A program made the position numbers and the translations under genes. Of a stretch of DNA of 64,000 nt, positions 1-64,000 are shown in pieces. The DNA lies in contig JBBIKS010000006.1 of the NCBI GenBank assembly GCA_037445375.1, positions 19,237 through 83,236 of the forward strand, written 5' to 3'. A model generated the notes under the pieces. The model had not been told where the DNA came from. It was given only the letters and a program-made list of their open reading frames with translations, and ran no database searches. How positions within the stretch are numbered: position 1 is the stretch's first letter; the number at the start of each line of letters is the position of its first letter. This DNA comes from Nitrospirota bacterium (GTDB lineage: Bacteria > Nitrospirota > Thermodesulfovibrionia > Thermodesulfovibrionales > Dissulfurispiraceae).

Positions 1-938
1 TTGCTGCTATAGATGTCGGCTCTAATACACTAAGATTACTTATTGGTTGCATCATAAACAATAAGCTTATTAGAATTTCCTCATCAAGGTTTGTAACAAG
101 GCTTGGCAAAGACCTTCTAATGAATTATGAACTAAATAGTGAAAGTATAGATAAATCAATAAGTTCTCTTATAGAATTTAAAAATATTTATGATCATTTC
201 AAGGTAAAAAAAGTCTTTGCAATCGGAACAAGTGCCTTAAGGGAGGCAAAAAACAGTAAAGATTTTTTGGCTAAGGTTAGAAAAAATACCGGCATTAATA
301 TTGAGATAATATCCGGAGAAAGAGAAGCCGAACTCACCTTAAATGGTGTATTGTTCGGTTTAAATCACAATCAAGGAATATCTTCTTCTTTAAATGAATT
401 TTTAATAATTGATATTGGGGGTGGAAGTACTGAATGGATATTCTATAGCAAGAACATCAAGAAAGGAAGTTTGCCGCTTGGGGCGGTTAAGGCATACGAA
501 AGGTTTTTCACTGGAGATTCAACCGAATTATCACAAATTGTGAGATTGAAGGATTATATTTACGCAGAGTTGGTGAATTCAGGTTTGATGGATCTTTTGA
601 GTGACAAATATATCTCTCAGAATATTAAATTCGTAGCAACCGGCGGAACCCCCACAACACTTGCTGCAATAGACATGGGACTTTCAAAATATGACGGTGA
701 TAAAATCAATATTCATAAGATTACGCGCCCTACCCTTCAAGCAATTTCTGAAAGATTGCTTAAAATATCATTAACGGAGCGGCAAAGAATTGAAGGACTT
801 GAGCCTGATAGAGCTGATATAATAGTAACAGGCACATTAATACTCCTTAATTTCATGGAGACTCTTGGATTTCAGGAATTGATAGTGAGTGACTTTGGAT
901 TATTGGAGGGCTTACTTCTAACTCAAGTCCGGATTTAG
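1..938 (+). CDS. Ppx/GppA-family phosphatase, 5' end outside the window
   Basis: The frame is open from nt 3 (AAIDVGSNTLRLLIG...) and contains the DIGGGSTE actin-like ATPase motif typical of Ppx/GppA. Confidence 0.8.
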   Translation, partial: AAIDVGSNTLRLLIGCIINNKLIRISSSRFVTRLGKDLLMNYELNSESIDKSISSLIEFKNIYDHFKVKKVFAIGTSALREAKNSKDFLAKVRKNTGINIEIISGEREAELTLNGVLFGLNHNQGISSSLNEFLIIDIGGGSTEWIFYSKNIKKGSLPLGAVKAYERFFTGDSTELSQIVRLKDYIYAELVNSGLMDLLSDKYISQNIKFVATGGTPTTLAAIDMGLSKYDGDKINIHKITRPTLQAISERLLKISLTERQRIEGLEPDRADIIVTGTLILLNFMETLGFQELIVSDFGLLEGLLLTQVRI

Positions 939-1068
939 TTTTTTCGGTTAATCGTATAACGACAGATTTTTAACGTTGGTAATAAAGATTCCAGAACGTC
1001 GTACTTTATTCTTGCTTCCGTAGGAATAACATATAATAGGATAATCTGTCGTTCCCGTGAAACTTCGC

Positions 1069-1110
1069 CTCTGAGTTCTCAATCGTGGAAGTGGAATCCA
1101 GAGTTTTTTT
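1069..1110 (+). terminator. Intrinsic-terminator-like hairpin plus T7
   Basis: CTCTGaGTTC...GAATcCAGAG stem followed by TTTTTTT, about 130 nt downstream of the ppx stop. Confidence 0.45.
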
Positions 1111-1165
1111 AGGACGGTTAGACAAAAATCGTTAAATTTAGGGAATATAGAATAATTACAGAACA

Positions 1166-1630
1166 ATGACAAATAAAATAAAAATCAAAAGGGCTAAAAT
1201 ATCGCATGTCAAGCACATACATAAATTTATCAATGAATTTGCTAAAAAAGAGACTATGCTTGCACGGTCCCTTAATGAGCTTTATGAAGGAATCAGAGAT
1301 TTTGTTATCTATGAAGAAGAGGGGACAATAAAAGGCGTATGTGCTATAAGAATTTTATGGGAGGATCTTGCTGAGATAAGGTCTTTAGCTGTGAGGGAGG
1401 AATTCCAAAGGAGCGGTATAGGCAGGGCGCTAGTTGAGAAGTGCTTGAAGGATGCAAAAAGCCTTGGAATCAAGAAGGTTTTTGCCCTTACCTACCAGCC
1501 AGCTTTTTTTAGAAAACTTGCATTCAAGGACATAGATAAAAGCAAATTGCCGCAGAAGATATGGGGGGATTGCCTAAAATGCCCAAAATTTCCTGAATGT
1601 GACGAACATGCCGTAATTATTTATCTTTAA
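1166..1630 (+). CDS. GNAT-family N-acetyltransferase (short ArgA-like type)
   Basis: Acetyl-CoA motif A, EFQRSGIGRALVEK, and a C-terminal CLKCPKFPECDE tail. Confidence 0.8.
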   Translation: MTNKIKIKRAKISHVKHIHKFINEFAKKETMLARSLNELYEGIRDFVIYEEEGTIKGVCAIRILWEDLAEIRSLAVREEFQRSGIGRALVEKCLKDAKSLGIKKVFALTYQPAFFRKLAFKDIDKSKLPQKIWGDCLKCPKFPECDEHAVIIYL

Positions 1631-2126
1631 TAAGAACCTTTATCTCTGCCTTCTGTCTTAATTCCTGAATGTGTTTCTTTAATATATCATTGAACTCTTT
1701 TTCGAGCAGATACTCCTCTATCTGGTCTTTTACGAGATAATAGTCCTGCCCCTTGAATTGCTCAATATTTTTTTTATAGAAATTAACTACCTCATCTTCT
1801 TTTACGAATAAACGCGACCTGATTTTTATATCTAGATAATGATTTATAAGCTCATCCTCAGAGTGAGAATCGAATCTTATTTTTCTTGCTTCTTTGACAA
1901 GTAATAAACGATTTATCATTGAGTCTATGACTTCTTTTTGTGTTATATCTGTGCCGGAATTGTTAAATTTTCGAAACTCCTCCTCAAATTCTGAGAAGGT
2001 TATAGCAGAATCATCAACATATGCAGCAAGCCTGTCAATAATAATCCCGTGAGAAAAATTTACGAAAGACATCATAAATAAGTGCACAGCAAAAAAAAAT
2101 TTAAGAATTTTAAAATATATTCTCAT
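1617..2126 (-). CDS. SurA N-terminal-domain-like periplasmic chaperone
   Basis: 169 aa with a signal/anchor segment and a helical SurA_N-like sequence. It lies downstream of bamA on the same strand. Confidence 0.5.
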   Translation of the reverse strand: MRIYFKILKFFFAVHLFMMSFVNFSHGIIIDRLAAYVDDSAITFSEFEEEFRKFNNSGTDITQKEVIDSMINRLLLVKEARKIRFDSHSEDELINHYLDIKIRSRLFVKEDEVVNFYKKNIEQFKGQDYYLVKDQIEEYLLEKEFNDILKKHIQELRQKAEIKVLIKDK

Positions 2127-2197
2127 TTTTATAGCCTATATGGTTGAATTTTAAGATATTATCAAAACTTACTAAGTAATACATAAATAAAGCCTTC

Positions 2198-2276
2198 TCA
2201 CCCTCGCCTTCTCCCGTAAGGGGAGATGGTTATATTATGCTCCCTTCCCTTGACGGGAGCGGATGAAGGGGAGGGT
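2198..2276. repeat. GC-rich nested-hairpin (REP-like) element
   Basis: Outer inverted repeat CACCCTCGCCTTC / GAAGGGGAGGGTG encloses the hairpins TCTCCC-GTAA-GGGAGA and GCTCCC...GGGAGC. Confidence 0.6.
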
Positions 2277-2390
2277 GTTTTTATGAGTCTTTGTTAAGTT
2301 AGGTCTTAGTAACCACAGTTTTCACAGTAACATTTACTAATATTTTCAAGAAATTATCTGTGCGATCTGTGATGCCATGCTTCCTCATTT

Positions 2391-5123
2391 TTAAAAAGCG
2401 TGCCCGATGCTGAAATGCAATTCCCCTTTGCTCTCACCAGGATCTTTATTTAATTTATGCCCATAATCAATTCTCAAAGGTCCTGCAGGCGTTTTATATC
2501 TGATACCGATTCCTGTTGTAAACTTGAAACCTGTTGCATCTGCCTGATTTAGTTTTCGCCAGACATTACCGCTGTCTATAAAACCTACAATCCCTAACCC
2601 TTTGCTTGAATATGCTCTCAACTCAAGATTGCCCATTGCAAAGACATTCCCCCCGGTTGGGTTGCTGTCTACTCCTTTTGGTCCTAATGTGTCTTGTGCA
2701 TAACCCCTCACGGTTGTCCTGCCGCCAAGAAAAAACCTCTCAACAATAGGCAATTCAGTCGTGTTCCCAAAACCTTGTGCTACGCCGCCCCTAAAGGACA
2801 ATGCGAGAACTATTTTTTCAGATAATTTTATATATTTATTGCCATAAAAGGTTATTTTTGCAAAGTCTGTCTCTGAAAAGAACAACCCAGAAGCAATCTT
2901 AATAGATAGACCAGCGAGCATCCCTTCAGTTGGTTCAAAGGGACTATCTCTTGTATCATATATTAAGCCGGGCCTGAATCCACTTATTATCAATGTTCCG
3001 ACATCCTCCCTACTGAGAATTATATCTGGCTTTACATCCGATGTCTTAACGACTGAAAAATCATAGTATATATCAGCCTTAAAGTTTTTATTTAAGTTCT
3101 TTTCTAATCCTACTGAGACTGTATTGCGCCTCAGTTTATAAAGTATTTCTTTTGTATCAAGGCTTTTTTCCCTTCTATTTTCAAATAATATTAATGATTT
3201 CAACGCAATCTTACGATCTAAAAACCATGGTTCTGTGTATATAAAAATAAGGCGCTTTTCAAGGCTGCTGAGTTCGGCTCTGAATGAACCGAACCTATTC
3301 ATACCCCAAAGATTTTTATAATTTAAATCCATGAATAGCCTATATTTTTCATATTCTCCATATCCAACACCTAATTCTAATGCGCCATGATTTGCCTCAT
3401 CAAAATAATAGATTATATCCCTTTTGTTATCAATTATATAATCAGAGAGCTTTATCTCGACATCGGTGAATAAGCCTAGCCTTTGCAATTGCTGTTTTTC
3501 TCTTAGAGCCATAGCGTAATTGAGTGGCTCATCTTTTTTTGGTTGCAATTCCCTTTCTATGACCCTTGATTTTGTCCTCTCATTGCCAACTAATATATTT
3601 TTGCCTAAAAATGTGATATCACCTTCCTCGATTGAAAATACTATTTCGGCAGAATTATTGACAAAATTGCTATCCGATGTTACCCTCGCTTTGATAAAAC
3701 CCGCCATGTTATAAATACCAAGTATTTTCCTTCTCGAATCTGATATATCTATTTCATTATATGGTTTGTCTAATTTTATACTGATTTCGCTTAAGAGGTA
3801 GTCTTCTGAGAATGATTTATTGTTTATAAAAGAAATTTTTGTGATAATTACCTGATCGCCCTCGTATATAAAGAATTCTATGTCTGCAGTTTCATCCGAT
3901 AATTTGATGTCTGGTTCAAAGACCTCCACTTCAGTATATCCTAATGAGTGGTAAAATTCTGTAAGCGTTTCCCTATCTAACTCTACGGAATTAACATCAT
4001 AAACACCACCTATTCTTAGTGTGAGAATCTCCTTTAACCTTTCTTCTTGAATTGAAGCCCCGGTAAAACGTAAATCCTTTATTTTATATTTATTGCCTTC
4101 GAAAATGAATATATTTAAATCAATAGAATCATGCGATGAAGAAATTATCGGGATAATCTCTGCAAAAGGGAAGCCCTCTTTGTAATAAATAGAAAGCATC
4201 CTTGACCTCATCTCTTCCACAAGATCATTATTGAATTCGTTTATCTCATAAAAAATAGCTTCCTTCATCAATGTTGTAATATTAACTGAATCATTCCCTA
4301 TGACATTAACTTCAAGTTTATTTCCTATACTATGTTGAATGGAGAGCAAGCCATCCTCAAAAATATACTTTAGATACATTCCTACATGTTTTTGTTTTTT
4401 ATAATAGTGCAAGAAATTTTTTTCAAGACTCTCAAGTTTTATTTCATCAAAAATATCGCCTTCTGAAAAGTTCATAAGTGATTTAAGGGTATGGGGCGGT
4501 TTCGGGGTAATGGCAATTTTTTGAATTATTTCTGGTTTGCCTTCATCAACTTGAAACTTTAAGATGCATCTGTTTTTTTTTAATGGAACAATTGAATAAG
4601 TAATATGTGAAGACGCAAAACCCCTTTTTTTCATTTGCTCGGTTAAAGAAGCTATTCCTTCACTAATTTTGATGAGGTTCAGTCTATCGCCTTGTTCAAT
4701 TTTTAGATTTTTTTGTATAAATCTCTTTGAAAAAAATTCATTTTTAGATATCTCGATCTGCTCAATTATCTTTTTTTCTTCAACCTTGACAATAACCTTT
4801 GTAAATTCATCATTTCCTTCTATTATTATGTCCTCAAATATGCCTTTTATAAAAGCCCTTTTAATGCCCATTCTTAAAGCCTCATTCTTGAGAACATCGC
4901 CGATTCGTAAATCCAGAAGGTCAAGGAGTTCCTCTTTTTTGATTGAATAAAGACCCTGCACATCGAGTTCTACAATTGGTGATTTATTGGAATTTAAATC
5001 TGCACAAGAATTTAACGGGAAAGCAAGTGGAAGGCAAAAAAGAATAAATAACAAAAAGAAAATCCTTTTATCATAAAAACCTTTGTTGAATTCGTTATTT
5101 GAATTCAAAACGGAACTTAACAT
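2391..5123 (-). CDS. bamA: Outer membrane protein assembly factor BamA (long, 910 aa)
   Basis: Signal peptide, repeated POTRA-like modules, and a C-terminal Omp85 barrel ending ...HFSIGHAF. Confidence 0.85.
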   Translation of the reverse strand: MLSSVLNSNNEFNKGFYDKRIFFLLFILFCLPLAFPLNSCADLNSNKSPIVELDVQGLYSIKKEELLDLLDLRIGDVLKNEALRMGIKRAFIKGIFEDIIIEGNDEFTKVIVKVEEKKIIEQIEISKNEFFSKRFIQKNLKIEQGDRLNLIKISEGIASLTEQMKKRGFASSHITYSIVPLKKNRCILKFQVDEGKPEIIQKIAITPKPPHTLKSLMNFSEGDIFDEIKLESLEKNFLHYYKKQKHVGMYLKYIFEDGLLSIQHSIGNKLEVNVIGNDSVNITTLMKEAIFYEINEFNNDLVEEMRSRMLSIYYKEGFPFAEIIPIISSSHDSIDLNIFIFEGNKYKIKDLRFTGASIQEERLKEILTLRIGGVYDVNSVELDRETLTEFYHSLGYTEVEVFEPDIKLSDETADIEFFIYEGDQVIITKISFINNKSFSEDYLLSEISIKLDKPYNEIDISDSRRKILGIYNMAGFIKARVTSDSNFVNNSAEIVFSIEEGDITFLGKNILVGNERTKSRVIERELQPKKDEPLNYAMALREKQQLQRLGLFTDVEIKLSDYIIDNKRDIIYYFDEANHGALELGVGYGEYEKYRLFMDLNYKNLWGMNRFGSFRAELSSLEKRLIFIYTEPWFLDRKIALKSLILFENRREKSLDTKEILYKLRRNTVSVGLEKNLNKNFKADIYYDFSVVKTSDVKPDIILSREDVGTLIISGFRPGLIYDTRDSPFEPTEGMLAGLSIKIASGLFFSETDFAKITFYGNKYIKLSEKIVLALSFRGGVAQGFGNTTELPIVERFFLGGRTTVRGYAQDTLGPKGVDSNPTGGNVFAMGNLELRAYSSKGLGIVGFIDSGNVWRKLNQADATGFKFTTGIGIRYKTPAGPLRIDYGHKLNKDPGESKGELHFSIGHAF

Positions 5124-8100
5124 CCCCGCCTAAACCCCCTCTTTCATCTCTGATTCCAATAAAGGATATATTCTTATCCAGAAAATATTCAAGTTTCCAT
5201 ACTTGCTCTTCATCTGTCCCAGTAGATGCACTATAGGTAATATGCAGCCTATCCCCAAGAAGCTTTTTAGAAGCCGTAATTCTTGGATTTATAGTGCCAG
5301 TAGATTTCGAGACTTGCGGATCTATCTGTATTCTGTCTATTCCAGTGATAGTCTTGAACCTTTCTTCAAGCACATCCTGAAGTTTTCCAGCAAGAAATGA
5401 GGTTGCCTCACTTGTGCCCACGCTGCCTTCGAGTCCCTTCATCTGTTTGCCAAGATGACCAACTGTTAGAAGGCTTAGGATATCACTTTCATTCAAGACA
5501 GGGTCGGAACTTAATGAAAGATTAAAGTGTTCAAAATTGCCGTCAAGACTTAACCTTATATGATAATTTTTGATTTTTGTTTCAGCGACTATATCAAAAT
5601 ATGGGATCGTCTTTTCGGGGTCTATGAAATCAATACGCGCTTTTAAAACCCTGAATTCATTATTTCTGAAATAAACTAAACCTTTGTCTGTATTTAGTTT
5701 GCCCAGCAAAACTGGCCTACTAATTGTACCTCGAATTAACATGTCCATCTTTGCTGAAGTCTCAGCAATATTATTATTTATAACGAGATCATCCCCTTTA
5801 ACTCTTACATTTAGTGCTGTCTGCCCAAGTCTTGATGAATTGAGCTTAGGGATTTCTTTCTTGCGAACATCCAACAGCCAGCTTTTCCATTCAACTCGTT
5901 GAGTGTATTTAGATTTTTTTATATTTATGTCGCCTGTTAATTCCTGAGATTTTAAGGAACCGCGGTAATATAAGTTTGCATCAAAGTTTGTCCAAAGGTC
6001 TTTTGATGGCGACATAGTCAAATCCTTAAGTTTTGCTTCTATTAAAAATTTTTTAATGTTTATTCCCGAAAGATAGGCGGTCCCAGCGGCGGATATGTCA
6101 CCGCCAGCGAATTTTCCATTTATATTTTTAATTATTACTTTATCATCATCTACGTAAAGATAGGCAGAAACAGAGGTCATTCTGTAAGGGGTTTGCTTTA
6201 GAGCCAAAGTCCCATCAGTCAAATCTATACCTCCATCAATATTAGGCTTGTCCCAGCTTCCGGATAGAGATATAACAAAATATGCCTTACCTTTTAAAGA
6301 CTCAATCTCTTTAAAAAACACCTTAATTGGAGCGATGGAAGAAGCGCCCTCAAGAAGTAAATCATAATTTTTTCCGAGTGATACGTTGCCGCTTAAGGCG
6401 AGCTCCGTGTCATCGCCCTGCATTGAGAAACTCTTTATTGCGATGTTCTTATTCTTTATATTTATCAGGATATCTGAATTATTCGCAAGTCCAATGCTAA
6501 ATAATGAGAGATATGCTCTTTTCAGGGCGATGTCTGCATTTATACTATCGACATCTCCGTTAGCTGTTATATTGCCGGTAAGATTCAGCATCATATCATC
6601 TGGTGCGTCTTTCAAAAAACCGGAAATCATATTTGCATAATTCGCCGGCTTTATCTCTACAGTCGCAGACCACGGAAATTTATCGCTAAGCCCTACCCTG
6701 CCGTTGGCTTTGAGCCTCCCATCCATTAGTAATAAGGTTATATCAGCCTGCCTCTGAGTTATATTCGCATAAAGATTACCCTTGCTGAGCTGAACAGCCT
6801 TATTGCTTCTCGCATAAAGGCTGCTCTTAATCTCGATATTCGGATTTTCAAATACCCCCTCACCTTTTATAATTAAATTATCTAAATAGAGTTCTGCTAA
6901 GAGATTAGATTTATATTTTTCTGCTAAAGGCTCAGAAATGATATCGGTTAATTTCATTTTTTTAGCTTCTGCATGAAGTGCAAACTTTTTATCTAAAGAT
7001 ACCCTTCCGTTGAGATTCAATGCTGAACCCCCTCTTTTAAGGGACGCAGGGCTTATTAAAAACTCCCTTTTTGCATAAGAAAACTTTCCTTCAAAAGTAT
7101 CTGCAAGATAATTATCAATATATGAAAACTTTTTTGCATTAAACCCGCCAGAAAACTTAAGGGAATTAGGCTGCCCTTTCATATCGAAGGTTGTGTTTAA
7201 TGCCCCCCTGAGATCAGGAAGCCCCTTGATTGTTTGGGTAATTATTCCAATATCGGCATTGTTAGCGACTATATGAAGGTCATAATCAGGCTCTCTTATC
7301 TCAAATAATTTAGCAGCCTTTTTAAAATAAATATTGCCTTTTGCTGATAACTCCTCACTATTATTTTGAGCATGAAATTCTTTTAAAATCAAATGGTTTT
7401 TCTCATAAGTTAATGTTGTTTTTATAAAATTATAATTAAAAACCTTGTTATTAAAGATATCTGGCACATTTAGAGCCGCCGCCTGAAAAGACATGCCTCC
7501 CGATGCAAAATTCAAATCAATTATCGGATTATCAAATTTTCCTGAGAGCAAAATGTTGAACTTACCCGCCCCTGAAACCGCTGTAAAATATGGGCTTGTA
7601 ATGTCCTTTAGATCTGATGTTTGTCCGCTTCCTGAGAAATTTAATTTTTCATTCTTCAGGTCAACAGTCCCAGCTGTGATAAGATTGGATTTAGGAGTTG
7701 AGAATGCTAAATCTGAGAAACTTATAAAATTATCCTCCATAGTGAGAAAACCTTTTATCTCCCCTACCCTCTCCATAATGTCCTTGCCATAATCTATATT
7801 TGTGTATAGGAACTTTATATGCGGACTAAATACACTGCCTGAAGACGCTATTTCACCATTGATCTTGCCCGCAGGTAATCCGGGGTCCCATTTTATTAAT
7901 TCAAAAATCTTTTTGCTCGATATATCTTTTGCTAAAACATTAAGGGTGAAATGATTAACTACAGGTAGATTTATGACTGCTTCTGCAGTAGCACTGCCTC
8001 CATAAAGTGAAGCAGCACCATTAGTGAATTTCATCTTCCTGTCTGCGTAATCTACTTGGCAGTTTAGCTTGTCAATTTCAACACCGAAGAGATCGCCCTT

Positions 8101-9099
8101 TTGGAGTTCAGCCGTTGCGCTGCCCACAATATCATTCAGTTTTCCTTTCACAGAACCCTTAAAGCTCAACTTGCCATGAAGTCTTTCCTTCACCTTAAGC
8201 AATTCCATAAGGGTTTCGAGGTAAATATCCCCCTTTATTCTTAGATTTAAGAAAATATTATTTAAATCCGATTTCAGGTCAGTTGCTTTAATTGTTCCTC
8301 TGACTGACAAAAAACCTTCTCCCTTATTGAGAAGACCAAACATATTTTTTAATGAATCAACTATCAGATTAATTTCTGTATCTAACTCACCGGAAAATTT
8401 TTTAACATTAAAATATCCTGTTGATTTTATGCCGGAATTATTTAAAGTCATTTTTAATGATTTTATATCTAACATATTATTTTCCAAAATAAAATGCCAG
8501 CTGATTTTGCCATCAATATTCAACATATCCTTTTTTGAAAAAAATACCTTTTCGGTAGAAAGCTTAATCTCAGGTTTGCCCACTGTTAATATGTAAGAAC
8601 TCAAACCACTAAGAAATAAGGAATGATTATCATCCATAAGGGAAATGCTCCCCCTATCTATATGTATAGATTTGAATGCAACATCAATAGGTTTTTCCCT
8701 CTCGGCAGACTTGGGTTTCTCGAAGGAGGCAATAATCTCATCAAGTTTTTTCTTCTCTAATGCAATAATAGGCTCTTTTAAAGCTAATCTTTTAATCAAA
8801 ATTTTCTTGTTGAATAGCTCAAAGAAGCCTATATATCCCCTGATTTTCTTCGCATGAAGAATTTGCTGACCGTCCTCATTATGCACTTTTAATTCATCTA
8901 TGCCTATAAACAAGGGGAAAGGATTGATATAAATTTTATCTGTTGATGCCTTGCTGCCCACAATGCTCTCGATTTCGGGAAGGATTATTTCTTTTAATGT
9001 ATCAGATACATGTTGGGTGCGCAAGAATATGAAGACCGATATAAAGATTATAATTAAGATGAATGCTATAATTTTTTTATACATAAATTTTTTGAACAC
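5095..9099 (-). CDS. tamB: TamB-like translocation and assembly module protein (1334 aa)
   Basis: N-terminal membrane anchor, a long beta-rich body, and a DUF490-like C-terminus ending ...GGDVKFRFEFK. It overlaps the bamA start by 29 nt. Confidence 0.8.
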   Translation of the reverse strand: MFKKFMYKKIIAFILIIIFISVFIFLRTQHVSDTLKEIILPEIESIVGSKASTDKIYINPFPLFIGIDELKVHNEDGQQILHAKKIRGYIGFFELFNKKILIKRLALKEPIIALEKKKLDEIIASFEKPKSAEREKPIDVAFKSIHIDRGSISLMDDNHSLFLSGLSSYILTVGKPEIKLSTEKVFFSKKDMLNIDGKISWHFILENNMLDIKSLKMTLNNSGIKSTGYFNVKKFSGELDTEINLIVDSLKNMFGLLNKGEGFLSVRGTIKATDLKSDLNNIFLNLRIKGDIYLETLMELLKVKERLHGKLSFKGSVKGKLNDIVGSATAELQKGDLFGVEIDKLNCQVDYADRKMKFTNGAASLYGGSATAEAVINLPVVNHFTLNVLAKDISSKKIFELIKWDPGLPAGKINGEIASSGSVFSPHIKFLYTNIDYGKDIMERVGEIKGFLTMEDNFISFSDLAFSTPKSNLITAGTVDLKNEKLNFSGSGQTSDLKDITSPYFTAVSGAGKFNILLSGKFDNPIIDLNFASGGMSFQAAALNVPDIFNNKVFNYNFIKTTLTYEKNHLILKEFHAQNNSEELSAKGNIYFKKAAKLFEIREPDYDLHIVANNADIGIITQTIKGLPDLRGALNTTFDMKGQPNSLKFSGGFNAKKFSYIDNYLADTFEGKFSYAKREFLISPASLKRGGSALNLNGRVSLDKKFALHAEAKKMKLTDIISEPLAEKYKSNLLAELYLDNLIIKGEGVFENPNIEIKSSLYARSNKAVQLSKGNLYANITQRQADITLLLMDGRLKANGRVGLSDKFPWSATVEIKPANYANMISGFLKDAPDDMMLNLTGNITANGDVDSINADIALKRAYLSLFSIGLANNSDILINIKNKNIAIKSFSMQGDDTELALSGNVSLGKNYDLLLEGASSIAPIKVFFKEIESLKGKAYFVISLSGSWDKPNIDGGIDLTDGTLALKQTPYRMTSVSAYLYVDDDKVIIKNINGKFAGGDISAAGTAYLSGINIKKFLIEAKLKDLTMSPSKDLWTNFDANLYYRGSLKSQELTGDINIKKSKYTQRVEWKSWLLDVRKKEIPKLNSSRLGQTALNVRVKGDDLVINNNIAETSAKMDMLIRGTISRPVLLGKLNTDKGLVYFRNNEFRVLKARIDFIDPEKTIPYFDIVAETKIKNYHIRLSLDGNFEHFNLSLSSDPVLNESDILSLLTVGHLGKQMKGLEGSVGTSEATSFLAGKLQDVLEERFKTITGIDRIQIDPQVSKSTGTINPRITASKKLLGDRLHITYSASTGTDEEQVWKLEYFLDKNISFIGIRDERGGLGGDVKFRFEFK

Positions 9100-9110
9100 A
9101 TTGAAAAATT

Positions 9111-9231
9111 AGTGTTTGTTTATAAATTGCTTGTTTGTCACCCTGAGCTTCTCGAAGGGTGATGTAAATCCTTATTTTATGTCATGGTTCGAGATGCTCA
9201 CCATAACAATTCGGCGTTTATAAACGGACTC
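9111..9231. mobile_element. MITE-like element, degenerate copy of the GAGTCTGTTTATAAA terminal-inverted-repeat (TIR) family
   Basis: Left end AGTGTTTGTTTATAAA and right end TTTATAAACGGACTC. Internal hairpin TCACCCT...AGGGTGA. Confidence 0.5.
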
Positions 9232-9483
9232 TGATTAACAGTATGATTGTTTCATAGTATTATAACTCATACTAATGTTTTACAAGATAAACATATAAAG
9301 GGCGTCTTCATAATAAAGGAAGAGAACAGCATTGCCGGTGTGCTAAATATTGGAAAACCAAATAATGCTGTAGATCGTAAAATACATTTGACCCTGCATC
9401 GGCATTTAATATTGACCCAAAGAACAAAGAACACTTGAAATCTATGATAATATGGGATAATATGATAAAAAAGGAGTCGAATT

Positions 9484-10674
9484 GTGGGAACTGCAATAGG
9501 TGTTGGGATAAGTACTTTGGAGAACTCTTATGAGGCGGGGTGCGCTGCCATGATGGCTGCCATTAACAATATTGGCTCGATTTTTGAAAGAACTACGAAT
9601 GAACTGGTTATTGTGTTTCTGACGGAGGATTATGACCTTGAGATAGTATTAAGGGGTATAAATGAAAAATCAAAGACACAAAATATAATAGGCTTCACTA
9701 CCGCAGGTGTATTTACTGAGAAAAGTATAACTACAACAGGTATTTTGGTCGGTATAATCAAAAGCGATGAAATGGATTTTCATTTGGATATGGAAGAGGG
9801 GCTGAGCAAGGATCAACAAAAAGCGGGAATTAGTTTAGGACAAAGAATTAGCGGTATATTAACAGAAGAAGATGAAAATGCCCTCCTTTTGCTTTTCCCT
9901 GATGGAGTTACAAATACAGTGAGCGGATTGGTTGAATCACTTTTTTATAACCTTGGCTCTATAATACTTTATGCAGGAGGAGGGGCAGGTGATAATCTTA
10001 GATTTTTAAAGACCTATCAGTTTTTTTATGACAGGATAATAACTGATTCTGTTGTCAGTGTTCTCATTAAATCAAAAAAGCCTATTGGAGTTTCCCTTTC
10101 CCATGGATGGAAACCAATAAGCCCGCCTTTAGTTGTGACAAAATCAGAGGGGACTATTATAAAAGAATTAGACTGGCAAAACGCCCATGAAGTTTACTCA
10201 GGCTTAGTAGAAAAATATGAAAATAAGAAGCTTGATACTGAATTTGCAAAGGTTGCCATAAGTTATCCGTTTGGTATCCCGCAGACCACAGAAGGCTTGA
10301 ATTATGTAATAAGGGATCCTATTGATATAGATTCTAAGGGGTTTATTACTTGCGTTGGTGAGGTGCCTGAAAATGCTGTGGTTAGAATTATGTCTGGTGA
10401 TAAACAAAGTTTGTTAAATGCTGTAAGGTGGGCAGTTAATGATGCAATTAGTCAGTGCTATGGATTCAAACCGTCAGGTGTATTAGCTTTTTCATGTGTA
10501 TCCCGATGTCTAATTTTGGGAGATTTTTTTAAGGATGAAATTACTGTTATTAAAGAGGCAGTGGGTGATGGAGTGCCTGTCTTTGGCTGTATGACATTTG
10601 GAGAAATTGGATCTATAGCAGGGGGACCGCCGGAGTTTCATAATAAATCTATTGTTATATGTGTTTTCACTTGA
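9484..10674 (+). CDS. FIST-domain sensory protein
   Basis: FIST_N/FIST_C-like layout over 396 aa. GTG start preceded by an AAGGAG Shine-Dalgarno (SD) sequence. Confidence 0.7.
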   Translation: MGTAIGVGISTLENSYEAGCAAMMAAINNIGSIFERTTNELVIVFLTEDYDLEIVLRGINEKSKTQNIIGFTTAGVFTEKSITTTGILVGIIKSDEMDFHLDMEEGLSKDQQKAGISLGQRISGILTEEDENALLLLFPDGVTNTVSGLVESLFYNLGSIILYAGGGAGDNLRFLKTYQFFYDRIITDSVVSVLIKSKKPIGVSLSHGWKPISPPLVVTKSEGTIIKELDWQNAHEVYSGLVEKYENKKLDTEFAKVAISYPFGIPQTTEGLNYVIRDPIDIDSKGFITCVGEVPENAVVRIMSGDKQSLLNAVRWAVNDAISQCYGFKPSGVLAFSCVSRCLILGDFFKDEITVIKEAVGDGVPVFGCMTFGEIGSIAGGPPEFHNKSIVICVFT

Positions 10675-10844
10675 CCGGTATAATGTATATAGAAAATCAC
10701 AGATAAAATCATTAGCTCAACAAGTCTTATTTCTGTGATGACAGAATGATTTTCATGCACCTTTTGTAAGCTGAAAACTTATGAAGTGTTCGGGTTAATA
10801 CAGATAGTGCGAACTTTTACTGACGCTTAAGTTGTAGGGAAAAT

Positions 10845-11291
10845 ATGAACAACTACGAATACGAAGATATAGATAATAAAGTAAGGGACCTGTCTGTAAT
10901 GTATGAAGTCGTTTTCTCGATGGGCACATACTTGGACATTAAAATGGAGGCAGATAATTTTATAGGGAAGGTGCTTAAACGTTTTGGTTATGATGTAGGC
11001 ACCATTATGATTAAGGATCAAGAAAGAAATATTTTTAGCATAGTATCTGCAAAAGGCTATTTTAAGACAGATGGACTAATTGGAACTGAATATACCGCTC
11101 AACAATTTGGTATTGAAGATGTCATAGTTAAGGGTAGTTCTATCGTTAAAAATGAACTGAGCAAGTCCGATAGAGAGTTAATCATCCTTTCATATCTTCG
11201 CTCAAAAGTTAACTCATATGCTTTCGTCCCAATATATTTTGAGAGTGAGCTTTTAGGAATATTAAGACTTCTTTCTCACAAAGGTCAATGA
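10845..11291 (+). CDS. GAF-like domain protein, possibly the detached N-terminus of the following kinase
   Basis: GAF-like sequence ends abruptly at ...LGILRLLSHKGQ. An ATGA overlap joins it to the next ORF. Confidence 0.45.
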   Translation: MNNYEYEDIDNKVRDLSVMYEVVFSMGTYLDIKMEADNFIGKVLKRFGYDVGTIMIKDQERNIFSIVSAKGYFKTDGLIGTEYTAQQFGIEDVIVKGSSIVKNELSKSDRELIILSYLRSKVNSYAFVPIYFESELLGILRLLSHKGQ

Positions 11292-12907
11292 GGATGGTAG
11301 AATCTCTGGTTCGCAGGTTTGGAACTATTCTGAATCATATTGCAGCGATAACTATTTTAAATACAACACAAGGGTTATTGTCAGATGAAAAAGAAAAGCT
11401 ATTTGTAACACTTCAAAGTATTGCTGATTCAGTTATCACAACCGATACCATAGGTAGAATAAGTTTTATGAATAAAAAAGCAGAAGAAATAACAGGCTGG
11501 TCCGCAAAAGAGGCTTCAGGACAACCTTTATCAAATATTTTTTGCATTATTAATAGTAAAACAGGTGAGGCATATGAGATCCCATTAGAAAAGGTTTTAA
11601 AGACGGGCATGACAGTCAGTCTTGGAAATAATGTTACTCTTATAGCAAAGAATGGGAGAAAGAAAATAATAGCAGCAGATAGTTTTGCTCCTATCAAAAA
11701 TAAAAGCGGTAAGATAATCGGGGTGGTATTGGTATTTAAAGACATCATAGAAAAAGAATTGATGGATAAAGAATTTATTAAGATGAAGAAGCTTGAATCG
11801 CTTGGACTGCTTGCAGGCGGCATCGCACATGACTTTAACAATTTACTTACTGCTATTCTGGGCAATATTGGTCTTGCTATGGCTTATCTGCCCCCGGAAC
11901 ATAAAACATATAGGCGGCTTCGTGAAAGCGAAAAGGCTTCATTAAAGGCAAGGGATTTAGTCAATCAATTGCTCACATTTTCTAAAGGAGGTGAGCCTGT
12001 TAAAAAGATTCTCTCCATTGCCACAGTAATAAAGGAAACAGTGAATCTGGCATTAATTGGTTCTAATATCAAGTGTGAAATTTTTATTCCCGATGATATA
12101 TGGAATGTGCTTATTGATGAAGGACAGATAGGCCAGGTTATCCATAATTTACTTCTTAATGCTTGTCAGGCAATGCCCTCAGGTGGAACAATCAAAGTGA
12201 TGTGCGAAAATACTTTTATAGAAAAAAAGGCCGTTTTACCTATTCCCATAGGTAAATATGTAAAAATATCTGTTCAGGATGAAGGTATTGGCATTTCCCA
12301 AGAAAACTTATCTAAAATTTTCGACCCTTACTATACTACAAAGCTAAAAGGCACTGGACTTGGTCTTTCAATAGCATACTCAATAATTAAAAAACACGGC
12401 GGCTATATTACTGTTGATTCCATCATAGGTAAAGGCACAACATTTGTATTTTATCTGCTCGCTTCTAAAAAAGCGGCAGAATCAATCAAAGAGACAAAAG
12501 ATAGTAAGGTTAAAAAATTATCGGATAAGAAAAAGCTACTCGTGATGGATGATGACGATATGATCCTTGATTTTGTAAAAGAGGTGCTGTCCGGGGCAGG
12601 ATATTATGTTGAATGTTCAAAAAACGGCGGGCAGGCTGTAGAATTATATAAAGAAGCAATAAGTGCAGGAGATCCATTCGATTTGGTCGTTCTTGATTTT
12701 ACAATCCCCGGTGGTATGGGCGGCAAAGAGACCATTAACAGGCTACTAAAGATAACCCCAGGAGTTAAGGCAATTGTGTCGTCTGGTTATTCTGCAGATC
12801 CGATAATGACTGAATATAAGAAGTATGGCTTCAGTAGTGTCTTAATAAAACCTTATAAAGTTGATGATTTATTAAGAACTGTAGAAATCGTGATTATGTC
12901 AGGGTAA
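11288..12907 (+). CDS. Hybrid sensor histidine kinase (PAS-HisKA-HATPase-REC)
   Basis: H-box GIAHDFNNLLTAI, the G-box GTGLGLS, and a C-terminal receiver (LVMDDDD...). Confidence 0.85.
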   Translation: MRMVESLVRRFGTILNHIAAITILNTTQGLLSDEKEKLFVTLQSIADSVITTDTIGRISFMNKKAEEITGWSAKEASGQPLSNIFCIINSKTGEAYEIPLEKVLKTGMTVSLGNNVTLIAKNGRKKIIAADSFAPIKNKSGKIIGVVLVFKDIIEKELMDKEFIKMKKLESLGLLAGGIAHDFNNLLTAILGNIGLAMAYLPPEHKTYRRLRESEKASLKARDLVNQLLTFSKGGEPVKKILSIATVIKETVNLALIGSNIKCEIFIPDDIWNVLIDEGQIGQVIHNLLLNACQAMPSGGTIKVMCENTFIEKKAVLPIPIGKYVKISVQDEGIGISQENLSKIFDPYYTTKLKGTGLGLSIAYSIIKKHGGYITVDSIIGKGTTFVFYLLASKKAAESIKETKDSKVKKLSDKKKLLVMDDDDMILDFVKEVLSGAGYYVECSKNGGQAVELYKEAISAGDPFDLVVLDFTIPGGMGGKETINRLLKITPGVKAIVSSGYSADPIMTEYKKYGFSSVLIKPYKVDDLLRTVEIVIMSG

Positions 12908-12983
12908 GAATTGAATGAAAGGGTTTTTCTGCAACCTTAATAGATACTTTGAACCCTTTGCATTTATTGGATTGAGGTAGTTT

Positions 12984-13733
12984 TTATACTTCTATGAAAA
13001 GCTTTCTAATTCTTTCTTGGATTGCTTCTGCCGCTGCTCTCGGATCCGGCGCTTTTTTGATAAGCCTGCCGACCACGATATAGTCAGCCCCATTTGAAAA
13101 GGCTTCTTCAACATCAACGATTCTTTTTTGATCATCAGAGGTCTTATTGAGGATAGGTCTGATTCCGGGCGCAACAATCAAAAACTTTTCTCCAAGGGAC
13201 TGTCTTAGTTCAAGAGCCTCTAATCCTGAAGATATAACCCCATCACAACCTATTTCCAAAGCCCTTCTCGCCCTTGAAAGGACAAGTTTTTTAATATCAA
13301 CCTGAAAGCCAAGGTCTTCGATATCTTTTTGGTCAAGGCTCGTAAGGGTAGTAACAGCGAGGATCTTTAAATCGCCCTTTTCTTTAACTGCGGCTTCTAA
13401 AATGGAGTCGTTGCCGTGAACAGTTGTAAAGGTTATCCCTTTACCGTGCAGCTTCTTTATTGCAGAGCGAACCGTCTCGGGGATATCGAAAAATTTGAGG
13501 TCAGCGAATATCTTTTTCTGTTTTTCGGCATGGAGCCAGTTGATAAGGCTAAAATAGCTGCCGGACATGAATAGTTCCAGCCCTATCTTATAAAAACTGA
13601 CAGCGTCTCCGAGTTTTTCAACAAGGCTACGGGCATCTTTTTCATTGGGAACATCTAAGGCAAAGATTAGTCTTTCTTGAGGCGGTATGTTTTTTTCTGA
13701 TAAAAATCTAGATTTTATCTCAGAACTCCTCAC
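12984..13733 (-). CDS. pyrF: Orotidine 5'-phosphate decarboxylase
   Basis: Motifs LIFALDV, KIGLELF and DLKFFDIPETV. Confidence 0.85.
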   Translation of the reverse strand: MRSSEIKSRFLSEKNIPPQERLIFALDVPNEKDARSLVEKLGDAVSFYKIGLELFMSGSYFSLINWLHAEKQKKIFADLKFFDIPETVRSAIKKLHGKGITFTTVHGNDSILEAAVKEKGDLKILAVTTLTSLDQKDIEDLGFQVDIKKLVLSRARRALEIGCDGVISSGLEALELRQSLGEKFLIVAPGIRPILNKTSDDQKRIVDVEEAFSNGADYIVVGRLIKKAPDPRAAAEAIQERIRKLFIEV

Positions 13734-14196
13734 TATCTGTTTCTTTGTCCTGATCTTCTATTGATTTAAATATATTCCCCATAGAGTCGGCAAGCTGAAG
13801 TCCTTTGTTTCTGCCTGAAAACCTTAATGCATCTTCAATTAAAACTGGGGAATCCGGTAAGTCCGAGAGATATACGCCTCTTTTAGTAACCTTGTAACCT
13901 TCCAAATCTGTTTTCAACCCGTTTTTAGAGGCGATAACTCTTCTTATAATAATATAAGCATATTTTTTCTTGAGCAGCGAAATGATAGACTTTAGATATT
14001 TTATAGCAGCATTCCAGTTTTCAAATGAGAACTCTACTTCAGAGTGAATAAATATCTCGTTGTCACTTATATCAATAGAGCTTATATGAACGCCTTTGGA
14101 AAGGCTCCAGAGGGCTTCTATTATTTTTTGGGATGGTGTGTTTATCGGGCTTGGAAGTTTTATATAAAAAGCCCTGATTTCTCTCTGAATTTCCAT
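13720..14196 (-). CDS. Hypothetical protein (158 aa, Cys-free, acidic C-terminal tail)
   Basis: ORF overlaps the pyrF start by 14 nt. No family recognised. Confidence 0.45.
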   Translation of the reverse strand: MEIQREIRAFYIKLPSPINTPSQKIIEALWSLSKGVHISSIDISDNEIFIHSEVEFSFENWNAAIKYLKSIISLLKKKYAYIIIRRVIASKNGLKTDLEGYKVTKRGVYLSDLPDSPVLIEDALRFSGRNKGLQLADSMGNIFKSIEDQDKETDSEEF

Positions 14197-14328
14197 GAGG
14201 TTATTATAGCATTTAAGTAAAATTTTTTCTGAATAATTAAATCCAGAAATAAATGTTGGTTATGCCTTCTGTCGGAGGCAAGACAGAAGACGATTATGAT
14301 TTTAGGCTATTAAATCGTCTCGGGCAGA

Positions 14329-15747
14329 TTATCTCAACGATTGTATTATGCCGCCAACGAGGCATTCTATTTCATGATTCTGGACTGTCCTCATATCTAA
14401 AATCAGCCGGTTATCATTTATTCTTGCAATTATGGGCAGGGTGTTTTTTCTGAGTCTCTTTTCAAGTAAATTAACAGAGATATTATATGGCTCTATTGAG
14501 ACTGCGAATGTTTCAAATTGAATCTCAGGAAGCGCTCCGCCGCCTGACTGGGAATAGTCTTTGATAATGTTAATTTCTGCATGATCATAAATTGAAAAAT
14601 CAGGCTGTATTTTTAGTCTTGATAATACCTTTTCAGCCCTTATTTTAATTGTTTCTTTATCTTCTAAAAGCATTCGCAATGTCGGTATTTCAATTTTTGC
14701 TTTTTCTTCATCAAGATATACTCTGAGAGTTGCCTCAAAAGCGGCAAGGGTCATTTTGTCAACTCTCAGTGCACGCATCAGTGGGTTTTGGGATATTTGT
14801 TCAATCAATTCAGATTTTGCTGCTATTATTCCCCCCTGTGGCCCCCCCAGCAGTTTATCACCGCTAAAGGTGACTATATCAACGCCCGCTTCTATAATCT
14901 CCTGAACCGAGGGCTCAATATGAATGCCGTATGGTTTAAGGTCAATAAGGCATCCGCTGCCAAGGTCGAACATTACAGGGAGATTAAATTTATTGCCTAC
15001 TGCAACAAGTTCTTGCATGGAAAGGGATTTAGTGAAACCGATCATTCTGAAATTAGACTGGTGGACTTTTAATAAGAGGGCTGTATTTTCATTAATAGCT
15101 CTCTCATAATCATGAATGTGCGTTTTGTTTGTAGTGCCTACCTCTTTCAGTATCGCACCGCTGCCAGCCATCACATCGGGTATCCTGAATGAGCCGCCTA
15201 TCTCGACTAATTCACCCCTTGAGACAATCACCTCCTTGCCTTTTGCGAGGGTATTCAGGCAAATAAGAACAGCAGCAGCATTATTATTGACAATTAAACT
15301 GTTCTCTGCTCCTGTTATTTCATTAAGTAATTGCTGTATATGCGAATATCTTTTGCCCCTTGCTCCTTTTTCCATATCATATTCAAGGTTTGAATATCCA
15401 CAGGCAATCTCTTTAACGTGCTGAATGACACCCTCAGAAATAATAGATCTACCGAGGTTGGTATGAATTACAACTCCTGTTGCATTAATTACAGGGATGA
15501 GGCTGAATGCAAAAAGTTTTTGTATTTTTTTATCTATTTTATCAAGTATTGCATCACGGCTGATATCTGCCTTAGCCCCGTTGAGGATATCGCTTCTTAT
15601 ATTCTCGATGACCTCTCGGACGGCTTGAAGCACATACTTTCTTGGGTATTTTTGTTGCCAAAGCAGTCCACTCTGGGATTTCAGAACTTCATCAACAGAA
15701 GGCAGACTGGATAGTAAGTATTTAGTACCATTCATCCGATAATACAC
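14329..15747 (-). CDS. selA: L-seryl-tRNA(Sec) selenium transferase
   Basis: PLP-lysine motif FSGDKLLGGPQGGII and a SelA-type N-terminus (LPSVDEVL). Confidence 0.9.
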   Translation of the reverse strand: MYYRMNGTKYLLSSLPSVDEVLKSQSGLLWQQKYPRKYVLQAVREVIENIRSDILNGAKADISRDAILDKIDKKIQKLFAFSLIPVINATGVVIHTNLGRSIISEGVIQHVKEIACGYSNLEYDMEKGARGKRYSHIQQLLNEITGAENSLIVNNNAAAVLICLNTLAKGKEVIVSRGELVEIGGSFRIPDVMAGSGAILKEVGTTNKTHIHDYERAINENTALLLKVHQSNFRMIGFTKSLSMQELVAVGNKFNLPVMFDLGSGCLIDLKPYGIHIEPSVQEIIEAGVDIVTFSGDKLLGGPQGGIIAAKSELIEQISQNPLMRALRVDKMTLAAFEATLRVYLDEEKAKIEIPTLRMLLEDKETIKIRAEKVLSRLKIQPDFSIYDHAEINIIKDYSQSGGGALPEIQFETFAVSIEPYNISVNLLEKRLRKNTLPIIARINDNRLILDMRTVQNHEIECLVGGIIQSLR

Positions 15748-15962
15748 CTTTTTTAAATGAATTATATAATATAGCTTTTAATATTCTTTTCCGTCAAAGG
15801 GGTTGGACTCGGAAAAATAGCAAATTCCAAACAAGAATTACAAGATTCCTCGCATTCATTCGGAATGATCATTTTTATATCTATTTCTGAGAGCCCAATA
15901 TTTATTATACTGCTCAAGTTTCTGATATAATATATAAAAATCATCAAAAAAAGGAGCGTCCA

Positions 15963-16364
15963 ATCGAAAGCAAAGCCAAAGCAATCTTAGCAGCGAAGGC
16001 ATCCATTGAAAAGAAGGCAATGGATGTTACTATCCTTGAATTAAAAGATCTTACCTTTATCGCAGATTATTATGTAATCTGTTCGGCATCCAATATTATC
16101 CAGGTCAGGACAATAGTTGAGAATATCGAGAAGGTTTTGATGCAGTCCGGCATAAAGCCGATTGGGATTGAGGGGTTGAATTATGCCCGCTGGGTTCTTG
16201 TGGATTATGGAGATGTAATTGTTCATATCTTTGAAGAACAGATGAGACTATATTACAGCCTTGAAAAATTTTGGCTTGATGCACCGCAGATAAAATTAGA
16301 TTATGAAAATTCGGATTCTATGGGTAGGCAGGACGAAAGAGGGGTATCTCAGCGAGGGAATTAA
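15963..16364 (+). CDS. rsfS: Ribosomal silencing factor RsfS, probable non-canonical ATC start
   Basis: Motifs DYYVICSASN and GDVIVHIF..R.YY.LEKFW. The conserved first helix lies upstream of the first ATG (16020). An AAGGAG SD sits 6 nt before the ATC at 15963. Confidence 0.75.
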   Translation: MESKAKAILAAKASIEKKAMDVTILELKDLTFIADYYVICSASNIIQVRTIVENIEKVLMQSGIKPIGIEGLNYARWVLVDYGDVIVHIFEEQMRLYYSLEKFWLDAPQIKLDYENSDSMGRQDERGVSQRGN

Positions 16365-16740
16365 TTACTACCTGAAACTGCTTCAAGGTGCAATCAAATT
16401 AAATATAGTCGAGATCAAGGCTTCAAAAATCGGAGACCGGCAAAGGATAGTATCTGAAGAGGGCAAAAGAATCCTTGCTCAGAGCTCATCTTATATCTTG
16501 CTCGATGAAAAAGGCTCTGAAATGAACTCAAGGGAATTTGCAGCTTTCTTGTCTGGCAGGGATTCAACGGACTTCGTTATTGGCGGGCACATTGGAGTCT
16601 CTGACGAGGTTAAAAAAAATGCCAGCCTTGCGATATCCCTCTCCAAATTGACCTTTACCCATGAGATGGTTAGATTGATATTTCTTGAGCAGCTATATCG
16701 CTCAGTCACAATTATAAAAGGTAAGGATTATCATCACTGA
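16303..16740 (+). CDS. rlmH: 23S rRNA (pseudouridine1915-N3)-methyltransferase
   Basis: MKIRILWVGRTKE..., SPOUT fold size (145 aa), adjacent to rsfS. Confidence 0.9.
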   Translation: MKIRILWVGRTKEGYLSEGINYYLKLLQGAIKLNIVEIKASKIGDRQRIVSEEGKRILAQSSSYILLDEKGSEMNSREFAAFLSGRDSTDFVIGGHIGVSDEVKKNASLAISLSKLTFTHEMVRLIFLEQLYRSVTIIKGKDYHH

Positions 16741-18044
16741 TGGGCAAAGTAGTCATTTTAATTTTTTTATTGATTCTTGGAGTTTTGGGCTTATTTGCGT
16801 TGGAAAACAGGGAGGCTATGAACATAAAGATTCCCTTTGGAGATAACTATGAAATCTCCAAAGCTGCCTTTCTGATTTTATCGTCAACTATTGGGGCGCT
16901 GATTATATTAATGATATTTTTTGTAAGGGATTCAAAAAAGGCAATTGATAATCTTAAATCTGTAAAAAGGCATAAACAAGAGGAAAAGATTCTTCAATAC
17001 TATACAATGGGGTTGAATGCAATTCTTGCTCAAAAGGATGAAGAAGCAAAAGGCTCTTTAAAAAACATATTGAAAATAGATTCAGGACATATCGAGTCTC
17101 TTCTCAGGCTTGGTGATATAGCTATGAAAGAGATGGACTACAAGACCGCCCTTGAGTATTATAGAAAATCTTATGATTTAAGCCGTTCAAACTTGCAGAC
17201 TTTATTGTCTTTAGCTGATGTTTATGAAAAAATGGAGCTTAATGACGATGTGCTGAGATATCTTGATGAAATCCTTGCTCTCGACCCTGATAATCTAACG
17301 GCTCTCTATAGAAAACGTTCTATTTTCGAGAAAAAACAAAGGTGGGATGACCTTCTTACAATCCAGATGTTCATCATAAATCTTCAAAGATATGAGAAGG
17401 AAAAAGAGCAGCAGAGAATGATAGCTTACAAATATGAATATGCAAGGGCAGCTATGCAGAATGGCGAATTTGATGAGGCTCGGAAGGTTTTTAAGTCTCT
17501 GCTTAAGATGGACTCAGGTTTTATACCTGCATATATCGAACTGGCAGATGTTTTATCTCGGGAAGGGGAATTTCAGGCTGCAGCTAATCTCCTTGAAAAT
17601 GCTTATGAAGAGCTTAAATCAATTGTACTTCTGTTAAAAATCGAGGATTTGCTAATCAACACTGGAGAGTCGGGCAGAATAATAAGAGCTTATAAAGATG
17701 CAATTTTGAAAAATCCCAATGATAACAGATTGAAATTTCTTCTTGGCAGGGCATACTCAAGACTTGATAAGTCTCTTGAATCACTTGAAATCCTTGAATC
17801 ATTAAATAATGTTATACCCTCGCCTGAATTCTATGTATTAAGAGGAGAGCTTTATTTAGAACAAAACCAAAATCTGAAGGCTCTGGAGGATTTAAAAAAG
17901 GCATTAGCATTACATAAGTCTTCCCAGATGATTTATAGCTGTTTAAAGTGCGGCAAAAAATCTTATGAATGGTTAGGGAGATGCGATAACTGTATGGAGT
18001 ACAATACATATTCGGTAGATATCAATGGAATCACTAAATCATAA
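16740..18044 (+). CDS. lapB: LapB/YciM-like TPR protein with a fused LapA-like two-TM N-terminus and a C-terminal rubredoxin-type Zn site
   Basis: Two N-terminal TM helices flank ENREAMNIKIPFG. TPR repeats follow. C-terminal CLKCG...RCDNC. Confidence 0.7.
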   Translation: MGKVVILIFLLILGVLGLFALENREAMNIKIPFGDNYEISKAAFLILSSTIGALIILMIFFVRDSKKAIDNLKSVKRHKQEEKILQYYTMGLNAILAQKDEEAKGSLKNILKIDSGHIESLLRLGDIAMKEMDYKTALEYYRKSYDLSRSNLQTLLSLADVYEKMELNDDVLRYLDEILALDPDNLTALYRKRSIFEKKQRWDDLLTIQMFIINLQRYEKEKEQQRMIAYKYEYARAAMQNGEFDEARKVFKSLLKMDSGFIPAYIELADVLSREGEFQAAANLLENAYEELKSIVLLLKIEDLLINTGESGRIIRAYKDAILKNPNDNRLKFLLGRAYSRLDKSLESLEILESLNNVIPSPEFYVLRGELYLEQNQNLKALEDLKKALALHKSSQMIYSCLKCGKKSYEWLGRCDNCMEYNTYSVDINGITKS

Positions 18045-18696
18045 AGAAATTAAAAAAGATGAACCTCAGAAAAGCCCATCGCACAATCACTTAGGGACTG
18101 CTATAGTAAAAATTGTTCTCGATACAAGTCTTTTTGTAAATCCTGATGTAAGGAATGCTCTTGGGAAGTCGCCATTTGAGGCATTTGAGACATTTCTTAC
18201 CTTGGCTGAACAGCTTCCATCAATGGAATTTTATATGCCTCCATCGGCATTCAGGGAGCTTCTTCAGTTTGTAGGCAAGGATAAGATTCCACCAAGGCTT
18301 TTGTTGCACCTCTATCAGAAACCTCCTAAAAAATATGAACTTAAGTGTCCAGCATTTCTTTTGTATGAGCTTATAGAAGACATGAGAGAAAGAATTAATA
18401 AAGGTCTGAGAATATCAGAAAATGCTATTAGAAGTGCTGAAAAGATCGGTACAGATGAAAACATCAAGGATCTTAGGAGAAAATACAGAGAGGCTCTGCG
18501 AGAAGGCATAATTGACAGTAAGGAAGATGTAGATATTCTTCTTCTCGCTATGGAACTGGATGCCCTTATGATAACCGCTGACCAGGGGTTGATAAAATGG
18601 GCTGAAAAACTTGGGATTAAATGGCTTATACCTGAAATGTTTAAAGATTACCTTGTGAGTGCAATAAAACAAAGAGAGGTTGTTGCGAACCTGTAA
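18025..18696 (+). CDS. PIN_5/UPF0278-family protein, HARP-type (candidate RNA-free RNase P)
   Basis: Motifs VLDTSLFVNPDVR, RERINKGLRI and KYREALREGIIDSKEDVDILLLAMELDALMITADQGL. Confidence 0.65.
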   Translation: MESLNHKEIKKDEPQKSPSHNHLGTAIVKIVLDTSLFVNPDVRNALGKSPFEAFETFLTLAEQLPSMEFYMPPSAFRELLQFVGKDKIPPRLLLHLYQKPPKKYELKCPAFLLYELIEDMRERINKGLRISENAIRSAEKIGTDENIKDLRRKYREALREGIIDSKEDVDILLLAMELDALMITADQGLIKWAEKLGIKWLIPEMFKDYLVSAIKQREVVANL

Positions 18697-18735
18697 CCCA
18701 AAAGATGTATATTTTAGGTTTGACCCTATAAACTA

Positions 18736-19509
18736 TTGAATACCTTAGAGCTTTATAAATTGCTTCCAAAAAAAAATTGTGGTGAATGTCACCAAAAGTT
18801 GTGCATGCCTTTTGCGTTTGCGGTAACTAAAGGAGAATCGGATATCTCGGAATGCCCGATTTTAAGTGTTCAAGAGATAGAATCTATCAGGGGTTCTCTT
18901 GTTAAATTAGACTGGCGTGAAGACTTAATATCAAAGTTAAAAGATGAGGTTAGTAAAATAAGCTTTACTAAAATAGCAGATGGTATCGGCGCAAAACTAA
19001 AGGATGGTGACTTGATTTTGCAATGCATCGGCAGAGAATTTCTGATATCTTCAGATGGTAAGATAACAGCTATAGGGCATATAACGTCATGGGTTAAAAT
19101 ACTCCTTCTTAATTATATTAAAACCAGCGGGAATGTTGATTTATCAGGCAAGTGGGTCTCTTTCAGTGAATTAAAAAATGGTATGCTCAAATCCATCACT
19201 TTTAAAATGGAGTGCGAAGACCCGCTAAATAAAATTTTAAACAGCTCAATGGACAAGGCTGAACTTATCCTAACAAGGTTGGGAGCGCAGAGACAAAATG
19301 GCTTTCCGACTAAATATGCGTGGCATATTTATCTGCTCCCAAAAATTCCAATATTGCTCCTTCATTGGCAGGATGAAGATGATTTCCCCTCACAAACTAA
19401 AATACTTCTTGATTTCACAGCAGAAAGCTTTCTTGATGTAGAGTCGCTTCTCTTTCTTGTTGAAGAAATGATTAAAGATATTGAATACGGACTTGATCCG
19501 TTGAGATAG
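18736..19509 (+). CDS. Fe-S cluster domain (CdhD/RnfB N-terminal type) plus DUF3786-like protein
   Basis: N-terminal NCGECHQKLCMPFAFAV...ECP. TTG start. Confidence 0.55.
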   Translation: MNTLELYKLLPKKNCGECHQKLCMPFAFAVTKGESDISECPILSVQEIESIRGSLVKLDWREDLISKLKDEVSKISFTKIADGIGAKLKDGDLILQCIGREFLISSDGKITAIGHITSWVKILLLNYIKTSGNVDLSGKWVSFSELKNGMLKSITFKMECEDPLNKILNSSMDKAELILTRLGAQRQNGFPTKYAWHIYLLPKIPILLLHWQDEDDFPSQTKILLDFTAESFLDVESLLFLVEEMIKDIEYGLDPLR

Positions 19510-19572
19510 AGCTACTTGTCCTTTATTCTACATTACAATTAAGTAGAACCGCTCTGCTTCTGATAATTCTGC

Positions 19573-20022
19573 CTATTTCTTTATGTTTTTAAGCAGCTTT
19601 TTTTCGGCTTCACTGAGTTCGATCTTTGCCTCAACAAGCCTTTTGTAATAATTATTAGCTTTTTCCATATTTTTTGCTGCTACTGCCTTTAGAAGGTCTC
19701 CCTCCAACTCTGCAACCTCAAGGCGCTTATAATAGTCAAGCATTTCCATAAAATGTGCCATAACAATCATACCTGTGAGGATTGGGTGATTATTTGTGAC
19801 ATTATATGACTTAAATATTGTGCCATGCTCAAGCTCCACCTCGAGCCCTGCTTGAAAATCCTCAACTGAGATATTTAGATTATCAAGATTAACCTTAGAG
19901 AGAATTATCTTTGCTTCTTCAGATGTAACAGAGGGCTTTTTCAGTTTAGTCCAGTCCCTTATTTTGAGCTCTTTGCAAACCATTCTTACTTCTTCCTTTG
20001 TAACATATTCTTTTATTTTCAT
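19573..20022 (-). CDS. Hypothetical protein (GLEVELEHG motif, DUF5661-like)
   Basis: Start moved to MKIKEY, which has a GGAGG SD 5 nt upstream. The longer ORF runs into repeat DNA. Confidence 0.5.
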   Translation of the reverse strand: MKIKEYVTKEEVRMVCKELKIRDWTKLKKPSVTSEEAKIILSKVNLDNLNISVEDFQAGLEVELEHGTIFKSYNVTNNHPILTGMIVMAHFMEMLDYYKRLEVAELEGDLLKAVAAKNMEKANNYYKRLVEAKIELSEAEKKLLKNIKK

Positions 20023-20069
20023 CCTATCCTCCATTTTAAATAGTTTTATAAGCACCTTCATAATGAGGA

Positions 20070-20230
20070 GTGAACCTCCCCGCAGCAAGCTGCGAGGTAT
20101 CCTAAAATCACCCCTCCCTTGATGGGAGGGGACAAAGGGGAGGATGAAAATAGTTTCTTGTCACCACCACCCTCGCCCTCCCCCATCAAGGGGGAGGGAA
20201 TTATAAGGAAACCCTGTGGCAAGCTACAGG
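20070..20230. repeat. Dispersed repeat family B (GTGAACCTCCCCGCAGC..GCTGCG.GGTATCCTAAAATC...ATCAAGGGGGAGGGA..TATAAGGAAACCCT)
   Basis: Near-identical ends to the copy at 63906-64000. This copy carries an internal duplication of the CCCCTCCC/GGGAGGGG hairpin. Confidence 0.7.
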
Positions 20231-20380
20231 GAATTAGAGTTAAAAAATTAAAAAAGAAGAAAAGTTTAATATAATTAAGTATAATACTATTAATGTGAGG
20301 CTTATTGAACATGATATCTTAGTTTTATTTTGGCATGAAGGCTTGGAATAAGGCCAATATGAGAAATATTTTACAAACAA

Positions 20381-22039
20381 ATGCAAGATAACAAAGAACA
20401 AATTAAAATTTTGATAGTTGATGATGACAAGTATATAAGAGATTTTCTCTCCATACTTCTTTCAGGCTCGGGATATTTTTGCTATATCGCATCAGACGGC
20501 AGAGAAGCCTTAAATAAAGTTCAAGCAATAAATCCAGATATTATTTTTCTTGACCTGTTCATGCTGGGAATGCATGGATTAGAGGTTTGTAAAAAAGTGA
20601 AAAAAAACCCTGAAACATCTCAAATCCCTATAATAATAATTACGGCATCTGTTGATTATGAATTAAAAATAAAATGCCTCGAAGCTGGAGCATCTGACTA
20701 TATTACAAAACCACTTAATCCTTTAGAGATTAGGGCAAAAACTCAAAATTTCCTGCATATCAAAAAATATCATGAAATAAATGTTAAAAACCTGCTTCTT
20801 CAGCAAACATTAACAATGATTGAAAGGGCAAAAAAAGAATGGGAGTCAATGGTAGATTCCATAAACGATATTATAATTTTGGTTGACCATGAAGACACTA
20901 TTATTAGGACAAATAAGAGATTATCCGAAACTACTCAACTTGATTTTAGAGATCTATTAGGCAGAAAGTGGCAAGATGTGCTTAAGGAAAGCGGTTTTAC
21001 TAACAAAGTTCTCGGTTCCGGAGATATTGAGTTTTTTCATCCGAAAGGGAGATATTTTAATTATAATATTTACTATATCAATAATTTCAGAAATACTAAC
21101 CAGTCTGCTGCTACTATTATCCTTCAGGACATTACGGGCATAAAAAAGCTGACAATCCAATTAGAAGAAAGCAGTCAGATGATAGAAATAAAGCATCAGG
21201 AGCTTGAAAAAACATATTTGGAGCTAAAGTCTGCACAGTCACAGATACTACAGCAGGAGAAGATGGCGTCAATAGGGCAGCTTGCAGCTGGCGTTGCGCA
21301 TGAGATAAATAATCCCACAGGTTTTATAATGAGCAATCTTAATACCTTGCTGAAATATTCGGACAGGATAAAGGATTTTGTATCAAGCCAGACAGAAGCT
21401 CTGGATTTAATCTCTAAGGGCGTCTCTTCGAACAAAGAGATTTTAGAGAGACTTAAAGAAAAAAGAAAGACAACAAAGTACGACCATATAATAGAAGACA
21501 TAGGCAGTTTGGTCGCTGAATCCATTGATGGTGCTGAGAGGATAAAGAGGATAGTTCAGGATTTAAAAAGCTTCTCCAGAGTTGATGAGGCTGAATATAA
21601 GTTAGCTGATTTAAATCAAGGGATTGAGAGCACAATAAATATCCTATGGAATGAGCTTAAATATAAGGCTGTAATTAAAAAGGAATATGGTGATATTCCA
21701 AAAACCAAGTGCAATCTTGGACAATTGAATCAGGTATTTATGAATATATTAATTAACGCTGTTCAGGCTATTGAAAAACACGGAGAGATTGCGATCAAGA
21801 CATGGAATGAGGCGGATACAATTTATATTTCTATTTCTGATACTGGAAGCGGGATACCTGAAGACAAAATAAGCAGGATTTTTGAGCCATTTTATACAAC
21901 TAAGCCAGTTGGGGAGGGGACAGGGCTTGGACTGAGCATAACTTATGACATTGTCCGCAAACATAACGGTGATATCAAGGTAAAAAGCGCATTAGGGGTT
22001 GGGACGACATTTATGATTAATATTCCGGTTATAAGCTAA
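20381..22039 (+). CDS. Response-regulator/histidine kinase hybrid (REC-PAS-HisKA-HATPase)
   Basis: N-terminal receiver (ILIVDDD), H-box GVAHEINNPTGFI, GTGLGLS. Confidence 0.85.
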   Translation: MQDNKEQIKILIVDDDKYIRDFLSILLSGSGYFCYIASDGREALNKVQAINPDIIFLDLFMLGMHGLEVCKKVKKNPETSQIPIIIITASVDYELKIKCLEAGASDYITKPLNPLEIRAKTQNFLHIKKYHEINVKNLLLQQTLTMIERAKKEWESMVDSINDIIILVDHEDTIIRTNKRLSETTQLDFRDLLGRKWQDVLKESGFTNKVLGSGDIEFFHPKGRYFNYNIYYINNFRNTNQSAATIILQDITGIKKLTIQLEESSQMIEIKHQELEKTYLELKSAQSQILQQEKMASIGQLAAGVAHEINNPTGFIMSNLNTLLKYSDRIKDFVSSQTEALDLISKGVSSNKEILERLKEKRKTTKYDHIIEDIGSLVAESIDGAERIKRIVQDLKSFSRVDEAEYKLADLNQGIESTINILWNELKYKAVIKKEYGDIPKTKCNLGQLNQVFMNILINAVQAIEKHGEIAIKTWNEADTIYISISDTGSGIPEDKISRIFEPFYTTKPVGEGTGLGLSITYDIVRKHNGDIKVKSALGVGTTFMINIPVIS

Positions 22040-22047
22040 GAAGGTAA

Positions 22048-22152
22048 TTTTGTCGAATGACAGGCGGGAAGCCTGTCATTCGGAGCATCATTAATCACCT
22101 TTTGGTAGGACAGCCGTCCCGGCTGTCGTGGGTGTGCGGGCAAAATAGCTCA
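22048..22152 (+). repeat. Dispersed repeat family C (two perfect hairpins)
   Basis: AATGACAGGC-GGGAA-GCCTGTCATT and GACAGCCG-TCC-CGGCTGTC. About 75-80% identical by eye to the inverted copy at 32219-32322. Confidence 0.7.
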
Positions 22153-22174
22153 AATTAGGTAAGAGGTAAATTCG

Positions 22175-22984
22175 ATGGAAGAGATAAAAATACTTTTTGT
22201 TGATGATGAAGAATTCGTATTGAGAGCTTTAAAAAGGCTCTTTATGGATGACGATTATACGATACTGACTGCATTATCAGGCGAAGAAGGGCTTGAAACT
22301 ATTAAGAAAGAAGAACCCCAAGTCATTGTTTCTGATTATCGGATGCCCGGCATGAATGGGATTGAATTTTTGAGAAAGGCATACATACGAAAACCTGATG
22401 CTGTAAGGATTGTATTGTCCGGATATGCTGACACGGCTATTGTAGTTGAGGCTATTAATGAAGGCCAAATTTACAAACTCATCCCAAAACCATGGAATGA
22501 TGATGAACTTAAGATCTCAATATCCAACTCAGTTGACAGGTATATGCTCTATAAAAGAAACATCGAACTTACTCATGAATTGGTCGATAAGAACGAAGAA
22601 CTGATAAGGGTAAATGAGGAATTAAAAAAGTTAATAAAGGAAAAATCCGAACTTCTTAATTTTAAAAGCAAAATGCTCTCAAACTTTCAAAACATTATCA
22701 ATGCAGTTCCTGTGGGTATCATGGGAGTGGGTATTGACGGTGTAATGGTTCAGTGCAATGAGGCGTGGCTTAATATATCTGGCATCGGGTGGGGCAATCT
22801 TGGAGACAATATTGACTCCTTTTTGCCTGTGAACGTTATCAATTTTATAGAAAATGTTAAGGATAATCTCGAATCTGAACAGCACACAATAATAAACGGC
22901 TTGCATGGGAAATTAATTAGCACACTGATTAAGGATGAGACTGAACAGCAGCGAGGAATTATATTGACATTTATACATATCTAA
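22175..22984 (+). CDS. Response regulator (REC plus coiled coil plus PAS-like output)
   Basis: ILFVDDEE...KPWNDDEL receiver; C-terminal PAS-like AVPVGIMGVGIDG. Confidence 0.75.
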   Translation: MEEIKILFVDDEEFVLRALKRLFMDDDYTILTALSGEEGLETIKKEEPQVIVSDYRMPGMNGIEFLRKAYIRKPDAVRIVLSGYADTAIVVEAINEGQIYKLIPKPWNDDELKISISNSVDRYMLYKRNIELTHELVDKNEELIRVNEELKKLIKEKSELLNFKSKMLSNFQNIINAVPVGIMGVGIDGVMVQCNEAWLNISGIGWGNLGDNIDSFLPVNVINFIENVKDNLESEQHTIINGLHGKLISTLIKDETEQQRGIILTFIHI

Positions 22985-23001
22985 CAAAGGCAAACTAATA
23001 T

Positions 23002-23090
23002 AGTGTCTGTTTATAAAGTCAAAAATCGCCCCCTCCCTTGAGATGAAGGGTTTGGGAGTGTGCTGAAATCGGCATTTATTTAAATAATCT
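23002..23090. repeat. Partial copy of the TIR-family element
   Basis: AGTGTCTGTTTATAAAGTC left end matches 33112-33130. The right end is degenerate. Confidence 0.45.
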
Positions 23091-23131
23091 CAATGCAGTA
23101 GAAACTCGTAACTAACTAATGGTAAATTCTT

Positions 23132-24424
23132 ATGCAAGAAACCTTTAATGTTCTCTTTGTGGATGACGAGGAAAATATCCTTAAGGCTTTGAAACGATTA
23201 TTCATTGATGAAAAAATCGAGGTTTTCACAGCCTTGTCCGGCAAAGAAGGCCTTGAAATCATTGCTAATAATGAATTTGCATTAATTGTATCGGATCAGC
23301 GAATGCCTGAGATGACCGGAACCGAATTTCTTCTGAAAGCCAAAGAACAAAGCCAAGACACTATTAGAATCATCCTGACAGGTTATGCTGATGTTAATGC
23401 GGCTATCAATGCCATAAATGAAGCTGGTGCATATAGATATATCACAAAACCATGGAATGATAGGGAAATCGTGCATATAGTAAAAGAAGCGGTTGGCAGA
23501 TACAAGCTATTAAAAGAGAATATATATCTGACCGAACTGACAAGGAAACAGAAAGAAGAATTGCATACATGGAGCAAGGAGCTCGAACATTATGTGCAAG
23601 TCCATACAATAGATTTAACCAAGAAGGACAAAGAAATCAAGATATTAAATGAAAGGCTTCAAAAACATTTTAAGGAGTTAATGTCTGGTTTTTTAAATTT
23701 AATTGGACTTAGGGGAAAAGACATTCGTAGTCACTCTGAAAAAGTGGCATTTATCTCAGGAGAGATGGCAAAAAAAATACCGTTGAGCGAACCAGAAATT
23801 AGAACAATAACAACAGCAGGGCATTTGCATGATATCGGCAAGATGCACATCTCAGATGTTGTACTTTTTAAAGAACCAGAGGAACTCTCTGCGGATGAAA
23901 TGGATCAATATATGAAGCATCCGATAAGTGGTCAATTGGCTCTTAGCCCGATCGAAGAGCTGCATGGTGCCGGCTTGCTCATAAGACATCATCACGAAAA
24001 TTATGATGGAAGCGGCTTTCCTGATAAGCTAAGGGGAGAAAAGATGCCGATTGGCTCAAGGCTTATATCATTAGCCGATAAATTTGAAAAGCTTACGAGG
24101 CGAGGTGATGCAGAGGATTCACTAAAGAAAATAAAGTCAATGCTCGGTAAAGAGTTTGATCCTGAATTATTCAATTTTCTAGAGACAGTAGCGTATGAAC
24201 AAAAATCTGCCCTCTTTTCTTCGGATGATATTATAGAGGCTGAACTATCCCCGAAAGATTTGGCACCAGGCTTAATTTTATCAAGGGATGTTATGGGAGG
24301 CTCTGGTCTCATTATAATAAAAAAAGATACTGTGCTTACAGAGAAAAATATTGAACTTTTGCAAAGAAGCTTTTCGATGGATGCCTCAAAGAGCGGTATA
24401 TTTGTTTATAAAAAAAGAAAATAG
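23132..24424 (+). CDS. REC/HD-GYP response regulator (RpfG-like c-di-GMP phosphodiesterase)
   Basis: Receiver domain plus HLHDIGK...HHHENYDGSGFPDKL. Confidence 0.85.
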   Translation: MQETFNVLFVDDEENILKALKRLFIDEKIEVFTALSGKEGLEIIANNEFALIVSDQRMPEMTGTEFLLKAKEQSQDTIRIILTGYADVNAAINAINEAGAYRYITKPWNDREIVHIVKEAVGRYKLLKENIYLTELTRKQKEELHTWSKELEHYVQVHTIDLTKKDKEIKILNERLQKHFKELMSGFLNLIGLRGKDIRSHSEKVAFISGEMAKKIPLSEPEIRTITTAGHLHDIGKMHISDVVLFKEPEELSADEMDQYMKHPISGQLALSPIEELHGAGLLIRHHHENYDGSGFPDKLRGEKMPIGSRLISLADKFEKLTRRGDAEDSLKKIKSMLGKEFDPELFNFLETVAYEQKSALFSSDDIIEAELSPKDLAPGLILSRDVMGGSGLIIIKKDTVLTEKNIELLQRSFSMDASKSGIFVYKKRK

Positions 24425-24579
24425 TATTAAATTGAGCGAGACTAATCATGACAAAGGCAATATTGCATCCAAAAGCATCACAAATGCAGTGCTTCAATAA
24501 ATAATGCCATTGTGATAATGAATGTCTGAGTTTGAAAGACATTAGGAAATCTTTTAGGCAAGAAGGGCTAATCTATCAG

Positions 24580-25218
24580 ATGAAGATTTGTGAGATATTT
24601 GCGAGCATTCAGGGTGAATCATCATATGCTGGATTGCCTTGTATATTTGTTAGAATGACTGGCTGCAACCTTAGATGTGTATATTGTGATACTGCTTATG
24701 CCTATGATGAAGGTGTTGAGATGTCTGAGGACGAGGTATTTGAGAAAGTCAAAGCATATGGAATAAATCTTCTCGAAATTACGGGCGGTGAACCACTTCT
24801 TCAATCAGAATATGTCATGCCGCTCATTGATAGATTCATTGAAAACGGTTTTAAGGTTTTGATAGAGACAAACGGAAGCTTTAGCATAAGGGACATTAAC
24901 CAAAGTGCTGTTATTATAATGGATATAAAAACACCCCTAAGCGGGATGCATGAAAAAATGTTCACGGCTAATTTCGATTATCTAAAGATTGATGATGAAA
25001 TTAAATTTGTCATTCTAAACAGAAGTGATTATGAATGGACTAAAGAGATTATTTTTTCTCATAATTTGCAGAATAAATGTAAGATTCTTTTATCCCCCTC
25101 ATACGATGTTTTATCCCCAGAGATATTATCTAAATGGATAATTGCGGATGAGTTGCCTGTAAGGCTTAATCTCCAGCTCCATAAATATATTTTCACCAGC
25201 GAAAGAAGGGCTATTTGA
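24580..25218 (+). CDS. queE: 7-carboxy-7-deazaguanine synthase (radical SAM)
   Basis: MKICEIFASIQGES..., radical-SAM cysteine motif CNLRCVYCDT. Start set at the conserved MKI. Confidence 0.85.
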   Translation: MKICEIFASIQGESSYAGLPCIFVRMTGCNLRCVYCDTAYAYDEGVEMSEDEVFEKVKAYGINLLEITGGEPLLQSEYVMPLIDRFIENGFKVLIETNGSFSIRDINQSAVIIMDIKTPLSGMHEKMFTANFDYLKIDDEIKFVILNRSDYEWTKEIIFSHNLQNKCKILLSPSYDVLSPEILSKWIIADELPVRLNLQLHKYIFTSERRAI

Positions 25219-25281
25219 TAAAATAATCCCCCGATATGTTTAATAAATGGTATAATTTTTATCATATTTTAGAGGGGTTAA

Positions 25282-26745
<1,464 letters not shown>

Positions 26746-26746
26746 G

Positions 26747-28288
26747 ATGTTGAATACAGAGAAGATTTTGGTTTTAGATTTTGGTTCGCAATATACACAG
26801 CTTATAGCCAGAAGGGTCAGGGAAAATAAGGTTTATTCCGAGATATATCCATTCAATGCACCTATAGATAAAATCAAGGCATTTCTGCCTAAAGGCATCA
26901 TTCTTTCGGGCGGACCTTCAAGTGTTTATGAGGATGGGGCTCCAATCCCTGATTTAAATATATTCAAACTCGGCATTCCAGTGCTGGGGATTTGTTACGG
27001 CATGCAATTAATGGCACATCTTCTGGGCGGCGAGGTTTCAAAGGCGATTAAAAGAGAATACGGCAAGGCAGAACTTGTTGTTGATGATGCTAAAGATATA
27101 TTTGCTGAAATACCTCCTCAGACAAAGGTCTGGATGAGTCATGGAGATAAAATTAATAAATTACCACGAAAATTTTCGATTATTGGACATACCAGCAACT
27201 CTCCGGTAGCCGCTATGGCAGACAGGAGTAATAGATTCTATGCTTTTCAGTTCCACCCTGAGGTTGTTCATACTGATGAAGGCTCCAAAATACTCCACAG
27301 TTTTATTTTCAATATATGCGGGTGCAAGCCAACATGGACAATGAAGTCTTTCATTGAAACTATAAAACAAGAGATTGCGGAGAAGGTCAAAGATCAAAAA
27401 GTTGTATGCGGCATTAGCGGGGGAGTTGATTCTTCAGTTACTGCAGTATTGGCGCACGAGGCTGTCGGCGATGCCCTCATATGCATCTTCGTAGATAATG
27501 GGTTGCTCAGGCATAATGAGGCTATAAAGGTAGAAGAAACCTTAAGAAAAAACTTTAACATGAACATCACATGTGTTGATGCCTCCGAAAGATTTTTAAA
27601 AAGACTCAGAGGTATCAAAGATCCCGAAAGAAAAAGAAAGATTATCGGTAATGAATTCATAAGGGTATTTGAAGAAGAGGCAAAAAAGATTAAGGGTGCA
27701 AGATTCCTTGCTCAGGGGACATTATACCCGGATGTCATCGAGAGCACATCGTTCAAAGGGCCTTCTGCGACTATCAAAAGCCATCATAATGTTGGCGGAC
27801 TTCTCAAGAAGATGAAGCTCGAACTGATTGAACCATTGCGCGAGCTTTTCAAGGATGAGGTGCGATTGCTCGGTCATGAACTCGGAATGCCTGATGAAAT
27901 TATCAATAGACATCCCTTCCCCGGTCCCGGTCTTGCGATCAGATGCATCGGAGATGTAACAAGGCAGAGAATGGATATATTAAGAAAGGCTGATGTTATT
28001 GTGCTTGAGGAAATAAAAAGATTCAGGCTTTACAATGAAATATGGCAGGCATTCGCAGTGCTCCTTCCCGTTAAAAGTGTTGGTGTAATGGGCGATGAGA
28101 GGACTTATGAAAATGTGATAGCAGTGAGAGCTGTAACAAGCCTGGATGGTATGACCGCAGACTGGGCAAAAATACCTTATGAAGCAATGGAAAGCATATC
28201 TAACAGGATAATAAATGAAGTAAAAGGTATAAATAGGGTTGTCTATGATATAACCTCAAAACCCCCCGGAACTATTGAGTGGGAATGA
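26747..28288 (+). CDS. guaA: GMP synthase (glutamine-hydrolysing)
   Basis: GATase plus SGGVDSS PP-loop. Ends ...GTIEWE followed by TGA. Confidence 0.95.
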
Positions 28289-28304
28289 TTTTTATGGAGA
28301 ATTA

Positions 28305-28826
28305 ATGCTGTTAAATAGATATCACAAAGAGATTATTAACGCTGAGTGCAATCCCAACTTTGAATCTGTGCATTGCATTGCGCATTTAGATGAAGATATT
28401 AGCGAAGTAATACCTTACCTGAACGCTGAGTTAGGTGGGTATCAGTTCATTAGTGAGCCTATTGCGGTTACATTCAAAATCTACGGAAGGCTTATAACTG
28501 TTCATTCTAAAAAAATTGCTATCAATGCATTAAAAGATGAAGCCCAAGCTGATAAGATTATAGAGTGGCTTAAGGATAAGATTAATGAAACATGGGAAAA
28601 TAGACTTGAAATCAAACCCTTATACGAAGCTATGCCGAGGCCAAAACTTGTTGAGATTTTAAAGTTGCTCCCTAACACCAATTGCAAAGAATGCGAACAA
28701 CCCACTTGTATGGTATTTGCGCTACAGCTTGCTGAAGGCGAAAAAGCCGTTGAAGATTGCTCGCAATTATCTGCTGAAAATCGGGAAGAACTTGAAAAAT
28801 ATATCAGAAAATTTATAAAAAATTAG
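28305..28826 (+). CDS. Hypothetical protein with a C-terminal Fe-S cluster domain (same type as 18736..19509)
   Basis: C-terminal NCKECEQPTCMVFALQL...DCS. The ORF could start at 28275, overlapping guaA. Confidence 0.5.
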   Translation: MLLNRYHKEIINAECNPNFESVHCIAHLDEDISEVIPYLNAELGGYQFISEPIAVTFKIYGRLITVHSKKIAINALKDEAQADKIIEWLKDKINETWENRLEIKPLYEAMPRPKLVEILKLLPNTNCKECEQPTCMVFALQLAEGEKAVEDCSQLSAENREELEKYIRKFIKN

Positions 28827-28871
28827 GATTATGCAAAGATATTATATGTTATAATAGACCTTCTCTAAAAA

Positions 28872-28945
28872 GCCCCCTTAGCTCAGTAGGATAGAGCACA
28901 GGTTTCCTAAACCTGGTGCCGCAGGTTCGATTCCTGCAGGGGGTA
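28872..28945 (+). tRNA. tRNA-Arg (anticodon CCU)
   Basis: Hand-folded cloverleaf: acceptor GCCCCCT/AGGGGGT, D arm GCTC..GAGC, anticodon arm CAGGT-TTCCTAA-ACCTG, T arm GCAGG-TTCGATT-CCTGC. Followed by a T-run. Confidence 0.9.
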
Positions 28946-28961
28946 TTTTTTCCTTCGTTGA

Positions 28962-30170
28962 TTAGATTTGTTCTAATGCCTGCTGCAGGTCGGCTATAAG
29001 GTCATCAGTGTCTTCTAAGCCGAGAGCAAGCCGGACGAGATTGTCTGTCATGCCTATTGAATGACGATACTCGGCAGGATAATCAAAGAAAGACATTGTA
29101 GCCATTTGGGTTACAAGGCTTTCGGTACCGCCAAGACTTGGGGTAATAATAAAAAGCTCCAGAGAGTCTATGAACTTACAGGTCTCAGCGTCCCCGCCTT
29201 TAACCAAAAAAGTGATAACACTCCCAAAACCGCTCATCTGCTTCACTGCAATTTGATGGTCAGAATGTGAATTAAGTCCAGGATACCATACCTTTTCTAT
29301 TTTTGGATGCGATTCGAGCATTTGGGCTATTTTTAAACCGGCTTTGTTGTGATGCTCCATCCGAAGCGCAAAGGTTTTTAGCCCTCTTTCAAGCAAAAAG
29401 CAGCTAAAAGGATCGGCGATAGAACCAACCATGCGCTGCATACGATAGAGGTTATTCAAAAGGTCAGATTTGCCTAAAGTAACACCGGCCAAGAGGTCGT
29501 TATGCCCGCCAAGATACTTAGTTGCCGAATGAATTACTATATCAATGCCAAACTCAAGGGGTTTAATATTATAAGGTGTTGCCATAGTGGCATCAATAAT
29601 AGTTAGCAGATTATGTTTTTTTGCAATTTCAACAATTAAACTTAGTTCAATTACCCTAAGATAAGGGTTGGTAGGCAATTCTGTGAATATAATATTGGTA
29701 TTAGGTTTAATTTCTTTAGTTATAGCCTCAACAGTGGGATCTACAATTGAATATTCAAGACCAAACTTTGGTAGAAAGTTTGTAGCAAAATCCCTTGTCT
29801 GGCGGTAACAATCATTAGTGAAGATAATGTGCCCGCCTCTGTTCATATATGTCATCAAGGTTAAAATTACAGCGCTCATTCCAGTTGAGAACAGTATTGC
29901 CCTCTCAGCACCCTCTATTGCTGCAAGCTTGCGTTCACACTCTTTCTGAGTCGGGTTGCCGTATCGTCCGTACTCGTGATCTCTAAGTATGCGGCATTCT
30001 CCCTTCGCCTTCATAAATTCCACAACATCTGTTGTTGTATCAAAATAGTAGTTGGATGTCTGAACAATAGGTGTTGTGACAGCATGATATGCTTTTGGCT
30101 TATGGCCGTCACCATGAATTGCAAGTGTGGCAGGCTTCCAGTTTTTAGCCTGTGATGACTTTTTAGGCAT
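28962..30170 (-). CDS. Cys/Met-metabolism PLP enzyme (cystathionine gamma-synthase/lyase or sulfhydrylase type)
   Basis: PLP-lysine motif HSATKYLGGHNDLLAG, 402 aa. Confidence 0.8.
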   Translation of the reverse strand: MPKKSSQAKNWKPATLAIHGDGHKPKAYHAVTTPIVQTSNYYFDTTTDVVEFMKAKGECRILRDHEYGRYGNPTQKECERKLAAIEGAERAILFSTGMSAVILTLMTYMNRGGHIIFTNDCYRQTRDFATNFLPKFGLEYSIVDPTVEAITKEIKPNTNIIFTELPTNPYLRVIELSLIVEIAKKHNLLTIIDATMATPYNIKPLEFGIDIVIHSATKYLGGHNDLLAGVTLGKSDLLNNLYRMQRMVGSIADPFSCFLLERGLKTFALRMEHHNKAGLKIAQMLESHPKIEKVWYPGLNSHSDHQIAVKQMSGFGSVITFLVKGGDAETCKFIDSLELFIITPSLGGTESLVTQMATMSFFDYPAEYRHSIGMTDNLVRLALGLEDTDDLIADLQQALEQI

Positions 30171-30729
30171 CAGTTGTCCTCCTCTATAACAAAACTTTCA
30201 GAAGTGTTTCCATAATCTAATATGGTGATATAAAAAGAGGCAGTCAAGCTGCAAGGCAACAAAATAGCAACTTCTCTACTATTGGACATAGAATTAAGAA
30301 CAGTTCAAATGAAAAATGACCGCTCTTGAGATTACCATAAAAGCCTTTGTATTATCAATCATTTCAACCTTGTCTAAGAGTGCCGAGAAAAAGCTCTGGA
30401 ATTATGAAATGTGAATGTCTTTCTTTGTTGGAAGTATTTTTTTAAAACGATATTTTAACGCTAAAACTGTTAAGATATCAGGCAAGGCCTTCTTTTTCTT
30501 AAATGTAAAATTGAGAAATCAAGCCCTTTGCCTGTTCATTGCCGTTCCAAGATAGACGATGCTGTTTAAGAAGGAGATGGATGTGAAATGTATAGTTTAG
30601 GTTTGATCACAAGACACTTCCCTCTCGAGTTAGACCTGTTTGCTGTTTTTTTTTACTTAACTCATGATGGATGTCGATTCTATTTCTGACAATTGACAAA
30701 AGACAACTAATTTCAAGATAATTGATTTA

Positions 30730-30824
30730 ATGCCAACTGTTAGAAATATTTCAGGGCTATATCGTTTTTCTTTTACGGCTTTGATTGTAATGAGCTTATG
30801 CATGTTCATATTCAGAGAGAAAAG
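30730..30824 (+). pseudogene. Possible DUF4160-like gene fragment (frameshifted)
   Basis: MPTVRNISGLYRFSF, then a frameshift, then YGFDCNELMHVHIQREK. This resembles the MPTV..YRF.FY..D..EP.HVH..RE N-terminus as I recall it. Confidence 0.3.
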
Positions 30825-30866
30825 ATGAATGGCAAAACACTGGCATGCAAGGCAACATGGATAGCG

Positions 30867-31128
30867 GAAGCAACGAGAGGATATTAATTCATCAATATGA
30901 AATTGACGAAAAGGGAAGTGTTCAGAAATGTGTGATTGTTCCTCCTACATCACAGAATTTGTTTCATATCGAAAAGACTATTTATCAGTTTGTTCAGGCT
31001 AATATTGATAGAGCGGGGATTATCTGAAAAGGGAATGTGAGAAGATAATAAGAAGCTATGACCCTTGCATATCGTGCGCCACGCATATAGTTTATTTTAT
31101 AGGTAAATATCATAAGTGTCCAAAATAA
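30867..31128 (+). pseudogene. Remnant of a [NiFe]-hydrogenase large-subunit C-terminus (at least 2 frameshifts)
   Basis: Three frames read EATRG / ILIHQYEIDEKGSVQKCVIVPPTSQNLFHIE... / ...KIIRSYDPCISCATH. The last contains the DPCxxCxxH Ni-binding motif. Confidence 0.6.
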
Positions 31129-31349
31129 TATTTAAGTTTAGATATGAAGCGATTTCTTCGCCAAAGAACTACCTTTGAATGTGTGCAAAAGTTTGACAGA
31201 CGACCTATTGGTTTCACAAATAAATACTGAGGCTTCCGCATCGTCTTCAGCCTCATTGAGTTACCCATGGCTTTGGCTTGAGAAATCGCTTCATATCGCC
31301 TGCATTTGGATATATCTAATAATTTTTTTGACAAATATTAAGGTAATAT

Positions 31350-32210
31350 ATGGAAATGTTTCTAAATAGAGCAGTTTTATATTTGAGGATGATTAAGATA
31401 TCTCACTCGGTATTTGCCCTTCCCTTCGCATTCACTGGCGGAATCCTCGCTGCTTCAGGCATCCCAGCCCTGCATCAGCTATTCTGGATTTTGCTCGCAA
31501 TGATAGGGGCAAGGTCGGGAGCGATGGGATTAAATAGAATAATAGATAGGGACATTGATAAATTAAATCCACGGACAAAGTATAGGGAAATACCCACTGG
31601 GAAAATAAGAATTTTTGATGCGGCATTGTTTACCGTCATATCCTTTGCCATTATGGTTTTTGCTGCCTATCAGTTAAATCCGTTATGTTTGAAGCTGTCT
31701 CCTGTCGCTATAGGTATTTTATTCTTATACTCCTATACCAAAAGGTTCACATGGCTGTCTCACTTCTTTTTGGGGCTTGCAATTTCAGGATCACCACTCG
31801 GGGCATGGATTGCTGTCAGAGGGACTTTTGACCCTGAGATTTTGCCGCTTTGTATCGGCGTAATATTCTGGCTCGCGGGGTTTGATGTTCTTTATGCCTT
31901 GCAAGACATTAATTTTGATAGAAAACACGGACTACATTCTATCCCTCAGAGATTTGGGATCGAAAAATCCTTGATTATCTCCAGATTGTTCCATTCAATA
32001 ACAATATTAATGCTGATAGTAACAGGATTAATTTTTCTTCTCGGATTTGTCTATTGGATAGGGGTCATTTTAGTTACAGGACTGCTTATCTATGAACACA
32101 CCCTAATAAAATCGGAGGATTTAAGTAAACTCGATATGGCATTTTTTAATATGAACGGATATATAAGCCTGACTGTCTTTATGTTTACTTTTTTATCATT
32201 TCTTGTATAA
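31350..32210 (+). CDS. UbiA-family aromatic prenyltransferase (4-hydroxybenzoate polyprenyltransferase / MqnP-like)
   Basis: NRIIDRDIDKLNPRT motif, a second Asp-rich motif (DINFD), and about 8 TM helices. Confidence 0.8.
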   Translation: MEMFLNRAVLYLRMIKISHSVFALPFAFTGGILAASGIPALHQLFWILLAMIGARSGAMGLNRIIDRDIDKLNPRTKYREIPTGKIRIFDAALFTVISFAIMVFAAYQLNPLCLKLSPVAIGILFLYSYTKRFTWLSHFFLGLAISGSPLGAWIAVRGTFDPEILPLCIGVIFWLAGFDVLYALQDINFDRKHGLHSIPQRFGIEKSLIISRLFHSITILMLIVTGLIFLLGFVYWIGVILVTGLLIYEHTLIKSEDLSKLDMAFFNMNGYISLTVFMFTFLSFLV

Positions 32211-32218
32211 CCTAAATT

Positions 32219-32322
32219 GAGCGATTTTGTTGGTAACCCCACGAAAGCCGAGACGGCTGTCCGACGCAATGGGTGATTAGTGATGATTCGTAGGACAGGC
32301 TTTCCGCTTGTCATTAGAGAAA
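32219..32322 (-). repeat. Dispersed repeat family C, inverted copy
   Basis: The reverse complement aligns with 22048-22152. Confidence 0.7.
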
Positions 32323-32411
32323 TGCACATTAAAGAATAGCTCAATTTAACTGTTATTATTTGTTTAGATTTAGCCATTAAGCAAACAACAGGAGTAAATA
32401 AAAATTCAAAT

Positions 32412-33113
32412 ATGAATCAGACCCCTCAACTGAAGGTATTTTGTAAATCTATAGGCGCGGACCTTGTAGGCATCGCTGATTTAGAACCATTCAGAAATAA
32501 TTTTACTGTAGTGCCTGAAAATCTTATAGAGCCATTCACTCATGCAATCTCAATTGCGATTTGTATGAATAATGAAGTGATCAATACCATTTCAGATGGT
32601 CCTACGCCAGAATATGCACAGCTTTACAGAAATGTTAATATATCTTTAGATAAAATCTCCTCTCAAATCGTGCAGTGGATAAATGAAAAAGGTTTTAGTG
32701 CAAAGGCTATTGCAGCTTCTAAATTAGAGGACGAAGTGAATCTTCTTGGAAGTATCTCTCACAAGGCGGTGGCAAGAATGGCAGGTATCGGATGGCAGGG
32801 CAAAAACCTGCTCATCATAACCCCGCAATTCGGCTCAAGGATAAGACTTGCTACCGTCCTAACCAATATGCCATTTATAGCAGACCAGCCATTAAAAAAC
32901 AGGTGTGGCAAGTGTAAGGAATGCTCTAAAGCCTGTCCTTCATCTGCTATAAAAAATGTTAGCACAGACAGTCATTATAAAATGAGAGATGAAGCAGTAG
33001 ATATAGATAAATGTTACTCAAGGCTAAATAAATTTAAAGTTATGCCCGGCATTGAGGCTACAATCTGCGGTGTTTGCATCAAGGTTTGTCCGTTTAGCAA
33101 GAAATCTACTTGA
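32412..33113 (+). CDS. Short QueG/RdhA-superfamily Fe-S protein (epoxyqueuosine-reductase-like, lacks the C-terminal domain)
   Basis: FGADLVGIA-type N-terminus, HKAVARMAGIGWQGKN, CGKCKECSKACP and CGVCIKVCP. Confidence 0.5.
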   Translation: MNQTPQLKVFCKSIGADLVGIADLEPFRNNFTVVPENLIEPFTHAISIAICMNNEVINTISDGPTPEYAQLYRNVNISLDKISSQIVQWINEKGFSAKAIAASKLEDEVNLLGSISHKAVARMAGIGWQGKNLLIITPQFGSRIRLATVLTNMPFIADQPLKNRCGKCKECSKACPSSAIKNVSTDSHYKMRDEAVDIDKCYSRLNKFKVMPGIEATICGVCIKVCPFSKKST

Positions 33114-33243
33114 GTCTGTTTATAAAGTCATAAATCACCCTTACACTTGCCCTCTCCCTCAAGGTGGAGGGTTGATAAATAAGCCTCTCACTTGAGGGGA
33201 GGGGTTGGAGAGGGTGTTTAATGAGCAGTTTATAAACAGACTC
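33112..33243. mobile_element. MITE-like element with perfect 15-bp terminal inverted repeats
   Basis: GAGTCTGTTTATAAA (33112-33126) and TTTATAAACAGACTC (33229-33243) flank GC-rich nested hairpins. Confidence 0.65.
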
Positions 33244-33575
33244 TATTTAATATAAACCGCTCACAAGACCGCAGGAATGGCAGAAAGGCTCCACTCTATG
33301 AGCAGGACTTATAGATAAACCTGATGAATATTAATGGAACTAAAAGGCAAATCAGATATATCATAAAGGCTGCAAGCTGCCAGAGCTACAAATTCAGCGG
33401 GTTCTTTTCAAAGGAAATAGGCTATGGAAGAATCAACGGCATCGTAAGTCAGCCGCTGATTTAAAATTTAGATGTGAGGCGATAAAAGACTGAAAAAGTA
33501 AGCAGAAAAGGTGATGAGAACGCTCAATTTGTGTAATGTGCAGACTCTGCCCTCTTTTCTTTATAAAAAACACCC

Positions 33576-35504
33576 ATGAAAATCGGCACTATAAGCAATT
33601 ATATCAATATTAAGACTATCATCATATTTACTATTCAGTTCTTCCTTATAGTTACTATATTAGGCTATCGCTCATGGAAAGATAGGGGCGATGAGTGCCT
33701 CAAATGCCATTCAGATATGCAAAAGATGACTAAGCTCGGCTATCCCCAGTTTTATATAACTCAGGAGATGATAGAAAGGGAAAGCAAACATCCCAATATT
33801 AGATGTCAGGAATGTCATCTTGGTAACGCACGAGCCAAAGACCCTGATGAGGCGCATAAGGGTATGCTTGCAGTTCTTCTGGTCAGTGAAGAAGGGGAGC
33901 TTCTTAAGCGTAAAGATATTTACCCCAAGCCATTGATACCTGCTGGCAATGATAAAATCAGGGAGATGCTCCCGCAAGTCGAGTATGAAGGCGAACTTTA
34001 TCCACATCCTGATGTTAGAAATGTTCTTTGGCATGACAGAGACCCAATAACCCTGAATTATGACCCTGCCATAACCAAAAAAACATGCGGCAAATCAAAC
34101 TGCCATCCTGCAGAAACAACCCAATTCCATAAAACCATCATGGCAACTAATTTCAGGCAGAGGACTATGACCACATGGCTTGCGCCCTATGGTCCTCAAA
34201 ATTGAGGGCCATCCTTTGCGGACATACCTCCGTCGGAGGTATTAAAAGATAAAGGATTCTCATTTAAAAACACTCAGGAGATAGCCAAAGAAATCAACCT
34301 CCCTTTTACAAATCAGCAGGCTGTTGCGAAACAAAAATTTTGCAATGCCTGCCATACAGGCTGTCTTGACTGCCATTATGAGCCTAGTAGAGATAAAGGT
34401 GTTCATAATTTCACCTCAAAACCAGCTTCCCAGACATGCGGAGGTTATGGGAGAAATACGAGCATGTGCCATGCCGGCTCTTTGCACAGCAGAAGGGGAG
34501 GCACATATGTCGGAGGGGATTATTCGCTCCCAACTGGCATGAAAGCTGACACCCATTATAAAAAGAACATTCATTGCATTGACTGCCATTTAACCGGTCC
34601 AAAGGGTATGGGTGATATGCAGAGAAAGGCAAGCTGTCAGGACTGCCATATAGAAATCGAGGCTGCACACTCAAAGAGTGTCCATAAAAATCTTGATTGT
34701 GCAGCTTGCCACATAAATGAACTCGGAGGCTATCAGATTGTTGTATATGGTCCCGGCATGGTCGCTGGCAAGCCAAACCCTTTTAAAAAATACTCGCTAT
34801 ATCATGGCATCCAAAGCCCGCCGATAATTATGAAGGACCAAAAGGGCAAGTGGATGGCGGTAAAGGTATTTCCGCACTCAGTGGGCAATTTTAAACAAGA
34901 TGTAAAGTCATCAGAAAGCGTAATGTTCCGATGGAAAGATAGCGATATAAAAGACCCTTATTACATCATTGGAACTCACAGTATTGGCTCAAATGATAAG
35001 CATCTTTTATGGCTTGAGATACAACATGTCTCTCATCCGTATGGCAAGGGAAGGACATGCGAAAGCTGCCACAGCGAGAAACAAATCTCTATATCAAGAT
35101 GGGAGTACGAGGATGATCAGGGTGTTAAAGAGCCTTTCAAAGGCGGATACAAGATTATTGCTGACAAGTATGGTCTAAAGATAACTGACATGCAAAATAC
35201 TAACCCGATAGTTTTGGCTGACGGCTATAAGTTAGAAGACTTTGCCTCATGGCTTTTCCTGAAAGACAAATGGCAAATGCATGGGGATTTTTCAATAACT
35301 ACGGATAAGGATAAATATAATAAATATCTGAATCTTTCAAAAAAGATCAGCAATGAACTAAAAAACCTTGATAAGGAAATTAAAGGCAAAGACAAAAAGA
35401 TTCAAAGGAAATACCTTGAAATGAGAGGCATTGTGCTTCATAATGAAGATGGGGCAGTTGAACTGATTAAGGATTTTAAGCATAAGGAGAGCAGCTCAAA
35501 ATAG
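33576..35504 (+). CDS. Membrane-anchored multihaem cytochrome c with an in-frame UGA at 34203-34205 (candidate selenoprotein, 642 aa)
   Basis: Single frame with one TGA. Eight CxxCH motifs plus CGKSNCH. There is no in-frame ATG/GTG/TTG between 34206 and 34463, although CNACH and CLDCH are encoded there. Confidence 0.7.
34206..34257 (+). promoter_or_regulatory. SECIS-like stem-loop immediately 3' of the UGA
   Basis: Outer stem AUCCUUU (34211-17) / AAAGGAU (34251-57). Inner stem AUACCUCC (34224-31) / GGAGGUAU (34236-43). Apical loop GUCG. Confidence 0.6.
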
Positions 35505-35518
35505 CACTTTCCTCTTTT

Positions 35519-36361
35519 TTATAAATTGAATGTTTTTATAATCTCTCTTCTTGCCTGTCCGATAGTGAGCGGTATTTTTTCAAAAGGCATTTTGTCTTCG
35601 TTTTTAAGCTTGTAAATGAGTTCTGCAATCTGAGGAAGCCGGAGTTTAACACGCATCATATCAGCCGGTGCTGTAAAGACTTCTTCAGGTGTTCCGCCCC
35701 TGATGATCTCACCTTTACTCAGTATATAAAGCCTGTCAAGAAACAGGGGGACAAGGTCAATGCTGTGAGTAGCCATGACTATGGTCAAGCCGTTTTCCTT
35801 ATTAAGTTTCATCAGTAAGTCCATCATTTTATATTCACCCATCGGGTCTAACCCAGCAGTCGGTTCGTCAAGAAGCACTATCTCATGTCCCATTGAGAGC
35901 AGCCCGGCAATACAAATCCTCTTTTTCTGCCCATAGCTAAGATTCTGAATAGGTTTTGTCTCATATCCATCCATCTCGACAGCCTTGAGAGCATCTCTGA
36001 CTCTTTCTGTTACTTCTTTTTCATTGAAGCCCATATTTATTGGTCCAAATGAGACATCTTCTACAACAGTTGGAGCAAACAATTGCTCATCGGGGTTTTG
36101 GAAAATAAGCCCCATTTTTTTATAAATTTCTTTGGGTGAGAGTTTTCTTATATCCATCCCGTCGAGGAATACATTGCCGGTAAAATCCTTATAGAGTCCA
36201 TCCATAATCTTAAGTAGAGTTGTTTTTCCAGAGCCGTTTGAACCTATGATGCCGATAAAATCCCCCTTCTTTATATTCAAGGATATATCGGAAAGTGCAG
36301 TGGTGCCGTCGGGATATTTGAAAGAACTGATGTTTACTGATAATCGGGTTAAATCTTCCAT
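35519..36361 (-). CDS. cbiO: Cobalt ECF transporter ATPase
   Basis: Walker A GSNGSGKTT, signature LSYGQKKR, Walker B LLDEPT. Confidence 0.9.
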   Translation of the reverse strand: MEDLTRLSVNISSFKYPDGTTALSDISLNIKKGDFIGIIGSNGSGKTTLLKIMDGLYKDFTGNVFLDGMDIRKLSPKEIYKKMGLIFQNPDEQLFAPTVVEDVSFGPINMGFNEKEVTERVRDALKAVEMDGYETKPIQNLSYGQKKRICIAGLLSMGHEIVLLDEPTAGLDPMGEYKMMDLLMKLNKENGLTIVMATHSIDLVPLFLDRLYILSKGEIIRGGTPEEVFTAPADMMRVKLRLPQIAELIYKLKNEDKMPFEKIPLTIGQARREIIKTFNL

Positions 36362-37101
36362 ATCACTCCGAGGGTTGTTATAAATAGAATAGAAATTATG
36401 ATTTCCTTATATTTAAGGGAGTTCTGTTTCAAAAAAGGCATGTTGCCGTTATATCCTCGCTGGATCATTGCTGTGGTAGTTTTCTGGCTATGGTCAAATG
36501 CCTTGAGCACGAGCGTTCCAACAAGGGTGGAAAATGAACTTATTCCTCTTTTGATGCCTGAATAGCCGAGCCGATTTTTCTGTGCGTTATAAATAACCAT
36601 AGCATCATCCAAAAGGATGAATATATATCTGTAAGCAAACATCATTATCTCAATAAGTGTTTTAGGTATCCTGAACCAAGAAAGCCCCGCCATTATCTCA
36701 GTAAAAGGAGTTGAGAGTCCAAGAACAATAATAACCGAGACAGCGGCCAAAATCCTGAGGGCAAGCATAAGCCCTTCTATGAAACCGTCTTTATAACCGC
36801 TTAATGTCAGGACTTTTAACTCTATAGAAAATAAGGGATCGGTTCCTGAAAAGAAGAGCTTCAAGATTAATAAAATTAGAGCAATAAATGCAGGCTCTGA
36901 ATATCTGAGAAGAACGACTTTTATCGGAACCCTCATCGCTATACAAAAAGCTATGCTTATAAGAATTATTATGACAGGAAATATGAAGCCTTTATAGCTT
37001 AGAATAAGCAGAAGGCTGAAGACAGCTACTAATATCTTTATTCTTGCATCAAATTTTGCAAGAAAATGTCCCTTTTTTAAATCTCTAAATAAAAATTCCA
37101 T
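36349..37101 (-). CDS. cbiQ: Cobalt ECF transporter transmembrane (T) component
   Basis: Polytopic 250-aa protein between cbiN and cbiO. It overlaps cbiO by 13 nt. Confidence 0.85.
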   Translation of the reverse strand: MEFLFRDLKKGHFLAKFDARIKILVAVFSLLLILSYKGFIFPVIIILISIAFCIAMRVPIKVVLLRYSEPAFIALILLILKLFFSGTDPLFSIELKVLTLSGYKDGFIEGLMLALRILAAVSVIIVLGLSTPFTEIMAGLSWFRIPKTLIEIMMFAYRYIFILLDDAMVIYNAQKNRLGYSGIKRGISSFSTLVGTLVLKAFDHSQKTTTAMIQRGYNGNMPFLKQNSLKYKEIIISILFITTLGVIWKI

Positions 37102-37333
37102 AATGTTTAGACGCCATAAATGGACATAGTAAAGTTTTCATTTTCAGTAAAGCAAGAAATCCTGCCATTGCATGAAAAAGATTTCTCACACCTGATTGGT
37201 GTTCGCAATGACTCATTTATCAATAAGATCGTAGTTCTATGTCTATTTTTAGGAGGCAGAGTCTCTTTAAAAATTATTTTTTTGTCACCCTGAGCCTTTC
37301 GATAAGCTCTGGATATGCCTGTCGAGCCCAATA

Positions 37334-37678
37334 TCAAGCTATTTCTTTATTTTCTCTGTGGTTAATTGCTTTACTGCCTTTATGTTCAATTAATACCCTC
37401 CAGTAATAGCCTGCCGCAAATCCCCCGATTGCTCCCGCTGTCAAAAAGACAAAAAGGAGCAAATCTCCCTGATCGGTATTAATAAAGGGTTCTTTTGGTT
37501 CAATTCCAAACTCTTTAGCAAATTTTTCGATAACCGATTCATCAACACCTGTCCACTTTTCTGAAGCAAAAGCTGAAGGCTGAAGACTGACAAGGAACAA
37601 CAGAGCAGTCGAGCAGCAGAGCAGCCAGAAAATTACTCTATAACTTTGAATTTTAAATTTTGAATTTTGAATTTTCAT
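37334..37678 (-). CDS. cbiN: Cobalt transport protein CbiN
   Basis: N- and C-terminal TM helices and a ...EKWTGVDE... loop. ATGA overlap with the cbiM stop. Confidence 0.8.
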   Translation of the reverse strand: MKIQNSKFKIQSYRVIFWLLCCSTALLFLVSLQPSAFASEKWTGVDESVIEKFAKEFGIEPKEPFINTDQGDLLLFVFLTAGAIGGFAAGYYWRVLIEHKGSKAINHRENKEIA

Positions 37679-38484
37679 GCCTTCACCTCCGACTGCCTTA
37701 AAACCATTAATTTAACAAGTAAATCAGGCCTCTTTTTATATAAAAGCATTACTACGCCGGCTGTCATAGCCCCTTCTAAAATCCCAAGCGGAATCTGAGT
37801 GGGGGCAAATGCAATGATTATCTGCGTCATAAGTGGAAGAAATGGTGATTCACCTCTTATGCCTGACGCAAGTTCAATGGATGTCATAATATATGTCGCC
37901 CAATCAGCCAGTAGTCCTGCAAAAAAGCTTGAGATCATAAGCGGTGCCCTAAGATACATTAGAACTTTAAAGATAGCAAAACCTGCAAATGACCCTATAA
38001 CTCCCATAGAGACGATATTTGCGCCAAGAGTGCTAAGTCCGCCATGTGCTAAAAATAGAGCTTGTATGAAAAGGGCAACTGATGCAACTACCACGCTAAT
38101 TGCAGGACCAAGTATTATTGCAGTAATTCCTGTGCCTGCTGGATGAGAGCAGGTACCTGCTGTCGGCACAGGGACAGGCATACAGGAGATTATAAATACG
38201 ACTGCTGCCAAAAGACCGACAAGAGGTTTAAATGACAAATCATTTTTAGAGACCACCTTTATCCTCCATATCCCGTAGGATATGAATGGAATAGCCACTG
38301 CATACCAGATTAACGCCCAGTCCAGCGGTAGTATGCCTTCGGATATGTGCATTGCATGAGCATCGGAAACAGTGAATAGTGAATAGTGAATAGTGAATAG
38401 TGAAAAAAATAAGATTTTGTGTTTTAAATCTTGAATTTTAAATCTTGGTTTTTTAATTTTGAATCTTGAATCTTGAATCCTCAT
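37675..38484 (-). CDS. cbiM: Cobalt ECF substrate-capture component CbiM, with a repeat-encoded signal peptide
   Basis: AHA|MHISEGILP mature N-terminus. GGAGGAG SD upstream of the ATG at 38484. Alternative start at 38352. Confidence 0.9.
   Translation of the reverse strand: MRIQDSRFKIKKPRFKIQDLKHKILFFSLFTIHYSLFTVSDAHAMHISEGILPLDWALIWYAVAIPFISYGIWRIKVVSKNDLSFKPLVGLLAAVVFIISCMPVPVPTAGTCSHPAGTGITAIILGPAISVVVASVALFIQALFLAHGGLSTLGANIVSMGVIGSFAGFAIFKVLMYLRAPLMISSFFAGLLADWATYIMTSIELASGIRGESPFLPLMTQIIIAFAPTQIPLGILEGAMTAGVVMLLYKKRPDLLVKLMVLRQSEVKA
38371..38404. repeat. Tandem heptamer (AGTGAAT) x 4.9 inside the cbiM signal-peptide codons
   Basis: Direct reading: agtgaatagtgaatagtgaatagtgaatagtgaa. 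Confidence 0.9.
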
Positions 38485-38512
38485 ATCTCCTCCAGATTTT
38501 TGGATCTTGAAT

Positions 38513-39514
38513 TTATTTTTCAGCCATTTTCAATAAGGCATTTACGATTGCTACTGCTACAGCCGTGCCACCTTTTCTGCTATGATTGGTTATAAAAGGA
38601 AATCGCTGGGCTGAAAGGAGCATCTTTGATTCGATAGCATTTACAAAGCCCACAGGCACCCCAATAACGAGAGGCTCACCCCCCCTTGAAGCCCCCGAAG
38701 GGGAGGTAAATAATTCTATTACCCTCAATAAGGCTGTCGGTGCATTGCCAATGGCTATGATCCCAATATTGTTGTTATTAATTAGTGCTTCCTCGATGCC
38801 CCTTTCGGCTTTCGTTTTTTGTTCACCTTCTTTGTCTTGAAAATTTTGAATATTGCAAATCACCTTTCCGCCCCATTCGTTGAGAAGTTTCTTGTTTATG
38901 CCAGTTTTGACCATTTCCACATCAGTAAGGATATCCCTGCCGGCTTTGATTGCATTAATCCCTGCACTTATGGCATTAGGATGGAAGACCATTGTTTTTT
39001 TGAACTCAAAATCAGCGGTTGCATGGATGACCCTTTTTATAATTGGCAGTTGTTCAATGGGAATGCCGCTAAAATCGTCCTCCTCACCGATAATCTCAAA
39101 GCTCTTCTTTTCAATATTGCCTCCCTTTATGCCGTTGATAGAATTGACTCTATCGAGGATTATCTCGACAAGTTTTTCATGCACACCCAGAGGTTCTGAA
39201 TAATAGAAATCTACATTTGGATATATACTCCTTGCTTCGTCAATTATCTCTGGTATATCTTTGGTCACATGCATACCCGAGCTTAAAAAAAACGGATGAA
39301 TTATGAGCCTTTCTGCCCCGCTATTAACACATTCTTTTATTGTTGACATAAGATCAGGCTCTACGAACTGAAGATAGGCAATCCTAACGCAATCGCCTGT
39401 GCATGAGGGATGAATAGCCTGATGGAGAAGTTTCCCAATTGCTTCGATATTATTAGCTTCTTTTTTAGGACTGCCATGCCCTATAAGCAGGATTCTATCT
39501 CTATCTTTAGACAT
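38513..39514 (-). CDS. Fusion of CbiX-type sirohydrochlorin cobaltochelatase and precorrin-8X methylmutase (CbiC)
   Basis: N-terminal half ILLIGHGSP...IHPFFLSSGMH. C-terminal half VIHATADFEF...IGNAPTAL...IGVPVGFVNAIESK. Confidence 0.8.
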   Translation of the reverse strand: MSKDRDRILLIGHGSPKKEANNIEAIGKLLHQAIHPSCTGDCVRIAYLQFVEPDLMSTIKECVNSGAERLIIHPFFLSSGMHVTKDIPEIIDEARSIYPNVDFYYSEPLGVHEKLVEIILDRVNSINGIKGGNIEKKSFEIIGEEDDFSGIPIEQLPIIKRVIHATADFEFKKTMVFHPNAISAGINAIKAGRDILTDVEMVKTGINKKLLNEWGGKVICNIQNFQDKEGEQKTKAERGIEEALINNNNIGIIAIGNAPTALLRVIELFTSPSGASRGGEPLVIGVPVGFVNAIESKMLLSAQRFPFITNHSRKGGTAVAVAIVNALLKMAEK

Positions 39515-39516
39515 TA

Positions 39517-41055
39517 TTAATGACTCCTTATAATGAAATTTATAAAAATATCAGCTGTTTGTGGATTGCTGCCGAAATGAATGTGTATATAACTGGCAAA
39601 GGTGTTTTTATATAAAAAACCTTCATTCTCCTGTAACTCACCGCTGCTACTCCTGATTGAATAAATTTTGTTAATGATACCTCCTCTTGCCGATGAAGAC
39701 ATTCCCGATTCTACGACTCCGCTTCGCTCAGTCCGTAAATCTTGGACGGTCCCCTCCACTTGACCCTTAACTATCTCAGAATAATGAAACTCATGACCTC
39801 TCAGAATGCTGCCTTTATAGCCAAGCAGGCAGTCTTCAATCAACTGAACTTCCCTGTAACCCAAGCGTGAGAGTTTGTCTCTCATCTGTGTTTCAAAAGG
39901 AAAGACGCCAGCCATCGCATAATATCCCCCATTATTACCCATCCCTAACCCCTCCAAAGAGGTGTAATATATCCCCTGAGACAGATACATAAGCCCGCCG
40001 CATTCAGCATACAAGGGTTTGCCGGAGTCAGACCATTCATAGATTGCTTTGAGCATCGAGTGGTTTTTTGATAGTCTTTCGGCGTAAAGCTCAGGGTAGC
40101 CACCACCAAGATAAATGGCGTCAATACCATCTGGCAATGAGGAGTCTTCAAGCGGGCTGAAATGAACAATTTCTGCACAGGCATTCCTGAACATATCGAG
40201 GTTGTCTTCGTAATAAAAACAAAAAGCCTTATCATATGCAACAGCTACTCTCTTAAATTGCGGCTGGCAGTTTGCCATTTCAAGGGATTTTATATCTGTT
40301 GAAGCCTTTGAAATCCGAGTCTCAGGCTTTTTGACCTCACTGCATGAAATTATGTCTTTTACATTAATGTGTTTGAGCACAGCATCTGCGAGCTTATTTA
40401 TATTTTTTTCCGTGACAGGGTTTTCTTCGGCAACAGTAAGCCCTAAATGTCTGTGAGGAATCTCAAAATTGATGTCACGGCTTAAATACCCCAAAACCGG
40501 GACTTCCTGAACACCATTTTTTAGTCTTTCATAATGTCTTTCCGATGCCACACGATTGAAGATAACACCTGTAATAAGCGTGGAAGTGCGGAAGTGTAGA
40601 AGTGCGGAAGTCTCTTGAACGTTTTCTGTCGCTCTGCTCCTATGTCGATTTGTCGCACTATATTCCACAAAGCCCTTTACAAGAGCGCCTGCACTCTCAG
40701 CCATGCCATAAGCATCTGCAACAAGAATAACCGGCAGGTTCAGGAGTTCTGCTATAGATGCGGTGCTGAATTGCCCATCATACATCCCCATTACGCCTTC
40801 TATTACGGATATATCGGCTCTCTCAGAGTATTTATAAAAGCATTCTCTCACATAATCCTCCCCGCACATCCATATATCCAGATTTCTCGAGGGAACTCCG
40901 GTTATCAATCTGTGAAGACCTGCATCAATAAAGTCTGGACCACATTTAAAGGGTTGAACCTTAAGCCCCATTGCCTGAAACGCCGCCATTAGCCCCAATG
41001 CTACGGTTGTCTTGCCGCATCCGCTGTGTGTGCCTGCGACGATTACTGCGCGCAT
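39517..41055 (-). CDS. cbiA: Cobyrinate a,c-diamide synthase
   Basis: VAGTHSGCGKTTV P-loop and a C-terminal GATase region (ECGGLMYL). About 50 aa longer than usual because of insertions. Confidence 0.9.
   Translation of the reverse strand: MRAVIVAGTHSGCGKTTVALGLMAAFQAMGLKVQPFKCGPDFIDAGLHRLITGVPSRNLDIWMCGEDYVRECFYKYSERADISVIEGVMGMYDGQFSTASIAELLNLPVILVADAYGMAESAGALVKGFVEYSATNRHRSRATENVQETSALLHFRTSTLITGVIFNRVASERHYERLKNGVQEVPVLGYLSRDINFEIPHRHLGLTVAEENPVTEKNINKLADAVLKHINVKDIISCSEVKKPETRISKASTDIKSLEMANCQPQFKRVAVAYDKAFCFYYEDNLDMFRNACAEIVHFSPLEDSSLPDGIDAIYLGGGYPELYAERLSKNHSMLKAIYEWSDSGKPLYAECGGLMYLSQGIYYTSLEGLGMGNNGGYYAMAGVFPFETQMRDKLSRLGYREVQLIEDCLLGYKGSILRGHEFHYSEIVKGQVEGTVQDLRTERSGVVESGMSSSARGGIINKIYSIRSSSGELQENEGFLYKNTFASYIHIHFGSNPQTADIFINFIIRSH
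40583..40614. repeat. Tandem octamer GAAGTGNN x 4 inside cbiA
   Basis: gaagtgcg gaagtgta gaagtgcg gaagtctc. Encodes ...TSALLHFRTS... Confidence 0.85.
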
Positions 41056-42107
41056 AGATTAGATAACTCCTTGAATAATCTATTAATATCTTGAGGTGAC
41101 TTTACAGCCACCCTTATATATGTCTTGTCGAGACCCCTGAAATTTTTACAGTTTCTTACCAATATATATGATTTATGGAGGCATGAGATGATTTGCTGGG
41201 CATTTATTATGCTTATGAGATAGTAATTTATTTCAGATGGTATAAATTCAATTGAAAGCCCCTTTAGTCCTTGCTCCATCAAGATCTTCCCCTCTGAGAC
41301 TATTCTGTATGTCTCTTTTTTGTAATCGGTGTCCTTTAGGGCAGCTATACCTGCATTTTGAGCAATTGTGCTTACTGTCCATGGTTCCTTATTTTGGAGA
41401 ATTTTTTCGACTATGGACTGATGAAAAACCCCGAAACCGAGCCTTAAAGCAGACAGGGCATAGAACTTTGTCAATGACCTTAAAACGATAAGGTAAGGAT
41501 TATTTTGAACCTCTTTTATGATAGAGCGTCCCGGCAGAAAATCAATAAATGCCTCATCTATAACCAGATAACATTTGAATCGTCTCGCTGCATCAGCTAT
41601 TTGAAGAAGGTCATCAGTTTTTATTAATCTGCCAGTTGGATTATTTGGATTACAGATGAAAGCCATTTCGTATCCATTCATGTTGTTTATGAATTTATCG
41701 GAATCGAGGTCAAAGCTATCTTTTCTGTTCAAAAAAAAGTGTTTTATCTGTGCACCTGTAGCAATGCACGCCCTTTCATATTCAGAGAATGTTGGAGCAG
41801 AAATTATCACGGTTTTTGGTTTCAATGCCCTTGCACACAGATAGATCAACTCGGTGCTTCCGTTGCCACAAATAATGGATTCTGAATCAATGCCGTGATA
41901 TGCGGAAAGTGCATCTCTTAGCTTCTTTGCTTCGGGGTCGGGATAATGATACATTGAGCTCTTGATGCCCTGTATCTCATGTATAACTGATAAGGGCAGT
42001 CCAAGCGGGTTAATGGATGCACTGAAGTCAATTATCCAGCTTTCGGAAATGTTGAATTTCTCTGCATATCTGTATATATTTCCGCCGTGTTCTATCATCT
42101 CATCCAT
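41043..42107 (-). CDS. cobD: L-threonine-O-3-phosphate decarboxylase (class II aminotransferase fold)
   Basis: HisC-like sequence with the PLP lysine in RSLTKFYAL. Context lies between cbiB and cbiA. Confidence 0.8.
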   Translation of the reverse strand: MDEMIEHGGNIYRYAEKFNISESWIIDFSASINPLGLPLSVIHEIQGIKSSMYHYPDPEAKKLRDALSAYHGIDSESIICGNGSTELIYLCARALKPKTVIISAPTFSEYERACIATGAQIKHFFLNRKDSFDLDSDKFINNMNGYEMAFICNPNNPTGRLIKTDDLLQIADAARRFKCYLVIDEAFIDFLPGRSIIKEVQNNPYLIVLRSLTKFYALSALRLGFGVFHQSIVEKILQNKEPWTVSTIAQNAGIAALKDTDYKKETYRIVSEGKILMEQGLKGLSIEFIPSEINYYLISIINAQQIISCLHKSYILVRNCKNFRGLDKTYIRVAVKSPQDINRLFKELSNLCAQ

Positions 42108-42109
42108 CC

Positions 42110-43123
42110 TTATTTAATATAAAGAAAATACAGCACAACTGATGCAATAGCAGCGCCAAATACCGCAGAACACGAAACCACTCTCAACGCCACCCTCGCG
42201 GCTGTTATATAGTTTTGATGCCTCGCTTCTCCAATATAAGGCTTTTTAACCAAAATCCCGCCATAGTATGATGGACCTCCAAGTCTCACTCCCAGTCCGC
42301 CTGCCATTGCAGCTTCCGGTATGCCGCTGTTTGGGCTTGTATGGTTTCCGCCATCCCTCAGCATAATCTGCAATGATATACGGGCAATCGGGATTGAGCG
42401 AAAAACGATGAGAAATGCGATAACGATGAGTATGCCCGTAATTCTTGCTGGAATATAATTCACATAATCATCTAAACGTGCTGATGCCCATCCGAAATTT
42501 ATATATTTCTCATTCTTATATCCAACCATTGAATCCAGAGTATTGATTGCCTTATATGCCATAGCAACAGGAATGCCCCCGATGGTGAGATAAAAAATTG
42601 GAGCTATAACGCCATCTGAGAGGTTTTCGGAAATAGACTCTATGGCTGCCTTGATAATATCTTCTTCTGAGAGATTCTGGGTATCTCTGCCTACTATCAT
42701 ACTTAATTTTGACCTCGCATCTTTGATATTACCTGACTGAACTGCGTCAATAACCCGCTTCACAGAGCGCATTAATTCGCCGGTTGCAATTGTGACAGCG
42801 GTCAAATAAATAAGAAATACAGAGCTGAAAAAAATAACGATACCTGTTGAAAAAGCCTGAACTATCTTGATTATCATAAGAGTTATAAGAAAGACTGGGA
42901 TAACTATAAGAGCTACAAGTAAAATACCTGCAATTTTTTCACCCTTGGTTGTCTTAAAAAATCTCCTCAAAAGGTTTTCAGTCTTACTAATTGCAGCTCC
43001 GATTAATCTGACAGGGTGAGGCAGCCAGCGGGGATCGCCGAGTGCAAGGTCAATAAAGAAAGCTATAATAAAAAAAGCAGGCGGAAGACTAAAAACTGAT
43101 AGTGGGATCAAACCAATTATCAT
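42110..43123 (-). CDS. cbiB: Adenosylcobinamide-phosphate synthase
   Basis: Membrane protein with GDPRWLPHPVRLIG and NSGIPEAAMAGGLGVRLGG. Confidence 0.9.
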   Translation of the reverse strand: MIIGLIPLSVFSLPPAFFIIAFFIDLALGDPRWLPHPVRLIGAAISKTENLLRRFFKTTKGEKIAGILLVALIVIPVFLITLMIIKIVQAFSTGIVIFFSSVFLIYLTAVTIATGELMRSVKRVIDAVQSGNIKDARSKLSMIVGRDTQNLSEEDIIKAAIESISENLSDGVIAPIFYLTIGGIPVAMAYKAINTLDSMVGYKNEKYINFGWASARLDDYVNYIPARITGILIVIAFLIVFRSIPIARISLQIMLRDGGNHTSPNSGIPEAAMAGGLGVRLGGPSYYGGILVKKPYIGEARHQNYITAARVALRVVSCSAVFGAAIASVVLYFLYIK

Positions 43124-44682
43124 AGTCTTATTATCCTCTCTATAAAATCCATATCAAGATTTTCTGATACTATATTGGAAAGATTATTTAATGCCTTTTC
43201 CTTAATATCTTTATAACTTAATGTAAATTTAAGGGGATTTAATCCCTTTAGCTGCCTCATGTAGTCAATGACGCCCCTTCTGAAGGAGTCATTATCAAAT
43301 ATCCCATGGATATAAGTCCCCCAGCAATTGGAGTTTTGAGAGCCGTCAAGATAATGCTTGGTGGAGGAATCTAAAGAACTATCGGAAGCCCTTTTTAGTT
43401 TAAAAAGACCGATATCACCTTCGCTCACTCCCATATGTATTTCATAACCTCTTAATTCCTGAGATGCACTATCCTGACTTAAGAGAGGCAAAAATGGGAA
43501 TATATCCTTGCCCTTTTTGCCATTTAGTATGACATTAACTTGAGATGTAATCTTCAGCTTTTGAAAGGTTGTCTCAATATCCAGAAGTCCTAACCCTTCA
43601 GTCTCCTTAAAATGGCTTTCTACAGAATAAGGGTCGAGTATCCTCCTGCCCAACATTTGGTAGCCGCCGCACATGCCCATTATCTGGATGCCATGATTAA
43701 ATGCCCTCTTTATGCTCTCGTCAAGCCCTGTCTTCTTCAAAAAAAGCAGGTCATTGATTGTGTTTTTGGTGCCGGGTATAATGACCATATCTGCATTCTC
43801 AATCTCAGACGGGTTTTGTGAATAAAAGATATCTACATCTGGCTCGTAAAAGAATGGGTCAAAATCCGTGAAATTGGACATAAATTTAAGCCTGACGACG
43901 ACAATTTTTATTTTTTCATGAACTGACTTGAACTCAATAGGTTTAATTGAGAATGTATTTCTTGAAAGGGCAAGCCCATCTTCTTCCGGCAAGCCAATAT
44001 CCGTTATATATGGCAGAACGCCTATTACGGGTTTACCTGTCTTCTGTTCAATCATCTTTAAGCCGGGGCTTAATATTTCAGGGTCTCCCCTGAACTTGTT
44101 TATTACAAAAGCCCTGATATACCTGCTATGCTTGCCGAGCAGTTTTATCGTCCCATAAAGTGAGGCAAATACTCCACCCTTGTCAATGTCGCCGACCAAT
44201 ACAACTGGAGAATTGACATGCCGTGCAACCGCCATGTTTACGATATCTGCATCCATAAGGTTTATCTCTGCAGGGCTGCCAGCGCCTTCAATAATAATCA
44301 AATCATGTTTCTTTGAGAGCCTGTGGTAAGATGCCTTTACAGCATCCCAAGTCTCTTTTTTGTTGGCATAATACTGCTGGGGCTTCATGTGGCCGACTGC
44401 CTTGCCGTGAATAATTACTTGGGATCCCATCTCACCTGAGGCTTTAAGTAAAACAGGATTCATATCAACTGAAGGCTCAACCCTCGCTGCTTCCGCCTGA
44501 AGCGCCTGCGCCCTGCCTATCTCGCCTCCCTCGATGGTTATATAAGAATTCAAAGCCATATTCTGAGCCTTAAAGGGAGCTACAGTGATCCCCTGATCGC
44601 TAAAATACCTGCATAATGCGGCTACTATAAGACTCTTGCCTACACCTGAGCCTGTTCCCTGTATCATTAAAGCATTAGCCAA
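43120..44682 (-). CDS. cobQ: Cobyric acid synthase
   Basis: MIQGTGSGVGKS and a C-terminal GATase (MGMCGGYQML). Confidence 0.9.
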   Translation of the reverse strand: MANALMIQGTGSGVGKSLIVAALCRYFSDQGITVAPFKAQNMALNSYITIEGGEIGRAQALQAEAARVEPSVDMNPVLLKASGEMGSQVIIHGKAVGHMKPQQYYANKKETWDAVKASYHRLSKKHDLIIIEGAGSPAEINLMDADIVNMAVARHVNSPVVLVGDIDKGGVFASLYGTIKLLGKHSRYIRAFVINKFRGDPEILSPGLKMIEQKTGKPVIGVLPYITDIGLPEEDGLALSRNTFSIKPIEFKSVHEKIKIVVVRLKFMSNFTDFDPFFYEPDVDIFYSQNPSEIENADMVIIPGTKNTINDLLFLKKTGLDESIKRAFNHGIQIMGMCGGYQMLGRRILDPYSVESHFKETEGLGLLDIETTFQKLKITSQVNVILNGKKGKDIFPFLPLLSQDSASQELRGYEIHMGVSEGDIGLFKLKRASDSSLDSSTKHYLDGSQNSNCWGTYIHGIFDNDSFRRGVIDYMRQLKGLNPLKFTLSYKDIKEKALNNLSNIVSENLDMDFIERIIRL

Positions 44683-44685
44683 TAT

Positions 44686-47600
44686 TTACTCCTCTAACAA
44701 AAGCCGTTCTATCTCGTCATAAATCTTGTCAATATTTTGCTGTATCTCGATGGTTTCTTGAATTGCCGTGGCAATTCTGCAATAGGTCTGAATTTCATCA
44801 AGAGACAGTGAGCGTCCTTTCCTGTCCTTCAGCCATTTATCACAGACCTGATAACCACCGATTTGATAGCTCCATACATTTTGTGAAATGCCTTCAAAGT
44901 ACTGGGTCTTGTTGATATGAACAACCCCCTTTAATTCCCCCTTAGCAAAGGGGGACTGTGGGGGTTGTTCATATTTCGGTTTCTCTACCATGTTGTCTCC
45001 CTTCCCCTGAAACCGTGCAATCGGGTTTTGCAGGGGCGAATTGCCATTCGCCGAGTACCTTAACAGGTGAAGGTCAATAAGCCTGTTGCCGTATTCAGAC
45101 ATCTTTTTAAACAGCTTATAATCTTTTGTAAAAGGAACTCTCGGGAAGTCTATCTTTAAGAATTCAGCATACTTTGTGCGGTAAATGTTTGAGTAAAGAA
45201 CGGCATAGATGTAATAAAAGATTTCTTCAGGGGATGGGGGTTTTTTAAATTCTTTTGTTAGTCTTACAACTAATGCTGGCGGCAGGTTCGGCTTTTTTTC
45301 GCCATATTCTGCCTGTTCTTCAAAAAGCATCATAACGCTGCCTAATGAACGTTTCTTAGGTTTATCTTTTTGCTGATAGAGATAAAGGGGAAAGAGGAAT
45401 CCTATTCCTTTATTGCTAAGTGTTACACGGCTTTCTATAATACTATCTGTTATATAGGCATGGTTAAAAGTGCCTTCTGCAACCTGTCTAACAGTCACTA
45501 ACCCCAGATTCTCGCGTATCATATGCCTCATGACTTCTTTTCTTGAACGCTCTATAACCGCCTCATGATAAAAAATGTATCGGACATCAAAAGGCCTATA
45601 TAAAATCTTTGTTATTGCCTCTGTCCAGTTGTCATTTTTTCTGACAGTTTCACGAGCATCTTTCAATTTAAACTTTGAGGTGTCTGCCAGATTAAAGGTT
45701 TGTCGTATGATTTCATCGGGCATTTTTTCGCTTGTAAACATCCTGATCCGCCGTTTGAGGGCTTCTTTATCATCGTCAATTACAAAACCGTCTCTTGACG
45801 TAACTATTCCTACACTATTCACGGGGAAAATATCTGTTATTATGAGATAGGTGTCATATTGCTTTAAAAGCCCTTCGTCTCTCGGTATAAAAAGATAAAA
45901 CTCTGACTTTGGGTTAATCTTTTTCCATTTTGTGGTTTTAATATCGTGTTTGTTGAGCCAATCATATTTATGCTCTCTTATTCCCCATAGTTCAGAGTGA
46001 GAAATCTTCTTCTTAAGACCCTTCTTTTTTACAAACAATGCAATTGCTACTCCCTGCTGAATGTCAAAGACATTTTCGTCTTTAGAGCCGTCGGGGCATT
46101 TCTCTTTTTTAAGACTATTGCCGTGAAGATCAAGAAAATAAATCTCATCAAAACTCTGCATCAATGACTGACGCATACCTCTGAATGTTGGGTTATCAAG
46201 ATAGCTGTGATTTGTAATAAATCCCAAAACGCCTTCGCCTGCCTGTTCAATCTTCCATTGCGCAAAGCGAATAAATTTCACATAATCATCCTGAAGCCAT
46301 TTTGGGTTCTTTTCACCAAGTGGTTTGCTGTCAACCTGATAGTAAGCTTTAATCTCTGATGATATCCATTCTCCAATATTTGATGAATGTCCTGAATACG
46401 GCGGATTTCCTAAAATCACCAATATCGGCTGTTCCTTCTTCACCCTCCCTGCAAGGTGTGATTCTTCAGACAGGGAAGCCATTCCCGGCAGTTCTGTCTG
46501 TGCAAGTTCTTCCATTTCAAGGGTATTTGTCAAATAAAGTTTAAACCTATCATCTTCATGAAGCTTATATCCAAGTTCTTCAAGGAGAAAAGACATTTTT
46601 AAGTGCCCTATTGCATACGGCGCCATCATCAATTCAAAGGCATAGAAGTTTTTTAGAACATGCTCTTTTATGAACTTTTCTTTGCCGCCTTCGCCGTATT
46701 TTGAAGCAAATTCATCAACTGCCAGTTTTGCTGCCTCCGCCAAAAAGGTGAGCGTTCCTGCGGCAGGGTCCAACACCGTTACAGAGGGATTCGCAAAGCC
46801 GTCATCTTTGTTGAAATGCTCTTTCAAAATATGGTGCAGAGAACGGACAATATAAGAGACTACAGGCTCAGGCGTATAATAGACACCCCTTTTCTCTCTG
46901 GTTTTAGGGTCGTATTCTGCAAGAAAAGTTTCGTAGAAATGGACTATGGGGTCTTTGCCTTTGCCCTCGTGGTAGTATTGATGCAGTATCTTGTTTATGT
47001 CTGTGACAGACAGAATTTCAGAAATATCATCAATTATCCATACCATCTGTTGAGGGAGGGAGCCCAAAGAAACAAACTGGAAAACATCTCTCAGGATGCC
47101 TATTGTCTGAGGGATATTGTCATAGGCGAGTTTTCTGTTAAAACCATTCTCTGAACGTGTCCGGGAAGCAAACAGTCCATATGTGATGGTCTGGCTGTAG
47201 AGGTCTGCAAATTCATCAGCCGTTAAACTTCTTATTAAGTAGTCTTTAAATGCCTTATAAAAGCCTAATATAAATCCCTTTCCTGTCCTTTCTTCCCTCC
47301 TCAACTCCTGCGCTATAACCTCATCTTTTAAAAAACGTGTCCTTTTGGCAAGCTCTGTTGCAAGGGTCTTTGGTTCGTAAACCTTAGGAATTGAGAAGGA
47401 AAAAAACTTCTCAAAAAGTTCAAATAGTTCGTTCTCTCTTTCAACAGGCGGTGAAATTTTCAGCTTGTTGAGTATTACAGGTCTGCCGGCAAGGACTTTA
47501 TCAGTCAACGCTCCATTTCGGTAAAGCCTGAACTCAAGGAAATTAGTAAGCATCAGATTGGGGAAGGTGTGCAGGTATCTCTTTAGCTGCTCGGTGTCCT

Positions 47601-47856
47601 CTATCCTGTCGAGATTATCAACGATGGGGTCTTTAGCCTCTATATAACCTGTGATATGCTGTTTTCCATCCCATACCCTGAAATCAGGGTTTCCTGCCTC
47701 TGTTTTTTTAGGCAGGATAGTTATATGGATGTTTTTTTTGTCTATGGAACTGCAATATTCATTAAGCAATTCTGCAAGGGCAGGATAATAGCTCTCTTCT
47801 CGCGCATCGCCGCGATTTGCAGTTTCTGTTAATTTATTCAAATATGGTTTGATCAT
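44686..47856 (-). CDS. Single-chain type IIL/IIG (MmeI-like) restriction-modification enzyme
   Basis: N-terminal D-x9-E-A-K (WDGKQHITGYIEAK). Methylase motif I VLDPAAGTLTF and motif IV NPPY. Type-ISP-like C-terminus (GGYQVCDKWLKDRKGR). Confidence 0.75.
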   Translation of the reverse strand: MIKPYLNKLTETANRGDAREESYYPALAELLNEYCSSIDKKNIHITILPKKTEAGNPDFRVWDGKQHITGYIEAKDPIVDNLDRIEDTEQLKRYLHTFPNLMLTNFLEFRLYRNGALTDKVLAGRPVILNKLKISPPVERENELFELFEKFFSFSIPKVYEPKTLATELAKRTRFLKDEVIAQELRREERTGKGFILGFYKAFKDYLIRSLTADEFADLYSQTITYGLFASRTRSENGFNRKLAYDNIPQTIGILRDVFQFVSLGSLPQQMVWIIDDISEILSVTDINKILHQYYHEGKGKDPIVHFYETFLAEYDPKTREKRGVYYTPEPVVSYIVRSLHHILKEHFNKDDGFANPSVTVLDPAAGTLTFLAEAAKLAVDEFASKYGEGGKEKFIKEHVLKNFYAFELMMAPYAIGHLKMSFLLEELGYKLHEDDRFKLYLTNTLEMEELAQTELPGMASLSEESHLAGRVKKEQPILVILGNPPYSGHSSNIGEWISSEIKAYYQVDSKPLGEKNPKWLQDDYVKFIRFAQWKIEQAGEGVLGFITNHSYLDNPTFRGMRQSLMQSFDEIYFLDLHGNSLKKEKCPDGSKDENVFDIQQGVAIALFVKKKGLKKKISHSELWGIREHKYDWLNKHDIKTTKWKKINPKSEFYLFIPRDEGLLKQYDTYLIITDIFPVNSVGIVTSRDGFVIDDDKEALKRRIRMFTSEKMPDEIIRQTFNLADTSKFKLKDARETVRKNDNWTEAITKILYRPFDVRYIFYHEAVIERSRKEVMRHMIRENLGLVTVRQVAEGTFNHAYITDSIIESRVTLSNKGIGFLFPLYLYQQKDKPKKRSLGSVMMLFEEQAEYGEKKPNLPPALVVRLTKEFKKPPSPEEIFYYIYAVLYSNIYRTKYAEFLKIDFPRVPFTKDYKLFKKMSEYGNRLIDLHLLRYSANGNSPLQNPIARFQGKGDNMVEKPKYEQPPQSPFAKGELKGVVHINKTQYFEGISQNVWSYQIGGYQVCDKWLKDRKGRSLSLDEIQTYCRIATAIQETIEIQQNIDKIYDEIERLLLEE
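44917..44972. repeat. 56-bp nested perfect palindrome inside the RM coding sequence
   Basis: Outer arms ATGAACAACCCCC / GGGGGTTGTTCAT. Inner hairpin TCCCCCTT-AGCA-AAGGGGGA. Read in frame it gives YEQPPQSPFAKGELKGVVH. Confidence 0.9.
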
Positions 47857-47869
47857 ACTATAGCGATTG

Positions 47870-48562
47870 CTACTCTATATTATAATTTAATAGTTTTACC
47901 ACCGGATACTTTTCCCAGAACTCAATGATATTTACCGCCGCATTATCCTGTTCAATCCTGAATATATGTTCAAGCGGAATCTCAAGAAAATGGCATAATA
48001 TAATCCTGTTAACCCCTCCGTGAGCAACGATGGCAATATTTTCTGCCTGTGTCTTGTGATTATCCATAATACCCTCAACAGCCTTTATTACCCTGTCTCT
48101 TACTTCAAGGGTATTTTCGCCGTTTAGAGGAGAATACTTTAGGGGATTAGCAGCCCACTTTTCAAACTCAAATGGATATTTGTCCTTAATCTCAAGGAAT
48201 GTCATGCCTTCCCATACGCCGAAACACCTTTCTCTCAGGTCAGGCACTACCACAGGCTTTAATCCAGACGGCTCTGCTACAATCTCAGCACTCCTTAATG
48301 CCCTGCTTAAGCTTGAGGAATAAACGGCGGTTAAAGCTGCGGGGTCGCTTCTGTTTATTGATATATCGCTGTGCAAATCTTTTAAATAGTCTGTATGCCT
48401 CAAAGCAGCTGATTTTTGGATATGCTTATGTATAAATTCAGAAGACCTTTTGATCTGCTCCTCACCTCTTGGGGAAAGGGGGACATCAATACTGCCTTTG
48501 TATCTCTTTACATCATCGCCCTCAGTTGCGCCGTGCCTTATCAGATATAAAGTCGTGACCAT
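47870..48562 (-). CDS. cobC: Alpha-ribazole phosphatase (histidine phosphatase family)
   Basis: LIRHGAT catalytic motif and HGG later. Context with cobS. Confidence 0.8.
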   Translation of the reverse strand: MVTTLYLIRHGATEGDDVKRYKGSIDVPLSPRGEEQIKRSSEFIHKHIQKSAALRHTDYLKDLHSDISINRSDPAALTAVYSSSLSRALRSAEIVAEPSGLKPVVVPDLRERCFGVWEGMTFLEIKDKYPFEFEKWAANPLKYSPLNGENTLEVRDRVIKAVEGIMDNHKTQAENIAIVAHGGVNRIILCHFLEIPLEHIFRIEQDNAAVNIIEFWEKYPVVKLLNYNIE

Positions 48563-49347
48563 GTTATCACCATTAGAAGAAATATTAATTCTGTAAGCTC
48601 GCTTAATGCTCCGAGAGTATCACCTGTCAGTCCGCCGAATCTATCAGCGCATAACTTTATCCAGCGCCAGCTAAAGAGATACAGAAAAATGAGCAGGACA
48701 ATATTAAAGAGATATTGTGTTTCAGGTGCAAATCGGATAAAAATTATCTGAAAAACCACCAATGTTATAATTAATATCATGGTCGTGAAGGCAAATTCCT
48801 TTCCCTTCACGCTGTCTATAAAAATCTTTCCTAATCCGTCACTCCTTGCGGATGAACCGTGAAACATCGCCGTCAACATAGTCCATTTAGAAATCATCGG
48901 CATGAAAAGAAGCGTTGAATAATACATGTAATAAGACATGTGCGATATACCCTTCAGTGAAAGATATTTTAGCGCCAAAATAAATATTATGGCTGTAATC
49001 CCGATAGGTCCTGCTGTTGAGTCCTTCATTACTGCAAGCCGTTTCTGCCTGTCATGAGCTGCATCTCCCGAAGATTTAACTGACAGGGCGTCAAATGTAT
49101 CCGAAAGACCGTCAAGGTGAAAGCCCCCGTTTAAGAGAACGAGAAACAGGAGCATCAGGGCTATGGCAAGTTCTTCATGAAAGACATAGTTAAATGCAAC
49201 GCTCGCAGCAATCAGTAAAACACCTTGCAAAAAACCCACAAAGATAAAAGCATATGAGCTTCTTGCAATGTCGGATTCACTATATGTCGTTTTTACTCTT
49301 ATAGGGATAATCGTTAAAAACTGTAAAGCTATCAGAAAACTTCTCAT
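48541..49347 (-). CDS. cobS: Adenosylcobinamide-GDP ribazoletransferase (cobalamin synthase)
   Basis: Polytopic, with LDGLSDTFDAL and GGLTGDTLGA motifs. Confidence 0.9.
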   Translation of the reverse strand: MRSFLIALQFLTIIPIRVKTTYSESDIARSSYAFIFVGFLQGVLLIAASVAFNYVFHEELAIALMLLFLVLLNGGFHLDGLSDTFDALSVKSSGDAAHDRQKRLAVMKDSTAGPIGITAIIFILALKYLSLKGISHMSYYMYYSTLLFMPMISKWTMLTAMFHGSSARSDGLGKIFIDSVKGKEFAFTTMILIITLVVFQIIFIRFAPETQYLFNIVLLIFLYLFSWRWIKLCADRFGGLTGDTLGALSELTELIFLLMVITWSRLYI

Positions 49348-49385
49348 TTTTTACCTGATGAGAGCGATTCTTTTATCATAAAAAT

Positions 49386-49544
49386 GGGAGGCATGGCTAC
49401 GAAGAAAGCCATAAGCAACACATTACAGCATATCGCTCAATGTTTAAAATCTCTTGCTTTTTCACTTCACAAGTATGTAAACCGTCGGGTGAATTAGATT
49501 AAAACTATGTTGCATTTATGGGTTTCTGAGTAGTCATGCCTCCC
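49386..49544. repeat. Long-range 15-bp inverted repeat bracketing the cobT-cobS spacer
   Basis: GGGAGGCATGGCTAC (49386-49400) pairs with GTAGTCATGCCTCCC (49530-49544). The one mismatch is a G-U pair on one RNA strand. Confidence 0.7.
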
Positions 49545-49587
49545 AATAAATCGCTTAATTTAGGTTTTAATATATCATTCTCAAGCC

Positions 49588-50652
49588 TTAATTTTGAATC
49601 TCATTGCTGACACCTGCATCACCAAATGTTGCCATCTCTTTATAAATCTTGAGCCCTGCTTCAATTATCAGCATCGCAAGCGCCGCACCTGTGCCTTCAC
49701 CGAGCCTTAAATCGAGGTTAAGGATTGGCTTTAACCCCATTTTTTGCAGCATAGCTATGTGTCCTATCTCGACCGAATTGTGCGCCGCAAAGATATAATC
49801 CCTCACCTTTGGTTCAATAAAATAAGCTATCAATGCGCCCGCCGTAGAGATGAACCCATCTATCACCACAGGTATCCTATTTGAAGCTCCGCCGAGAATT
49901 ATCCCTGCGATGCCCCCTATTTCAGTGCCCCCAACCTTTGCAAGGACGTCTAAGGCATCGTTTGGATCGGGCTTGTTAATATTAATAGCAGTATCTATAA
50001 CCTTTATCTTTCTCTTAAATGAATCATCTGATATGCCTGTTCCTCTGCCTGTTACTTCTGCCGCTGGCTTGCCAGTTAAGACAGACGCTATAGCGCTTGA
50101 TGGGGTTGTATTGCCTATGCCCATATCTCCTGTCCCAAAGATCTTATATCCCTTTTGAGTATATTCATTGGCAAGCTCAATCCCGATTTCTATGGATTTT
50201 TCTGCCTGCTGTCTTGACATGGCTGAGATCTTGGTCATATTATTAGTTCCAAACATTACCTTTTTTGTCACTAATCCGTCAATAATCCCAAAGTTATAAT
50301 CCACTCCAATATCAATTACGATAACATCAGCTCCTGCATGTCCTGCAAGCACATTTATCCCTGCTCCGCCTCTAATGAAATTAAATACCATCTGGGATGT
50401 TACTTCCCTTGGATAAGCAGAGACACCTTCTTCCGTAACCCCATGGTCGCCGGCAAATGTAAAGATAACCTTTTTGTCTATTAGGGGCATCTCATTTTCT
50501 TTGATGGCAACAAGTCTCCTTGCAAACTCTTCTAGCCTCCCCAGACTTCCTGGAGGCTTTGTAAGATTATCCAAATGCTTTTGGGCAATATCATAGTACT
50601 TGTTATCAATCGGTCTTATCTTATTAATAACATCTTTAATCAAATTCATCAC
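49588..50652 (-). CDS. cobT: Nicotinate-nucleotide:benzimidazole phosphoribosyltransferase
   Basis: Motifs GDMGIGNTT and [12 protein letters not shown]. Confidence 0.9.
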
Positions 50653-50690
50653 AGAACCTCTTAATTGAAATTAGAATTGAAATCAATACG

Positions 50691-51236
50691 TCAACCTTTT
50701 ATCTTAAGCGGGAGCCCTGAGACCGCTAAATAAGCTTCATCTGCAATATCGGCTACCTTCTGATTTAACACTCCCGCCATATCTCTGAATCTCCTTGAAA
50801 GCGTATTATCAGGCACAATACCCATGCCTATCTCATTAGAAACTATGATAAGCTGTGAGTCAAAGGTGTCGCGAAAAAGGTTCAAGGCAGTAATAAACCT
50901 CTCAAGTTCTGTCTCAATAGTCTTTTCATCATTCTGTCTTGTCAAGAGGTTTGATACCCATATGGTTAGACAATCAAGAACTATAAAGGGATATTTTCCC
51001 ATTGTCAATTTTATACAATCGGCTATTTTAATAGGCTCCTCAAACACATCCCAATCGTTCCCCCTTTGCCTTCTGTGTTTATTGATCCTTTCTTCCATTT
51101 CAGGGTCAAGGGGTTCTGCGGTTGCGATATATGCCTTTTTACCTGAATATAAAGATGCAGGTTTTAAGGCAAGACTACTCTTCCCGCTCCTTGCACCGCC
51201 AGTTATAAAAATTATCTTGCTTTTATGATGTGTCAT
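50691..51236 (-). CDS. cobU: Adenosylcobinamide kinase / adenosylcobinamide-phosphate guanylyltransferase
   Basis: P-loop ITGGARSGKS, 181 aa. Confidence 0.9.
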   Translation of the reverse strand: MTHHKSKIIFITGGARSGKSSLALKPASLYSGKKAYIATAEPLDPEMEERINKHRRQRGNDWDVFEEPIKIADCIKLTMGKYPFIVLDCLTIWVSNLLTRQNDEKTIETELERFITALNLFRDTFDSQLIIVSNEIGMGIVPDNTLSRRFRDMAGVLNQKVADIADEAYLAVSGLPLKIKG

Positions 51237-52538
51237 CTATTTTTTATCGTGGGCTGCCATGTCATTTTCAAACATGCCCTTTAATATTCCATTAGCACAG
51301 AATTTGCCGCACATTGTGCAGGTTGAGCCATCACCGTTACCTCTTTTAGCCTTTATTTCCTTAGCTCTCTCAGGATCTATAGAGGTATCAAACTGACCTT
51401 CCCACTTCATATCCCTTCTTGCCTTAGACATTATTTTATCAGCATTCATATCCTTTCGTTTAATCATATCTCCGACATGAGAGGCTATTCTGGCAGCAAT
51501 AACACCCTCCCTGACATCTTCAGGAAATGGCAATCCGAGATGTTCTGCAGGTGTTACATAACAAATAAAGTCAGCGCCATAAGCAGATGAAAGGGCTGCT
51601 CCAATTGCTGATGTTATATGGTCATAGCCTGGCGCAATATCGGTAGTTATGGGACCTAACATATAAAATGGTGCTTCACCGCTCATCTTTTTCTCCAAGA
51701 TTATATTAGCCTCTATCTCATTGATTGGTATGTGTCCCGGACCTTCCACCATTGTCTGACAGCCCGCCTCTCTACCAATCTCGGCAAGCTCACAATTGAT
51801 AATCAATTCCTGAATCTGCACCCTGTCGTTTGCATCATGAATTGCACCAGCCCTAAAACCATTGCCAAGGCTTAATACACAATCATATTTTCTGAGAATC
51901 TCAACCACCCTGTCGAAATGCTCGTATAGCGGATTTTCCTGATTATTATGCTCCATCCATGCAACCATATATGCACCGCCCTTTGAGACAAGCCCTCCAT
52001 AACGATAATGCTGTTTTCTAAGCATCTCTACTGTTCTTCTGTTAATCCCGCAGTGAATCGCCATAAAAGAGACGCCCTCACTGCATTGCTTCTCAGTAAT
52101 CTCAAAAAGAAGTTCCTTTGGCATCTTTACCGCCGCCCCATATTTTTCGATAGCGATAGCAAAAGCTTCATAGAGAGGCACTGTGCCAAGCGGCAGACTA
52201 ATAGAGTCCTTGACTGCTTTTCTTACAGCCGCAATATCGCCGCCTACACTCAGATCCATTAAGGTATCCGCACCATATCTTTGAGCTATCTTAGCCTTTT
52301 CAACCTCCATATTAATATTTGAAATATCAGTAGATGTGCCGATTGAGGCATTTACCTTAGTCCTTAATCCCTTGCCGATACCCACTATCTTTGCATTCCT
52401 ATTTTTGTTTGCAGGAATCACTATCTTGCCGCTGGCAACCCTTCTGCGGATTATCTCAGAATCAATCCCCTCATTTTGTGCAACAGCCTGAATCTCTAAA
52501 GTAATTTCGCCCTTTAATGCCCTTTGAAGCTGTGTCAT
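51237..52538 (-). CDS. bzaF: ThiC-family radical SAM enzyme. Context suggests 5-hydroxybenzimidazole synthase rather than thiamin ThiC
   Basis: ThiC-like motifs (EGPGHIP, LGPITTDIAPGYDHITSAIGAA, CYVTPAEHLGLP, C-terminal CTMCGKFC). GGGGAGG SD before the ATG at 52538. First gene after a cobalamin riboswitch. Confidence 0.6.
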   Translation of the reverse strand: MTQLQRALKGEITLEIQAVAQNEGIDSEIIRRRVASGKIVIPANKNRNAKIVGIGKGLRTKVNASIGTSTDISNINMEVEKAKIAQRYGADTLMDLSVGGDIAAVRKAVKDSISLPLGTVPLYEAFAIAIEKYGAAVKMPKELLFEITEKQCSEGVSFMAIHCGINRRTVEMLRKQHYRYGGLVSKGGAYMVAWMEHNNQENPLYEHFDRVVEILRKYDCVLSLGNGFRAGAIHDANDRVQIQELIINCELAEIGREAGCQTMVEGPGHIPINEIEANIILEKKMSGEAPFYMLGPITTDIAPGYDHITSAIGAALSSAYGADFICYVTPAEHLGLPFPEDVREGVIAARIASHVGDMIKRKDMNADKIMSKARRDMKWEGQFDTSIDPERAKEIKAKRGNGDGSTCTMCGKFCANGILKGMFENDMAAHDKK

Positions 52539-52550
52539 ATAAACCTCCCC

Positions 52551-52588
52551 AAAAAATAAAAAAAACCTCAAGGCATGACGCCCTGAGG
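52551..52588 (-). terminator. Terminator-like hairpin plus U-tract in the bzaF leader (probable riboswitch expression platform)
   Basis: On the minus strand: CCUCAGGG-cgucaug-CCUUGAGG followed by U8AU6, ending just before the SD. Confidence 0.5.
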
Positions 52589-52744
52589 ATTGCACCCTTT
52601 TTTACTTCATCCCCTGTATCTCATCAAAAGTTAATTCTTCTGAGGAGACTTCCCTTCTATCCGCGAGAAGGCTTTTAGTACGAGTATCAAGTTATTCAGG
52701 TCAGATTATCAAAAAAACTGACACTAATCACCGACACTGTCACT

Positions 52745-52995
52745 ATTCGTTCACAGGCAGGTCTTCTGGCTTCCGGTTCAGATTATTTCTTTGCCTACTC
52801 ACCCACCTTCCCATCCTTCGACAAGTTTAGGACAGTGGCTTTTCTAAAGACAGTATCAGTGTCAATTTATCCTGACTCACTAACTCACCGTCTTCACGGG
52901 TTTTCGTACCGGTTACAGCGGCGGGACCGCCCCTGACTTGGTAAATTAACTCTACCTCACAGGATTCCCTATTAAGCCCTACGGCACCTATAGGA
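52745..52995 (-). promoter_or_regulatory. Cobalamin (B12) riboswitch
   Basis: The minus strand reads GGUGCC..UUAAUAGGGAAUCCUGUGA..GGCGGUCCCGCCGCUGUAA..GCCACUG..GGGAAGG..AAGCCAGAAGACCUGCC (B12 box). Confidence 0.85.
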
Positions 52996-53024
52996 CATTA
53001 TAAATGAAATATAGATGAAAAAAT

Positions 53025-53087
53025 CAATCAGCACCCTCCCCACCCCTCCCGTCAAGGGGGGTGATTTGGGCATTTATAAACAGACTC
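53025..53087. repeat. Half-copy of the TIR-family element (right end only)
   Basis: GC-rich hairpin CACCCCTCCC..GGGGGGTG followed by TTTATAAACAGACTC (53073-53087). Confidence 0.55.
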
Positions 53088-53242
53088 TAACTAATGATAG
53101 TAACTTTCAAAATCATTATCTAAAGCCAGTAATTTATAAGATTTTATGAGAAAAAATATTTCCTTTCATTCTTTTAAAATTGAAAAATAATACCATAAGA
53201 AACTAAAATGTCTTGAAATCAATTAAAAAGGGGGATGAGATT

Positions 53243-54664
53243 ATGAAGATAATGGCTTTGATAATGTTTCTATTTATTGTCTTGGTTAATGGACAGGGAT
53301 TCGCAATTCAAAAGAGCTTCTCTAATATAGACGCCCAGACTGCTGTCGAGGTAACTGTATATAACAGCAATATCGGGCTTGTGAAAGACCAAAGAGAGAT
53401 CAAACTTGACAAAGGGCTTCAGGAATTGCAATTTATGGATGTTGCATCACAAATAATTCCCACGAGCGTGAGCATTAAATCACTGACCCAACAAGGTGGT
53501 TTTAATATAATAGAGCAAAACTACGAGTATGACCTTATCAGCCCCCAAAGACTTCTCAATAAATATGTCGGAAAAGAGGTTAAACTATATACAAAAAATC
53601 CATTTACCGATAAAGAGGAAATCGTATCTGCCAAGATTATTTCAAATAATGAAGGCAATCCAGTTTTTCAAATAGGCAAGGATATCACCTTTGGCCACTC
53701 TGGAAGGATTATATTCCCGGAAATACCTGAAAATCTGATATCAAAACCCACGCTTATCTGGCTGATTTACAACCAGCTCAAGGGTGATCAAAAAATGGAG
53801 GTTCGTTATCTTACGAATGGCATCAATTGGAGGGCAAGTTATGTTATGGTGCTAAATGAAAAAGATGATAAGGCAGATTTATCAGGATGGGTTACTATTG
53901 ACAACAAAAGCGGCACAACATACAAAAATTCCAGATTAAAGCTCGTCGCCGGGGATATTAACAGGGTCGAGGAGAGTCAGCCGAGAAGGGACAGAATGTT
54001 ATTAATGGCTCCATCAACTGAGGCAAAGGCTCAGTTTGCAGAGCAGGAATTCTTTGAATATCACATTTATACTCTTGGGCGGCCCACTGATTTAAAGGAT
54101 AATCAGACCAAGCAAATAAGCTTAATGGACGCAAACAATATTCCTGTTAAAAAAGAATTTGTCTTTTATGGTTCTCAATATTATTACAGAGGAAAGCATA
54201 GCGAGATAGCATCTAATCAAAAAGTGCCTGTTTTTATTGAGCTCTCAAATAAAAAAGAGAATAATCTCGGCATACCTCTACCAAAGGGCATCATTAGAGT
54301 TTATAAGTATGACCACGACAAAAGCCTCCAACTTGTAGGTGAAAATACCATAGACCATACGCCGAAAGATGAAAAAATACGGATCAAACTCGGCGATGCC
54401 TTTGATGTAGTAGCGTCAAAGAAGCAGGCGGATTGGCAGAAGATTACCGAGAAGCTATATGAGGCAGCCTTTGAGATATCCATCAGGAACCATAAAAAAG
54501 AGGACATTGTGGTGAAGGTCATAGAACCAATACCCGGGGATTGGAAGGTGCTTCAATCTTCTCATGAATTCAAGAAGGCTGATGCCTTTACACTCACCTT
54601 TGATGTCCCAGTTGCAAAGGATAAAGAGACAAAAATAATTTACAGGGTAAGCATGAAGTTTTAG
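53243..54664 (+). CDS. DUF4139/DUF4140-family secreted protein
   Basis: Signal peptide MKIMALIMFLF..., VTVYNSNIGLVKD... N-terminal domain. Start set at the ATG after the AGGGGGA SD. Confidence 0.65.
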   Translation: MKIMALIMFLFIVLVNGQGFAIQKSFSNIDAQTAVEVTVYNSNIGLVKDQREIKLDKGLQELQFMDVASQIIPTSVSIKSLTQQGGFNIIEQNYEYDLISPQRLLNKYVGKEVKLYTKNPFTDKEEIVSAKIISNNEGNPVFQIGKDITFGHSGRIIFPEIPENLISKPTLIWLIYNQLKGDQKMEVRYLTNGINWRASYVMVLNEKDDKADLSGWVTIDNKSGTTYKNSRLKLVAGDINRVEESQPRRDRMLLMAPSTEAKAQFAEQEFFEYHIYTLGRPTDLKDNQTKQISLMDANNIPVKKEFVFYGSQYYYRGKHSEIASNQKVPVFIELSNKKENNLGIPLPKGIIRVYKYDHDKSLQLVGENTIDHTPKDEKIRIKLGDAFDVVASKKQADWQKITEKLYEAAFEISIRNHKKEDIVVKVIEPIPGDWKVLQSSHEFKKADAFTLTFDVPVAKDKETKIIYRVSMKF

Positions 54665-54683
54665 GTTTTAGCGGCGGTGCATT

Positions 54684-55463
54684 ATGCAAGGATTAGTTTT
54701 CAAGGATTACTCATATAAGACCGGGGGTCAGGATATATCATTAATTTCTAAAATTCTGCCCTCCTTTGCTTTTTACCCTAAGGTTTTATTTATAGTCTCA
54801 AAAATCGGCTGGGTTGCAAAAAAATCAAGGTTCAATTATAAAGAAATGCATGACAGTTCTCTTTCTACCTTTCGAGCGCTCGAAAGTGCAGGCGCAGAAA
54901 TTGAGATTACCGGCATTGAAAATCTCCAAAAATTTGATTCACCCTGTGTTATTGTCGCCAATCATATGAGCACATTTGAAACACTCGCTTTACCTGCCAT
55001 CATCTTACCTTTTAAGAACATGGCATTTGTTATAAAGGAAGAATTACTCAGATATCCTTTATTTAAACATGCAATGATTGCAGCAAAGAATATTACAGTC
55101 GGAAGGAAAAACCCCCGTGAGGATTTAAGAGCAGTCATAGAAGGCGGTCTTGAAAGGCTAAAAATGGGCATATCAATAGTGATATTTCCTCAGACAACAA
55201 GATATACAGATTTTCAACCTGAAAAATTCAATACAATAGGGATTAAATTAGCAAAGAGGGCTAATGTCCCTGTTATCCCCCTTGCATTAAAGACAGATGC
55301 ATGGGGAATTGGAAAATATATAAAGGATTTGGGCAGAATAGATCCGTCTAAAAAGGTCTATTTTGCCTTTGGTGAACCATTATGGATAAAAGGCAGCGGG
55401 AGTGAAGAACATCAGATAATTATAGAATTTATTCAAAACAAACTCGTGCAATGGAAGAGATAA
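54684..55463 (+). CDS. Lysophospholipid (1-acyl-glycerol-3-phosphate) acyltransferase-like
   Basis: ANHMSTFE (HX4D/E-type) block and IFPQTTR block. Confidence 0.7.
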   Translation: MQGLVFKDYSYKTGGQDISLISKILPSFAFYPKVLFIVSKIGWVAKKSRFNYKEMHDSSLSTFRALESAGAEIEITGIENLQKFDSPCVIVANHMSTFETLALPAIILPFKNMAFVIKEELLRYPLFKHAMIAAKNITVGRKNPREDLRAVIEGGLERLKMGISIVIFPQTTRYTDFQPEKFNTIGIKLAKRANVPVIPLALKTDAWGIGKYIKDLGRIDPSKKVYFAFGEPLWIKGSGSEEHQIIIEFIQNKLVQWKR

Positions 55464-56314
55464 AATTAAATTTAATTGATACAGTCTCTTACCTATCGGA
55501 AGGCATAGGGCAGAGGAGCTATCTCGATATCGAGAGGTTAAATATAGCCGCTGACTTCATAGAGAAAAAATTAATCTCCTTCGGGTGTGCAACCGAAAGA
55601 CAGCCTTTTAATTATAGAAATAATTTATATTACAATATTATTGGCGAGGTTGAAGGCATTGAAAAGGCAGATAAGGGGATTTTGGTCATCGGGGCTCATT
55701 ATGATACCGTCATTGGGACTCCCGGAGCAGACGATAATGCAAGCGGAATAGCAGGGATGCTTGAATTAGCAAGGCTTGCGGCTGCCAAACCATTCAGAAG
55801 AACAGTCAGATTTGTCGCATTTTGTCTGGAAGAACCCCCTGTATATATGACAAAAAATATGGGCAGTTATATTCATGCCAAGAGCCTCTCAGATGCAAAA
55901 ACTGATGTTTATGGTATGATATCGCTTGAAATGCTTGGGTACTATTCAGACTATAATCAAAGCCAATACTATCCAAACCATCTCTTTAATTATTTTTATC
56001 CTGACAAGGGCAACTTTATTGCCTTTGTAGGAAATATTTCTTCAATGAGATTCACAGAGAGGGTAAAGAGTAATTTCAAAGCTGCATCATCATTTCCTGT
56101 GGAATCACTAAACTCAGTCTCGATTATTCCCGGCGTTGACTTTTCAGATCACAGGAACTTTTGGAAATTCGGTTACCCTGCTTTTATGATTACAGATACA
56201 GGTTTTTATAGAAATCCGAACTATCATGAGTCTGGGGATACTGCCTCAACATTAAATTATGATTTAATGGCGGAACTAGTGAGTGGCATTTGTAAGGCAT
56301 TGAAAATATTATAA
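55451..56314 (+). CDS. M28-family metallopeptidase
   Basis: GAHYDTV and GADDNASG zinc-ligand blocks. Confidence 0.8.
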   Translation: MEEIKLNLIDTVSYLSEGIGQRSYLDIERLNIAADFIEKKLISFGCATERQPFNYRNNLYYNIIGEVEGIEKADKGILVIGAHYDTVIGTPGADDNASGIAGMLELARLAAAKPFRRTVRFVAFCLEEPPVYMTKNMGSYIHAKSLSDAKTDVYGMISLEMLGYYSDYNQSQYYPNHLFNYFYPDKGNFIAFVGNISSMRFTERVKSNFKAASSFPVESLNSVSIIPGVDFSDHRNFWKFGYPAFMITDTGFYRNPNYHESGDTASTLNYDLMAELVSGICKALKIL

Positions 56315-56330
56315 GATAGGTGACAATCAC

Positions 56331-56786
56331 TTGAATCTTATCAAGATAATCTCAAATTCACGGGATGAGACAGAATTTGTCGGCTATAGGCTGGGCAATA
56401 TCTTGAAAAGGTTTAACAAACCGACTACAATATACCTTTTTGGAGATCTCGGTTCAGGTAAAACCGTCTTTATTAAGGGGCTGGCTGATGCCTTTGGTAT
56501 TTCACCCAGAGATATCGGCAGTGCAAGTTTTGTCATAGTTGCAGAATACGAGACATCACCTCCCTTCTATCATGTTGATCTATATAGGATTGAGAGAGAT
56601 GATGCGTTAGATTCCTTGGGCATATGGGAATATATTGACTCAACAGGCATCACTGCCATTGAATGGGCTGAACGACTTTCAGAAATTCCGGAAGACAGCA
56701 TCAAGGTTAATCTCATACTTTTAAGCGAGGAAACAAGAGAAATTATAATAGAAGGCATAGATGAAAAAGATTGGCATAGTATGTAA
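56331..56786 (+). CDS. tsaE: tRNA t6A biosynthesis ATPase TsaE
   Basis: GDLGSGKTVFIKG P-loop, HVDLYR, EW motif. Confidence 0.85.
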   Translation: MNLIKIISNSRDETEFVGYRLGNILKRFNKPTTIYLFGDLGSGKTVFIKGLADAFGISPRDIGSASFVIVAEYETSPPFYHVDLYRIERDDALDSLGIWEYIDSTGITAIEWAERLSEIPEDSIKVNLILLSEETREIIIEGIDEKDWHSM

Positions 56787-57612
56787 ACGTGGCAAGCTCG
56801 AGGCTATTGATATATTAAGGGGTTTTATCCCATGGCTCAAAAATAAAGGTATTGAAGTTTTTGTTGAGTCTGAAGCAGCAGTCCATTTGAACGAAATAGG
56901 CGTAGAAAAGGTTCAAATGCCATCATTGGTTGACCTTATAATAGTCTTCGGCGGCGACGGCACAATGCTCAGTGTTGCAAGGCTTGTGGACGGAAAAAAC
57001 ATACCTATTCTTGGAATTAATTTAGGCGGACTCGGGTTTATTACAGAAATCAATAAAGATGAACTTTATGAAGCCTTTGATATAGTGCTCGCTGGCAAGT
57101 ATTGCATTGAAGAAAGAATTATGCTAAATGCCTTTGTCTATCGCAACGGTGAAAAAATCGCAGATTTCCTTGTTCTTAACGATGTAGTCATTAATAAAGG
57201 TGCAATTGCAAGGATAATAGACATTGAGATTTTTGTTAACAAAATATATGTAACTGAGTTCAAGTCGGATGGACTCATTATATCATCCCCGACAGGCTCT
57301 ACTGCCTATTCCCTTTCTGCGGGTGGTCCAATACTCTATCCAACGCTTAATTGTATCATCATAACTCCTATATGCCCCCATACACTGACTCACAGATCGA
57401 TAGTTATACCTGATTCCTTCACAATAGAGGCGGTTTTAGGCTCAGATAGCGAAGATGTCGTTTTGACATTAGATGGACAGGCAGGGTTCTCACTTACAAA
57501 AGGGGATAGAGTAGAGGTCAGAAAATCTGAGTCTAAAACTAAAATCATGATACCGCCGGGGAGGGATTATTTTCAGGTATTAAGAGAAAAATTGAAGTGG
57601 GGCGAAAGGTAA
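56761..57612 (+). CDS. nadK: NAD kinase
   Basis: GGDGTML, and SDGLIISSPTGSTAYSLSAGGP. Confidence 0.9.
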   Translation: MKKIGIVCKRGKLEAIDILRGFIPWLKNKGIEVFVESEAAVHLNEIGVEKVQMPSLVDLIIVFGGDGTMLSVARLVDGKNIPILGINLGGLGFITEINKDELYEAFDIVLAGKYCIEERIMLNAFVYRNGEKIADFLVLNDVVINKGAIARIIDIEIFVNKIYVTEFKSDGLIISSPTGSTAYSLSAGGPILYPTLNCIIITPICPHTLTHRSIVIPDSFTIEAVLGSDSEDVVLTLDGQAGFSLTKGDRVEVRKSESKTKIMIPPGRDYFQVLREKLKWGER

Positions 57613-57619
57613 TTCTTGA

Positions 57620-58393
57620 ATGAGAAAATTCAAAGAAGATTTAATAGCAATTCTGGAATTTTATAAATCCTTCGGGATAGAATCAATTCCTATTGAAAAT
57701 TTATCTACCCCCACAGTTGAACATTTTAATAATTCTCCAAATTCAGAAACACTCGTAACAGTAAGAAAAAATTCACCATATGTAGATAAAACTAATGCAC
57801 TTCAGTTATTGCGTGATGAAATAGGAGACTGTCAAAGGTGCCGGCTCGCAAGCGGGAGAAAGAATATAGTATTTGGTGATGGCAGTGTGAATACGGCTCT
57901 TATGTTCATTGGAGAAGCGCCGGGCAGGGATGAAGATATTCAAGGCAAGCCTTTTGTTGGACAGGCAGGGCAAATTCTTACGAGCCTGATTACTAATATG
58001 GGCAAGAAAGCGGGATTTAAGAGGGAAGATGTTTTTATTGCCAACATAGTAAAATGCAGACCTCCGGAGAACCGCGACCCACAGCCTGATGAAATTGCCT
58101 CATGCATACCTTTTTTAAATAAACAGATAGATATTATAGCCCCTGAAATCATCATTTCGCTTGGGCGTATATCAACTCACACTTTGATGGGACTGAAAAT
58201 ACCTCTCAATAAATTTTCTATATCCGAAGCAAGAGGCAAGTTTTTTGATTATAAAACAGACAATATGATCATCCCTGTTATGCCCACCTTTCATCCTGCT
58301 TATTTTCTAAGAAACCCTAAAGACAAGCATCTTACATGGAGCGATGCCCTTGCGGTCTTGGAAATGTTAAACAAAATTAGGAGAAGCTTATGA
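57620..58393 (+). CDS. Family 4 uracil-DNA glycosylase (Fe-S type)
   Basis: CQRCRL, GEAPGRDEDIQGKPFVGQAG, and HPA near the C-terminus. Confidence 0.85.
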   Translation: MRKFKEDLIAILEFYKSFGIESIPIENLSTPTVEHFNNSPNSETLVTVRKNSPYVDKTNALQLLRDEIGDCQRCRLASGRKNIVFGDGSVNTALMFIGEAPGRDEDIQGKPFVGQAGQILTSLITNMGKKAGFKREDVFIANIVKCRPPENRDPQPDEIASCIPFLNKQIDIIAPEIIISLGRISTHTLMGLKIPLNKFSISEARGKFFDYKTDNMIIPVMPTFHPAYFLRNPKDKHLTWSDALAVLEMLNKIRRSL

Positions 58394-58875
58394 AGACATT
58401 ATGGGCACCATGGAGAATGGAGTATATTCTTTCAGTGAAGGAAAAAGAATGCATTTTCTGCATAAAGGCATCTGAAGATAAAGATAGAGACAATTTGATT
58501 CTATATAGAGGCGATAAGGCATATGTAATAATGAATAAATATCCTTACAATAATGGACATATCATGGTTGTTCCCTATTTTCATACATCTGAAATCACTG
58601 AACTGCCAGATGATATCATCTCAGAATTGATGATTTTGACCAGATATTCCGTAGATTGCCTAAAGAAGGCATCTCATCCGGAGGGATTCAATGTCGGTAT
58701 CAATATAGGGGCTGCTGCGGGAGCTGGGATTAAAGAGCATTTGCATGTCCATATAGTGCCAAGATGGGCAGGAGATACAAATTTCATGATAGTTACAGGA
58801 GATGTCAGAGTAATACCAGAGCATATATTAGATACCTATGATAAGCTCTATCCTATTTTTAATATGGTAAAATAA
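58390..58875 (+). CDS. HIT-family nucleotide hydrolase/transferase
   Basis: Histidine triad HLHVHIVPR. Confidence 0.85.
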   Translation: MKTLWAPWRMEYILSVKEKECIFCIKASEDKDRDNLILYRGDKAYVIMNKYPYNNGHIMVVPYFHTSEITELPDDIISELMILTRYSVDCLKKASHPEGFNVGINIGAAAGAGIKEHLHVHIVPRWAGDTNFMIVTGDVRVIPEHILDTYDKLYPIFNMVK

Positions 58876-58905
58876 CTATTAACTTTTTCTTTGGAGGATA
58901 TTAAT

Positions 58906-59367
58906 ATGAGAACAATAGAAGGCGAGCTGCAGGCGCAGGGCTTCAGATTCGGTATTATTGTCAGCAGGTTCAATGACTTCATTACTTCAAAACTTCTTGA
59001 CGGAGCTCTTGATGCACTCATCAGGCATGGTGCTGATAATAATGATATTGATATAGTCAGGGTGCCAGGATCTTTTGAAATACCACTGATAGCCAAAAAG
59101 CTTGCATTAAAAGGCTCCTATGATGCAATAATTTGTCTTGGAACGGTCATAAGGGGAGCGACTCCACACTTTGAGTATGTTGCATCTGAGGTGTCAAAAG
59201 GCATAGCCGTAGCATCTCTCGAAACAGGCATGCCTGTGGCATTTGGTATTATAACTGCGGATTCAATCGAGCAGGCAGTCGAACGTGCAGGCTCAAAATC
59301 GGGCAATAAGGGCTGGGATGCCGCTGTGACCGCCATAGAGATGGCGCAGGTTATTAAAAAGCTTTAA
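58906..59367 (+). CDS. ribH: 6,7-dimethyl-8-ribityllumazine synthase
   Basis: [10 protein letters not shown]..., [22 protein letters not shown] 7 nt after the GGAGGA SD. Confidence 0.9.
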
Positions 59368-59373
59368 AGCTAT

Positions 59374-59820
59374 ATGAAGAGAAGAAAGGCTCGCGAATAC
59401 GCACTGCAATTTTTATATGCATTAGATTTTATCCAAATATCAGAGGATATAAAATCCAATGATATTAGAGAAAAACTTAATACCTTTTGGCACGAAGCTC
59501 AGGAAATGGATAGTGAGATTATCAAATTTGCTGAAAATATAGTATTAGGAACACTTGATAATTGCCAGAAAATAGACTCTATAATTCAATTAGCGGCTGA
59601 GAACTGGACTATGCTCAGGATGGCTGCGATTGATAGAAATATCCTCAGATTTGCTGCTTATGAAATCCTGTTCAAAAAAGATATCCCTCCTGCAGTAACA
59701 ATAAATGAAGCCCTCGAGATCGCCAAAGCATATTCAACCATTGAATCAGCCTCTTTCATAAACGGCATTCTTGACAAAATAGCAAAAAATATGTCTTTGG
59801 AAAAAAGCGGAACAACTTAA
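59374..59820 (+). CDS. nusB: Transcription antitermination factor NusB
   Basis: RRKAREYALQFLY..., ribH-nusB synteny. Confidence 0.9.
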   Translation: MKRRKAREYALQFLYALDFIQISEDIKSNDIREKLNTFWHEAQEMDSEIIKFAENIVLGTLDNCQKIDSIIQLAAENWTMLRMAAIDRNILRFAAYEILFKKDIPPAVTINEALEIAKAYSTIESASFINGILDKIAKNMSLEKSGTT

Positions 59821-59913
59821 CTCCAAAAATGCGTTTAAATCTAAAAGAGCAGGCATGTATAACCGACAAGCCTTTGTCTTGAAAAACAATAAGATTTGAG
59901 AGTGCAACTGCAA

Positions 59914-59940
59914 TTTTTGAATTTTGAATCTTGAATTTTC
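59914..59940. repeat. TTGAAT(T/C) heptamer array, intergenic copy
   Basis: tttttgaattttgaatcttgaattttc. The same unit occurs at the 5' ends of cbiM and cbiN. Confidence 0.7.
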
Positions 59941-60052
59941 TCTTCCTATCGCACTAACGCTCTGGAGTACGACCGCACTATATTATGCCTGTTATATAAA
60001 ATTTCAAATGCATTTTTTGCCTTAATCAGAAAAATACAATTCTATTTCCAAG

Positions 60053-61747
60053 TCATGCCTGTTTTTCAGCTTTTAAGACCTTTGTCCATTCATCTTTTAG
60101 AGTCACGATTCTGTTGAAAACTAAGCTCCCTTCTCTTGAATCTTTTGAATCTATACAAAAATAACCTGTCCGCTCAAACTGGCAAACAGTACCAGGCTTA
60201 GCATCTGAAAGAGAAGGCTCTAAACGGCACCCTCTCAGTATCTCCAATGATTTTGGGTTAAGAAAATCGGTGAAGTCTTTGCCTTCTTCAGTATCATCAG
60301 GTCTTTCTTTGACAAATAGATGGTCATAAAGACGAACCTCAGCTTCAATAGAATGTAATGCCGAAACCCAGTGCAAGGTTGATTTAACCTGCCTGCCATC
60401 AGGCGCCCAGCCACCGCGAGTCTCACGGGCATAGGTGCAGTGCAGTTCGGTAATCTCGCATGTTTTTTCATCTTTAACTATCCCAACACATTTTATATAA
60501 TAAGCATATCTTAGTCTAACCTCCCTGCCGACGGTTAAACGATAATACTTCTTTGGGGGGTTCTCCATAAAGTCATCTCTTTCAATATATATAACCCTTG
60601 AAAATGGAACTTCTCTTACGCCCATTGCGGAGTCTTCTGGATTATTAACAGCCTCCAGATATTCAACTTTATCGTCAGGATAATTCACTATCACGACCTT
60701 AAGGGGCTTTAAGACCGCCATAAATCGTGGCGCCTTTTTATTCAAATCCTTCCTCACACAATGTTCGAGCAATGCGATATCAACGAGACTTTCCTTTTTC
60801 CCCACACCAATCCGTTCCGCAAAATCCCTTATTGCTTCAGGGGTATATCCGCGTCTTCTTATGCCTGCTAATGTCGGCATCCTTGGATCATCCCATTCAC
60901 CAACATAATTTTCATTGACCAGCCTTAATAGTTTTCGCTTACTTAAGACCGTATGACTCAAGTTAAGACGGGCAAACTCAATCTGCTGCGGATGATGCAC
61001 ATTTAGCTCATTAAGAAACCAGTCATATAAAGGACGGTGATCTTCATACTCCATTGTGCAGATAGAATGTGTTACGCCCTCTATCGAATCAGAAAGCCCG
61101 TGCGCCCAATCATACATAGGATAAATGCACCACTTATCACCTGTTCGATGATGGCTTTCATGTTTGATGCGATACATTACTGGGTCTCTCATATTAATAT
61201 TTCCAGAAGACATATCAATTTTAGCCCTGAGAACGCGGCTACCATCGGCAAATTCGCCGTTCCTCATCCTTTCAAAGAGGTCAAGGTTTTCCTCGATTGA
61301 ACGGTTGCGATAAGGGCTGTCTTTGCCAGCTTCGGTTAGAGTTCCTCGATACTCCCTTATTTCATCTGAGCTTAAATCGCAGACATAAGCCTTCCCAGCC
61401 TTTATAAGTTGAATTGCCCATTCATAGAGCTTATCAAAATAATCTGATGCATAGTAGAGCCTGTCTTCCCAATCGAAGCCAAGCCAGCGAACATCCTCTA
61501 TGATTGAGTCAACATACTCTTGCTCTTCCTTGCTTGGATTTGTATCATCGAATCTCAGATTGCATTGTCCATTAAATTCTTGAGCAAGCCCGAAATTAAG
61601 GCATATGGACTTTGCATGCCCTATATGCAGATAGCCATTAGGCTCAGGCGGAAAGCGGGTTATAATCCTGTCGCTATATTTGTTCGATTTTATGTCATCT
61701 AAAATAATATCTTTGATGAAATTTGATTTTGATGGAATATCCTTCAT
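60053..61747 (-). CDS. glnS: Glutaminyl-tRNA synthetase
   Basis: HIGHAKS and VLSKRK class I motifs. GlnRS-type C-terminal anticodon-binding barrels. Confidence 0.95.
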
Positions 61748-61876
61748 GATAACTATCTTGCCTCCTGCTATATGGTATTGACGGGTTTCAAAAAGCGGCT
61801 CTTCAATATATTACCTGATTGGTAAAGATTCACTTCATTCGTTTGGAATGACAATTTTTCAGACCCTGAAATAAAC

Positions 61877-62812
61877 TCATAACATAAAAAGTTTAGCAAT
61901 AACATAGCTAATTATACAAGCCGATACAGGAGCTAAAAAAAAGTTCAGTAGGGTTTTTTTTATAAAACTTAAATTAACAGTCCCCATGCCTTTTACTAAT
62001 CCCACCCCGCTTATAGCTCCTATGATGCAATAGGTTGTGGATATCGGCATACCAAGAAATGTGAAAAGCATAACTGCGCATCCAGCCCCGAACTGGGCAG
62101 CGAACCCTGAATATGGATCAATGGCTGTTATTCCTTTTCCAATCGTTTCTATCAAACGGTAACTTAAAAAGAAGGCACCTAAAAACACAAAAAGTGCACC
62201 GAGCACAAACGAAGATGTTCTATCGAGCAGTCCTGAGTAAATTACAGGGCCTAAAACTGTAGCCAATTCATTAGCTCCTGTATTATATGCAATCAGAAAT
62301 CCGCTTATAAGCAGCAAAATCCTGAGCAATCTTTCTATCCTTACAAAAGATAGCTTAGAGATAGTTCTTTCCATTAGATTATAAATTCCAAAAGCAAAGA
62401 GAAGGGCAACGAATGGCGAAATCAGCCAGGAAAGAAGTATCTCTCCTAATTTCATATAATTGACGACTGTTTGAAACCCCATTGCAGCCCCTGCGAGGCT
62501 TCCTATAAGAATCTGATGGATGGAAAGGGGTATTTTGAACAGATTCGAAAATATTATAATGAACGCTGATACCATAAAAGATATGCTCAATGTCGAAAGA
62601 TTCACCTCGACGATATCTTTTCCTACCGTGATCATAACCTTCTGTCCATGCAGAAAAATGCCCAACAGGACGATGAAGCCAAATAAAAGGACTGCTTTTT
62701 TAAATTTTATGATGCCGCATCCTATACATATCCCAAGTGCATTGGATGTATCATTGGAGCCTATGGCAATGGCAATCAATATGCAGGCAATAATGGGGAT
62801 TATTTCTATCAC
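61877..62812 (-). CDS. PiT-family inorganic phosphate transporter
   Basis: GSNDTSNALG signature, polytopic. Confidence 0.85.
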   Translation of the reverse strand: MIEIIPIIACILIAIAIGSNDTSNALGICIGCGIIKFKKAVLLFGFIVLLGIFLHGQKVMITVGKDIVEVNLSTLSISFMVSAFIIIFSNLFKIPLSIHQILIGSLAGAAMGFQTVVNYMKLGEILLSWLISPFVALLFAFGIYNLMERTISKLSFVRIERLLRILLLISGFLIAYNTGANELATVLGPVIYSGLLDRTSSFVLGALFVFLGAFFLSYRLIETIGKGITAIDPYSGFAAQFGAGCAVMLFTFLGMPISTTYCIIGAISGVGLVKGMGTVNLSFIKKTLLNFFLAPVSACIISYVIAKLFML

Positions 62813-62818
62813 AAAGCA

Positions 62819-63451
62819 CTATCTTAAACTGATTTTTATTATATTGAGATAATCACTGGCATCTTCAATTAAATCGCTCACTCTGGTCAGATGATTTATG
62901 AAATCCGAGAGCATCTTGCCTTCCCAGAAGTTTTTAACTTCAGTATCTTTCAGTTTTTCAATGAGTTCGAATTTGATCTCATCAATATTTTTTTCATAAA
63001 TCCTGATGGCAAGGCTTTTGTCTCTCAAATCCTCCCGATAAAACAGTGAATCAATGGCTTGTAGAAGCATTTCACACATTTGTGCATTAATGTTTGCGAT
63101 TTCATGGCAATCAGATTTTATATCATCAAGCTTTTGATAAATATGTTTATATTCCAATGCAGCATCCTCAAGCACATCAAAGGCTTCATCTGTCATCTCA
63201 ACAAATCTGAAAATATTTGGTCGTAAGAAAGGTAAAAATGCCCCTTCATATATTTGCATAATCAATTGCCTTCTGATGCTGTCAGCCTCTCTCTCCAATT
63301 CCACTATATCAAGCATGAGGTCTTTGTCACCTTTTCCAATCGCATCCTTAAAGATATATGAGGCTGTTATCAATGTCTTTATATGTTTCTTTATGTTTCC
63401 AATGACTTCCTGCTCTTTTTTGCTAGCTGAAAAAAACCTTTCAAGCACCAT
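62819..63451 (-). CDS. DUF47 (PhoU-like) phosphate-transport regulator
   Basis: Helical 210-aa protein directly upstream of PiT, which is the usual DUF47-PiT pairing. Confidence 0.75.
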   Translation of the reverse strand: MVLERFFSASKKEQEVIGNIKKHIKTLITASYIFKDAIGKGDKDLMLDIVELEREADSIRRQLIMQIYEGAFLPFLRPNIFRFVEMTDEAFDVLEDAALEYKHIYQKLDDIKSDCHEIANINAQMCEMLLQAIDSLFYREDLRDKSLAIRIYEKNIDEIKFELIEKLKDTEVKNFWEGKMLSDFINHLTRVSDLIEDASDYLNIIKISLR

Positions 63452-63845
63452 AGTCCCCTCTTGCCCTCATAATTAAACAGCCGTTCATAACATCCATCAA
63501 AGAAACAATGCCTACAATCTGCATATTATCACATACAAAAACCCTTGCAATATTGAACTTCTCCATTAGATTAATTGCATGTTTGATATCCATTGCCCTG
63601 TTTACACATACGACCGGTTTAGTTGCAATCTCAAATACCTTTGTTTTGTTAAGATCGAAATTCTGCATTATACCTTTGAACACTATATCTCTAACTGTTA
63701 TCACCCCATACACATCACTCTCGTCTTTGGGTTTTACTACGAGAGACCTGAGCCTTTTATCAATCATTTGTTCAATCGCATCAAATAATGATGCATTTGC
63801 ATCAATGAATTCTATCTTCTTAACCATTATGTCCTCTACCTTCAT
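63441..63845 (-). CDS. CBS-pair domain protein
   Basis: Two CBS motifs (VITVRDIV..., IVSLMDVM...). Confidence 0.8.
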   Translation of the reverse strand: MKVEDIMVKKIEFIDANASLFDAIEQMIDKRLRSLVVKPKDESDVYGVITVRDIVFKGIMQNFDLNKTKVFEIATKPVVCVNRAMDIKHAINLMEKFNIARVFVCDNMQIVGIVSLMDVMNGCLIMRARGDYGA

Positions 63846-63905
63846 AAATCAACCCCCAAATAATTCATTTCATTTTTAAATATATTTGATCCAAGTTGAG
63901 CGATT

Positions 63906-64000
63906 AGTGAACCTCCCCGCAGCTTGCTGCGGGGTATCCTAAAATCTCCCCTCCCATCAAGGGGGAGGGAAGTATAAGGAAACCCTAGATTCCCGCTTTC
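63906..64000. repeat. Dispersed repeat family B, runs to the window edge
   Basis: GTGAACCTCCCCGCAGCTTGCTGCGGGGTATCCTAAAATCTCCCCTCCCATCAAGGGGGAGGGAAGTATAAGGAAACCCT matches 20070-20215. Confidence 0.7.

Follow-up and report, generated by a model that had tools for sequence, protein, structure and literature searches.

The question raised by this locus is whether two open reading frames (ORFs), 33576..34205 and 34464..35504 of the window (the whole 64-kb stretch of DNA analysed here), are two genes or the two parts of a single gene interrupted by a TGA codon. Translation of 33576-35504 on the forward strand gives 643 codons, with a terminal TAG and with TGA at codon 210 (34203-34205) as the sole internal stop, so that the two ORFs do share one frame, as the first-pass annotation had claimed. 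Readthrough at this codon joins 209 codons to 432 that are free of stops, and nowhere else in the 64 kb would readthrough of a TGA join two parts of at least 60 codons that are not antisense to another gene. It had also been claimed that the downstream ORF lacks a start of its own, and this was borne out by the translation: from the TGA to 34464 there is no in-frame ATG, GTG or TTG, though the stretch encodes two haem motifs (CNACH and CLDCH), and the ATG at 34464 itself sits within CGGYGRNTSMCH, which is a haem motif. An internal start for the downstream half is not credible. Elsewhere in the window TGA behaves as an ordinary stop, again as first noted; it ends 16 of the 55 other major ORFs, including rlmH, a FIST/NosP-like gene and ORF 26747..28288, which we take, by its position only, to be guaA. 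The features of the locus are collected in Table 1.

Table 1. Coordinates in the window of the gene, its motifs and the associated elements
Feature	Position	Strand	Basis or remarks
Multihaem cytochrome c selenoprotein gene, complete, 642 residues	33576..35504	+	Starts with ATG, ends with TAG; one Sec-UGA
Hydrophobic helix at the N-terminus, residues about 12-35	33609..33680	+	AF2 helix 12-35, pLDDT 90-96
Haem motifs 1-3	33696..34106	+	CLKCH 33696-33710, CQECH 33804-33818, CX4CH CGKSNCH 34086-34106
Most conserved non-haem segment, MATNFRQRTMTTWLAPYGPQN-U-GPSFAD	34140..34223	+	Family alignment
In-frame UGA, codon 210, read as selenocysteine	34203..34205	+	Cys in homologues, TGA in 10 other genomes
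SECIS-type hairpin, located within the coding sequence	34224..34242	+	Stem 34224-34231 pairs with 34235-34242; loop GUC 34232-34234
Haem motifs 4-9	34341..34712	+	CNACH, CLDCH, CX9CH, CIDCH, CQDCH, CAACH
CX9CH haem motif CGGYGRNTSMCH, residues 288-299	34437-34472	+	Conserved; aligns with CxxCH of ExtM-like proteins
Beta-rich domain, residues about 383-541	34722..35198	+	AF2 secondary structure, pLDDT mostly 85-95
Haem motif 10, CESCH, inside the beta-rich domain	35058-35072	+	Sequence motif
C-terminal helical tail, residues about 578-642	35307..35501	+	Present in the main clade; missing from several diverged members
selA (L-seryl-tRNA(Sec) selenium transferase), Sec-insertion machinery	14329..15747	-	TIGR00474, 613 bits, cut-off 268

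Codon 210 (...WLAPYGPQN-U-GPSFADIPPSEVLK or, in a longer form, TMTTWLAPYGPQN-U-GPSFADIPPSEVLK) corresponds to an invariant Cys, part of the motif GP[HQ][NS]-C-G, in 120 out of 120 full-length homologues. The same Cys is found in diverged members of 30-50% identity, and at the DNA level 13 Cys-type genomic loci have TGC or TGT at this codon. In 10 further species-level genomes, belonging to Thermodesulfovibrio, Dissulfurispiraceae and other Nitrospirota, the codon is TGA; these are independent assemblies (63-86% protein identity), in which the frame remains open to the same C-terminus without any other in-frame stop. The comparison of orthologues, which had been proposed as a check, thus returned either Cys (133 sequences) or TGA (the 10 further genomes) at the aligned codon, and not one case of termination there with an independently started gene downstream. 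The 11 Sec forms (that of the window and those of the 10 genomes) are phylogenetically related. Cys looks like the ancestral state of the family. A single derived clade seems to have acquired Sec, and at least one later reversion to Cys seems to have left a vestigial hairpin behind; the direction of this change, from Cys to Sec, is taken from a midpoint-rooted neighbour-joining tree without support values.

A search for a SECIS element had also been suggested, and a hairpin was found downstream of the UGA in every TGA form. It consists of an 8-bp stem and a loop beginning with G, which starts 26 nt past the UGA in 11 out of 11 cases (loops GUC, GGC or GUU). When the 11 Sec forms are aligned, 95% of the cells in the stem are paired and two of the pairs show compensatory changes, while slid controls all reach 60% at most; the hairpin is retained in only two of the 13 Cys forms. 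According to the bSECIS model, the apical loop should have 3-9 nt with a G within its first two positions, the upper stem 4-16 bp, the distance from UGA to loop should be 16-37 nt and the minimum free energy -7.5 kcal/mol or lower (PMC13188914). The hairpin, which taken alone has an energy of -9.9 kcal/mol, is within all the limits on loop, stem, spacing and energy. Since an equally good hairpin follows 2.6% of the TGA triplets in the window by chance, the argument rests on its conservation, among Sec forms that are related to one another. No Rfam SECIS family matched, either in the window at gathering thresholds or in 34100-34400 at E≤10, the only hit being a spurious one to an miRNA; the Rfam SECIS models represent few bacterial SECIS types. 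As to the insertion machinery, selA, noted earlier at about 18 kb, was confirmed 18.5 kb upstream, and no tRNA-Sec was found within the 64-kb window. With an aligned Cys, a recurrent TGA, a downstream hairpin and selA, the initial proposal of a candidate selenoprotein is supported: the two 'separate' ORFs are one protein, in which, by comparative evidence, UGA 210 almost certainly encodes selenocysteine.

Among the other ways to interpret the UGA, the one that survives best is that it is decoded partly or wholly as Cys, either by a tRNA-Cys of the SelC* type that carries a UCA anticodon or because selenium is limiting, so that the mature protein would be the Cys form. Cys is indeed functional at position 210 in most of the family. 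Thermodesulfovibrio genomes are reported to contain genes for SelC* tRNA-Cys whose anticodon is GCA or UCA, and when assayed in a test system a UCA form placed Cys at opal codons (PMC5389517). The available portion of that account does not state the anticodon of the Thermodesulfovibrio SelC* itself, and it reports for Thermodesulfovibrio genomes the full set of selA, selB, selC and selD (PMC5389517); selA is present in our window as well. Moreover, UGA and SECIS have been kept in 11 species although a one-base change would yield Cys, which argues that Sec itself is selected. We consider decoding as Cys to be improbable.

Another possibility is that the TGA is a genuine stop and that two proteins are made, a three-haem anchor of 209 residues and a cytochrome of 346 residues. 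This is exactly what public gene predictions give, with two unnamed ORFs in place of one gene, and some truncated product is to be expected of any selenoprotein when selenium is scarce. Yet the downstream ORF would have to start within a conserved haem motif and would have no export signal sequence, despite its covalent-haem motifs. It would also drop 86 conserved codons that include two invariant haem motifs. In these 86 codons variable columns number 38, 30 and 80 at the first, second and third codon positions, respectively, and in no comparison do nonsynonymous differences outnumber synonymous ones; judged by this pattern, the stretch past the TGA is evolving as coding sequence, under purifying selection. 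A sequence scan found no promoter-like site or terminator between the two halves above shuffle expectation. Finally, the full-length Cys homologues, which are 55-70% identical and span 97-100% of the 642-residue protein, are all single polypeptides, and we hold the production of two separate proteins to be very unlikely. As for an error in sequencing or assembly, or a pseudogene created by a recent nonsense mutation, nothing speaks for it beyond the presence of the stop codon and its probability is negligible: assembly error, raised at the outset as a possible refutation, is excluded because the TGA recurs in ten independent assemblies, the hairpin co-occurs with the TGA, and the sequence downstream bears the mark of purifying selection.

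The product of the joined frame starts with the membrane anchor that had been predicted, in the form of a confidently modelled AF2 helix (Table 1), which we interpret as a signal anchor that is not cleaved; haem motif 1 (residue 41) begins 6 residues past it. Haem motifs 1-3 are invariant in the family and homologous to haem sites of ExtM-like proteins. The earlier count of eight CxxCH motifs and one CX4CH stands, but not the total of nine, because a conserved CX9CH at residues 288-299 makes ten. Sec210 is placed between motifs 3 and 4, within a segment whose invariant residues are M189, R194, Q195, R196, W201, N209, Sec/Cys210, P212, S213, F214 and D216, and which is proposed to be an active-site loop. 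Apart from residue 210, all the conserved cysteines belong to haem motifs, with the reservation that C288 of the CX9CH may in principle be free, although its counterpart in ExtM-like proteins is the first Cys of a CxxCH. A Foldseek comparison of the full AF2 model (pLDDT 83.9, no haems) with the PDB revealed no significant structural relative (best E 0.23); haem-rich and coil-rich folds are difficult for searches of this type. AF2 modelling of the beta-domain alone, from an alignment of 17 sequences, reached a pLDDT of 45.

The haem core shows a remote but clear homology to ExtM, as judged from profile comparison: hhalign to ExtM-like proteins gives 99.9% probability and an E-value of 3e-32 over 214 columns (query 37-361, i.e. 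haem motifs 1-8), and the profile matches are reciprocal. ExtM (GSU2935), a cytochrome with 12 haems, is the product of the gene immediately downstream of extKL in the extHIJKLMNOPQS cluster of Geobacter (PMC5877670). What is shared with ExtM-like proteins comprises the CX4CH, a CHLGN...AH.GM signature and a similar overall size. In contrast, the ExtM-like proteins are without the Cys/Sec loop (the PYGP-N-C-GPSFAD part), they have a CxxCH where the selenocytochrome family has its CX9CH, and ExtM is not a selenoprotein. Membership in ExtM proper was rejected, the score against the bona fide ExtM model (NF040943) being 15-29 bits for a family cut-off of 800. The genomic settings differ too: ExtM belongs to a bc-type electron-transport operon, whereas the selenocytochrome gene stands alone among housekeeping genes, and no ext-type operon (Rieske/cytochrome b genes, extKL) surrounds it in the window or at related loci. 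In the window it has mqnP, a QueG/RDH-like gene and cbi genes as neighbours; at related loci these are rodZ-like, rnr, mutS, coaE and ribF. No conserved partner gene was found, and the window neighbours are not kept next to the orthologues; the neighbourhoods, being made of housekeeping genes, therefore offer no clue to a substrate or a functional partner.

The first-pass annotation knew of no characterised Sec-containing multihaem cytochrome. This is now outdated, since MccSep/ExtKL (GSU2937-2936) of Geobacter sulfurreducens was characterised in 2025-26 as a Sec-containing five-haem polysulfide reductase (PMC13510729; PDB 9wt8). An absence of precedent can no longer be claimed, also because two more cytochrome-type selenoprotein families are catalogued, the octahaem proteins of the tetrathionate-reductase family (TIGR04315) and the GSU2204 family (NF041027) (PMC13188914, Table 1). 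The latter two, predicted by comparative genomics, likewise combine Sec with CxxCH motifs; neither model matches the window protein, P0001 or P0120 at E≤10, and membership in either family was rejected.

MccSep deserves a closer comparison. It resembles the window protein in being a periplasmic multihaem c-type cytochrome with one UGA-encoded Sec and with Cys-type homologues, in having a SECIS-like hairpin within about 30 nt downstream of the UGA, an N-terminal part rich in haem and a C-terminal part rich in beta structure, in occurring in sulfur-metabolising Desulfobacterota and in Thermodesulfovibrionia, and even in having been annotated historically as two ORFs. One could ask whether our protein belongs, as a divergent member, with the polysulfide reductases of the MccSep/ExtKL family, members of which are known from Thermodesulfovibrionia. 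Its single Sec/Cys site, periplasmic multihaem nature, beta-rich C-terminal domain and occurrence in the same phyla would fit, as would a relative of 1152 residues (P0142) that fuses an MccSep-like module to a module of the selenocytochrome family. However, the MccSep model NF040886 gave no match at E≤10, nor did the profile of the selenocytochrome family retrieve any MccSep chain at E≤10 from the PDB sequences, among which 9wt8 and 9wt9 are included. MccSep is a soluble protein of 450 aa with five haems, compared to 642 aa, ten motifs and a membrane anchor here. Its five conserved CxxCH motifs are followed by a C-terminal Ig-like domain with the Sec/Cys in a D-G-U-P loop (PMC13510729); Sec is at position 325 in that domain (SIPDG-U-PTP), and at position 210 (YGPQN-U-GPSF) in the window protein. 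MccSep has in addition a separate haem-ligating cysteine, Cys239, whereas residue 210 is the only conserved non-motif Cys of the window protein unless C288 is free. Common membership is, in our opinion, a very doubtful proposition. The selenocytochrome family is not among the 119 selenoprotein families of a 2026 catalogue (PMC13188914), and it looks like a previously unlisted one, distinct from MccSep.

What such a protein might do can be outlined as follows. The gene encodes a type-II membrane-anchored periplasmic c-type cytochrome with ten haem motifs, in which comparative evidence shows UGA 210 to be recoded as Sec under the direction of the hairpin located 18-37 nt downstream; SelB and tRNA-Sec would carry out the recoding. 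Onto an ExtM-related core the family would have gained the loop PYGP[HQ]N-(U/C)-GPSFAD, preceded by the invariant FRQRTM segment, and this loop would set Sec/Cys210 at or over one haem, as sixth ligand or as adjacent nucleophile, while the invariant arginines would serve to hold an anionic substrate. From the menaquinol pool, electrons would flow to the membrane-proximal N-terminal haems and along the haem chain, and would be used to reduce a chalcogen compound in the periplasm, for instance polysulfide, thiosulfate, tetrathionate or selenite. From sequence comparison we infer, in short, a periplasmic reductase that is linked to quinol and has Sec/Cys at one of its haems. For the whole combination (a ten-motif anchored periplasmic cytochrome, a SelB-recoded Sec210, a haem-side Sec/Cys loop and quinol-linked chalcogen reduction) we estimate a probability of about 0.85; the Sec recoding enters it on comparative evidence, and the kinship with ExtM, the role of the loop, the electron path and the substrate enter it as deductions. 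The quinol-oxidising role is suggested, as a possibility, by a sub-threshold match to NrfH-like proteins (TIGR03153, residues 14-86; E 0.016-0.046, 14-15 bits for a cut-off of 134). The quinol dehydrogenases of the NrfH/NapC/NirT type likewise have an N-terminal transmembrane helix with the first CxxCH right after it, but NrfH proteins are of about 160 aa with four haems, and their catalytic partner is a separate subunit; the match to the NrfH of the PDB (2j7a; E 0.0035) concerns a different segment, 331-369.

TsdA, SoxAX and DsrJ are enzymes of sulfur metabolism with a His/Cys-ligated haem, and we know of none with Sec as a ligand. They resemble the window protein in having a lone conserved non-motif cysteine in a c-type cytochrome, with conserved arginines near it, in sulfur-cycling bacteria; no relationship was found by sequence or by fold (profile and Foldseek comparisons with the PDB). 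The reaction of our putative reductase could resemble the chemistry of these His/Cys-haem sulfur enzymes, which are cited in the MccSep study (PMC13510729), as well as that of MccSep itself. MccSep is a precedent for chalcogen chemistry with Sec plus haem. Residue 210 is the hallmark of the whole family. The first-pass annotation had suggested that a Sec between haem sites could be redox-active or act as a ligand, and this may be so. Ten candidate distal ligands are universally conserved for ten haems, only when C210 is counted among them, and for this reason Sec210 might be the sixth (distal) axial ligand of one haem; we regard this as a speculative idea with the odds clearly against it. To our knowledge, ligation of a haem by His and selenocysteine, of which this would be a natural example, is known only from engineered proteins.

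If confirmed, the family would add one more entry to the prokaryotic selenoprotein catalogue and a second, non-homologous architecture that builds selenocysteine into a multihaem cytochrome, which suggests that chalcogen chemistry combining Sec and haem may have arisen more than once in sulfur-cycling anaerobes. It would also point to a respiratory reductase, so far unrecognised and possibly linked to quinol, in Thermodesulfovibrio and Dissulfurispiraceae. Sec and Cys forms both occur naturally in the family, along with an apparent Cys revertant that still carries a fossil SECIS, and it is thereby suited to a study of Sec/Cys exchange. In at least 11 species-level genomes the public gene calls split the gene into two nameless ORFs and need to be corrected. 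The family also provides an example of a CX9CH haem motif with homology to a canonical CxxCH.

The first-pass annotation had proposed that one UGA joins two listed ORFs into a multihaem cytochrome c, and its reading of the frame proved correct. Translation of positions 33576-35504 of the plus strand gives a 642-residue product with one internal stop, the TGA of codon 210, and a terminal TAG. The two ORFs are indeed in the same frame and, as had been claimed, the 258 nt separating them contain no in-frame ATG, GTG or TTG but encode two haem motifs, CNACH and CLDCH. The earliest ATG after the UGA (34464) falls within a further motif, CX9CH. In a six-frame scan of the window, TGA readthrough at codon 210 unites 209 and 432 codons, and this is the only site where both parts have at least 60 codons and are not antisense to another gene. 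The selA gene that had been noticed in the window is there; no tRNA-Sec was found within the 64 kb.

Positions of the features in the window and of the predicted regions of the joined protein
Feature	Position	Strand	Remarks
Upstream ORF piece	33576..34205	+	209 aa, mechanical ORF list
Internal TGA	34203-34205	+	codon 210
SECIS-type hairpin	34224-34242		3' of UGA; 8 bp; AUACCUCC-GUC-GGAGGUAU
CX9CH motif	34437..34472 (residues 288-299)	+	CGGYGRNTSMCH, conserved in family
Downstream ORF piece	34464..35504	+	346 aa, same frame as 33576..34205
selA	14329..15747	-	TIGR00474, 613 bits
N-terminal helix	residues 12-35		AF2
Haem-rich, mostly coil region	to about residue 380		AF2
Beta-rich domain including haem motif 10	residues 383-541		AF2
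C-terminal helices	residues 578-642		AF2
Putative NO-sensor locus	9484..12907	+	includes 148-aa ORF (10845..11291)
T2SS-type hybrid histidine kinase	20381..22039
[NiFe]-hydrogenase relic	30845..31089	+	in ORF-poor gap 30171..31349
Minus-strand ORF run	35519..~50652	-
ThiC-family gene	51237..52595	-	533 bits on BzaB (B12 lower-ligand) model
Cobalamin riboswitch	52739..53006	-	72.5 bits

With the joined protein as query, 376 homologues were found. The best 120 of them, from Nitrospirota (Thermodesulfovibrionales, Dissulfurispiraceae), are all full length (586-656 aa, 55-70% identity) and all have Cys in the column aligned with the UGA, within YGP[HQ]N-C-GPSFAD. Among 1.84 billion cluster representatives the family profile matched only 172 clusters, and (G/A)P[HQ][NS]-C-G persists even in the full-length members that have diverged most (536-1152 aa). 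Among 25 homologous loci from species-representative genomes, 13 have TGC or TGT at codon 210 and ten have TGA at exactly that codon (L001, L002, L005, L006, L007, L010, L012, L013, L017 and L022; 63-86% protein identity to the window). Together with the window gene, the latter make 11 TGA forms. In these, the 86 codons from the UGA to the window's first ATG show 38, 30 and 80 variable columns at the three codon positions, with synonymous differences equalling or exceeding nonsynonymous ones in every comparison; translation therefore continues beyond the UGA. No full-length Sec-type sequence of the family is among the database matches. The best match is only 70% identical, though genomes hold TGA-type genes that are 83-86% identical. 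Public databases carry the window gene as two ORFs without names (209 and 346 aa).

The hairpin that follows the UGA has a folding energy of -9.9 kcal/mol alone and of -21.4 kcal/mol in its 60-nt context (z = -3.1). Its loop begins 26 nt past the UGA, with G first and then U or G, and it agrees with the published bSECIS model in every constraint; no Rfam model matched the SECIS. It is found in all 11 TGA forms, where 95% of cells are paired (60% at most in all register-shifted controls) and two pairs show compensatory changes, one of which, U-A to C-G in L017, came at the cost of a Glu to Gly change. Only two of the 13 Cys forms (L008 and L014) keep it, a split with a hypergeometric P of ~3e-5 if phylogenetic relatedness is ignored. 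Since chance alone places a comparable hairpin after 2.6% of the window's TGA triplets, the weight of this argument lies in conservation and not in the single instance.

The Cys/TGA alignment, the coding signal past the UGA and the conserved hairpin, two of which had been suggested as checks by the first-pass annotation, support its selenoprotein reading, and we put the probability that the window UGA is a genuine Sec-decoding codon at about 0.9. A full selA/B/C/D set is reported for Thermodesulfovibrio genomes (PMC5389517). Some insertion of Cys at this UGA is possible, as SelC*-type tRNA-Cys genes are present in the same genus (PMC5389517). A reassigned genetic code is contradicted, as had been argued before, by the use of TGA as the usual stop in 16 of the 55 major ORFs of the window. 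Neither a sequencing error nor a nonsense mutation private to this genome can account for the TGA, because ten further loci carry it with a frame open up to the shared C-terminus.

In a midpoint-rooted NJ tree of 25 sequences, all basal clades are Cys-type and the Sec forms lie in a single derived group. Sister to the Sec-type L013 is a subclade of Cys forms (L008, L009, L011 and L014). Two of its members, with codon TGC, have an 8-bp hairpin, GUGCUUCC-GGC-GGAAGUGC, at the SECIS position (L008:6628-6675 and L014:6628-6675), which is gone in their close relatives L009 and L011. This suggests, though only tentatively since the tree carries no support values, that Cys gave way to Sec and Sec in turn to Cys, the SECIS surviving as a fossil in L008 and L014.

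The family alignment contains ten invariant haem motifs, all retained in diverged members: the eight CxxCH and the CX4CH (171-177) counted in the first-pass annotation, and the CX9CH that it had missed. The spacing of the latter is unusual for covalent haem attachment and may call for a special haem lyase, by analogy with the CX15CH of MccA, which needs one. The regions listed in the Table are from an AF2 model (73 homologues, pLDDT 83.9, pTM 0.82). In two diverged members, P0139 and P0140, long N-terminal extensions of low complexity, rich in Met and Pro (with repeats such as MNMSPLNMG), replace the simple membrane anchor. Pfam gave generic c7/c3 signatures only, NCBIfam no family-level match, and PDB searches no relative by fold, nor by sequence apart from a short NrfH-like stretch. 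The weakest profile-search matches of the family are ExtM-like proteins, and profile-profile comparison with these (99.9% probability, E 3e-32, residues 37-361) identifies the haem core, motifs 1-8, as a remote homologue of ExtM, the 12-haem cytochrome whose gene immediately follows extKL/mccsep in Geobacter (PMC5877670). Opposite the CX9CH, the profile alignment shows an ordinary CxxCH in ExtM-like proteins, which supports the CX9CH as a true haem site. The PYGP-N-C-GPSFAD loop is missing from ExtM-like proteins and is thus an addition specific to this family.

The earlier statement that no Sec-containing multihaem cytochrome had been characterised is outdated: MccSep (ExtKL), a polysulfide reductase, has been purified and crystallised, with Sec confirmed by mass spectrometry (PMC13510729). 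ExtKL is also among the 119 families of prokaryotic selenoproteins catalogued in 2026, as are the GSU2204 family and an OTR-type octahaem cytochrome (PMC13188914). The window protein matches none of these and differs in architecture, and searches of the literature turned up no account of it. We therefore regard it as a selenoprotein family not yet catalogued, in which a multihaem cytochrome has once more, and independently, come to contain Sec. One metagenomic cluster representative, P0142 (1152 aa), is a natural fusion of two cytochrome modules: an N-terminal five-CxxCH module with an MccSep/ExtKL-like segment (NF040886, E 2.5e-7; MccSep PDB chain, E 0.002), with Tyr at MccSep's Sec position (VTVTNHTGHKLPTG-Y-PEG), precedes a complete module of the family described here, with APQSCG intact. 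The fusion is a hint that the two kinds of cytochrome are linked in function.

As to function, we may propose a periplasmic reductase for a sulfur or selenium chalcogen substrate, by analogy with His/Cys-haem sulfur enzymes and MccSep and because the hosts are sulfate reducers or sulfur disproportionators. Electrons would enter directly from menaquinol, as suggested by the N-terminal anchor directly preceding haem 1 and a sub-threshold NrfH match (residues 14-86). The best-conserved non-haem segment is M189-x4-R194-Q-R196-x-M-x-T-W-...-N209-(U/C)210-G-P-S-F-x-D216. The universally conserved candidate distal ligands, ten for ten haems, are H94, H277, H327, H370, H487, M189, C210, positions 72 and 434 (His/Met) and H153 (12/15). 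Such a count is compatible with residue 210 being a haem ligand and equally compatible with one five-coordinate catalytic haem with Sec/Cys beside it. In MccSep, Cys239 is a ligand of haem 2 and Sec325 attacks polysulfide or selenite (PMC13510729).

The window neighbours (mqnP, a QueG/RDH-like Fe-S gene and, convergently, the cbiO/Q/M cluster) are not conserved beside any orthologue. In 12-13 loci the cytochrome gene stands between a rodZ-like gene and the series RNase R, mutS, coaE, ribF (names judged by eye). The cytochrome gene appears to stand alone, which fits direct electron entry from menaquinol, and its context is uninformative on function. In four Cys-type loci forming the most basal clade (L019, L023, L024 and L025), it is directly followed on the same strand by seven genes for, by eye, type II secretion/type IV pilus pseudopilins and assembly proteins (GspG-M-like N-terminal motifs).

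Other loci in the window deserve mention. A C-terminus of a [NiFe]-hydrogenase large subunit lies in two frames: one ORF ends in VIVPPTSQNLFHIEKTIYQFVQANIDRAGII, and the other (31012-31089) reads SGDYLKRECEKIIRSYDPCISCATHI, with the nickel-site motif R-x-YDPC-x-x-C-x-x-H. It looks like a decayed fragment, given the frameshift close to a GGGG run and the absence of the N-terminal part. The riboswitch directly upstream of the ThiC-family gene and the BzaB score suggest that it is a B12-regulated paralogue for benzimidazole synthesis and not the ThiC of thiamine synthesis. This gene adjoins the minus-strand run, in which four near-end ORFs were scanned and belong to cobalt transport and cobalamin biosynthesis (cbiO, cbiQ, cbiM, cbiX/C). 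Finally, a putative NO-sensor gene of the NosP/FIST type is grouped with a 148-aa ORF and a PAS histidine kinase, and a further, T2SS-type hybrid histidine kinase is found elsewhere.

Follow-up and report, generated by a model that had tools for sequence, protein, structure and literature searches.

A probable bacterial SECIS element in the mRNA of a multihaem cytochrome c from Thermodesulfovibrionales

MccSep/ExtKL is a multihaem cytochrome c selenoprotein (Geobacter GSU2937-2936; NF040886; PDB 9wt8) for which a role as the polysulfide reductase in sulfur respiration was demonstrated in 2026 (PMC13510729). Selenocysteine (Sec) has also been recorded in some members of the GSU2204-family CXXCH proteins (NF041027) and of the OTR-family octahaem cytochromes (TIGR04315) (2026 prokaryotic selenoproteome review). 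The published bSECIS consensus has a loop of 3–9 nt on an upper stem of 4–16 bp, a G at loop position 1 or 2 (or both), usually in the form N1-G-[G/U]-N-N2 with N1 and N2 paired, an apical loop spaced 16–37 nt from the UGA, and an MFE of −7.5 kcal/mol or lower (PMC13188914, Fig. 2 legend). Here we describe a multihaem cytochrome c gene with an in-frame UGA and, directly downstream, a hairpin that we regard with high confidence as a genuine bacterial SECIS. An earlier note on this DNA had already read the stem-loop in this way, and its reading is supported by conservation of the structure with the UGA, folding energy, the Cys alignment, the open frame, the presence of selA, selB and selD, and agreement with the bSECIS consensus.

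Translation of the gene with the TGA read through gives a membrane-anchored product of 642 aa in which Sec is residue 210 and the UGA is the sole stop inside the frame. The protein has a single membrane anchor at its N-terminus and carries about ten c-type haems, together with a beta-sandwich domain and a helical tail; its haem sites (eight CxxCH, one CX4CH and one CX9CH) are all invariant in the homologue alignment. Cys occupies the UGA column in all 120 full-length homologues, within the invariant motif YGP[HQ]NCGPSFAD, and the flanks are conserved on both sides (GP[HQ]N-C-GPSF), as in a Sec/Cys pair. Cys also stands at this column in paralogue subfamilies at ~43% and ~36% identity, and Sec210 takes the place of the sole invariant Cys outside the haem-attachment motifs. 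TGA is found at the same codon in 18 genome orthologues from seven genera of Dissulfurispiraceae/Thermodesulfovibrionales, with frames open over ~640 aa, and in three further orthologues from metagenomes; these 21 distinct Sec forms are phylogenetically related and do not count as independent events. All 21 assemblies have an intact 430-codon frame past the TGA with invariant haem motifs, and sequencing error is rejected because the TGA is common to 21 independent assemblies. Global UGA reassignment is ruled out, since TGA terminates 28% of long ORFs in the source genome.

The hairpin had been described as two-tiered, with a 7-bp lower stem, an 8-bp upper stem and a GUCG loop. The perfect lower stem can be read directly from the sequence (AUCCUUU at 34211-34217 with AAAGGAU at 34251-34257). 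The perfect upper stem also exists, with its 3' arm at 34235-34242 (GGAGGUAU) and not at 34236-34243; the loop is the 3-nt GUC (or C-GUC-G with the closing pair), because G34235, the supposed fourth loop base, pairs with C34231. The apical loop does start 26 nt past the UGA (34206-34231). RNAfold reproduces both tiers and extends them by pairing UGAGG with UUCUCA, but the lower tier is genus-specific and forms no conserved part of the element. The coordinates of all features in the window, meaning the whole 64-kb stretch of DNA that was analysed, are given in Table 1.

Table 1. Positions of the cytochrome gene, its UGA, the candidate SECIS and selA in the window.
Feature	Position	Strand	Evidence or remark
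selA (selenocysteine synthase)	14356..15711	-	TIGR00474, 613.1 bits (cut-off 267.9), C6:33592-34947(-)
Multihaem cytochrome c gene, complete	33576..35504	+	Single open frame if TGA is read through
In-frame UGA, probably read as selenocysteine (U210)	34203..34205	+	Cys in homologues; TGA in orthologues
Whole predicted structure, including the paired UGA (UGAGG with UUCUCA)	34203..34262	+	RNAfold MFE -21.4 kcal/mol
Lower 7-bp stem around the upper hairpin (34211-34217 / 34251-34257)	34211..34257	+	Genus-specific
Conserved candidate SECIS core: 8-bp upper stem AUACCUCC / GGAGGUAU, apical loop GUC	34224..34242	+	Folding energy, conservation
Apical loop G-U-C	34232..34234	+	With closing pair C34231-G34235 matches consensus N1-G-[G/U]-N-N2

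The SECIS traits that the earlier note had listed (a position directly 3' of the UGA, a loop about 16–37 nt away and G/U in the loop) match both the published consensus and this hairpin. The structure lies in the coding frame directly 3' of the UGA, its triloop closes a perfect 8-bp stem, the apex reads C-G-U-C-G with the outer bases paired, and the spacing falls within the consensus range, as do the energies of the 19-nt core (−9.8 kcal/mol) and the 60-nt structure (−21.4 kcal/mol). Chance had been thought an improbable source of so strong a structure, and folding is indeed better than in dinucleotide-shuffled controls for 60 nt (z = −3.08; 2/200 as good), 47 nt (−17.5 kcal/mol, z = −3.93; 0/200) and the 19-nt upper hairpin alone (z = −3.69; 0/200). 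When codons were resampled synonymously for the same peptide with the codon usage of the genome, 17 of 2000 samples folded as well (z = −2.74), and all eight upper pairs arose in 12 of 20000 samples (0.06%). The conserved peptide Pro-Pro-x-Glu-Val favours part of the hairpin sequence. An Rfam scan over the hairpin at gathering and permissive thresholds returned no SECIS and no other family, which carries little weight because bacterial SECIS elements are poorly represented in Rfam.

Conservation of the hairpin and covariation in orthologues, both named earlier as checks, were found. All homologues with the UGA (18 orthologues from genomes and three metagenome sequences) have the core CC(U/C)CC-G(U/G)(C/U)-GG(A/G)GG, and its loop begins 26 nt past the UGA throughout, the spacing being identical because there are no indels. 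In all 21 Sec forms six to eight of the 8 bp are retained, and the loop opens with an unvarying G followed by U or G. Among the 18 genome orthologues, 95.8% of upper-stem cells are paired; slid-partner controls gave 48–58% paired against 86% observed. Three upper-stem pairs have changed on both sides: CCUCC/GGAGG has become CCCCC/GGGGG at the cost of Glu to Gly, A-U has become G-C at the cost of Val to Ala, and the outer pair occurs as AU, CG or GC, so that two of the three compensated pairs have borne an amino-acid cost. Third codon positions 27, 30, 33 and 36 in the hairpin are fixed in Sec forms, all four bases occur at four-fold sites 5' of it (columns 6 and 9), and the synonymous-site contrast between Sec and Cys forms gives Fisher p values of 6e-5 to 2e-3 per site. 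The compensatory changes and frozen synonymous sites point to selection on the RNA hairpin. The lower 7-bp stem has 71% of its cells paired over the 18 Sec forms, and most of this pairing is in the window's own genus (g1); RNAalifold favours a different, looser lower helix, and beyond the genus the upper hairpin is the only conserved part. Pairs G2-C59, A3-U58, G4-C/U57 and G5-U56 are held in 18/18 Sec forms. Conserved Gly and Phe-Ser codons place a further constraint on these columns.

Orthologues with a Cys codon provide the comparison set. At least seven of the eight pairs are present in 18/18 Sec forms versus 3/16 Cys forms (Fisher p = 6e-7), and the hairpin has been lost in 13 of the 16 gene-set Cys forms and in all six new metagenome Cys forms. 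The structure is thus conserved, with covariation, where the UGA is kept and dispensable in Cys-codon orthologues, as the functional definition of a bacterial SECIS would have it. Cys forms are nested within Sec clades in the tree. Three of them, L034 and L037 (genus g6) and L045 (genus g9), keep a full 7–8 bp hairpin with a Cys codon (UGC or UGU); these stand closest to Sec forms, in keeping with a fossil element. The double compensatory change CUUCC/GGAAG in two of the three suggests continued selection, and the hairpin could have a value in these orthologues that is independent of the UGA.

The genes selA, selB and selD of the Sec machinery are present in the genome. selA sits in the same window as the cytochrome gene, and selB (C69:8691-10547, 362.7 bits) and selD (337.8 bits) were found above cut-off, the latter with its own in-frame UGA and therefore Sec-containing. 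A canonical tRNA-Sec(UCA) was not found in the 105-contig, 96.8%-complete assembly with ARAGORN, the Rfam tRNA-Sec model or blastn with the tRNA-Sec of congeners. The missing selC is likely an assembly gap, because tRNA-Sec(UCA) with G73 is present in four of eight congeneric genomes (G031, G275, G212 and G076); synteny with the selC loci of congeners is broken in the source assembly. At C30:26106-26233 the source genome also encodes a tRNA shaped like tRNA-Sec: its discriminator is U73, its acceptor stem has 8 bp and its D stem 6 bp, and its variable arm is long. The anticodon of this selC*-like tRNA is GCA here and in 13/13 relatives examined, and the genera of the hairpin-keeping Cys forms encode such a tRNA as well. 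At least six other selenoprotein genes occur in the genome; those for FdhA, the hydrogenase large subunit, rhodanese, MccSep/ExtKL and two TsuA-like proteins have hairpins 16–26 nt past the UGA, and candidate SECIS loops are GUC in fdhA and GGC in selD. A genome-wide codon-score screen for TGA read-through missed the cytochrome gene at its thresholds, and it therefore served as a source of positive examples and not as a census. We infer that SelB binds the cytochrome hairpin and that Sec is inserted at its UGA. On arrival of the ribosome at UGA 34203-34205, SelB loaded with Sec-tRNA(Sec) would bind, through its C-terminal domain, the hairpin at 34224-34242, whose G-U apex is 26 nt downstream; SelB would bring selenocysteine to the A site in place of release factor 2, and translation would go on to yield the 642-aa protein.

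Other explanations of the UGA and hairpin can be considered against this evidence. The TGA may be a true stop in a split or decaying gene, with the hairpin a by-product of coding Pro-Pro-Ser-Glu-Val: the standard ORF list divides the gene (33576-34205 and 34464-35504), TGA is an ordinary stop in this genome, the assembly is without selC, and a PPxEV peptide predisposes to CCNCC/GGAGG pairing, some Cys forms reaching five or six of the eight pairs. Such an origin is very unlikely given that the TGA recurs in 21 independent assemblies with the 430-codon downstream frame and its haem motifs intact, that all eight pairs are so rare among random synonymous codings, and that two compensatory changes alter the protein while keeping the pairing. 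Moreover, the next ATG (34464) falls within the haem-binding CX9CH motif (NTSMCH) and is therefore not a gene start. Alternatively, the hairpin might merely coincide with the UGA and serve some purpose other than recoding, for instance by affecting mRNA stability, by pausing translation while haem is attached or the protein enters the membrane, or by binding a protein. Its retention at 7–8 bp in L034, L037 and L045, two of them with a compensated pair, would agree with such a role, but loss from the great majority of Cys forms, the closeness of the retainers to Sec forms, as expected of a fossil element, and a position, loop G-U/G and spacing that match the SECIS consensus as well as the genome's other SECIS candidates make it extremely unlikely.

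Readthrough without Sec is an improbable alternative in which a selC*-type tRNA-Cys with SelB delivers Cys, or near-cognate suppression delivers Trp or another residue, and the hairpin serves to bind SelB or to cause a pause. tRNA-Cys of the selC* class has been described from Thermodesulfovibrio/Nitrospirae, and its UCA-anticodon versions insert Cys at UGA (PMC5389517); the tRNA-Sec-shaped tRNA with U73 and the missing canonical selC would accord with such decoding. That tRNA, however, cannot read UGA with its GCA anticodon, congeners have normal tRNA-Sec(UCA) with G73, and intact copies of selA and selD are present, the second of which needs Sec decoding for its own translation. Keeping UGA over UGC for millions of years is sensible only if the product differs from a Cys protein. 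A related idea concerns the UGY codons of Cys orthologues, where hairpin, SelB and tRNA(GCA) might act together in SECIS-assisted, SelB-delivered insertion of Cys (or Sec) at a sense codon. We consider this unlikely; if true, the hairpins retained in Cys orthologues would not be mere fossils. Sec insertion directed by a SECIS is the reading that we prefer for the UGA forms.

Function was sought from structure, sequence and gene neighbourhood. The AlphaFold2 model of the cytochrome is confident (pLDDT 85, pTM 0.82); Foldseek found no match to it in the PDB at E <= 0.001 and thus gives no fold-based function. Searches of PDB sequences, whether begun from the protein itself or from a profile of 67 sequences, returned just weak haem-motif-level matches to NrfH and NrfA. 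The sole NCBIfam match of the cytochrome (P0001) was to ExtM, which scored 19 bits where the cut-off is 800, and its paralogues matched the ExtN, ExtO and ExtM cytochromes, all below threshold. In the window the gene lies among UbiA, a 233-aa 4Fe-4S protein and cobalt transport genes, none of which are kept beside orthologues; those in other genera are flanked by a RodZ-like gene and RNase R, and this lack of a conserved neighbourhood gives no operon-based function. By analogy with MccSep and from the sulfur-disproportionating lineage, Sec210 most likely takes part in the chemistry of sulfur compounds, as a redox-active nucleophile or as a residue that lies near a haem or ligates one.

Gene callers in every Sec-using genome cut the cytochrome into two "cytochromes" of 209 aa and 346 aa, which makes the family invisible as a selenoprotein. 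Recognition of the SECIS restores a ten-haem membrane-anchored cytochrome with Sec at its sole free invariant Cys position. Dissulfurispiraceae and Thermodesulfovibrionales are known for sulfur reduction and disproportionation. MccSep is the only other characterised multihaem cytochrome selenoprotein that was found, and a second, unrelated one in the same genomes would point to a wider part for selenium-dependent haem chemistry in sulfur cycling. The cytochrome is a concrete target for expression and assay. The family also provides a natural experiment in SECIS evolution, from origin through upkeep by compensation that costs amino acids to stepwise decay after Sec-to-Cys replacement.

Like bSECIS elements of the E. 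coli fdhF/fdnG type, the cytochrome hairpin lies in frame 3' of its Sec-UGA, has a small loop of G followed by U or G, and is lost with a Cys codon; it shares the GUC loop with the candidate SECIS of the genome's own fdhA. It differs in that its sequence, CCUCC-GNC-GGAGG, is specific to its gene family and its triloop is at the lower limit of the model. The bulged U that is a feature of E. coli fdhF-type SECIS appears to be absent from it.

The protein resembles the GSU2204 and OTR families in being a c-type cytochrome with Sec in some members, and it matches neither NF041027 nor TIGR04315 at E <= 0.01 in the NCBIfam scan. Its family is absent from the scanned NCBIfam models and from the table of the 2026 selenoproteome review. 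An assignment to MccSep/ExtKL is ruled out by the lack of a model match, the ten haem motifs and the N-U-G-P Sec site: there was no match to NF040886 (NCBIfam), none to 9wt8 in a PDB sequence set containing it, and no significant similarity in BLASTP against MccSep, where matches were at the level of CxxCH. As a positive control, the true MccSep of the same genome (P0122, at C80) scored 593 bits, with E 4.5e-171 to 9wt8. The cytochrome thus belongs to none of the catalogued selenoprotein families checked and is very probably a new cytochrome selenoprotein with a SECIS of a familiar sort. It is larger than MccSep (642 aa and ~10 haems versus ~440 aa and five haems), is membrane-anchored where MccSep has a cleaved signal peptide, is without the second conserved free Cys that serves MccSep as haem ligand, and has its N-U-G-P Sec site in the haem region, whereas the D-G-U-P of MccSep is in an Ig-like domain. 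Both are nevertheless multihaem cytochromes c with one UGA-encoded Sec and a SECIS-like hairpin beyond the UGA, in both the haem region is N-terminal and precedes a beta-sandwich domain, and both are found in Thermodesulfovibrionia with Cys counterparts that arise from Sec clades. On balance, we lean towards regarding the cytochrome as a second class of multihaem selenoenzyme with a structure of its own.

The ORFs at 33576-34205 and 34464-35504 share one reading frame, and reading the TGA as selenocysteine (Sec, U) yields a single 642-aa protein with no further stop; the ATG at 34464 codes for a Met inside NTSMCH and is therefore no gene start. The protein belongs to the multihaem c-type cytochromes (Pfam Cytochrome_C7) and has eight CxxCH motifs, a CX4CH (C171-H177) and a CX9CH (C288-H299), all invariant in a 67-sequence alignment. 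A protein-collection search returned 120 full-length homologues (~640 aa) from Nitrospirota/Thermodesulfovibrionales MAGs, and the column of U210 is Cys in 120/120, within the invariant motif YGP[HQ]N-C-GPSFAD. Paralogue subfamilies at ~43% and ~36% identity keep the same Cys in GP[HQ][NS]CG. C210 is the sole invariant cysteine outside haem-attachment motifs in the 67-sequence alignment, and Arg194 and Arg196, near residue 210, are invariant as well. Outside the window's genus (loci L090-L103), a RodZ-like gene lies upstream of the cytochrome gene and RNase R immediately downstream; in the window's genome these positions are taken by UbiA and a 4Fe-4S protein on the upstream side and by cobalt transport genes on the downstream side. 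No conserved gene neighbourhood was found across the orthologues compared.

Orthologues were sought with stops read through, first in 301 genomes from the order, then in all 68 from the family. The cytochrome gene was found in 146/301 genomes, and UGA falls exactly at the U210 codon in 18, namely all eight from the window's genus plus representatives of six further genera in the same family. Metagenome contigs add three distinct Sec forms (total 21). Two loci considered as single-TGA Sec candidates (L025 and L026) were rejected, their TGA being the terminal stop.

The earlier note proposed a two-tier bacterial SECIS directly after the UGA (34203-34205). In the sequence read (33900-34500), its lower stem is perfectly complementary as described (34211-34217, AUCCUUU, with 34251-34257, AAAGGAU). 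The upper stem is likewise a perfect 8 bp, with its 3' arm one base further 5' than claimed, at 34235-34242 (GGAGGUAU); this makes the loop GUC (34232-34234) rather than GUCG, with C34231-G34235 as the closing pair. The distance from UGA to loop is exactly the 26 nt claimed. RNAfold reproduces the two-tier fold and additionally pairs UGAGG with UUCUCA. The hairpin is more stable than dinucleotide shuffles, the control suggested in the earlier note, in the 60-nt segment (MFE -21.4 kcal/mol, z = -3.08, 2/200 shuffles as good), the 47-nt segment (-17.5 kcal/mol, z = -3.93, 0/200) and the 19-nt core (-9.8 kcal/mol, z = -3.69, 0/200). Because the element sits in coding sequence, synonymous codons of the same peptide were also resampled with the source genome's codon usage: 17/2000 samples were as stable as the real hairpin (z = -2.74), and 12/20000 contained the complete 8-bp upper stem. 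The bSECIS model of a 2026 prokaryotic selenoproteome review has four criteria: a 3-9 nt loop on a 4-16 bp stem, a G at loop position 1 or 2 (usually N1-G-[G/U]-N-N2), a UGA-to-loop distance of 16-37 nt and an MFE <= -7.5 kcal/mol (PMC13188914). The cytochrome hairpin agrees with four of four, having a 3-nt loop on an 8-bp stem, a C-G-U-C-G apex with C:G paired, a spacing of 26 nt and an MFE of -9.8 kcal/mol. No Rfam family matches the hairpin.

The hairpin region is free of indels across orthologues, so its alignment is unambiguous. The core CC(U/C)CC-G(U/G)(C/U)-GG(A/G)GG is kept in every UGA-bearing orthologue found (21/21), and the covariation that the earlier note looked to is present: three upper-helix pairs are altered on both sides in the alignment of 18 Sec sequences, with 95.8% of upper-helix cells paired. 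Sliding the 3' partners by 1-3 columns as a control lowered whole-structure pairing from 86% to 48-58%. Two orthologues (L021 and L113) carry a compensatory change to CCCCC/GGGGG that retains Pro and turns Glu into Gly, a third (L038) has G-C for the A-U of other sequences (Val to Ala), and the outer stem pair occurs as A-U, C-G or G-C. Third codon positions within the hairpin are U at column 27 in 17/18 Sec forms, the lone exception being compensated, and G at columns 30, 33 and 36 in 18/18, while all four bases occur at four-fold sites just 5' of it (columns 6 and 9). This saturation of neighbouring synonymous sites shows that an unselected hairpin would have had time enough to decay. The same third positions vary in 16 Cys-codon orthologues (Sec vs Cys, Fisher p 6e-5 to 2e-3), and at least 7/8 pairs are kept in 18/18 Sec forms vs 3/16 Cys forms (p = 6e-7), counts that are not independent among phylogenetically related sequences. 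The lower 7-bp stem is restricted to the window's genus; 71% of its cells are paired in the 18-sequence alignment, and RNAalifold favours a looser lower helix. The hairpin in the cytochrome gene is very probably a genuine SECIS.

It is also a well-resolved case of SECIS maintenance and decay. In a maximum-likelihood tree of 34 orthologues, Sec forms occupy most deep branches and Cys forms are nested among them, requiring at least three changes. The hairpin-retaining Cys forms (L045, L034 and L037) are the nearest relatives of Sec forms, with L045 sister to L044 and L034 and L037 sharing a genus clade with L046; more distant Cys relatives (L040-L042) have 3-4/8 pairs remaining. Such a pattern would be expected if the SECIS became dispensable, and then decayed, after UGA-to-UGY conversion. 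The double change CUUCC/GGAAG in L034 and L037 preserves pairing, which SECIS decay does not fully explain.

The source genome (2.2 Mb, 105 contigs, 96.8% complete) encodes selB (362.7 bits), selA and a selD that carries its own in-frame UGA; TGA also serves as an ordinary stop, ending 323/1156 long ORFs. A read-through screen and family searches uncovered more selenoprotein genes, namely fdhA (U356) and the genes for a [NiFe]-hydrogenase large subunit, a rhodanese, two TsuA/YeeE-like proteins and MccSep/ExtKL; the assembly contains at least seven Sec-UGA genes. The hairpin loop begins 16-26 nt after the UGA in each further gene. The apical triloops of fdhA (GUC) and selD (GGC) also occur among cytochrome orthologues, which would fit a single SelB recognising all hairpins. 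UGAs in two TsuA/YeeE-like genes lie in a conserved G-C-x-x-G-H motif (ADGUPSGHG and AGGUTVGHS), and a hairpin whose loop contains GGU follows each of them. In the [NiFe]-hydrogenase large subunit, compared with relatives L150-L160, 6/6 genomes of the genus have UGA in place of the second Cys of the nickel-binding motif near the N-terminus (RICGVU-TTVH), and both Cys of the C-terminal DPCxxCxxH are kept; in six genomes of other family genera, both N-terminal motif cysteines are UGA (RI-U-GV-U-TTVH), three codons apart. This placement looks unusual because known [NiFeSe] hydrogenases have Sec in the C-terminal motif.

The weak point of the Sec-machinery case is selC. No tRNA-Sec(UCA) was found in the source assembly by ARAGORN, the Rfam tRNA-Sec model or blastn with congeners' tRNA-Sec; a normal tRNA-Sec (97-98 nt, anticodon UCA, G73) is present in 4/8 genomes of the genus. 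In congener G076, ~90 nt separate selC from a tRNA-Arg(CCU) gene; the window carries the counterpart of that tRNA-Arg at 28872-28945, and the arrangement is not preserved in the source genome. A dispersed repeat of ~190 bp is present at 75-94% identity on at least 15 source contigs (C83, C17, C33, C82, C10, C22, C9, C49 and others) and, at L053:683-871, beside a congener's selC locus; it may contribute to assembly breaks. In a further tRNA, at locus L006, the acceptor and D stems measure 8 bp and 6 bp, the D loop has 4 nt, the anticodon is GCA and the discriminator base is U73; CCA is encoded in the gene, and the variable arm, exceptionally long at ~57 nt, forms a covarying hairpin of its own. 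This tRNA is conserved across at least 10 genomes within the family, with a short-arm form (92-97 nt) in three relatives, and fits the selC* tRNA-Cys class (Mukai et al., PMC5389517) except for the very long variable arm. ARAGORN found no ordinary tRNA-Cys in the source assembly, which is incomplete.

Features of the source genome and of the modelled cytochrome (C, source contig; L, locus)
Feature	Location	Strand	Details
selA	window 14356-15711	minus	613.1 bits
MccSep/ExtKL gene (protein P0122)	C80:3100-4404 (= L082:601-1905)	plus	434 aa, U308, motif HVIPDGUPTPNR, outside window
tRNA-Sec-shaped tRNA gene (L006)	C30:26106-26233	minus	128 nt, outside window
[NiFe]-hydrogenase large subunit (L084/L149)	C25:15452-17158	minus	in-frame UGA, outside window
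TsuA/YeeE-like membrane protein gene	C46:12671-13216	minus	in-frame UGA, outside window
TsuA/YeeE-like membrane protein gene	C22:3069-4064	plus	in-frame UGA, outside window
Rhodanese-domain protein gene	C34:23322-24671		UGA in active-site loop
N-terminal transmembrane helix	residues 12-36		AlphaFold2 model
Haem-binding region	residues 40-380		AlphaFold2 model, includes U210
Beta-sandwich domain	residues 389-541		AlphaFold2 model
Three C-terminal helices	residues 578-641		AlphaFold2 model

An AlphaFold2 model of the 642-aa cytochrome (pLDDT 85, pTM 0.82) resolves four regions. Foldseek found no related solved structure for it, and a profile search with the family reaches only the NrfA/NrfH haem core. 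By analogy, Sec210 would most likely act as a redox-active nucleophile, or as a haem-proximal or haem-ligating residue, in sulfur/selenium oxyanion or polysulfide chemistry, since it replaces the lone free invariant Cys, Arg194 and Arg196 are nearby and sulfur compounds sustain the host lineage.

The sole NCBIfam match of the cytochrome is ExtM, whose 19 bits fall far below the cut-off of 800, and PDB sequences gave no match, though entry 9wt8 was included. Neither of the two remaining cytochrome-type selenoprotein families tabulated in PMC13188914 (NF041027 and TIGR04315) matches it, and no paper describing it was found in open-access full text. Within the open-access literature and libraries searched, it is therefore regarded as an uncatalogued selenoprotein family. 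The nearest precedent, MccSep, is a periplasmic cytochrome c with five haems and is the polysulfide reductase of sulfur respiration; it has Sec in a D-G-U-P loop of an Ig-like domain and a His/Cys-ligated haem, and its family reaches into Thermodesulfovibrionia (Mihara et al., Sci Adv 2026, PMC13510729). The source genome also encodes a bona fide MccSep (P0122; 593 bits on NF040886, E = 4.5e-171 to 9wt8), with which the 642-aa cytochrome aligns by BLASTP solely at the CxxCH level, and thus holds two unrelated multihaem cytochrome c selenoproteins. The worth of the SECIS lies in revealing the second such family, unrelated to the first.

Follow-up and report, generated by a model that had tools for sequence, protein, structure and literature searches.

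The window analysed here, a stretch of 64,000 nucleotides from a Nitrospirota bacterium, contains a ThiC-family radical SAM gene surrounded by cobamide genes, and the question raised by this locus is whether the encoded protein of 433 residues serves thiamin synthesis or the making of a cobamide lower ligand. An earlier note on this DNA had favoured the latter and proposed BzaF, the 5-hydroxybenzimidazole (5-OHBza) synthase, arguing from membership of the ThiC family, a cobalamin rather than a TPP riboswitch upstream and cobU-cobT-cobS-cobC downstream. All three observations were confirmed by profile searches: the protein matches PF01964 (ThiC_Rad_SAM; Pfam) with 610 bits over residues 2-418, the aptamer in the leader scores far above the gathering score of the Rfam cobalamin family, and the four nucleotide-loop genes follow on the same strand with gaps of 0 to ~240 nt (Table 1). 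Together with the phylogenetic, residue and comparative genomic evidence described below, these data indicate that the gene is very probably bzaF and an ordinary member of a known family.

BzaF, also named HBI synthase after its product, has reportedly been described in Geobacter sulfurreducens and Desulfuromonas acetoxidans (Hazra et al. 2015; Mehta et al. 2015). In Moorella thermoacetica and Eubacterium limosum, 5-OHBza is made by BzaA and BzaB, a tandem pair of ThiC paralogues, and the bza operons are under cobalamin riboswitches. Unlike these tandem pairs, the bzaF of the window is a single gene.

Gene, leader and operon

The open reading frame extends from 51237 to 52595 on the minus strand and offers two candidate start codons. 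We assign the true start to ATG 52538, since the resulting length of 433 residues is that of nearly all orthologues, a ribosome-binding site (RBS) is found upstream of this codon, and the other candidate, GTG 52595, sits upstream of the terminator hairpin. This hairpin, at 52566-52588, has a 10-bp stem with six G-C pairs and is followed by a run of eight uridines; it is found in both the MFE and the centroid folds of the leader, with a z-score of -3.1. The terminator is located between the aptamer and the RBS, with the U8 run placed immediately before the latter, and hairpin and U8 together are a transcription-terminating expression platform. Binding of a corrinoid to the riboswitch would favour the terminator and the operon would then be off when corrinoid is abundant, a direction of regulation that the arrangement of the leader suggests.

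The gene is the first of an operon for the lower ligand and the nucleotide loop, and cobU begins right after its stop codon, with a gap of zero nucleotides. The last gene of this block, of the cobC type, scores slightly below its equivalog cut-off, and its position in the gene order is kept in relatives. The cobamide cluster continues in a further block, from cobQ to cbiM, and a restriction-modification gene is inserted between the two. Judged from the gene assignments, CobT would attach 5-OHBza to ribose phosphate, CobU would make adenosylcobinamide-GDP, CobS would join the activated base and adenosylcobinamide-GDP, and CobC would remove the phosphate.

Table 1. Features of the bzaF locus, with positions in the window, strand and the basis of each assignment.
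Feature	Position	Strand	Basis
Cobalamin riboswitch aptamer	52739..53006	-	Rfam RF00174, 72.5 bits, gathering score 31.5, E = 6e-16, full model 1-189
Expression platform, intrinsic terminator	52551..52588	-	Terminator scan and direct sequence reading
RBS GGGGAGG	52544..52550	-	Sequence reading; 5 nt before ATG 52538
bzaF (predicted 5-hydroxybenzimidazole synthase, ThiC paralogue), 433 aa	51237..52538	-	PF01964, tree clade, diagnostic residues, BzaF HMM nodes
cobU (adenosylcobinamide kinase / guanylyltransferase)	50691..51236	-	NF004469 189.6 bits, cut-off 161; PF02283
cobT (NaMN:base phosphoribosyltransferase; activates benzimidazole)	49588..50652	-	TIGR03160 451 bits, cut-off 319; PF02277
cobS (cobamide synthase / ribazoletransferase)	48541..49347	-	TIGR00317 131 bits, cut-off 110; PF02654
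cobC-type alpha-ribazole phosphatase (histidine phosphatase family)	47870..48562	-	TIGR03162 149.4 bits, cut-off 162.9; PF00300 183 bits
Cobamide cluster continuation	37675..44682	-	Pfam matches
cobQ/cbiP	43120-44682	-	Pfam
cbiB	42110-43123	-	Pfam
cobD-type aminotransferase	41043-42107	-	Pfam
cbiA	39517-41055	-	Pfam
cbiX-cbiC	38513-39514	-	Pfam
cbiM	37675-38484	-	Pfam

Relationship of the window protein to BzaF and ThiC

The genome of the bacterium (2.2 Mb, 96.8% complete) holds exactly two ThiC-family genes, which are not in tandem and whose products are only 47% identical. The second copy belongs to a thiG-thiE-thiC operon on another contig (C9), and this operon is preceded by the sole TPP riboswitch of the genome. 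The presence of a canonical thiC under a TPP riboswitch implies that the thiamin function is already covered, and the window gene is thus not the sole thiC of its genome; the opposite result was one that the earlier note had named as speaking against BzaF. NCBIfam nevertheless assigns ThiC to both paralogues, and its ThiC equivalog, which has a cut-off of 410, gives the window protein 598.8 bits. We give these calls no weight, because the library has no BzaF model and a recognised BzaF, that of Trichlorobacter lovleyi, scores 600.4 bits on the same model.

This named reference was found by a tblastn search of the window protein against 72,556 plasmids, which returned 386 matching records. The best match lies on plasmid pGLOV01 of Trichlorobacter (Geobacter) lovleyi SZ (WP_012471694.1, 63% identity) and is annotated as "5-hydroxybenzimidazole synthase BzaF", whereas the remaining 385 matches are all ThiC, at no more than 48% identity to the window protein. 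Shelton et al. 2019 (PMC6461909) enter WP_012471694.1 as bzaF in their Supplementary Table 8, with 648 bits and a trusted cut-off of 564.1, beside WP_010943635.1 of G. sulfurreducens with 640 bits, and supplementary file 7 of the same study gives G. sulfurreducens PCA as a producer of 5'-hydroxybenzimidazolylcobamide, citing Hazra et al. 2015. Other searches provided no further anchor: the contig search with the window protein gave matches from Nitrospirota only and no named BzaF, no entry from the accessible part of the published BzaF list turned up in the cluster-representative search or in two cluster look-ups, and a sequence search of the PDB, aimed at a structure of BzaF, returned long-form ThiC only.

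The main phylogeny was calculated with IQ-TREE from 50 sequences under LG+C20+F+G4 (PMSF) with 200 bootstrap trees. On the BzaF side it included the window protein, its Nitrospirota orthologues, the T. lovleyi BzaF and relatives from Desulfobacterota (Dissulfuribacter, Thermosulfuriphilus, Desulfobulbaceae), and for the rest six named ThiCs, each from a different phylum, the C9 ThiC of the genome itself and 50%-identity cluster representatives drawn from a library of 1.8 billion proteins. The whole BzaF side, joined by one cluster representative, forms a single branch (UFBoot 100 / SH-aLRT 98) which is present in 100% of the bootstrap trees, and the same BzaF grouping is given by a quick tree of 86 rows. 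Clustering of the window protein inside bona fide ThiC, another outcome that had been named as contrary to the proposal, was therefore not seen, and it is the genome's own C9 copy that is placed among the canonical short-form ThiCs. None of ten cluster representatives tested reached the BzaB cut-off, so the tree stands without a BzaA/BzaB anchor.

In order to characterise the two families at the residue level, 30 BzaF-clade and 35 ThiC sequences were compared, which gave ten diagnostic positions. The window protein carries, with the ThiC state in brackets, S65 (N), A160 (T), Y178 (gap), K186 (R), N226 (D), A230 (P), C249 (G), C260 (V), S286 (C) and I325 (L), and it is identical to the T. lovleyi BzaF at all ten. 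Two of these changes are found at positions that contact 5-aminoimidazole ribotide (AIR). Asp383 of AtThiC, a highly conserved residue among ThiCs, makes a hydrogen bond with N3 of AIR, whereas BzaF has Asn (PMC12661338, PMC11117688); with the offset of 9 between the At and Cc numbering, taken from E422/E413, it corresponds to D374 of CcThiC, to which N226 of the window protein aligns and where the genome's own ThiC has Asp. The second is S65, which corresponds to AtThiC N228, a residue that makes a hydrogen bond with the 3'-OH of AIR. Among the Nitrospirota orthologues the motif SLGNG[FY]RAG is found in 80 of 80, so that the N226 position is Asn in every one of them, and it is Asp in 35 of 35 ThiCs. 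Two stretches of the BzaF HMM published by Shelton et al. 2019 agree with these states: they read V-N-A-S-I-G-T-S and G-N-G-x-R-A-G, Asp, Pro and Asn are improbable at the diagnostic nodes, and nodes 226-227 favour Asn with Asp rare.

The window protein and ThiC, as represented by the Caulobacter (3EPM) and Arabidopsis (4S25-4S29) structures, have in common the PF01964 fold, the AIR/SAM substrate family, the Cys triad for the Fe-S cluster, and the catalytic Glu (Cc E413; window E265) and Cys (Cc C474; window C326), both of which are conserved in the two families. They differ in overall identity, which is 44-49%, in the two AIR contacts, in RAG for RPG, in the one-residue insertion at Y178 and in genetic setting, where a cobalamin riboswitch and cob neighbours take the place of a TPP riboswitch and thi neighbours. 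The spacing of the C-terminal cysteines had also been pointed out in the earlier note, as a comparison to be checked. The motif is indeed CTMCGKFC (CX2CX3C), where the long form, CSMCGPKFC, has one residue more, but it has no value in distinguishing BzaF from ThiC, as the genome's own ThiC (CSMCGDFC) has the same spacing, which is also common to the ThiCs of Haliovirga, Clostridium and Thermus and to the T. lovleyi BzaF (CTMCGNFC). Among the proteins compared, CX2CX4C is found only in long-form ThiCs (Caulobacter, Bacillus, Parabacteroides); the Cys spacing was rejected as a discriminator, and what it separates is short-form from long-form proteins.

As in the characterised members of the family, the enzyme, a non-canonical radical SAM protein with the ThiC fold, would convert AIR to 5-OHBza. 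The CTMCGKFC triad would hold a [4Fe-4S] cluster which cleaves SAM reductively, and the 5'-deoxyadenosyl radical would abstract hydrogen from C5' of AIR. [quoted passage not shown] The altered hydrogen bonding at Asn226 (Asp in ThiC) and Ser65 (Asn in ThiC) has been proposed to steer the addition towards C5 rather than C2.

Two other identities for the gene product were weighed against BzaF. It could be a genuine second HMP-P synthase, i.e. a ThiC isozyme whose control by cobalamin and co-transcription with cob genes would be accidental, and the passing of the NCBIfam ThiC cut-offs as well as the retention of E265 and C326 would be in keeping with this. The AtThiC D383N variant also keeps partial ThiC activity (PMC11117688), so N226 alone would be compatible with residual HMP-P synthesis. 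Against an isozyme, a known BzaF scores equally on the ThiC models, the protein lies inside the BzaF clade with full support and has all ten BzaF-specific residues, two of them in contact with AIR, a canonical thiC with its TPP riboswitch is already present, and the orthologues never adjoin thiG or thiE and almost always adjoin cobamide genes; we therefore regard this identity as very improbable. Even less credit is due to the idea that the protein is one half of a two-subunit BzaA/BzaB system or a BzaB orthologue. In its favour, the BzaB model TIGR04386 gives 532.8 bits, but this value falls far short of the cut-off, which is 700, and is also lower than the 551 bits of the genome's canonical ThiC, the genome has no tandem pair among its two ThiC-family genes, and the protein groups with single-gene BzaF.

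The BzaF assignment is thus the one which the data favour, and the proposal of the earlier note gained support from several sides: the second, canonical thiC, the BzaF clade, the ten residues and, as described below, the cobamide context and the bzaC/D/E-type genes of relatives. With the T. lovleyi SZ protein taken as representative of BzaF, both are encoded by single-gene ThiC paralogues of ~433-436 residues with 61-63% identity, and they share the clade, the diagnostic sites, the CX2CX3C motif, cobT/cobamide neighbours and coexistence with a distinct canonical ThiC. Unlike the known BzaF, the window gene comes from another phylum (Nitrospirota, order Thermodesulfovibrionales), is the first gene behind its own riboswitch, abutting cobU-cobT-cobS-cobC, and has orthologues that are named ThiC in RefSeq.

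Orthologues across Thermodesulfovibrionales

The genomic context of the orthologues was scored within 5 kb at the 76 loci that had enough flanking sequence. Genes of the cob, cbi or bza type are present at 71 of the 76, bzaC/D/E-type genes lie beside the orthologue at 18, and neither thiG nor thiE was found near it at any of them. Four arrangements occur. In some the riboswitch is followed by bzaF and cobUTSC, as in the window, in others the order is riboswitch-cobUTSC-...-cobQ-bzaF, and bzaF can also lie within a corrin-ring cbi operon. The fourth arrangement has the architecture of BzaC/BzaD/BzaE, bzaF being accompanied by a fusion of an O-methyltransferase with DUF2284 and by two B12-binding radical SAM genes; one such locus (L034) reads bzaF, bzaC-like, two radical SAM genes, cobT and cobS. 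Gene sets resembling the bzaF-bzaC-bzaD-bzaE operons of the anaerobic DMB pathway are found in relatives, whereas the window's genome is without bzaC, bzaD and bzaE.

We also surveyed 121 sampled genomes of the order. The identities of their copies to the window protein fall strictly into two modes, one of at least 72% and one of 44-49%. The low-identity copy, ThiC, is near-universal, with a match in 118 of the 121 genomes. The high-identity copy is found in ~53 and is almost always additional to the canonical ThiC copy. Only ThiC is found in one genus-level group, which consists of small, complete genomes and is possibly the cultured Thermodesulfovibrio. That genus is absent from the accessible portions of the supplements of Shelton et al. 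(PMC6461909), for which the lack of a high-identity copy in this group, if it is indeed that genus, is a likely reason. Our literature search found no paper connecting bzaF with Nitrospirota, and the RefSeq/PGAP name of the Nitrospirota orthologues is "phosphomethylpyrimidine synthase ThiC".

Predicted lower ligand and its significance

In light of the assignment, the genome was searched for enzymes that could modify the base further. With the BzaC-, BzaD- and BzaE-type proteins of relatives as queries, no orthologue of bzaC, bzaD or bzaE was found in the operon or in the rest of the 96.8%-complete genome, true orthologues among the relatives being 48-74% identical. The best hits were an O-methyltransferase on contig C29 (26% identity) and the product of an unrelated B12-binding radical SAM gene on contig C85. 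The C85 gene was considered as BzaD/E and rejected, as its product is 23-26% identical to these proteins, compared with 54-74% among true orthologues. BluB was not found in the genome either, its best match reaching 86.5 bits where the cut-off is 150; CbiD is present. With neither bzaC/D/E nor BluB detected, we predict from the gene content that the pathway stops at 5-OHBza and that the final cobamide is the 5-hydroxybenzimidazolyl form (Factor III type). The expectation of 5-OHBza rather than DMB, which had been drawn from the operon, thus stands at the level of the genome, where these genes are missing although they lie beside the orthologue in relatives, with one caveat concerning an O-methyltransferase.

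This enzyme is encoded on contig C29 (C29:11322-12338) and is the only family-2 O-methyltransferase of the genome. Its gene stands alone among neighbours which, as read from their translations, we take to be an rlmN-like gene, speE and hrcA. Were the product of the BzaF-clade enzyme methylated further by this protein, a 5-methoxybenzimidazolyl cobamide would result. Orthologues of the C29 gene (73% and 65% identity) are found at two loci of relatives, L006 and L021, in divergent orientation directly upstream of the riboswitch-bzaF operon, and in T. lovleyi an O-methyltransferase gene comes immediately after bzaF, both of which point towards such a step. In the window's own genome, however, the C29 gene is unlinked to bzaF, and its product lacks DUF2284 and shares just 23-26% identity with the relatives' BzaC-type proteins; we therefore consider the 5-methoxy form unlikely, and the 5-hydroxybenzimidazolyl cobamide is retained as the prediction. 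The T. lovleyi methyltransferase, a possible reference for BzaC, served only as a lead, as "lovleyi" is found in bzaF rows only in the accessible portion of the table of Shelton et al. A broader proposition would combine two parts: that the uncultured Thermodesulfovibrionales are a large unlisted reservoir of anaerobic benzimidazole synthesis, including DMB/cobalamin producers with bzaF-bzaC-bzaD-bzaE, and that in the window's sub-lineage an O-methyltransferase without DUF2284 replaces BzaC to give the 5-methoxy base. Taken as a whole, we hold this combination to be unlikely.

Taken together, the locus adds a new member to a known family, and the copies of this lineage are systematically annotated as ThiC. 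The RefSeq/PGAP naming and the lack of an NCBIfam model that separates BzaF from ThiC mean that thiamin and cobamide predictions for Thermodesulfovibrionales are skewed. The finding reveals no new mechanism and is of use for annotation and for cobamide ecology. The reassignment predicts anaerobic synthesis of a benzimidazole lower ligand in ~44% of the sampled genomes of the order, and some relatives of the bacterium probably make methylated forms or DMB. In anoxic aquifers, sediments and hot springs, this bears on the range of corrinoids that cross-feeding could draw on.

BzaC-, BzaD- and BzaE-type genes in the relatives

In 16 Thermodesulfovibrionales relatives (loci L011-L017, L025, L026, L029, L034, L041, L055, L057, L059 and L073), the bzaF orthologue is adjoined by a bzaC-type gene that encodes an O-methyltransferase-DUF2284 fusion, the architecture of BzaC. 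Two B12-binding radical SAM genes with the BzaD/E architecture lie beside bzaF in 14 of these 16 relatives, L025 and L055 having a match to one of the two only, and a second cobalamin riboswitch often precedes the bzaC/D/E-type genes. This arrangement has the appearance of a full anaerobic pathway of the DMB type within Nitrospirota.

The window's genome encodes a single family-2 O-methyltransferase, which is devoid of DUF2284 and is unlinked to bzaF, being found on another contig, C29. Its orthologues in two relatives, L006 and L021, are divergently oriented and located immediately upstream of the riboswitch-bzaF operon, and the C29-type enzyme may be a stand-alone analogue of BzaC.

Features of the window, of other contigs of its genome (C10, C29) and of related loci
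Feature	Location	Strand	Remarks
Restriction-modification (RM)-type gene	window 44686-47856	-	single chain, 1056 aa; N6_Mtase and Type ISP C-terminal specificity domain
cobT-cobS spacer	window 49348-49587		240 nt; operon tight elsewhere
Family-2 O-methyltransferase	C29:11322-12338	+	338 aa
O-methyltransferase orthologue, L006	~6571-7542	-	73% identity
O-methyltransferase orthologue, L021	~6599-7573	-	65% identity
Second cobalamin riboswitch of the genome	C10:46072-46360 (= L087 10073-10361)	-	36.5 bits

Sister group and published model of BzaF

The library representatives P0142 and P0143, a pair of ThiC-like proteins on a long branch, are sister to the BzaF clade (UFBoot 95, SH-aLRT 95). Both carry SLGNTMRSGCIHD at the diagnostic site and score below every NCBIfam BzaB and TIGR00190 cut-off; the pair may be BzaA-like. 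In nodes 63-70 and 223-234 of the published BzaF HMM (PMC6461909, supplementary file 17), the emission maxima are paired and shifted by one position, for example G/N followed by N/G and A/S followed by I/S. Across these nodes the seed alignment seems to combine two registers, and the HMM would therefore be blunted exactly at the diagnostic residues.

Mosaic identity of the cobamide operon to L005

The cobamide operon is interrupted by the RM-type gene, placed between cobC and cobQ; in L006 these two genes are ~25 nt apart, cobQ being the downstream one. Among 80 related loci its sole other carrier is L005, at 99% amino-acid identity, and no match to it was found in other close relatives. Comparison of the window with L005 gave identities of 88% for BzaF, 75% for CobU and 83% for CobT, which rise to 96% for CobS and 95% for CobC and return to 86% for CobQ beyond the RM-type gene. 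Because identity to L005 is mosaic (window 47870-52538, together with the RM-type gene and CobQ), these comparisons suggest that cobS, cobC and the RM-type gene belong to a segment that was exchanged recently.

Corrinoid uptake

Downstream of the C10 cobalamin riboswitch are genes for a TonB-dependent receptor and for a BtuFCD-type binding protein, permease and ATPase. From its predicted genes, the organism is both a synthesizer and an importer of corrinoids.
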